Source: a virus
Taxonomy: Duplodnaviria > Caudoviricetes
Length of the DNA stretch: 26,648 nucleotides
IMG/VR virus record: IMGVR_UViG_3300037419_001205
Location: 1-26,648 of that record
Reading direction: 5' to 3' (one strand)
Every line of letters starts with the position of its first letter. Within the stretch, counting starts at the first letter, position 1. Shown here in pieces: positions 1 to 26,648 of the stretch. Below the pieces are notes generated by a model. It was not told where the DNA came from. It worked only from the letters and a program-made list of their open reading frames with translations, and ran no database searches. The position numbers were made by a program, and so were the translations under genes.

Positions 1-95
1 CCATCTCTTTTATCTGCTTTAACTTTTAGGTCATAAAAGCCTTCAATGGTTTCAGATTTAAGGTTAATGAATTCTTTATTATCCAAAATACTCAT
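1..95 (-). CDS. Hypothetical phage protein, 5' part only (MSILDNKEFINLKSETIEGFYDLKVKADKRD...), runs off the window
   Basis: ATG at 95 preceded by AGGAGGT RBS; frame open to the window edge. Confidence 0.7.
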   Translation of the reverse strand, partial: MSILDNKEFINLKSETIEGFYDLKVKADKRD

Positions 96-132
96 AACTT
101 ACCTCCTATATTAAGATAAAATTGTCGCTTTA

Positions 133-486
133 TTAAAATCCAACACTAACTTCATATTCCTGTTTCAACTTTTCCTCTAACTCATCTATCCGGTATTCTT
201 TATTCAACTCTTGATACCTAACTTCATCTTTCACAAACCACTCAACTGTAGCACCTTTGAAATTTCTGATGGATACAATTCGGTGTTTCTTAGGATCTAC
301 TACAATATCCATGTTCCCGTAGTGGTACAAATCCCACTTATCGAAGAAAAGATATGGTGATTTGACTGCCAATTGAACGTTGCGTGTTAATTTCCTCATA
401 GCCAATGAACGATTGACATGTTTGTTGCCTTTGACATATGTGCGATATGATTCCAACACTTTGTTGCTGATGTGATACAATTGCAT
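133..486 (-). CDS. Hypothetical phage protein, 117 aa
   Basis: ORF with AAAGGAGG RBS and its own sigma-A-like promoter; no recognised domain. Confidence 0.8.
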   Translation of the reverse strand: MQLYHISNKVLESYRTYVKGNKHVNRSLAMRKLTRNVQLAVKSPYLFFDKWDLYHYGNMDIVVDPKKHRIVSIRNFKGATVEWFVKDEVRYQELNKEYRIDELEEKLKQEYEVSVGF

Positions 487-513
487 ATGTATATATTCAA
501 CCTCCTTTATTCT

Positions 514-546
514 AGGAAGTGATTGTTTAAGTGGTAATCACTTCCT
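514..546 (-). other. 5'-UTR stem-loop
   Basis: AGGAAGTGATT...AATCACTTCCT 11-bp inverted repeat between promoter and RBS; no U-tract on the minus strand. Confidence 0.55.
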
Positions 547-557
547 TTGTTAGTCTT

Positions 558-598
558 AGTATACTACGGTTGTACTATTTTGTAAATGATATTTTTAT
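558..598 (-). promoter_or_regulatory. sigma-A-type promoter with conserved 18-bp box over the -35
   Basis: TTTACA-17-TATACT; box ATAAAAATATCATTTACA at 581-598. Confidence 0.75.
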
Positions 599-600
599 AT

Positions 601-2847
601 TTATTGCCAGTTATCTAATAAATCTTTAAGGAACGTTTGCTTGGTCTTAACTTCACTTTTAGAGATAGCATACCTTAACGACTTATTCTCAGATACCACT
701 GAACAATACTTCTTCGCTCTCGTAACTCCAGTATATGCTTGTTCTTTGTTTAACAGTTTATATGCAGAATGATCTAGACCATAAATTACAACGTCAAATT
801 GCGAACCTTGTGATGAATGAGTGGTTATACAATAGCCAAGTTCAATACCACCTAGAGCTTCTTTGTTAATGAAGATTTCCCCCACACCTGAGAAATCAAC
901 AATGAGAGTCTTCATTTCCTCATCTACTTCTTTAACTATTCCAATGTAACCATTGTAAATAGGAGTGATAACACCATTTCTATTTAGCGTTTTATAGTTG
1001 TTTTTACGGTTAATGACTTTATCTCCAATTCTAATATCAAACTCCTTTTTATCTTTGACAAGGGTAATACTTTTTGTGGTTAAACCCTTCTTGATAGGAT
1101 TGTAGATATCTTGCAACCTTAAATTTAAAGGATAGCAACTTGTTTCTCCTCTATCTTTCATGGGTACTATAACTTGTAACTCTAAGATGTTATCCATTTT
1201 CCCAAGCCAATGGACAAACTGTTCCTCAATCATTTTAGGTACTCTAGATCTATTTTGTGTAATGTTTATTTCACAATCCTGCAATTCTCCAATAATCAAC
1301 TGTCCTGTGAAGTTTCTGTCAAACAATTGCTCTTTGTTACGCATTTTTAAACTAGTCTCAATGATACCGGATTTCGCTGCTTGACGGTGAATCTTTGTTA
1401 ATTGGCAACTTTTAATGGTGTCACTTTTAAGTAAGTCATTTAAGATATTCATGACACCAATGCTCTCTAACTGACCTTCATCGCCCAATAGGATTAATTT
1501 TGTACCGGATTTAATGGCTGATATTAGTTTGAAAAAAATCTCCCCACCAAGCATCGACAATTCGTCCACCACAACTATATCAACGTCTAATGGATTATCT
1601 TTGTTATATTGAAAGCCTGTAGTTGGATTATACCCAAGTAGCCTATGAATAGTAAACCCTTCCTCACCTGTAATTTCTTGCATTCTAGATGCTGCTCTAC
1701 CACTTAATGCTGTTTGAGCGAAACTGTAGCCTGACAATACTTCTGTCATAGCACCAACCGTACTCGTTTTTCCAGTACCTCCGAAACCAGTTACGACTAG
1801 GACTTGATTATATAATAGTTCTTTAATAGCGTTTAATTGTTCATCTGTATATGACCAACCCTGTTCTTCTTCAATACGTTTAACTTTTTGCTCCCAATTG
1901 TTAAACTTAAAGTTGTTAGGAGAATCCTTTAGTCTAATTAATTCTGCTGCGATTCTTTTTTCTAGGTTGTAAATCTTCCGAAGTGCAATGTAACGTTTGT
2001 CATCCTTATTAAACACATAGAATGCATCATTACTTTTAATCATCTCACCAAATATTTTATAGTCTAATCCTTCAGTTTCTTCTTCCACCTGATACATAAA
2101 CTCACAGGCATCAACATAACTATGTCCTTGATTTGCATATTCTTGAAGAATATATTGGGATAAGTAAAGCAATCTCTGTGGATTATTCGCAGTATAACCA
2201 TTCTGGTATGCGATGGAGTCAGCCTTTTTAAAGCCTATTCCATCAACTTCATCTGCTAATATGTATGGGTTCTCCTTAATCTTTTCAATTAATATTTCAG
2301 GACTTCCATATGCATCAACGAGTTTTTCAATTGTGTTTTTGGTGAGATTATAAGTGTCCAATGTGATATAAGCCTTAGAATAGTCTATACTAGAGAACAC
2401 TTTTTCGACTATTCTTTGTGCTGTATAAAAACCTATTCCTTTTACTTGACATAACTTTTCAATTTCTTTTGCCTGAATCACACTTATAGGATCTTCAAAT
2501 GCTTGATACAGATTGTTAATTTGATTTTCAGTTAGAACTTTAGACAGAAAAATTTTCTGTTCACTCTCAGTTGTGAGAGAAGAGGGTTGCCCGATCCATT
2601 TTATATTGAATTGTTTCCCCCACTTTGGATCATCAACAGGTTCGGCTAAAATAGTGTAAACTTCTTTTGGTTGAATTTCACACATTGTTCCTTTGAATAT
2701 TGCTGACCCTCGTTTTCCTTCTCCCTCTAATATTTCCACTATATCAAAACTCACTATACCAAACTCCCCAGTGACGAGGGGAGTTCTCGGAAATAATTTA
2801 TAATCAAATACTGCTTTACACTTAATATATTTATTCTTATCTTCCAT
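601..2847 (-). CDS. recD2: RecD2-like SF1B DNA helicase
   Basis: HhH motifs (VKGIG, VDGIGFKKAD), Walker A GFGGTGKT, VVDELSM, LLGDEGQL, IHRQA, C-terminal TTHSSQGSQF and YTGVTRAK. Confidence 0.92.
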   Translation of the reverse strand: MEDKNKYIKCKAVFDYKLFPRTPLVTGEFGIVSFDIVEILEGEGKRGSAIFKGTMCEIQPKEVYTILAEPVDDPKWGKQFNIKWIGQPSSLTTESEQKIFLSKVLTENQINNLYQAFEDPISVIQAKEIEKLCQVKGIGFYTAQRIVEKVFSSIDYSKAYITLDTYNLTKNTIEKLVDAYGSPEILIEKIKENPYILADEVDGIGFKKADSIAYQNGYTANNPQRLLYLSQYILQEYANQGHSYVDACEFMYQVEEETEGLDYKIFGEMIKSNDAFYVFNKDDKRYIALRKIYNLEKRIAAELIRLKDSPNNFKFNNWEQKVKRIEEEQGWSYTDEQLNAIKELLYNQVLVVTGFGGTGKTSTVGAMTEVLSGYSFAQTALSGRAASRMQEITGEEGFTIHRLLGYNPTTGFQYNKDNPLDVDIVVVDELSMLGGEIFFKLISAIKSGTKLILLGDEGQLESIGVMNILNDLLKSDTIKSCQLTKIHRQAAKSGIIETSLKMRNKEQLFDRNFTGQLIIGELQDCEINITQNRSRVPKMIEEQFVHWLGKMDNILELQVIVPMKDRGETSCYPLNLRLQDIYNPIKKGLTTKSITLVKDKKEFDIRIGDKVINRKNNYKTLNRNGVITPIYNGYIGIVKEVDEEMKTLIVDFSGVGEIFINKEALGGIELGYCITTHSSQGSQFDVVIYGLDHSAYKLLNKEQAYTGVTRAKKYCSVVSENKSLRYAISKSEVKTKQTFLKDLLDNWQ

Positions 2848-2870
2848 TCATAATACCTCCTTTCATGCTC

Positions 2871-5800
2871 TTATAATTGTGTTCTCTCAAGTGTTAAACT
2901 TAGATTACCTTCGGAATCAATATCATCAATCAAAGCAATCGTGTGTTGATATATGCTATTTTTATATGTACGTGGGATAAAATTGTTTCCTCTTCGGAAC
3001 CCAGACACCATGATTTTTTGACCACGACCAAACCAACTTTTTTCTAATACTTCCTTTTTACCTTCGCTGTTGGTTTGGGAAATCTGTTTTGAATAATGAC
3101 TGAAGGCTCCTGCATAAAACTTAATCGTAACTACTCCATCAGGAGTCAATAAAGATACTGTATGCTTATTTTTATCTTTGTTTAGAACTGTGCCAATAAG
3201 TCTACTGATTTCAAATTCCTTTATTTCTCTGCCTCGATGAATATATGTATTAATGACTTTTGGTTCTTCAGGGAGTTCGTTAAAATTGATTATTCCATAT
3301 TTATCTTTGTTGGTATGGGCTAACTCATGGTCGTGATAATAAAACGTCAAAGCTGACATCTCCCATTTTGAAATTCCACCACTACAATACTTATCCCATT
3401 CATTTTGAAAGAGTTTTCGATTTAATCTATCTAATACTTCTTGTTTGCTAATCCACTCTTTAACTGTTTCCATATATCTATCATACTCTTTTTTGAATTT
3501 CTTCTCTGATATTACAAGTTGTCCGTTTACATAATCGTTTACACATTCCTCGGAGAAATGATCATTAAAAAATTGAGTGGCAATATCATCAAGAATAAAA
3601 AGTCTATCTTTAGGTTTCTCAACTGTTTTATAGACCTTTTTAGATATATAACCCTTAAACTTAAATAATCGCACGTAGAAGTTCATTTCATCTGGGATGA
3701 TTTCATTCTCAATAAGCATACTGAAGTTCTGCATATTAAGTTTTGTCTTTGGCTCACAAATCATATTAATAAACTGTTCCATAATCTTTACACGATTTTC
3801 ATATGAATCAAAAGATCCTGCTTTAATTAGTTGAATTAATTGTCCTTTCTTCACTATGGACGTGTTGTACAATCGCTCCACAAAATCTTCAAATGAACTA
3901 TAAGGTCTGTTTTGTATTATTTGATGGATAACTTCATCTCCAACACCATTTAAACCCTTCAACCCGAAAACAATACTATTATTCTCTAAGTCTGGAATAA
4001 AACCGAATCCTGCTTTATTAATATCCGGTAAATCAATCTTAATCTCTTTTGAACGGATACTCCCTATTGCAGCAGCCACTTTACCATAATCAGTGGAACG
4101 TGATTTTTTATTTGTCTCATCCTCATCTTCACTGTCTGAATTATTATCTTCAGTATCAATACCTCCACTGTTTACAGTCAGACAAGCAGTATTCCAGTAT
4201 AGTGGATTGTAATGATAATTTAGATTTAGCTCCTGCAAGGCAATTACAGAATATGCTAATGTATGAAGAATACTAAAAGCATAGCCTAATTGACGCTTAA
4301 TCTGTACATTCCACACATAATTAAGAAGGTTATCACTTGTGCCTAACTTTCTTCCTTCCTCAAAAAATAATTGTTGTGCTTCAGCAAGTGATTTTTTATC
4401 ACGTTTTGCAATTGCTTTTCTTAATTTGTTTGCTTGTTTTACATCAAACCCTGATACCTTATTATCCATACTAAGAAGCATAACAGACTCTTGAGTATCA
4501 GCCACACCATATAGTTTTAATAAGTGTTTTTCCATGATCTTAATTTCATCATCATTAAGTCCATTTTCACGCATTTCGTCATACCAAAGTTTAATGTTGT
4601 TCTTATGTTTGATGAATGTATCAATGGGCTGTACATCACTGTCCGACATTAACCTCATGAGTGAATTTGCTGATGCCATTTCTAATAAATTGTATGGTTT
4701 AACTTTGATGGCTGCTTGATACCCTACATCTGTTGAAAATTGGAATAAATCTAATACTGATCCTTCTCCCAACATTTCATATATCCTTGGGTTTTCTCTT
4801 TCAATTACTTCAGGATGTAAGTATTTTTTAAAGGTTTCCCTTAATGAGCCTTGCCATTCAATCTCACCATACTGTAAAAGCATATCTAATGTTGTTCTTA
4901 TCTTATCTAGAGCTTCAATGGTTAAAAGGTCAAATTTAATATTCCCTACTGCTTGGGAGTCATCTAAGTTAAACTGTGTAATAGGCAATCCATTTGGAGC
5001 CTTCATAAGTGCATTAGACTTATAATAGTCTTCATTAAATAAAATAACACCACCAGCATGAATACTTCTCTTGTTAATCTTTCCTTCTATCTTTAAAGCC
5101 GTTTCTTTCAGTCCTTCGTATTTTTCAATTTCATTGATGAACTCTTTCACAGGTTTTCGGTCTTCTTTTTCATTCCCATATAAACAATCAGATAAAGACC
5201 AGTTCTGACCTCTTTCAAAGGGGATTAAACCACTAATATACAAGCTTGTATCTGAATCAATTCCAAGTCCTCTCGCAGCCGTTTGTATTGCGGATTTTGA
5301 ACCTTCAGTACCAAATGTACAGACTTGAAGAATCCGATTATCTCCAAATTTACGTTTTAACGCTTGAATGATCTGAGGACGTTTCCCTGCTTCTGTATCT
5401 ATGTCAATATCTAAAGCCCCTATGTCCGGTCTGCTTCGGTGTAAGTGTCTCCAGTGAGGCATTTCTACGCCATACTCAAGTGGATTAATTTGAGTGATTC
5501 CCAATAAGAAACAAATCAAAAATCCACTTGAACTCCCTCGACCACTTCCCACTAGACTATTCCCACAATCATCTTCCCAAATGACATTAATGATTTCTCG
5601 TACAGTGATGTAGTAAGAAGACATTGCTTGTTGCAACTGTTGACTAATTTCCCATAACTCACCTAATTCAATATTAATCCTTGCTAAGATTTCATGGAAT
5701 TTTTCTCTAGATAAAACATTTCGAGGGATATATTCATCAAACCCATCTTCAATTAACTTAATAATGTATCTATCTTGATCATTATTTGAATGAGCCATCT

Positions 5801-6827
5801 TTTGCATGTAATCATACTGTTGATAAGCAGGTTGAAATATATGGCGAATCTCGAATTCCGGTAAACCAATCTTAGGGATAATTGTCTCGTGTTCTATAGT
5901 GTAATCCTCAATCAATTCACCAAGCAACAAAGTGTTATTCAATGCTTCATCAATAATATTTTTATCTATATAGTGCATTCTTTCATATATTTCTTCTTGT
6001 GTTTGGAGAAAGCAAGCCTCATAAAACGAGTCAATTTCCCTTTCCCCATTTTTTGCATTAAGAAACGCTTTATGTACAATTCGATCTTCAGGACGTAAGT
6101 AATGTGTATCAGTAGATATAATTCGTTTTAGTCCATAATAATCTGCAATCGCAATTAATTTTTGATTACAATAAATTTGCTCACCACTTAATGCTGGTTG
6201 AAGTTCAATAAAGAAAGCATCTTGTCCAAATATATCAATACACCATAGTATAAACTCATGAAGTTTAAGCTTATGGTACTTTACTGTTTCTAAATCGTTT
6301 CTCGTTTCAGCGTCTCTAATGGCGAGTAAATGTATGTTAACTTCTGAACCTAAACAAGCACTAGAAGCGATTAAGTGACCTTTATTCTCTTTAACGACCC
6401 TTTCTAAATCACCTTTAGTTGTAGGCACACGTTCCATTGTTCCAGTATAGAAAGAATTTTGCCAAGCTAAACTGCTTAATAAACGCAATTGTTCATGTCC
6501 AATCTTATCTCGACTTAAAATTAAGAAGTGAGGGAATTTAGTTACTCCAGATTTGTAATTATCTTTAACACTTTCAATATCATTACAAAGATATATTTCG
6601 TTTCCAAGTATGAGTTTAAAGCCTTCTGGAATTTTCTTTTTTTCTTTTAATTCTCTTGTTTTTTTTATTGCTTGAACGTGTGCTGAAACCGTTTCATGAT
6701 CTGATATTGCTATACCTTTATAGCCTATATTTGCTGCGGTTAAAATTAAATCTTCTACTGAATTAGTGCAATCTAATAAGCGCAAATTCGAGTAATCTGT
6801 GTGATTGTGGCAATTAATGAAACACAT
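2871..6827 (-). CDS. dnaE: DNA polymerase III alpha subunit (SPbeta YorL-like); start reassigned to ATG 6827
   Basis: PHP domain (HNHTDYS, SDHE, TDTHY), GSGRGSS, catalytic DIDID, HAGGV, KFDLL; AAGGAGG RBS before ATG 6827; the longer ORF start lies inside the upstream gene. Confidence 0.95.
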   Translation of the reverse strand: MCFINCHNHTDYSNLRLLDCTNSVEDLILTAANIGYKGIAISDHETVSAHVQAIKKTRELKEKKKIPEGFKLILGNEIYLCNDIESVKDNYKSGVTKFPHFLILSRDKIGHEQLRLLSSLAWQNSFYTGTMERVPTTKGDLERVVKENKGHLIASSACLGSEVNIHLLAIRDAETRNDLETVKYHKLKLHEFILWCIDIFGQDAFFIELQPALSGEQIYCNQKLIAIADYYGLKRIISTDTHYLRPEDRIVHKAFLNAKNGEREIDSFYEACFLQTQEEIYERMHYIDKNIIDEALNNTLLLGELIEDYTIEHETIIPKIGLPEFEIRHIFQPAYQQYDYMQKMAHSNNDQDRYIIKLIEDGFDEYIPRNVLSREKFHEILARINIELGELWEISQQLQQAMSSYYITVREIINVIWEDDCGNSLVGSGRGSSSGFLICFLLGITQINPLEYGVEMPHWRHLHRSRPDIGALDIDIDTEAGKRPQIIQALKRKFGDNRILQVCTFGTEGSKSAIQTAARGLGIDSDTSLYISGLIPFERGQNWSLSDCLYGNEKEDRKPVKEFINEIEKYEGLKETALKIEGKINKRSIHAGGVILFNEDYYKSNALMKAPNGLPITQFNLDDSQAVGNIKFDLLTIEALDKIRTTLDMLLQYGEIEWQGSLRETFKKYLHPEVIERENPRIYEMLGEGSVLDLFQFSTDVGYQAAIKVKPYNLLEMASANSLMRLMSDSDVQPIDTFIKHKNNIKLWYDEMRENGLNDDEIKIMEKHLLKLYGVADTQESVMLLSMDNKVSGFDVKQANKLRKAIAKRDKKSLAEAQQLFFEEGRKLGTSDNLLNYVWNVQIKRQLGYAFSILHTLAYSVIALQELNLNYHYNPLYWNTACLTVNSGGIDTEDNNSDSEDEDETNKKSRSTDYGKVAAAIGSIRSKEIKIDLPDINKAGFGFIPDLENNSIVFGLKGLNGVGDEVIHQIIQNRPYSSFEDFVERLYNTSIVKKGQLIQLIKAGSFDSYENRVKIMEQFINMICEPKTKLNMQNFSMLIENEIIPDEMNFYVRLFKFKGYISKKVYKTVEKPKDRLFILDDIATQFFNDHFSEECVNDYVNGQLVISEKKFKKEYDRYMETVKEWISKQEVLDRLNRKLFQNEWDKYCSGGISKWEMSALTFYYHDHELAHTNKDKYGIINFNELPEEPKVINTYIHRGREIKEFEISRLIGTVLNKDKNKHTVSLLTPDGVVTIKFYAGAFSHYSKQISQTNSEGKKEVLEKSWFGRGQKIMVSGFRRGNNFIPRTYKNSIYQHTIALIDDIDSEGNLSLTLERTQL

Positions 6828-6857
6828 GCGTTTCCTCCTTATCTTTTGTTTAATTAA

Positions 6858-6886
6858 ATTATAATTGATATTTTTATATTTGTAAA
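6858..6886 (-). promoter_or_regulatory. Internal dnaE promoter containing a 2-mismatch copy of the 18-bp box
   Basis: TTTACA-17-TATAAT; ATAAAAATATCAATTATA at 6860-6877. Confidence 0.75.
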
Positions 6887-6887
6887 C

Positions 6888-6914
6888 AAAAAAGGAAGAT
6901 CTCTCTCCCTTTTT
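6888..6914 (-). terminator. Probable intrinsic terminator after the RecJ-like gene
   Basis: AAAAAGGGAGAGAGATCTTCCTTTTTT hairpin with U-tract. Confidence 0.55.
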
Positions 6915-8610
6915 AGAATACATATTCCTTCTTTCCGACCTTAACAACATTATAATCCTCTATTACCAATTGTGGCTTAACAACCCCGTTGTATTCATTA
7001 ATTCCACATTTCACTACAATGTCCATTGTGACATTTTCACCTTTTGATAACTCAGTATACTCTTCCTCACTGGATTTGAATCTGATGAACTCTATTCCCC
7101 TAGATGTAAATTTCAACACATTCTTCTTTTGCCCATTGTCTATGTCAGATGTATTTACTTGAATATCTTTAATTAATAACAATGGCTCTCCGACTGTGTT
7201 GCCCCAAACATCTCTAAGTTGAGCAATATCTTTTACAATACTTTCATTAATTTGATTCGAAGGAATAACAAAGTCAACTTCATACACGTTTTCATTTAAA
7301 ACATGTGATAATTTTTCATTTAATATGTCATTCACCTCAACTAAATTATCTTTATGTATGTTAATGCCAAATGCATTCTCATGACCTTCACAAAAGATAA
7401 ATTTATTTGTATCAATCAAAAAATTTCTAAAATCCTTTATCTCATGCTTATCATAACCTCGTCCTGATCCACCATAGACATCTTCTTCATGATATCTAAC
7501 AAGCAAACAGGGACGTTTATATTTGCTTACCAGTTGATTAGCTACAAGTCCGGTTAGTGATTGCTCTAAAATATCACTAACGTTTACTATTAATATTTTA
7601 TTTTTATCTAAATCACGTTCTTCGATTCTCTCTTCAATTAACTTTAGTCCTTTGTCTCTAAGTCTGTTTTGTCTAGCTCTAACATTGCCCATAATTCTAG
7701 CCATAGCAACTGCAATGTGTTCACTCTCTGCTTTTTTCTGATTGAATATATGTTCTTTACTTTCTAGTAATGCTTTCATCATATCAATCTTTTCTAACAC
7801 ATTGCCCACTCGAACTGTAGCGTTGATCAATGGGGCAATATAAAAAAGTACAGTCGTGATATTAATAATCCCTTTTGTTGAGAACTCCTGTTTCTTAAAG
7901 AGTTCTTTTAATAATGGGTTGTTGATTTGCTTTAGTCCTTCAAGAACATAATACCTTGTTTCTAATTCCCTAAGATCCATAGAATCGGAAGCGTTACCCA
8001 CTGCCACCAAGTCCAAAAAATAATCTGCAAATTTTACATTTATGTAGTTATCTAATGCTTGGCAAAACTTATATACAATACCAGCCCCAGATAAATTTTT
8101 ATTTGGATAATTAGGAGAAAGTTGATTGTTGACCACAATAGCATAATTAGACTCTCGTTCACAAAGATGGTGGTCAAGAACAATAACATCGATGCCTTTC
8201 TCACAGAGTTTTTGATGTTCTTCGTATTGGTTTGACCCTGCATCTGGGATAATAACAAGTTTAGTTCCTGAAGGAATTGTTTCTAAATCGACTCCATGCA
8301 CTTTGCCTTCTCTAATTCTCCAAACAATATCACTTTTGGGGTAGACTCTTGATAAATAGTTAATCAAAATTGCTGACGAACAATAGCCATCTGAATCTTC
8401 GTCCACTTGTATATAAATTCTATCTTCATTATTTAAATGGTTTAACAAACACTCAACAGCTTTATCAATGTTCTTCAATAACTTCCAACTGTGTGTGTGA
8501 CTTTCTTGTACATTTAAGAAACTTTGCACATCTTCAATCCCTCTATTATTAAGGATTGTTTTTACAGGATCAATTAAATAGTCGTTCGAACCAATTAATC
8601 TGTACTTCAT
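6913..8610 (-). CDS. recJ: RecJ/DHH-family ssDNA exonuclease (YorK-like)
   Basis: DEDSDG, PDAG, LDHH, SGAG, APLINA, GSGRG and GHENAFG motifs; synteny. Confidence 0.9.
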   Translation of the reverse strand: MKYRLIGSNDYLIDPVKTILNNRGIEDVQSFLNVQESHTHSWKLLKNIDKAVECLLNHLNNEDRIYIQVDEDSDGYCSSAILINYLSRVYPKSDIVWRIREGKVHGVDLETIPSGTKLVIIPDAGSNQYEEHQKLCEKGIDVIVLDHHLCERESNYAIVVNNQLSPNYPNKNLSGAGIVYKFCQALDNYINVKFADYFLDLVAVGNASDSMDLRELETRYYVLEGLKQINNPLLKELFKKQEFSTKGIINITTVLFYIAPLINATVRVGNVLEKIDMMKALLESKEHIFNQKKAESEHIAVAMARIMGNVRARQNRLRDKGLKLIEERIEERDLDKNKILIVNVSDILEQSLTGLVANQLVSKYKRPCLLVRYHEEDVYGGSGRGYDKHEIKDFRNFLIDTNKFIFCEGHENAFGINIHKDNLVEVNDILNEKLSHVLNENVYEVDFVIPSNQINESIVKDIAQLRDVWGNTVGEPLLLIKDIQVNTSDIDNGQKKNVLKFTSRGIEFIRFKSSEEEYTELSKGENVTMDIVVKCGINEYNGVVKPQLVIEDYNVVKVGKKEYVF

Positions 8611-8614
8611 TTTA

Positions 8615-9883
8615 TCATCCCTCTGTTATTTTTATTTCTTTATTTAAAATCTCCTCAATCTTATGGAAGTTCCAATATGGGATTCTGAGCAATGGGATAT
8701 TTTTCAAAGTACAATATGTATTTTTAATTTTGTCATGTCTAACAATAATTTCATGTCCATCATCTTCGAACTGCTTTTTAAAATGGAATTCCCCATCATA
8801 CTCAATTAATAATTTTAATTTATTTTTGGTATTAAAAATTGCAAAATCAAATCTGAGCAATCCCCCTCCAATCCCTAATAAATCATCAAATGAAAACTGA
8901 GGGATAAAATTAATACTATTTTTTTCCAAAAATAGACGTACTGCTTTTTCTCCTTTAGATTCATTGCAAACTGAACATCCGTTTCCTGCAATTGCTCTGC
9001 TTTTTACTTCCGCTTCCCATACATTATCGCAATTTTCATTAGAGCATATCCACCATGCCTTTTTATGACTTCCAGATGTTACTTGATGGGGTGAAATTTC
9101 ATTGAACGTAATATGCCATTCTTTTGTTAGTTCTGGATGTGTAGTAGCCAAGCAATTAGTATGATTAACTCTCCTACCCGAACAATAAGGACATCCACAC
9201 TTCAGTTTGCTGCCAATTGTCATATCATAATCACTTTCACAATCAGGACATAGCCACCATACTCTTTTCCCTGATCCATAAGTTATATTAAAAGGAGTTA
9301 AACTTTTGTTTTTAATTGGATGCCATTCTTCAAATAAATGTGGATGTGTGGTGGCTAAACAGTTAGTATGGTTAACTTGACTATTAGAACAATAAACGCA
9401 ATCTTGCTTATTATAAACTCTTTGAAATGGTGATAATTCATAATCGCTTTGACAATCTGGGCAAATCCACCAATATTTTATATCACTACCCGAAGAAACT
9501 TGCTCTGGAATTCTCTCATTTCTTTCCGAATTCCATTCACAAACTAAATTTGGAGCAACATATGCTAATGAATTTTCAAATAGTACATTGTCGAGACGTT
9601 TATTAGATATTTTCCTTCCGCTACACTCACGACAATAATCTGTACCATCTCCTTTTTCACGGTGATAAATTATACTGTAATAATGCTGTAATCCACAGTC
9701 GACTCCACAGTAGTCACATATTTTAGGCACCTTGAAGTCGCTGCCTTTTGGCAAATCTTCTATCTTTACTTCAATAATTGTTCCTTTCGCAACTCTTAAT
9801 CTATCTCTCTTATCCAATCTACGAGGAATTAAGTAACCTTTACTTTCATAATGTTGCAGATTTTTACCACTAACATTGACCAT
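8615..9883 (-). CDS. Zn-ribbon repeat protein with C-terminal PD-(D/E)xK (Vsr/DUF559-like) endonuclease; probable free-standing homing endonuclease
   Basis: Three EW..GS..K.WW.C..C...C..C repeats plus N-terminal CxxC pairs; C-terminal SKGE...FDF...IEYDGEFH...D..KN.YC.....LLRIPYW. Confidence 0.8.
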   Translation of the reverse strand: MVNVSGKNLQHYESKGYLIPRRLDKRDRLRVAKGTIIEVKIEDLPKGSDFKVPKICDYCGVDCGLQHYYSIIYHREKGDGTDYCRECSGRKISNKRLDNVLFENSLAYVAPNLVCEWNSERNERIPEQVSSGSDIKYWWICPDCQSDYELSPFQRVYNKQDCVYCSNSQVNHTNCLATTHPHLFEEWHPIKNKSLTPFNITYGSGKRVWWLCPDCESDYDMTIGSKLKCGCPYCSGRRVNHTNCLATTHPELTKEWHITFNEISPHQVTSGSHKKAWWICSNENCDNVWEAEVKSRAIAGNGCSVCNESKGEKAVRLFLEKNSINFIPQFSFDDLLGIGGGLLRFDFAIFNTKNKLKLLIEYDGEFHFKKQFEDDGHEIIVRHDKIKNTYCTLKNIPLLRIPYWNFHKIEEILNKEIKITEG

Positions 9884-9908
9884 AATAGTTGAAATCCCAA
9901 TTGCGATT

Positions 9909-10991
9909 TTATTCTCCTCCTTCAGTTTTGACTTCTATTTTATTTTTCATAAGAAATTCTAATGTTTCTTTTCCTTTGTCGATAGGCGAATCTTTATAAT
10001 TTAGAACATTCCATTTATCGAATATCACGAAAGTTTTAACATATGGGGTAAACTTCTTAGTTATTCTTTTTAATGTTTCAGCCCATTTATATGCTTCATC
10101 ACTCTCATGATCTTTGAATTGTTTATCAAAGGCGATAATTACTTCTTCTACACCTAAACTAAGCAATGTGTTCACTTGCCATTTAGATATATTACTACCG
10201 TAAACTGCACATGAAAAGTTGTCTTCACCATATATAGATTCTGTTTTTAAACATGATTTTTCTGACTCCCATAGTACAACCTTACGAAATCGCTTAATTG
10301 AATGTTGAGTTTTGTTTAACATATATAAATTATACATAGTAGGGAAAGAGTAGAGTTTATGTTCAACTGTTGCAGGAATGTATTTTTTCCCTGCAACAAT
10401 TTCTTCTTCTCGAAGATTTCTAGCTCTAAGACCAATTAATTGTCCTTCTGTATTCCGACAAGGTATAATAATTTGATCTTGTTTAATGTAATAACTTATC
10501 CCAAATTGACGTTGAACTTCTAGGCTTATTCCTTCTCTTTCCCATTCTTCATGACCAATTGGAAGAAAAACATCAAGTATTTTTTCGCTATGTATTGGAA
10601 GTGTTATATCAACTTTCTTTTTTGGCAAATATCGCTCAATCCAACTCCAATCATCAATCATGTGACTCTGCTTCTGATTTGTAGTTGTGAATAACTTCCC
10701 AGTTAGATTGCCTACATATCTAACTGCTTCTAAGAAATTAATTTTTTTAACTTGCTCTACTAAACTAAATATGTCATAACTTTGACCACAATCTGTATAA
10801 CAATGAAAAGATTTGCTCTGTGGATAATAATATAACTTATGTTTTCCACCATAGTTGTTGTGGCAAACAGTCTGGTACATCTCGTGTCCTTGTGAATCTT
10901 GTTTAGGTGCAGCACTTCCCAAATCTCTAAGAATTAAGCGTATATCCTCACTACTTAAACTTTCTTTGATTCGATCCTTATCTAGCCTCAA
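9909..10991 (-). CDS. Phage DNA primase (YorJ-like)
   Basis: N-terminal Zn finger (CH...CYTDC), TOPRIM-like ESEKS and IIAFDK; next to the helicase. Confidence 0.85.
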   Translation of the reverse strand: MRLDKDRIKESLSSEDIRLILRDLGSAAPKQDSQGHEMYQTVCHNNYGGKHKLYYYPQSKSFHCYTDCGQSYDIFSLVEQVKKINFLEAVRYVGNLTGKLFTTTNQKQSHMIDDWSWIERYLPKKKVDITLPIHSEKILDVFLPIGHEEWEREGISLEVQRQFGISYYIKQDQIIIPCRNTEGQLIGLRARNLREEEIVAGKKYIPATVEHKLYSFPTMYNLYMLNKTQHSIKRFRKVVLWESEKSCLKTESIYGEDNFSCAVYGSNISKWQVNTLLSLGVEEVIIAFDKQFKDHESDEAYKWAETLKRITKKFTPYVKTFVIFDKWNVLNYKDSPIDKGKETLEFLMKNKIEVKTEGGE

Positions 10992-11006
10992 TGGGGATTC
11001 ACCCCT

Positions 11007-12557
11007 TTAAAAATCAAAACCAGTTGGCTTTGTTTCTTCTTCCGGTTCATCTTCATACATTTCTACAGTTGTAGCCTCAATTGGGATGACTTCATATTTT
11101 CCATTCGTCAGAAACAAATCTGTTGTTCTACAAGTACTTAGATTTGTATAAGACCATAATCTAACTCGGACAATTTTGTTTCCCCTGTTCTTATAGATGT
11201 CGAAAACAATGTTGGGCTGAACAGTGAACTTATCTTTTAGAATTGGTTTGAGTGCTTCCAAATCTGATTTAGAAGGTGTCCTTGCAATTACACCCAAATC
11301 AAGCTTGTCAGCCATTGCTTTTGCACCACGGAGCAAGTTTTGATTAGCCTCTTTTACGTTCTCCCAATCTCCACTAACCTGAGTTGCAGTGAATATGAAT
11401 ACGCCTAATCGGTTACATAGAGCCTTCAAACGATCTACAAACATCAATAGAACGTTATCTTCACGTAATTTCATTCCTTTAGATTGCAATGAAATCTGCT
11501 CTAACAATTTTAAAGAAGTATGCACATAGTCGAAGAACACATATTTAACTTGATGACCTAAAACATACTTATGTATCGTTCGTTCAATGTCTGAGATATC
11601 AAAGTTGGGAATATGTTCAATCCATAATGGGGCTTTGTTTAAAATATCAATGGCTTTATCAATACGTTTTTCTTCTTCTTCTGTGTAGTTACCATCTAAA
11701 ATTTTATCTTCATCAACTCCACTAACAAAAGCAATCAATGGTGTTTGGACTTCATCCATTTCCAACTCAGTTGTAATGAATAGCGTTGGCTCTGATGTAC
11801 CGTTTTTTACCCACTGCTTACTATTTGTATCGTAAATCTGGTTGACTGCTAAATTGGCTGCATCCCCTAATGACAAACGAGTTTTACCAACACCAGTTGG
11901 AGCAGAACGCATGTATAACTTTTTTAACCTTGCGCCTCTGGTTATTGTGGTAAGAATACCGCTACATAATGGTGCGCCCATTGCAGGAGTTTCTTTTAGG
12001 CTTTCTTTTAATTCTTTCATTCCTTTTCCTGCTTGTTGTCCATGAGAGCCATGCTCCGTAAGAAATGTTTCCTTAATCTCTAGAAGCTTCCTATCCACAA
12101 TATCCATAATGTCTTGAACAGAATACTTATCAAAACGTTCTTGGATCTCCTCTTTGAGTTTCGGCATTAGTTCTGTTTCATCATATATGTCCTTAATATC
12201 CATTCCATTATCCTGAAGTGATCTCAATAAACTAAACTTCTTGACACGCTCATAATGGTATGGAAAATTACCTAAACTTGAATCTGATACGGCTCGTTGT
12301 AAATATTCGATTCCATTGTTATCCTCAAATATTTTATATTGAACATCATAATTGGATAAGAAGCTGTCAATTGTAATAAAATTAATGTCTTCTAGACCTT
12401 CACCAACAAGATTATTGATGGCTGCAAATACAATCTTATGGAATTGTTCGGGGAAGTCTTCTTTTGCAAGTTTATATTTTTCTTCCTTAAGTAACATAGG
12501 GTTCTTCATTAGACTCCCTAAAACCTCATAGATGGATCTTTTGTCTTGTAAACTCAT
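11007..12557 (-). CDS. DnaB-like replicative helicase (YorI-like)
   Basis: Walker A APTGVGKT, TTELE, FFDYVH, TATQ, KNRG. Confidence 0.9.
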   Translation of the reverse strand: MSLQDKRSIYEVLGSLMKNPMLLKEEKYKLAKEDFPEQFHKIVFAAINNLVGEGLEDINFITIDSFLSNYDVQYKIFEDNNGIEYLQRAVSDSSLGNFPYHYERVKKFSLLRSLQDNGMDIKDIYDETELMPKLKEEIQERFDKYSVQDIMDIVDRKLLEIKETFLTEHGSHGQQAGKGMKELKESLKETPAMGAPLCSGILTTITRGARLKKLYMRSAPTGVGKTRLSLGDAANLAVNQIYDTNSKQWVKNGTSEPTLFITTELEMDEVQTPLIAFVSGVDEDKILDGNYTEEEEKRIDKAIDILNKAPLWIEHIPNFDISDIERTIHKYVLGHQVKYVFFDYVHTSLKLLEQISLQSKGMKLREDNVLLMFVDRLKALCNRLGVFIFTATQVSGDWENVKEANQNLLRGAKAMADKLDLGVIARTPSKSDLEALKPILKDKFTVQPNIVFDIYKNRGNKIVRVRLWSYTNLSTCRTTDLFLTNGKYEVIPIEATTVEMYEDEPEEETKPTGFDF

Positions 12558-12571
12558 CCGGTCACTCCTTC

Positions 12572-13039
12572 CTACAAAGAACTTATATCTATTGGTGTTA
12601 TTTTTACTTTATTATCCAATTTAGGAGACTTAATTCTGACGTGTTTTTGTGTAACATACTCCTCATTATCAATAGTGCTATTGTTTGCATTAACAATGTT
12701 GAGGTGATGTTGTTTTGCTTCTTCATAAATATAAGGCACAATTCCCACAGTTTCATCGTTCACTGGATTACCTAATATCTCGTGGAAGTATCTAAGCGTT
12801 AGCAATATACCTTTACTAGTGCAATTGTAGTCATCTTCGAAATTCTTAATTTGAGCCAATATCTTCATAGGAGGAGACTTCACAGTAAATAACTCACAGA
12901 TATAATCCATTAGTTCTTTTCTGTCTTCTGCTAACTGTAAACAAACATCATGGTAATAGCGATTACTTACTTTTATAGCGATATCTTTATGAACTCTTTC
13001 TTTGCATCTGGCACAAATAAATGTATTATCTTTAGCCAT
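12572..13039 (-). CDS. YorH-like Zn-finger protein, possible helicase loader
   Basis: CARC...HDVC N-terminus, GIVPYIY; synteny. Confidence 0.7.
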   Translation of the reverse strand: MAKDNTFICARCKERVHKDIAIKVSNRYYHDVCLQLAEDRKELMDYICELFTVKSPPMKILAQIKNFEDDYNCTSKGILLTLRYFHEILGNPVNDETVGIVPYIYEEAKQHHLNIVNANNSTIDNEEYVTQKHVRIKSPKLDNKVKITPIDISSL

Positions 13040-13054
13040 TCATTCACCTCATTG

Positions 13055-13083
13055 AAAGAAAAAGGGAGTATATTTCAACTCCC
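13055..13083 (-). terminator. Probable terminator/attenuator after the AAA ATPase gene
   Basis: GGGAGT-N8-ACTCCC followed by TTTTTCTTT. Confidence 0.55.
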
Positions 13084-13090
13084 AAATTTC

Positions 13091-14071
13091 TTATAGACTA
13101 GCATCCAAGTCTTTTAAATCACCTAGAATTAACACTAGGATGTCCACCTGATCTTCAGTGGCTTGGGCAATTTTCTTACCCTTGCCCAAATGAGTATCAA
13201 CAATCTTAGTAATCTTAGGTGCATTATCTTCACCTTTACTCATAATTGCAGCACATAACTGTTGGATCTCTGCAATTACTTCTTCAAAATCATATGTAGT
13301 GGTTTCCTTGTAAACATTGATGTGTGCGTCTGTTGCTTTAACTCCGTCTTCTTGTTCTTGCTTTTCAATAGCATCAGCAATCGCATCAACTAAATTGGTA
13401 TATGTGAACTCAATATGATCTGGAGTATGCTTCCAACGACTTCCTGCTTCAAAACGTGTTGTTCCACGCATATATAATCTAACAGAAGTTCCATCCTCTG
13501 TATCAACTGTACGAGAATACCCAATAATATCACTCATACGAGATACAATGTTGTCTGCTTTCTTAGGTAGGGTTGGTACAATCTTATTAAAAGACTCTTT
13601 ATTTTCATCTTTAAACTCTTTATCTACTGCGTGAGAAATCATTACAAGACCATAATCCATTAGTGGAATCGCACGTAGAGACTCGTCAAATTCTTTCTCC
13701 ACCATTTTGTATCCACCACCATAAGGAATGTCACCAATCTTCTCAACGCCCTCACGTTGACAAACATACTTCTCACAAAGATCCCATGCAATATCGGCTG
13801 TATCAATAATTACACTCTGGAATCGTTCTTGAGCTTTTGGATCTTTCAACTGTTTTAGGACTTGTTTAAACTCGCTCCACTTATGAATAGGCTGGGCAAT
13901 TACGTTGTTTAATGCGTTATATCCTTTTTCAAAAGCTAAAAGGATTGATTTAGGAAACTTGACAGCGTTTGTCGTTTTGCCACTTTTCTTATCCCCATAG
14001 AAGAACACAATCTTTCCACGTAAATCACGACTCACTACTGTAGGTTGAATTGCAAAGATATCAATAGCCAT
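13091..14071 (-). CDS. AAA_24/Sak4-like ATPase, probable single-strand annealing recombinase (YorG-like)
   Basis: YGDKKSGKTT, IIDTAD, MISHA; next to the SSB-like gene. Confidence 0.85.
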   Translation of the reverse strand: MAIDIFAIQPTVVSRDLRGKIVFFYGDKKSGKTTNAVKFPKSILLAFEKGYNALNNVIAQPIHKWSEFKQVLKQLKDPKAQERFQSVIIDTADIAWDLCEKYVCQREGVEKIGDIPYGGGYKMVEKEFDESLRAIPLMDYGLVMISHAVDKEFKDENKESFNKIVPTLPKKADNIVSRMSDIIGYSRTVDTEDGTSVRLYMRGTTRFEAGSRWKHTPDHIEFTYTNLVDAIADAIEKQEQEDGVKATDAHINVYKETTTYDFEEVIAEIQQLCAAIMSKGEDNAPKITKIVDTHLGKGKKIAQATEDQVDILVLILGDLKDLDASL

Positions 14072-14099
14072 TTATTATTCCTCCGGTATTTTTTAATTT

Positions 14100-14127
14100 T
14101 GTCATGGTGAGATTACCCACCATGACA
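14100..14127. other. Intergenic stem-loop
   Basis: TGTCATGGTG-N8-CACCATGACA perfect 10-bp inverted repeat. Confidence 0.55.
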
Positions 14128-14174
14128 TATTTATTTATATTAATTTTATTTAATTATAATTTTATATGTATATA

Positions 14175-15110
14175 TTAAAATGGAAGGTCATCTGGATTAA
14201 TCTTAGGTTTCTTATCGCTCTTTACATCAAAACCTTTTTTTTCATCTTTCTTCTCTGTAGTTGATTCTTGTGGTTTAGGTCTATTCTTTAGTTGTTCTAA
14301 GTAAACTTCACGTTCAGTTAATGCTTTCTTAACAACCTCTACATTATATACCTTTGTATTGTCCTCATTATAAGGAGGAGTACCACCTGTAATCACAAAC
14401 TCTCTAACTGTTTTGCGAGATACTTTTTTCTGTGGTTTACCAAAACCAACTTCAACTTCGGTTTCAGTAACTTCTACATGATTGATAATGTCACCAAAGA
14501 TTTTAGCGGTTGCTCCTTTAGTATAGTTATCTTTGATGTAATCAACTGCACCGGAATCAGCAACGATAAATTCAATTGGAACAAGTTTACCACCATACAC
14601 AGGTAAGAATGCTTTTACTTTTGCTCGACCTGTCTCTTCTTCTTTAACTACTTCATCAGTTACACTTTGTACGATAATCTCTACTTCAAATTCTGCTTTT
14701 GGTGAATACTCTTCGTTGGCTTGTACTCGATTGATGAAGTTAGTTGATAACTGTGGGAAGGATTTTAATTGACCGTCTTGTCCGAAGTATTCATTAACTC
14801 CCAAATTTCCTACTGTAATACGAACCTTATCAGCCTCATCTCTACCTACTTTAGCAACTGACTTGTATTCATTCATTACAGTTAGTAAACCTTTATAAAT
14901 ACCGTTTTCAGATCCATCTTGCTTTGCTGCATAACTGAAAACTCGAATAGTGTGTGCAGATCCTTCAGCAGTTTCAATATCAATTTCACCAGTGATTGCT
15001 GCTTTACCATTTACATCTTTTGTTTCAATTCTGTTTTCTAATAGAAGACCCTCAATTGTTACCACGTTATCAGCTTGACGCAATGTATTAGTGTTTGTAT
15101 TTTCGCTCAT
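14175..15110 (-). CDS. YorF-like putative ssDNA-binding protein
   Basis: Beta-rich sequence, charged tail ending in the SSB-type DDLPF; first gene of the replication operon. Confidence 0.75.
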   Translation of the reverse strand: MSENTNTNTLRQADNVVTIEGLLLENRIETKDVNGKAAITGEIDIETAEGSAHTIRVFSYAAKQDGSENGIYKGLLTVMNEYKSVAKVGRDEADKVRITVGNLGVNEYFGQDGQLKSFPQLSTNFINRVQANEEYSPKAEFEVEIIVQSVTDEVVKEEETGRAKVKAFLPVYGGKLVPIEFIVADSGAVDYIKDNYTKGATAKIFGDIINHVEVTETEVEVGFGKPQKKVSRKTVREFVITGGTPPYNEDNTKVYNVEVVKKALTEREVYLEQLKNRPKPQESTTEKKDEKKGFDVKSDKKPKINPDDLPF

Positions 15111-15242
15111 ATGTATTTATTCCTCCAAGTTTATTATAGTTTAATTTTATGTCTTATCTCGCTGCCTCATCTAATCTCTACTTCCTCTGCTCGGCTACAT
15201 GATTTCCGCAACCACCCCTTTCAAGTTGTCCTCTGTATTTGT

Positions 15243-15283
15243 ATAGTAACATGTATTTTTAATTCTGTAAATGATATTTTTAT
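15243..15283 (-). promoter_or_regulatory. Replication-operon promoter with conserved 18-bp box
   Basis: TTTACA-17-TACTAT (TG-extended); ATAAAAATATCATTTACA at 15266-15283. Confidence 0.75.
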
Positions 15284-15324
15284 TTTTATATTAATCCATT
15301 TAAAACGTTTATTTCGTTGGGTTT

Positions 15325-15936
15325 TTAATTATATACAGCAATTTCAGTCGAACCTTCTTGAACTTCTTGCAATACTTCAGGTTCATTATGTATCACACTA
15401 ACACCTAACGGGAAGACTTCAACAATTGCAGAAGTAATATCTTTAGCCATTCTCATTACCACTGAAAGACGTGTATTCGCTAAAACTTGAAGTTCCATAT
15501 GACCACCAATATTAACTACTCCCATTATTCCATAATCACCTGCCAGTGGGAGTTCCTTACGTACACCTGCTCCAGCTTTAATGGAGCCATTAATTACTGA
15601 ATAAGTTTCTATGTTGCTAAATTGACCTAGACAAGCATCAATAGCAATTACTTTTTTATCTTCCGGTAATTTATCCAGAGTTTCTTGTAAGTTTAATGCA
15701 TGTACTGGTTCATCAATTGTTCCAAATATATTCTGATATCCAAGACCAGACAAGTATGTACCCACCAATGGAGCCAGTGCATCTCCCGTATTCCTGTCAG
15801 TTCCAATACACAAGAATACAACATCTTCGTTGGTTAAGTGTGAAGGGATAATTGCAGACATTGCTGTAACTAACTCTTCTTTTGTTCTGATCCTAGAAAT
15901 CTTACTCCCCTTAAATACATCTTCATGCGCTACCAT
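15325..15936 (-). CDS. yyaC: YyaC-like spore protease (GPR family)
   Basis: CIGTDRNTGDALAPLVG, PVHALNL, IAIDACLG, GAGV.KELP..GD, NTRLSVVM. Confidence 0.92.
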   Translation of the reverse strand: MVAHEDVFKGSKISRIRTKEELVTAMSAIIPSHLTNEDVVFLCIGTDRNTGDALAPLVGTYLSGLGYQNIFGTIDEPVHALNLQETLDKLPEDKKVIAIDACLGQFSNIETYSVINGSIKAGAGVRKELPLAGDYGIMGVVNIGGHMELQVLANTRLSVVMRMAKDITSAIVEVFPLGVSVIHNEPEVLQEVQEGSTEIAVYN

Positions 15937-15996
15937 TAAATCTCCTCTTTTCTTTTAAGTTGTTATGTATATCTTGCTGTCCTTCTTACATTTCCA

Positions 15997-16037
15997 ATAA
16001 TACACCATCATATACATTTTGTAAATGATATTTTTAT
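15997..16037 (-). promoter_or_regulatory. yyaC promoter with conserved 18-bp box
   Basis: TTTACA-17-TATTAT; ATAAAAATATCATTTACA at 16020-16037. Confidence 0.75.
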
Positions 16038-16043
16038 ATCTAA

Positions 16044-16244
16044 TTAAAGAAATTTTTTATTTACATATTCACCCAACCTAATCCAAGCATCATCTAATCC
16101 CTTCCCAGTATGTATATCAACCACTCTGCGATATTTTACCTTGCCTTCATAAAATTCATCTATAGAACGAAATGTGTAGCGAGTAGTTTTATGATTTTCT
16201 ATCTCCTCTGTCTTCAGCAATTCCCATTCACTCTGAATGTCCAT
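16044..16244 (-). CDS. Hypothetical protein, 66 aa (MDIQSEW...); start reassigned
   Basis: GGAGGAAGAGG upstream of ATG 16244; overlaps the stop of the upstream small ORF. Confidence 0.7.
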   Translation of the reverse strand: MDIQSEWELLKTEEIENHKTTRYTFRSIDEFYEGKVKYRRVVDIHTGKGLDDAWIRLGEYVNKKFL

Positions 16245-16383
16245 TGTCCTCTTCCTCCAATAGTTCACATATATATTGTAAATCTTGAATTGCAACTGGT
16301 GAAAGTTCATCATACCTTTCAATGAATCGCTGCAATAACTTATAAGCAAGTTGTACGTTATTTTTGCTATTATAATTTAACAT
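16228..16383 (-). CDS. Unannotated 51-aa protein MLNYNSKNNVQLAYKLLQRFIERYDELSPVAIQDLQYICELLEEEDNGHSE
   Basis: AAAGGAG RBS 7 nt before ATG; translated by hand; fills the gap and is coupled to the next ORF. Confidence 0.7.
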   Translation of the reverse strand: MLNYNSKNNVQLAYKLLQRFIERYDELSPVAIQDLQYICELLEEEDNGHSE

Positions 16384-16418
16384 CTATATTCTCCTTTGTA
16401 CAGTACAAAAAACCTCTA

Positions 16419-16628
16419 TTATGAGGCGTTTTTGTATATATTTTTACTTCTTAACTCTAGAAGATCGATCAGAATAAACCTTAATTTGTTTCTTGATCTT
16501 ATATTCATCTGCTCGACCACTTCATTATAATCATCTTCAGTATGTATCACCTCAATCAACATTTCAATAATTTTCTTACTTTTAACATCATACTTAAAGA
16601 TAAATTGTTGTGCCAATGACTCCCCCAT
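16419..16628 (-). CDS. Hypothetical protein, 69 aa, first gene behind an operator-containing promoter
   Basis: AAGGGGA RBS; consensus promoter upstream. Confidence 0.7.
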   Translation of the reverse strand: MGESLAQQFIFKYDVKSKKIIEMLIEVIHTEDDYNEVVEQMNIRSRNKLRFILIDLLELRSKNIYKNAS

Positions 16629-16682
16629 ATGCCGCTATCCCCTTGTGTAAAAATTATTATAAAATAACTAACTTGTGAGATA

Positions 16683-16711
16683 ATTATAAAATACAAATTG
16701 TATTGTGTCAA
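16683..16711 (-). promoter_or_regulatory. Consensus sigma-A promoter with palindromic operator in the spacer
   Basis: TTGACA-17-TATAAT; AATACAA-A-TTGTATT at 16690-16704. Confidence 0.85.
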
Positions 16712-16740
16712 TGACCTTTTTACCATTTTTGTAGATAATA

Positions 16741-16753
16741 ATACAAATTGTAT
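16741..16753. promoter_or_regulatory. Second copy of operator ATACAAATTGTAT
   Basis: Identical 13-mer 50 bp from the first, upstream of the XRE gene. Confidence 0.7.
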
Positions 16754-16803
16754 CCTGTTCATTTTATTCCTAATTTGGTACAATAGTCTATGAGGTGATT
16801 ACT

Positions 16804-17208
16804 ATGACTTTCGGTTCTAGGCTTAAAGCACTAAGGAAAGAACAACGCATGTTGCAGAAAGACCTAGCTATATTGCTAGACCTTTCATCTGATACCATTG
16901 CAAAATATGAACGTAATCAACGTACTCCAAATCCAGATACCTTGCAAAAAATTAGTAGTATATTCAATACTTCCGTTGACTATTTGCTTTGCAATACAGA
17001 TATACAGACTAGCCCTGAAGAGCAATTTCTTTTAGATGATGTCTCCGATGATCTTGATGAAATGGATAAAAAGATTGATGAATTCGCTGAAAAGCATGGA
17101 ATATTACTCTTCAGTGATGGCGATGGTAAAAGATACTCAAAAGAAGAATTGCAAACTATTATTAAAAATTATTTGAGAATGATTAACACTTTTAAAGACA
17201 TCACTTAA
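16804..17208 (+). CDS. XRE-family HTH repressor (ImmR/CI-like)
   Basis: FGSRLKALRK...QKDLA...IAKYERNQRTP...SVDYLL; GAGGTG RBS before ATG 16804. Confidence 0.88.
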   Translation: MTFGSRLKALRKEQRMLQKDLAILLDLSSDTIAKYERNQRTPNPDTLQKISSIFNTSVDYLLCNTDIQTSPEEQFLLDDVSDDLDEMDKKIDEFAEKHGILLFSDGDGKRYSKEELQTIIKNYLRMINTFKDIT

Positions 17209-17209
17209 A

Positions 17210-17899
17210 TCACATATTAAATACTATGATAAATTTTATCTTATTTTTATAAATCACGGGAAGTGATGCACCAAACAAGTCCAAAACTGACCCATTTTTA
17301 TGGAAACCTTTATAAAACATGATTTGTGCCATTTTTGTTTCAATGATACCCTTATGCACTTTGGCTATCACATCCATACTTTCTTGCAGAATCAATGGAA
17401 AGATGCTTTTGTTTATAATGTCTTCTCTTTGATGTCCCGATAATTCAACCCATTTATCAGATACGTATGGTACCACTCCATCTAATGTGAGTAGGTTGAT
17501 CATACGCTCTTCAGGTTTCCATTTGCAAATATTTATTATATAAGCATTCACTTCTTGTATTTTCCCGTCAATTTTTATCGGTTCTAAATAAACCAACATC
17601 CTAAATTCCTTTATGTCGTCTTTGCTGTCATACACAATTGGAGTTCCATTGAAAGCAGTTTCGTAATACGGTAGCATGATTGGAATTCGATGTTCGGGTA
17701 CGACCTCCCCCAACTTCCCAGTTTTTAATTTCCCAAAATTTGTCGTTAGTGTATCGGTGAATTGACCTTCTGCTTCCGTGATAACTATTTCACCATCAAT
17801 CTTTTTCATTTTGAAAAACGCCCCATCTCTTTCAGGTGAGAGGTTGTACGTGCTTAGATAGTTACCATATTTACTGATGATGGAATTTAACCGTTCCAT
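17210..17899 (-). CDS. Stand-alone tandem PAS-domain protein
   Basis: PAS-like motifs: LPYYETAFNG...LVYLEPI..DG.IQEV and LTLDG.V.YVS......SG..REDIINKSIF...KNGS; no output domain; likely start ATG 17899. Confidence 0.7.
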   Translation of the reverse strand: MERLNSIISKYGNYLSTYNLSPERDGAFFKMKKIDGEIVITEAEGQFTDTLTTNFGKLKTGKLGEVVPEHRIPIMLPYYETAFNGTPIVYDSKDDIKEFRMLVYLEPIKIDGKIQEVNAYIINICKWKPEERMINLLTLDGVVPYVSDKWVELSGHQREDIINKSIFPLILQESMDVIAKVHKGIIETKMAQIMFYKGFHKNGSVLDLFGASLPVIYKNKIKFIIVFNM

Positions 17900-17916
17900 A
17901 CTTCCACTTCCTTCAC

Positions 17917-17930
17917 CGAACATCTGTTCT
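17917..17930. promoter_or_regulatory. LexA/DinR (SOS, Cheo) box
   Basis: CGAACATCTGTTCT matches GAAC-N4-GTTC, lying between the -10 and the RBS of the PAS gene. Confidence 0.7.
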
Positions 17931-17938
17931 TGTTTTTT

Positions 17939-17967
17939 ATTATATCACAATTAGAATATGAGAACAA
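17939..17967 (-). promoter_or_regulatory. Promoter of the PAS gene
   Basis: TTGTTC-17-TATAAT with TGTG-extended -10. Confidence 0.7.
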
Positions 17968-18039
17968 TATTAAGACCGCTTAATTAACAATTAACAATTT
18001 TTTATAGTTTTTTTAATATTGTAATGTAATAATACTCTA

Positions 18040-18173
18040 TTCGACAAATAGTTTCCTCAACTGATAACTTTTATCAGTTTAAAACGCTTTTTTAGTATAA
18101 AAAAGAGCCATGATTCGACACGGCTCTTTCCTTTGACATTTATACTATTATATTTTCGACAATATTTGTCGAA
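18040..18173. promoter_or_regulatory. Cluster of four TGTCGAA (Spo0A-box) matches plus a separate palindrome
   Basis: TTCGACA at 18040, 18114, 18155; TGTCGAA at 18167; AACTGATAA-CTT-TTATCAGTT at 18059-18079. Confidence 0.6.
18099..18129 (-). terminator. Intrinsic terminator after the peptide gene
   Basis: AAAGAGCCGTG-TCGAAT-CATGGCTCTTT-TTT. Confidence 0.8.
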
Positions 18174-18329
18174 TTACCAACCATCACCGACTCCAGTTAT
18201 AGTGTATCCGTCAGCCTGTTCTGTTACTTTGTCGTTTTGATTGTTCGCATTGTCATTGTTTTGAACAGTACCAGAGTACAATGTAATAGCAGTGACTAAA
18301 CTTGTAACAATCAATAATAATTTTTTCAT
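18174..18329 (-). CDS. Unannotated secreted signalling pro-peptide, 51 aa: MKKLLLIVTSLVTAITLYSGTVQNNDNANNQNDKVTEQADGYTITGVGDGW
   Basis: AGGGAGGTG RBS; MKK plus hydrophobic signal peptide, polar linker, Gly-rich C-terminus; 15 bp after the HTH-TPR gene. Confidence 0.88.
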   Translation of the reverse strand: MKKLLLIVTSLVTAITLYSGTVQNNDNANNQNDKVTEQADGYTITGVGDGW

Positions 18330-18344
18330 GTTTTTCACCTCCCT

Positions 18345-19640
18345 TCAAGCCATGTTATCTCTAAGTAATTGAAGTTTAGTTAATTGTTCTGTCGTTAATC
18401 TGATTCCATGTCTACCGATTAAATCAGTAATATGATAGAACAAGTCTACAATTTCATCTTTGTAGTGTATTTGACAAATATATTCTGCTGACCGGAAATA
18501 TTCCTCAAGTGCGTTAATTGGGTCTGTATCTTTAAGCAACAAACCACTATTCCTTAAATAAAAACCAATCCACTCTGTATATTTAAAGTGATCTTTCTCT
18601 GTTATATGGTTAAGTTTTTTGACTATCTGTTCTTGGTCTTTTTTAGCCTGAGATATATTACCCAAGTAGTATTCTGCGTAAACTTTATCAGTTAAAATGT
18701 TCAATACTTCTATATCATCAACAAGTATTTTATTTGCTACTTCCCAATGTTTTTTGGCTTCGTCATATTTTCTTTGTAAGAAATAACTTCTACCAGTATT
18801 CAGATGAGCATAAGTATACAATCGCTCATTATTTATTAATTTGTCATTGTATAGTTGGATATTCTCCTTATAGCAATTTATAGCTTTGTCATATTGCTTT
18901 ATTTGTAAATACGTATTCCCATGTAGATTTAACGTCCAAGCTACCCTTATGATGTCACTATTATCTGTCCTATAACTTAATGATTTCTCACATCCCACTA
19001 ATGCAGGGATATATTTTTTGTTGAAATAGTTAGCCAAAGCATACCAAAACCAAATTTCCATTAATCTATCTGGATCGTCTGAAATATCTTGTATGACTTT
19101 CTCAATTATACTTAAGAAAAACTCAAACTTCCTTTTGTCATAGCAAGCCTCCCAAACTTGTCTACACAAATCATAAAATTGATTTTTTGGGATAAGTTTA
19201 AAGTGTTTAACTATATATGAAATGAAATTTGGATGAACAGAAGCACCGACCATGTGCTTCCAAATAACAACTTGGAATAAGGTAATAATTAAATCCTTTT
19301 GGTTGCCTTCTTTTTTAATAATGCGAATACATTTATTCAAAGACTTTCTTGCTAGTCTTACTTGATTTAATTCTAATTTCATTTTTTCAATAAATTTTAA
19401 TAAGTCTGGCACATTATTTAGAAGATGTAGATAATCACTATATAACTCATATTTATCTATACCTAATCCTTCTGCAATCAATTCTATATTTTCTAACTTG
19501 GGAGCAGAGTCTCCACGTTCAATCCTAGAATAGGCAGCAATCGAAATAGCAAAGTCAATATTAGCAACAACATCTTCTTGTGTCAATCGCTTGGATTTTC
19601 TTATTAACTTTAACTTTGCTCCAAATTTCTTCTTATCCAT
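18345..19640 (-). CDS. RRNPP-type HTH-TPR peptide-sensing regulator, 431 aa
   Basis: N-terminal XRE HTH (YSRIERG..P), TPR motifs (LNLHGNTY...YDKAINCY; HLNTGRSY...YDEAKKHW); cognate peptide gene downstream. Confidence 0.85.
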   Translation of the reverse strand: MDKKKFGAKLKLIRKSKRLTQEDVVANIDFAISIAAYSRIERGDSAPKLENIELIAEGLGIDKYELYSDYLHLLNNVPDLLKFIEKMKLELNQVRLARKSLNKCIRIIKKEGNQKDLIITLFQVVIWKHMVGASVHPNFISYIVKHFKLIPKNQFYDLCRQVWEACYDKRKFEFFLSIIEKVIQDISDDPDRLMEIWFWYALANYFNKKYIPALVGCEKSLSYRTDNSDIIRVAWTLNLHGNTYLQIKQYDKAINCYKENIQLYNDKLINNERLYTYAHLNTGRSYFLQRKYDEAKKHWEVANKILVDDIEVLNILTDKVYAEYYLGNISQAKKDQEQIVKKLNHITEKDHFKYTEWIGFYLRNSGLLLKDTDPINALEEYFRSAEYICQIHYKDEIVDLFYHITDLIGRHGIRLTTEQLTKLQLLRDNMA

Positions 19641-19850
19641 TTCTTAAGCCCCAGACTAATTCTATATGTCGATACATGTCGTTTTTTTACCTATAATATA
19701 ATACCATTATTACGTATTGGAATAAAACAATAAAATATGGAAGAACTATGATTTGCACGTTATGATTTATAGGAATAATCTAGGTTGCAAGAATGACAAT
19801 GGTGATATACTTACAATGTATTAAATTACCTACAAAGAGAGTTGCATTGA

Positions 19851-20045
19851 ATGAATAGATATAAGCCAAGGATACATTTGATTAGAGAAAAGAGAGGTTT
19901 GAGTCAAACTGAATTAGCTAAAAGAATAAATGTTAGTCAGCCATTATTAAGTAAATGGGAAAGTGGAAAGGCTTACCCTAGATACCCTGAATTAAAGGCA
20001 ATAGCAACAGTATTAAAGTGTTCGATAGAAGACCTATATTTATGA
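19851..20045 (+). CDS. Small Cro/XRE HTH protein (YopS-like position)
   Basis: IREKRGLSQTELA...LSKWESGKAYP; convergent with the yopR-like gene. Confidence 0.85.
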   Translation: MNRYKPRIHLIREKRGLSQTELAKRINVSQPLLSKWESGKAYPRYPELKAIATVLKCSIEDLYL

Positions 20046-20048
20046 CGT

Positions 20049-20085
20049 AACCCCACTCAGGAATTGGAAGTGGGGTTTGTTGTTT
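20049..20085 (+). terminator. Terminator between convergent genes
   Basis: AACCCCACT-N11-AGTGGGGTT followed by a T-rich run. Confidence 0.6.
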
Positions 20086-20141
20086 ATGTGGGTTGTTAGT
20101 TATATATTTATCTAAAAATAAAACACTGCTTTTACAGTGCT

Positions 20142-21164
20142 TTAGATGTCGTATAATTTAGAAATATTCTTCATATTAATCCATTCTTTTAAAGGACTCC
20201 AGTTGTAGAACTCATATTTGCCATTCTTCACTTTTGGCATTTGGTAATACTCCATTATCTCGATATATTGATCTTTGTCTAAAATTCCATCCCTTTTGTA
20301 TAATTGAAATCCCATAAATATTTGACCGGATCTATATATATTCTTACTCGTTAAATACGGATTCTCAAATAACTCACTTATCGTAGATAGTCTTCTATAA
20401 ATAACATGAGGACTAACACTATCCATCGGCTGTGTGTTACGTGTGGCTCCCACTCTAATTACATAATCATTATCAACTAATAAAGTTACTGGACTCTGAT
20501 TTTCTCTTAAATCGGCTTCATTATTTTTTTTATAATATTCTTTTTCCTCCGTAGCCTTCCTAATCAAAGCAATACAATCTCTGCTAACTTCATAATTTTC
20601 ACGAATTACTTTTCCATCTTTATCTCTCAAGGTTAAAATATTGTTATCATAATCAACATCTTTCTTTAATAAATGGCATATAGAATGCACGTCAACACCT
20701 TCAAATAAAAGTTGAAACAATACTCCATCTTGTGCATTTTTACATCCATGATTCTCATCTGTTAATTGATCTAATTCATGTTTTGATATATAAATCATTA
20801 CATTCTTATCTACAAATTGCTTAAACCAATCTTTTGGAACCAAGGTTAATGGATTAATGTTATTACTTCTATGACCGTTTTCTATAGACCAAGTTAAAAA
20901 TGATTTGATGGTTGAAAAATTTGATCTACTTGCCGATATGGTGAGTGGATTAAGCTCTTGCATAACCCTTTCAATTTCAGAAATGTTAAATTCCGACAAA
21001 TCTTTACCTAGTTTTTCTTCTAGTGACCCACTTCTGTAAAAAACTCTCTTATAAGTTTCCGCTGTCTTATCTCCGAAAGTATCTAAAAATTCATTTTTAA
21101 TAACTTCATTGTACATCTTATAATCTTCTTCAGTATATTTAAAGTTCCCCTTCATATTAGGCAA
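20142..21164 (-). CDS. YopR/MrpR (SroF)-like lysogeny repressor with degenerate tyrosine-recombinase fold
   Basis: Integrase-like layout; LLFEGVD lacks the catalytic Arg and KNIYRSG replaces HxxR; directly after the yopQ-like gene as in SPbeta. Confidence 0.8.
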   Translation of the reverse strand: MPNMKGNFKYTEEDYKMYNEVIKNEFLDTFGDKTAETYKRVFYRSGSLEEKLGKDLSEFNISEIERVMQELNPLTISASRSNFSTIKSFLTWSIENGHRSNNINPLTLVPKDWFKQFVDKNVMIYISKHELDQLTDENHGCKNAQDGVLFQLLFEGVDVHSICHLLKKDVDYDNNILTLRDKDGKVIRENYEVSRDCIALIRKATEEKEYYKKNNEADLRENQSPVTLLVDNDYVIRVGATRNTQPMDSVSPHVIYRRLSTISELFENPYLTSKNIYRSGQIFMGFQLYKRDGILDKDQYIEIMEYYQMPKVKNGKYEFYNWSPLKEWINMKNISKLYDI

Positions 21165-22479
21165 CCACCTTCATATCTAATTTTGAGAAATAATCTTTTA
21201 TTTTAGTCCGTGCTTTTCCTGTTACAGTCTCTTTCTCGTCTAATACGCCTAATTCTCTCCAAAGAGGATTGTTTCTAGAAAAATCAATTGAATCTAATAC
21301 ACTTTTTATTTTAGAAACTCTTATGCCCTGATCTTTGAACAATTTACTTAATGCAATATAGCCAGCAAACATTACATTATGGGACATTAAATTATCCTTA
21401 GATGGATTGTTGAATTCGTTAGGATAATAAGAGATTAAGTAATCAAAGAAATCTTTTAGATAGTCAAACACTTCGTCCGATTCAATTTTGTTACTAATTG
21501 AATACACCTCGTCAATTGTGTCAGCTAGGGTATTCGAACTAACGATATGCCCAACAGATGTTGTTACTTTTGAAGTTCGTGAAATCCTCCCCTTTAGTTC
21601 GGATTCTACTCCCAATCGTCTTACTATTAAATCTGATTTCCTTGCTTGTTTTATTGCTTTAAGATGCCCCGCATCCATAGGGTTTACCGTGTTTACCTGT
21701 CCAACTAAATCCTGAGCATCACGTAAATTATAATTGTTTATGGACACTTTAAATGTGAATTCTATTTCTGGATTTATGGTCAAAGCTTGTAATGCTCCAC
21801 TGATCCTATGAAATCCGTCCAGAATATCAACAATTGACCCTTTTAATATTGTCAAACTTTTACTTTTAACGTCATAATGAATATCGTCTCCCGAATCACT
21901 ACTTCCATTTCGGACATTAAAAGTTATAGTTGTTGATTTCAGTGTGCCATTTAGAATGTGTTCTGCAATTTCTTTTACACTCTTTGGATTTACATTTGGA
22001 GTTTCAATAATTTTGTCGCCTTTTCTAACAAGTTTAGCATTTCTTTGCGTATCAAAATTATAGGTTAATAAATTATTGTCCATCCATTTCTTAATATCTA
22101 TAATAGACATTTTTGTAACATAATCATCTACGTCAACTTGAATTACTTCGTTTAGTGTTATTGGAAAATCAATTTTTTCATTTTCAACCACTTCCTCATA
22201 AGTCTTAGATTCTTTAATTTCATTTGGCGTGAAATATTTTTCCGGTGCAATTAAATCATTTTTTGTTATTTCAAAAGCCTCTAAAGTTAATAAGCAAAGT
22301 ACTCTTGCATCTATTTCATCTAACGGAGTTGACCCTTGAATATATGATTGTGTATCTCCACCATAAATGTTATATTTTTTGTCTAATTCTTTTTTGAGTT
22401 TATCAACTAATTTTCTATTCTTTTTTAGATCGCCAAAGACGGTCATTAAATTATTTTCTAGTGCATCTCTATTTTTCAT
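21157..22479 (-). CDS. YopQ-like DGQHR/DndB (ParB-superfamily) protein
   Basis: YNFDTQR, TITFN, ILDGFHR motifs; overlaps the start of the yopR-like gene. Confidence 0.8.
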   Translation of the reverse strand: MKNRDALENNLMTVFGDLKKNRKLVDKLKKELDKKYNIYGGDTQSYIQGSTPLDEIDARVLCLLTLEAFEITKNDLIAPEKYFTPNEIKESKTYEEVVENEKIDFPITLNEVIQVDVDDYVTKMSIIDIKKWMDNNLLTYNFDTQRNAKLVRKGDKIIETPNVNPKSVKEIAEHILNGTLKSTTITFNVRNGSSDSGDDIHYDVKSKSLTILKGSIVDILDGFHRISGALQALTINPEIEFTFKVSINNYNLRDAQDLVGQVNTVNPMDAGHLKAIKQARKSDLIVRRLGVESELKGRISRTSKVTTSVGHIVSSNTLADTIDEVYSISNKIESDEVFDYLKDFFDYLISYYPNEFNNPSKDNLMSHNVMFAGYIALSKLFKDQGIRVSKIKSVLDSIDFSRNNPLWRELGVLDEKETVTGKARTKIKDYFSKLDMKVVA

Positions 22480-22534
22480 AATTTAATTCTCCTTTGTGAT
22501 ATTCATCACCGAATTATACATTATCCTATTCAAA

Positions 22535-22563
22535 AGTATATCCAAAAAGTATAGTTTATACAA
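22535..22563 (-). promoter_or_regulatory. Promoter for the yopQ-yopR-like pair
   Basis: TTGTAT-17-TATACT, with a repeated TATACTTTT. Confidence 0.6.
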
Positions 22564-22633
22564 GTTTTTTTTATATCTATATGAGAAAATCGTCCAACAA
22601 TTTACGACATCCATACAAAATAAAAACCTGCAA

Positions 22634-24739
22634 CTATGCAGGTAAACTAAGGACTTTATTTTTTATGAAATCATTAAATTGCTCTGGAGTATTATCATAT
22701 CCATAAATATTATGAAATTCGTTATGGATATCTTTTGTCAACGGGACTCCTAATCCGTATTTATCATGAAGCTCAAGACATTTGTCGGATAATGTTTTTA
22801 ATTCATCTTTGGTATATTTCCCATAGTGATCGTATAAGTCTAATCCCAATTCAATCAAAGTCTCAACTACAATTTTATTAAAACTGTACAAGTGGTGAAC
22901 CTGTAAGTTTTTTGTTTGATTCGTTATGGTACATTTGAAATTATATTTCTTAAATGATTTTATTCTCCAATCATAAAGTTTCGACCTCAAATAGTTAGAC
23001 AGTGAATTTTCACCACCCTTCCAGTTGTAATGATTCACTCCTGAAAGTTTGACTATTTTACAATTAATACATTTGCTACCTCTTGTTAAACTAGAGAAAG
23101 TTATCTTAGATTTATTACCACAAATGCACAAATAATCTAATTGGTCATTTGCGTTAACATAATTCTCACTCAACAATGTACATCCTTCTTTTTCAAAATA
23201 ACTTTTTACATATTCATAATCGTGTCTTCTTTTTTCTGCTGTTTTATCAATTCCACATTTTTTACATCTGCTACCATTCTTAAAAGATTCAAAAGTTGCT
23301 ATATTTTCCTCTCCACATTCACACACATATCTTAATTTTTCATGGGTGTTAGTATAACTTTCAGAAAGTAGCAAACAATTATTTTCTAAATAATAATTAA
23401 ACACCTTATCATATGTCGCTCTTCTTTTATTAGCTCGTTTACTTACGCCACATTCCCAACATCTATAACCAAATTTAAAATCCGCATATCTTATTTTACT
23501 AATATTTCCACATTCACAGATGTAATCTAAAATTTCACTGTTGTTGATATATTTCTCAGATAATAAAATACAACCACTTTTATGAAAGTGTTCTCTTACC
23601 TCACTGTATGACAATCTCTGTGCTGCTGATTTTCTTTCTGGCATACACTGTCTACATCTAATTCCCCTTGAGAAACTGTCGAGTGTTGTACGTCCCAACT
23701 CTCCGCATTCACATTTGAACATGAGGGGAGATTTACTATTGAAATATTCGTTTGAAATTAATTCACAATCACTTTGTACAAAAATTTTTCTTACTTGTTC
23801 GATTGTATATTTTTTTGTTCCACCACAAGTAGCACATCTCGTTCCAGATTTAAACTTATTGAATCTTGCATTGTAATTATGCCCTTTGGGACAAATTGTT
23901 TTTAATAAGGCTCTTCCATGATTATATTCTGTAGATAGTAACTGATATCCCTCTTTTTCAATAAAAGATTTTACTTCTTCGTATGTGTACTTTCTAGTGG
24001 AAGCACACATATTGCATCTGTGTCCCAATTTAAAACAATTAAAAGTAGTTTTATATACATGATTATGATTACATTTAATTTTTAATTTACTACCTGAGTT
24101 GACATACTCTTTTGATAGCAACTCATATCCACTTTCTCCTTCAATAAAACTTTTCACATACTCATACGTATGCTTCTTATTACCAGAACAAATTGCACAT
24201 CTATTTTCATTATTCTTAAATTCACTGAATGAAACACTGTATTCATGACCTTTTGGGCAGATTGTTTTTAGTTTTTTAGTAGCATTTTTATATTCAGTTG
24301 AAATTAATTGATATCCGTATTGACAAAAATACTCTACTACATAATCATACTGGTATTTAGCGTTTCCGTAACAATATTTGCATCTATGTCCCTTTTGGAA
24401 ATTGGAGAAAATCATCTTTACTTTGTGACCTTGTGGGCATATCATATTTAAATTTTTACTATTTTTCTCATAAGTTTCATCGATTAAGGTATAGGCTTCA
24501 TTCTCAATGAATGATTTGACATATTTATACCCTAATTTATTTCTTTGTAAAAAACATTCTCTGCATCTTTTGCCAGCTTTGAATTTACTAAATGATATTT
24601 TACATGTGTGACCCTGATTGCAAATCAAATCTAGTTTATCGATGGATTTTTTATACACTGTAGATAGTAATATGTAATTTTCTTTTTCGATAACTTCTTT
24701 TACTAAATCAATTGTTATTTTTTTCTCACTGCTTCCCAT
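22634..24739 (-). CDS. Nine-repeat Zn-finger protein with C-terminal HNH-like nuclease domain
   Basis: Nine ~60-aa repeats, NHYNWKGG linker, then C...LQVHHL...H..FH..YG..N; AGAGG RBS favours ATG 24739 (alternative 24748). Confidence 0.8.
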   Translation of the reverse strand: MGSSEKKITIDLVKEVIEKENYILLSTVYKKSIDKLDLICNQGHTCKISFSKFKAGKRCRECFLQRNKLGYKYVKSFIENEAYTLIDETYEKNSKNLNMICPQGHKVKMIFSNFQKGHRCKYCYGNAKYQYDYVVEYFCQYGYQLISTEYKNATKKLKTICPKGHEYSVSFSEFKNNENRCAICSGNKKHTYEYVKSFIEGESGYELLSKEYVNSGSKLKIKCNHNHVYKTTFNCFKLGHRCNMCASTRKYTYEEVKSFIEKEGYQLLSTEYNHGRALLKTICPKGHNYNARFNKFKSGTRCATCGGTKKYTIEQVRKIFVQSDCELISNEYFNSKSPLMFKCECGELGRTTLDSFSRGIRCRQCMPERKSAAQRLSYSEVREHFHKSGCILLSEKYINNSEILDYICECGNISKIRYADFKFGYRCWECGVSKRANKRRATYDKVFNYYLENNCLLLSESYTNTHEKLRYVCECGEENIATFESFKNGSRCKKCGIDKTAEKRRHDYEYVKSYFEKEGCTLLSENYVNANDQLDYLCICGNKSKITFSSLTRGSKCINCKIVKLSGVNHYNWKGGENSLSNYLRSKLYDWRIKSFKKYNFKCTITNQTKNLQVHHLYSFNKIVVETLIELGLDLYDHYGKYTKDELKTLSDKCLELHDKYGLGVPLTKDIHNEFHNIYGYDNTPEQFNDFIKNKVLSLPA

Positions 24740-24751
24740 TCTAAACATCCT

Positions 24752-24844
24752 CTCTCATGTTTATTTCACTCTCATAATATTTCTGAGGGAAGATGGTGAG
24801 AGTTCCATCTTATCAAACAGGTTGATCAGACCCATTCTATCCCT
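24752..24844 (-). ncRNA. Structured 5' leader RNA: three-way junction whose loop is complementary to two downstream sites
   Basis: P1 AGGG/CCCU, P2 AAUGGGU/ACCUGUU, P3 AAGAUGG/CCAUCUU with loop AACUCUCA; targets UGAGAGU and UGAGAG. Confidence 0.6.
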
Positions 24845-24850
24845 AACTGT

Positions 24851-24879
24851 ATTATAATACTTCTCACATTAACTGTAAA
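24851..24879 (-). promoter_or_regulatory. sigma-A promoter for the leader and HNH gene
   Basis: TTTACA-17-TATAAT; predicted +1 coincides with the start of P1. Confidence 0.8.
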
Positions 24880-24912
24880 TATGTTTATTTAATTTATTTT
24901 TACACCTATAAG

Positions 24913-24939
24913 AAAAAAGACAGATATCTCAATCTGTCT
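24913..24939 (-). terminator. Intrinsic terminator, copy 1
   Basis: AGACAGAT..ATCTGTCT hairpin plus U-tract. Confidence 0.75.
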
Positions 24940-25505
24940 TAGTCCCATAAACGTCTATCTTTAAAGTCTCCAGCTCTCATATAGTTTCCAAAGTTGTCTC
25001 GTAAATCATCAGAATCGGGGTGGGCTGGATACACTTTCATTGAACTCTTACAACTTCTACAGCGCACCTCTGTAGTTCCTTTAGGTAAATAATGATTCCC
25101 TCGATCATTACAAATGGCACACTGATAATGACATATATAAACTGTCTGACCGTCTCTTTCTTTTGTACCTGATCTCCAAATATCTGTGCATTCATTTTGA
25201 GAAGTGTATATCTCTTGTAGTTGATTATCTTGTAAAGTTTCAGTCATAACTTCTTTTATATCTTCAAGTTTTTCAATATTTTTATCAACTTTATATTCCG
25301 GTTCTTCACTCTTTATTTCATCAAAGAACCCTTTATATAAATCCTCAATCTTAGAATATGTCTTTGACACTTCTAGAATGTCTGTGGATATACCAAACAA
25401 TTGAAATACATTTTGAATAATCATCAACTTACTTATATTATCAGCATCACTAATTTCTAAATCGGCTCTTTTATCTCCATCGACAATTTGAATTTTAATC
25501 TGCAT
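24939..25505 (-). CDS. Hypothetical protein with C-terminal Zn ribbon, 188 aa
   Basis: CAIC...CRSC; AGAGG RBS. Confidence 0.75.
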   Translation of the reverse strand: MQIKIQIVDGDKRADLEISDADNISKLMIIQNVFQLFGISTDILEVSKTYSKIEDLYKGFFDEIKSEEPEYKVDKNIEKLEDIKEVMTETLQDNQLQEIYTSQNECTDIWRSGTKERDGQTVYICHYQCAICNDRGNHYLPKGTTEVRCRSCKSSMKVYPAHPDSDDLRDNFGNYMRAGDFKDRRLWD

Positions 25506-25569
25506 ATAAACCTCTTGTTGTTTTTATTTATAATTATAAGTTAACAAGTAAACAATTTCATCACAAAAT

Positions 25570-25596
25570 AAAAAAGACAGATAATTTAATCTGTCT
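25570..25596 (-). terminator. Intrinsic terminator, copy 2
   Basis: Same stem and U-tract as 24913-24939, differing only in the loop. Confidence 0.75.
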
Positions 25597-25645
25597 AATA
25601 AAAGTACCATTTTATTTGAAAAATCGATGCTGTAAACCCTTGATA

Positions 25646-26284
25646 TTACTGGGTTTTAAACATGTCTTTCAATTGCTCTTCATATAAAGTAGCATCAAAA
25701 TCATCCTTAAATTCAATAGCATTCCCTAAACAATTATTATCTTTATCATAAAGTTGAATAATCCATTTGTTTTCAAGTATATCACGGTCTTTACCAACCC
25801 TAATTGGAAATGCTTCTTTAAGCCACCAATTCTTAGTTGGTTTTGCCATAGGAACCCAAATGATTTTATCAGTTAGTTTACTTAAATGTTCATTAAACTC
25901 TTTTTGAGATTTATTTAGTAATTGTTTAGTGGAAACTATATTCATACTCCATTGTTCCTTATATCCTTCTAATGATGCATTTTCTTCTCTCATTATTAAA
26001 TGAACTAATTGCTGTTCAAATGATGTTTTCATTGCATGATGGCGAGATAGTTCCAATTCTATCATACGCATTTCATTTGTATAGTCACTTATTCCAAGTA
26101 AAAAATCAACACTCTCTCCAAATAAATTTGATATTTCAACCAATGTCTCTAACTTTGGATCTCTTTGATTGTACTCTATTTTTGCATATCCAGAAGGCGA
26201 CATACCAAGTTTAGCAGCCATTTCCTTATGAGTGAATTTGTGTGTTTCTCTGAGCCATTTTAATCTTCTTGCGAATACTTCCAT
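25646..26284 (-). CDS. XRE-family HTH regulator with uncharacterised C-terminal domain
   Basis: FARRLKWLRE...HKEMA...YAKIEYNQRDP...SVDFLLG; GGGGTG RBS before ATG 26284. Confidence 0.85.
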   Translation of the reverse strand: MEVFARRLKWLRETHKFTHKEMAAKLGMSPSGYAKIEYNQRDPKLETLVEISNLFGESVDFLLGISDYTNEMRMIELELSRHHAMKTSFEQQLVHLIMREENASLEGYKEQWSMNIVSTKQLLNKSQKEFNEHLSKLTDKIIWVPMAKPTKNWWLKEAFPIRVGKDRDILENKWIIQLYDKDNNCLGNAIEFKDDFDATLYEEQLKDMFKTQ

Positions 26285-26304
26285 GCAACCACCCCATTTA
26301 GTCA

Positions 26305-26333
26305 TTGACTATAACCCAATTTGGGTATATTAT
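26305..26333 (+). promoter_or_regulatory. Promoter with palindromic operator in the spacer
   Basis: TTGACT-17-TATTAT; ACCCAA-T-TTGGGT at 26314-26326. Confidence 0.7.
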
Positions 26334-26397
26334 TATATTCAAAGAGGGACAACCTCATTATACAATATGGGCGAGGAAAATTAAAGGAGGAACTTAC

Positions 26398-26598
26398 ATG
26401 GAAGCATTCGGTACACTTACTTTACCAATCTCAATTAAATTGGACGCATCAAATTATGATGAGGCTTTGAGGAAGATTTACGAGTTAATTAATGACCTGA
26501 ATATAAATATCACTGGTCTTGATATACCTACAGTTTCAGGGAAAATACATAAGGTTAAAGTCCATGATCACAATATAACTTGGGATGAAATATTTTAA
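26398..26598 (+). CDS. Hypothetical protein, 66 aa (MEAFGTL...); start reassigned
   Basis: AAAGGAGG RBS 7 nt before ATG 26398; followed by a terminator. Confidence 0.75.
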   Translation: MEAFGTLTLPISIKLDASNYDEALRKIYELINDLNINITGLDIPTVSGKIHKVKVHDHNITWDEIF

Positions 26599-26624
26599 AC
26601 CTCCTTTTGGGAGGTTTTTATTTT
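26597..26624 (+). terminator. Intrinsic terminator
   Basis: AAACCTCC-N5-GGAGGTTT plus T-tract. Confidence 0.75.
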
Positions 26625-26648
26625 GTTCCTATAGAATGAACCTTTTAT

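Follow-up and report, generated by a model that had tools for sequence, protein, structure and literature searches.

A candidate receptor-propeptide signalling cassette outside the AimR family in an SPbeta-like phage

The virus record is linear, 26.6 kb long and 18% complete by the CheckV estimate. The window discussed here is the whole stretch of 26,648 nucleotides. It contains a replication cluster of the SPbeta type, with genes for Sak4-like, DnaB, primase, RecJ, Pol III alpha and RecD2 proteins, and its helicase is 44-45% identical to the helicases of SPbeta-like phages. The virus is a large SPbeta-like phage from soil. Its host is likely to be Brevibacillus-like, because all the named relatives of the receptor described below belong to Brevibacillus (organism names were found for 4 of the 10 family members looked up). 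The features of the locus, in window coordinates, are the following.

21157..22479, minus strand: YopQ-like DndB/DGQHR protein, by domain matches and identity to YopQ; context gene
20142..21164, minus strand: MrpR (YopR)-like master repressor, PF22822 and PF22823 above cut-off; context gene
19851..20045, plus strand: 64-aa XRE protein (Pfam), its gene divergent from that of the receptor and at the place of yopS
19667..19681, strandless: pair of TGTCG boxes, 10 bp from each other, upstream of the receptor gene, possible operator for autoregulation, conserved in the sister phage
18345..19640, minus strand: RRNPP-type receptor, 431 aa, XRE HTH (about residues 1-70) and all-helical TPR superhelix, by Pfam, structure model and fold match
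18336..18342, minus strand: Shine-Dalgarno sequence GGAGGTG of the propeptide, conserved in the sister phage
18174..18329, minus strand: 51-aa predicted secreted propeptide ending TITGVGDGW, by ORF translation, public protein match and sister peptide
18155..18173, strandless: palindrome TTCGACA-N5-TGTCGAA immediately following the stop codon of the propeptide, possible operator
18099..18132, minus strand: terminator-like hairpin and U run, by folding against shuffles
17939..17947, minus strand: extended -10 element TGnTATAAT upstream of the PAS gene, candidate, present in both phages of the window-sister alignment
17210..17923, minus strand: PAS-only protein in the aimX slot, likely start ATG 17899 (229 aa), Pfam PAS at residues 145-214, no catalytic domain
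16795..17208, plus strand: 137-aa XRE repressor-like protein (Pfam, PHROGs), convergent with the PAS gene (1-bp gap)
16711-16683, minus strand: sigma-70-type promoter, 12/12 in the promoter scan, divergent from the 137-aa XRE gene
16427-16412: terminator-like site after a 69-aa ORF, by terminator scan

The YopQ-like protein is 31.5% identical to SPbeta YopQ and 39.9% identical to that of Geobacillus virus E3. The receptor-propeptide pair lies downstream of the YopQ-like and MrpR genes. The original prediction had placed the pair downstream of yopR and yopS. The MrpR and YopQ-like assignments are borne out by domain matches, and the 64-aa HTH gene corresponds to yopS in position and orientation. 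No yopP-like integrase gene is found directly upstream of the YopQ-like gene in the window. When MrpR and the 64-aa HTH protein are used as locus queries, each has one close relative, the contig of the sister phage (one of one locus and one of 17 loci, respectively).

The receptor has Pfam matches above cut-off to HTH_3 (residues 10-65) and to TPR_2/TPR_12, the TPR matches falling at residues 233-302. Its structure model (pLDDT 84.9) is an all-helical superhelix. The structural matches of the model include RapI (Z 22.5), Pins/LGN (22.3/21.4), Rap of pLS20 (20.2), RapH (19.7), NprR (17.8), PlcR (16.3) and AimR (14.3). The modelled fold fits an RRNPP receptor, but is not specific to that group because TPR proteins from outside it are among the top matches (LGN/Pins, Z 21-22), and LGN takes the top rank in Foldseek. 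A295, W299, R363 and N364 are nearly invariant in the TPR part of the family alignment. In RRNPP receptors, conserved Asn residues grip the peptide backbone. The TPR superhelix is shared with NprR, PlcR and Rap, and the HTH-TPR order with NprR and PlcR. However, identity to the receptors of the NprR-NprX, PlcR-PapR and Rap-Phr systems is 11-16%, their regulons are chromosomal or plasmid-borne, and Rap has no HTH.

The propeptide gene starts with the ATG at 18329, stops at 18174 and encodes a protein ending ADGYTITGVGDGW. The 15-bp gap between the receptor stop and this ATG contains GGAGGTG, so that the small ORF, its ribosome-binding site and its distance from the 431-aa XRE-HTH/TPR gene are as originally described. 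The ORF was also said to be hidden. This is true of the ORF track on which that statement was based, in which the ORF was missing, but a public protein collection already includes the identical 51-aa protein as a called gene. An ORF finder gives a 54-aa version from an upstream GTG at 18338. The basic N-terminus consists of MKK and a 12-residue hydrophobic stretch with a mean hydropathy of 2.68, compared to 2.76 in SPbeta AimP; it is a putative Sec-type signal. No clear A-X-A cleavage site is seen on inspection of the propeptide; the mature peptide is predicted to be its C-terminal 5-10 residues. The terminator proposed to close the pair corresponds to the terminator-like hairpin at 18132-18099 with its U run (-19.1 kcal/mol, z -5.9, none of 200 shuffles as stable), although the consensus terminator scan does not report it. 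The published RRNPP signature is a TPR receptor of 250-500 aa and a propeptide of 10-100 aa separated by -60 to 400 bp (PMC10075063). The pair falls within it, with a 431-aa receptor that has TPR motifs and the N-terminal HTH that the signature leaves optional, and a 51-aa ORF at 15 bp. A literature search, in a range that most subscription papers lay outside, returned nothing on GVGDGW-type peptides or on this arrangement.

A word-index search yielded four proteins from 4276 candidates, namely the receptor itself, one protein at 71% identity and two at 41%. An exhaustive protein search gave 298 matches at E<=0.001, 35 at 1e-10 and four at 1e-30. The family alignment, A5, comprises the window receptor and 26 proteins, 24 of them from the exhaustive search plus P0004 (the receptor of the sister phage) and P0006; a match over a single long stretch was required for inclusion, and fragments and long multi-TPR proteins were excluded. 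The phylogeny called for by the original prediction places the receptor in a 100/100 clade with P0006, P0003 and P0004. Its placement of the reference receptors is not usable, all of them being on long branches (3.1-4.7).

The AimR model NF038310 (NCBIfam) does not match the window receptor, and is absent among 25 of the 30 families listed for 27 members of the receptor family. In the whole record, itself 18% complete, the only protein that this model touches is the 64-aa HTH protein, with 13.5 bits where the cut-off is 70; SPbeta scores 272. The A5 profile gives 0.6 bits to SPbeta AimR (clade 2) and -0.6 bits to B83 AimR (clade 7), representing two of about 10 AimR clades, whereas PlcR scores 48.9 bits and two receptors of the RRNPP_detector candidate subfamily 08 score 66 and 73 bits over their full length (17 and 36 bits over the TPR part only). 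Five family members have no full-length relative among 50,697 GenBank phages, where the searches returned HTH-level matches or nothing. Likewise, the receptor finds only HTH-type families in PHROGs and only HTH (ComR) and generic TPR matches in a PDB sequence search. The sequence comparisons, two of about 10 clades being compared directly, thus indicate that the receptor is not an AimR, and that the pair is of the RRNPP type, as had been proposed. The view that it is a divergent member of the AimR/arbitrium family draws on the SPbeta-like phage background, on a gene order like that of clade-7 arbitrium and on the presence of AimR in the fold list, but these scores largely refute it and it is very improbable.

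By profile, the receptor family is distantly akin to subfamily 08 (Paenibacillaceae/Brevibacillus), the best-scoring known group, two members of which are matched with E 1e-19 to 1e-21 at Z=1000. The two groups have in common an XRE-HTH and TPR architecture, a length of about 430 aa and a short gap to the propeptide, and two subfamily-08 peptides end in G and an aromatic residue (DPGY, DPGW). Direct BLAST of the window receptor against the two subfamily-08 receptors is not significant (best E 0.19, 21%), and in the tree these two are set apart as a separate clade by a branch of length 3.8. The 'QSS1' of a 2021 preprint may be the same as subfamily 08. Subfamily 25, which consists of Brevibacillus RRNPP_detector candidates, may be another group close to the present family. 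AloR-AloP of the Paenibacillaceae, the same host family, also combines an HTH-TPR receptor with a downstream propeptide, but one AloR scores only 6.0 bits on the A5 profile (E 0.24). Two surveys report 21 new RRNPP subfamilies (PMC10075063) and 26 RRNPP families with viral members, 20 of them new (bioRxiv 10.1101/2021.07.15.452460). Non-AimR phage RRNPP candidates, including those of Brevibacillus, have thus already been predicted in bulk, and the novelty of the present finding is limited to that extent; these candidates are predictions only. B. marinus and B. humidisoli have no entries in 2,396 rows of the RRNPP_detector strict table (the paper has 12,050 pairs). It is quite possible, if a little doubtful, that distant members of the receptor family are already listed in the RRNPP_detector tables. 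As far as sequence comparison goes, what is added here is a non-AimR family in arbitrium wiring, its occurrence in an MrpR-bearing SPbeta-like phage, the co-occurrence of dialects, and the PAS-only gene.

Three homologous loci have DNA context: the sister phage (L005), a B. marinus plasmid (L026) and a provirus (L033). The small ORF, on whose presence beside homologous receptors the original prediction had been staked, is found in all three as a signal-type ORF directly after the receptor. The propeptide is 56 aa long and ends TTNGDAGGW in the sister phage, is 38 aa long on the plasmid, and is 43 aa long in the provirus, where GPGETS occurs twice. Internal duplication is described as a propeptide trait in PMC9765709. 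Across the four paired loci the propeptide sequences are unrelated. The provirus that carries L033, G002, is 41.5 kb long and 93% complete, with terminase, portal and tail genes, and the pair resides in its immunity region, between the integrase and the repressor/early genes. The window receptor alone finds no locus in viral contigs, and neither does P0013; a four-sequence alignment as query finds one real locus, that of the sister phage. Two further loci, L004 in a GTDB genome and L006 in a metagenome, are short TPR matches (30% over 73 residues each) and were rejected as spurious.

The sister phage has the same gene order as the window, and the comparison of the two is instructive. Protein identity is high on one flank (98% for the C-terminus of the YopQ-like protein, 87% for MrpR, 88% for the 64-aa HTH protein) and on the other (80% for the HTH part of the 137-aa XRE protein, 75% for the 69-aa ORF, 81% for a DUF1256 protein). 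Between the flanks it is 71% for the receptor HTH, 37% for the TPR part, 33% for the propeptide and 24% for the PAS protein. The two receptors are 41% identical overall, and DNA identity drops from ~80% to ~50% across the TPR-peptide-PAS stretch, roughly from 19500 to 17000. The TPR part and the peptide diverge together; the HTH does not. The peptide ends nevertheless have T..G...GW in common, and a hairpin of different sequence (z -6.0) follows the peptide in the sister phage as well. The lack of a clear cleavage site could suggest that the TPR regulator and the small exported peptide are unrelated neighbours by chance and do not form a signalling system. This is very improbable, because the pairing recurs in four of four loci with unrelated peptide sequences, the C-terminal motif is duplicated in one of them, and the TPR part and peptide have diverged jointly while the HTH has not. 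The receptor and the peptide very probably form a real pair.

In all four loci the receptor is preceded by a divergent XRE gene and the peptide is followed, after one intervening gene, by a convergent XRE gene. The intervening gene encodes 46 aa in the provirus, 77 aa on the plasmid and the PAS-only protein in the window and the sister phage. The original prediction passed over this frame, which is like that of B. cereus-type arbitrium, and over the PAS-only gene downstream. The aimR-aimP-aimX order beside one or more phage repressors, as in B83, is thus found in the window and its three homologous loci. In phage B83, the gp37-gp41 region of which is clade-7 arbitrium according to PMC6669507, genes gp37-gp42 likewise comprise a divergent XRE gene, receptor, propeptide, small gene and convergent XRE repressor, and the C-terminal peptide region is also Gly-rich and acidic. 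Nevertheless, the B83 AimR bears no likeness to the receptor by profile score and has 392 residues compared to 431 here; the aimX slot here holds a 229-aa PAS protein, and the phage is SPbeta-like with an MrpR. Similarly, the SPbeta/phi3T arbitrium system (clade 2) is from the same phage group, as attested by the helicase identity and the YopQ-like and MrpR genes, and has a co-oriented receptor and propeptide with similar N-terminal hydropathy. However, the pair here comes downstream of mrpR and of the yopS slot, whereas the SPbeta locus is upstream of yopM-R, the receptor has a canonical XRE HTH without an AimR HMM match, and the peptide ends in GVGDGW, not in RGA, the reported ending of 74% of clade-2 arbitrium peptides.

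A configuration of quorum-sensing system, repressor and operon indicates control of the operon, as stated in PMC10075063, citing Stokar-Avihail 2019. The gene after the propeptide may have a role equivalent to that of aimX. The promoter at 16711-16683, on the far side of the convergent XRE gene, points toward the replication cluster. The terminator-like site at 16427-16412 weakens the link between this promoter and the replication genes and argues against simple read-through. The promoter scan of the window is at chance level overall (38 hits compared to 33.7 expected).

The two non-coding stretches that flank the receptor-propeptide pair contain all five non-coding TGTCGA sequences of the window. 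The stretch after the peptide has four TGTCG in 274 bp, compared to 0.15 expected (p=0.0001), and, in addition to the palindrome, TGTCGA boxes at 18115-18120 and 18041-18046. The stretch upstream of the receptor has two TGTCG in 210 bp (p=0.011). Because the motif was picked after the window had been viewed, the counts in the sister phage are the fairer test; the same two places there have three TGTCG (p=0.0008) and two (p=0.012), with three direct boxes in place of the palindrome, which is absent. The provirus has two (p=0.03, weak) and none, and the plasmid has none in either stretch and thus no enrichment. Over the whole window TGTCGA is not enriched (11 compared to 6.9, with 9 of 100 shuffles). 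The protein that binds TGTCG could also be MrpR or one of the three other XRE proteins. The HTHs of these proteins are 80-88% conserved in the sister phage, compared to 71% for the receptor HTH, and SPbeta MrpR is reported to bind the aimR promoter.

Gene order, domain content, hairpin, TGTCG boxes and the joint variation of TPR part and peptide between the sister phages suggest that the pair is a non-AimR phage RRNPP quorum-sensing cassette that gates lytic growth in an arbitrium-like manner, a reading with about an even chance of being correct. In such a cassette, Sec would export the propeptide, which would be trimmed to a C-terminal peptide of the ...GVGDGW type, and Opp would bring this peptide back into the cell, where the TPR domain of the receptor would bind it. 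The receptor HTH would read the TGTCG boxes, thereby controlling the promoter of the receptor gene and also a transcript initiated beyond the terminator of the peptide gene. This transcript would encode the PAS-only protein and collide with the convergently oriented gene of the 137-aa XRE repressor. In arbitrium, aimX can work as an antisense of the repressor. The peptide-free receptor would keep the PAS/antisense transcript on, leaving the repressor low and the lytic genes on, and accumulated peptide would turn the transcript off, favouring lysogeny alongside MrpR. The sign of regulation in this model is a guess by analogy to AimR.

The pair might instead have a secondary or autoregulatory role, either adjusting only the flanking XRE proteins or acting in addition to a canonical aimRP located elsewhere in the genome, in the manner of Rap-Phr in phi3T. 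As 82% of the genome is missing from the record, there is room for such a system; with an optional endonuclease set aside, the window extends ~1.9 kb upstream of the YopQ-like gene, compared to the 3.6 kb upstream of yopQ at which SPbeta aimR starts. Furthermore, AimR-AimP plus Rap-Phr are reported in 67 Bacillus (pro)phages. However, in provirus G002 the same receptor family stands alone in the immunity region, the AimR model NF038310, which may miss B. cereus-type AimRs, having no match in this 93%-complete genome. AimR matches and this receptor family are both absent from the SPbeta-like phages E3 and Perkons, so phages of this group can do without AimR. A secondary channel is quite unlikely.

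The PAS protein lends itself to another explanation, in which a real quorum-sensing pair is used to manipulate the host. The pair would set the level of the PAS-only protein, and the latter would interfere with a host PAS sensor kinase, such as one of the sporulation phosphorelay, acting either as its decoy or as its dominant-negative partner. In both SPbeta-like phages the pair is followed by the PAS-only gene, which is part of the same low-identity block; the two PAS proteins share 24% identity over 226 aa. Among Atlas structures, the best match of the sister PAS protein is a PAS region of a Bacillota histidine kinase (TM 0.44); the PDB matches of the PAS protein are eukaryotic PAS-B domains. 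A DUF1256 'spore protease' gene lies 1.3 kb beyond the PAS gene, and phage RRNPP systems beside sporulation regulators are described in bioRxiv 10.1101/2021.07.15.452460 and PMC10075063. On the other hand, the TM score is under 0.5, no longer protein with these PAS domains is found at E<=0.001 in searches that are weak, and contig pieces from one sequencing run (X11) weakly hint that PAS alleles reassort independently of receptor type. Moreover, the PAS gene is absent from the plasmid and the provirus, where the XRE frame persists. Host manipulation is unlikely, though less so than a secondary channel.

The arbitrium-like cassette could have a wider meaning. In the literature covered, all characterised peptide systems for the phage lysis-lysogeny decision use AimR, and detailed study is limited to a few clade-2 systems. 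It is a tentative and rather doubtful proposal that arbitrium has evolved independently here. According to this proposal, a non-AimR HTH-TPR family occupies the aimR-aimP-aimX-repressor wiring across SPbeta-like phages, small temperate phages and plasmids of Brevibacillus-like hosts, with a PAS-only effector in this phage lineage and at least two peptide dialects, perhaps more, that compete within one soil. If a non-AimR receptor does serve in this wiring, the decision circuit would have arisen more than once. A PAS-only gene in the position of the effector would point to a phage that integrates density with a signal from the host or with a chemical one.

Through their different TPR-peptide versions, co-existing phages would each have a separate channel. 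Eleven sequencing runs contain the region, with no RNA dataset among the listed holders. Four of them (X4, X6, X10 and X11), chosen among the runs not flagged as a possible source, were compared; they are from one year and one habitat and may represent one campaign. Soil run X4 contains a 1946-nt contig with no differences to the window cassette and also a 1439-nt contig with no differences to the receptor and most of the propeptide of the sister phage. Run X6 contains the complete window type, and the sister type is represented by pieces in X10 and X11. The two natural dialects, with receptors 41% identical in a near-identical phage background and present in the same soil sample, constitute a ready-made test of specificity and crosstalk. 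Loose contig ends in X4 and X10 were read by eye as the P0003 receptor, a third allele, the TPR part of which is 75% identical to that of P0004.

The receptor and the propeptide share a single reading frame, being separated by a TGA stop codon and 15 nt, both in the window (18330-18347) and in L005 (3062-3080), a sister-phage locus that has the same gene order. The common frame in the two phages may be mere conservation of spacing. The PAS-only genes of the sister phages are only 24% identical (window 17210-17923 versus L005 3564-4280), and further alleles of the start of the window-type PAS gene were found in loose ends of X10 and X11, two sequencing runs that hold the region.

On the plasmid of Brevibacillus sp. 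DP1.3A, the gene of the subfamily-08 receptor is followed by a propeptide-like ORF with the C terminus YYPDPGW (about 2570-2700 of locus L032). This ORF is absent from the gene table of the plasmid record.

Features of the window
25646-26305, minus strand: XRE protein, 219 aa, upstream of the YopQ-like gene
24939-25505, minus strand: 188-aa protein, phrog_34931, upstream of the YopQ-like gene
22634-24748, minus strand: treble-clef zinc-finger/HNH-type endonuclease, 704 aa, in the SPbeta yopP position
15325-15936, minus strand: phage-borne DUF1256 'spore protease' gene, 81% identical to its L005 counterpart
8615-9883, minus strand: second DUF4379/HNH-type endonuclease, flanked by primase and RecJ genes

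SPbeta carries aimR-aimP-yopM-O at the place where the window has the 219-aa XRE and 188-aa phrog_34931 genes. An X10 contig joins 22610 to 24937 (window coordinates), which shows the 704-aa endonuclease gene to be an insertion that is optional within the population.

The YyaC-like DUF1256 'spore protease' gene is possibly a sporulation-related accessory gene. In provirus G002, which carries a homologous receptor, a truncated 5' part of spoVR adjoins the serine integrase (L033 1-306 and 204-1628), and thus this provirus appears to interrupt a sporulation gene.

Comparison of the window with L005 revealed short repeated intergenic segments in the window (577-604, 15106-15326 and 16013-16048; 28-37 nt, 89-97% identical), which could represent an early-promoter element, or one of MrpR type, that recurs. 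L005 contains, at 7215-10344, consecutive ORFs that by eye resemble an RNA ligase, a nucleotidyltransferase and a polynucleotide kinase/HD protein; this row of three could constitute an RNA-repair cluster.
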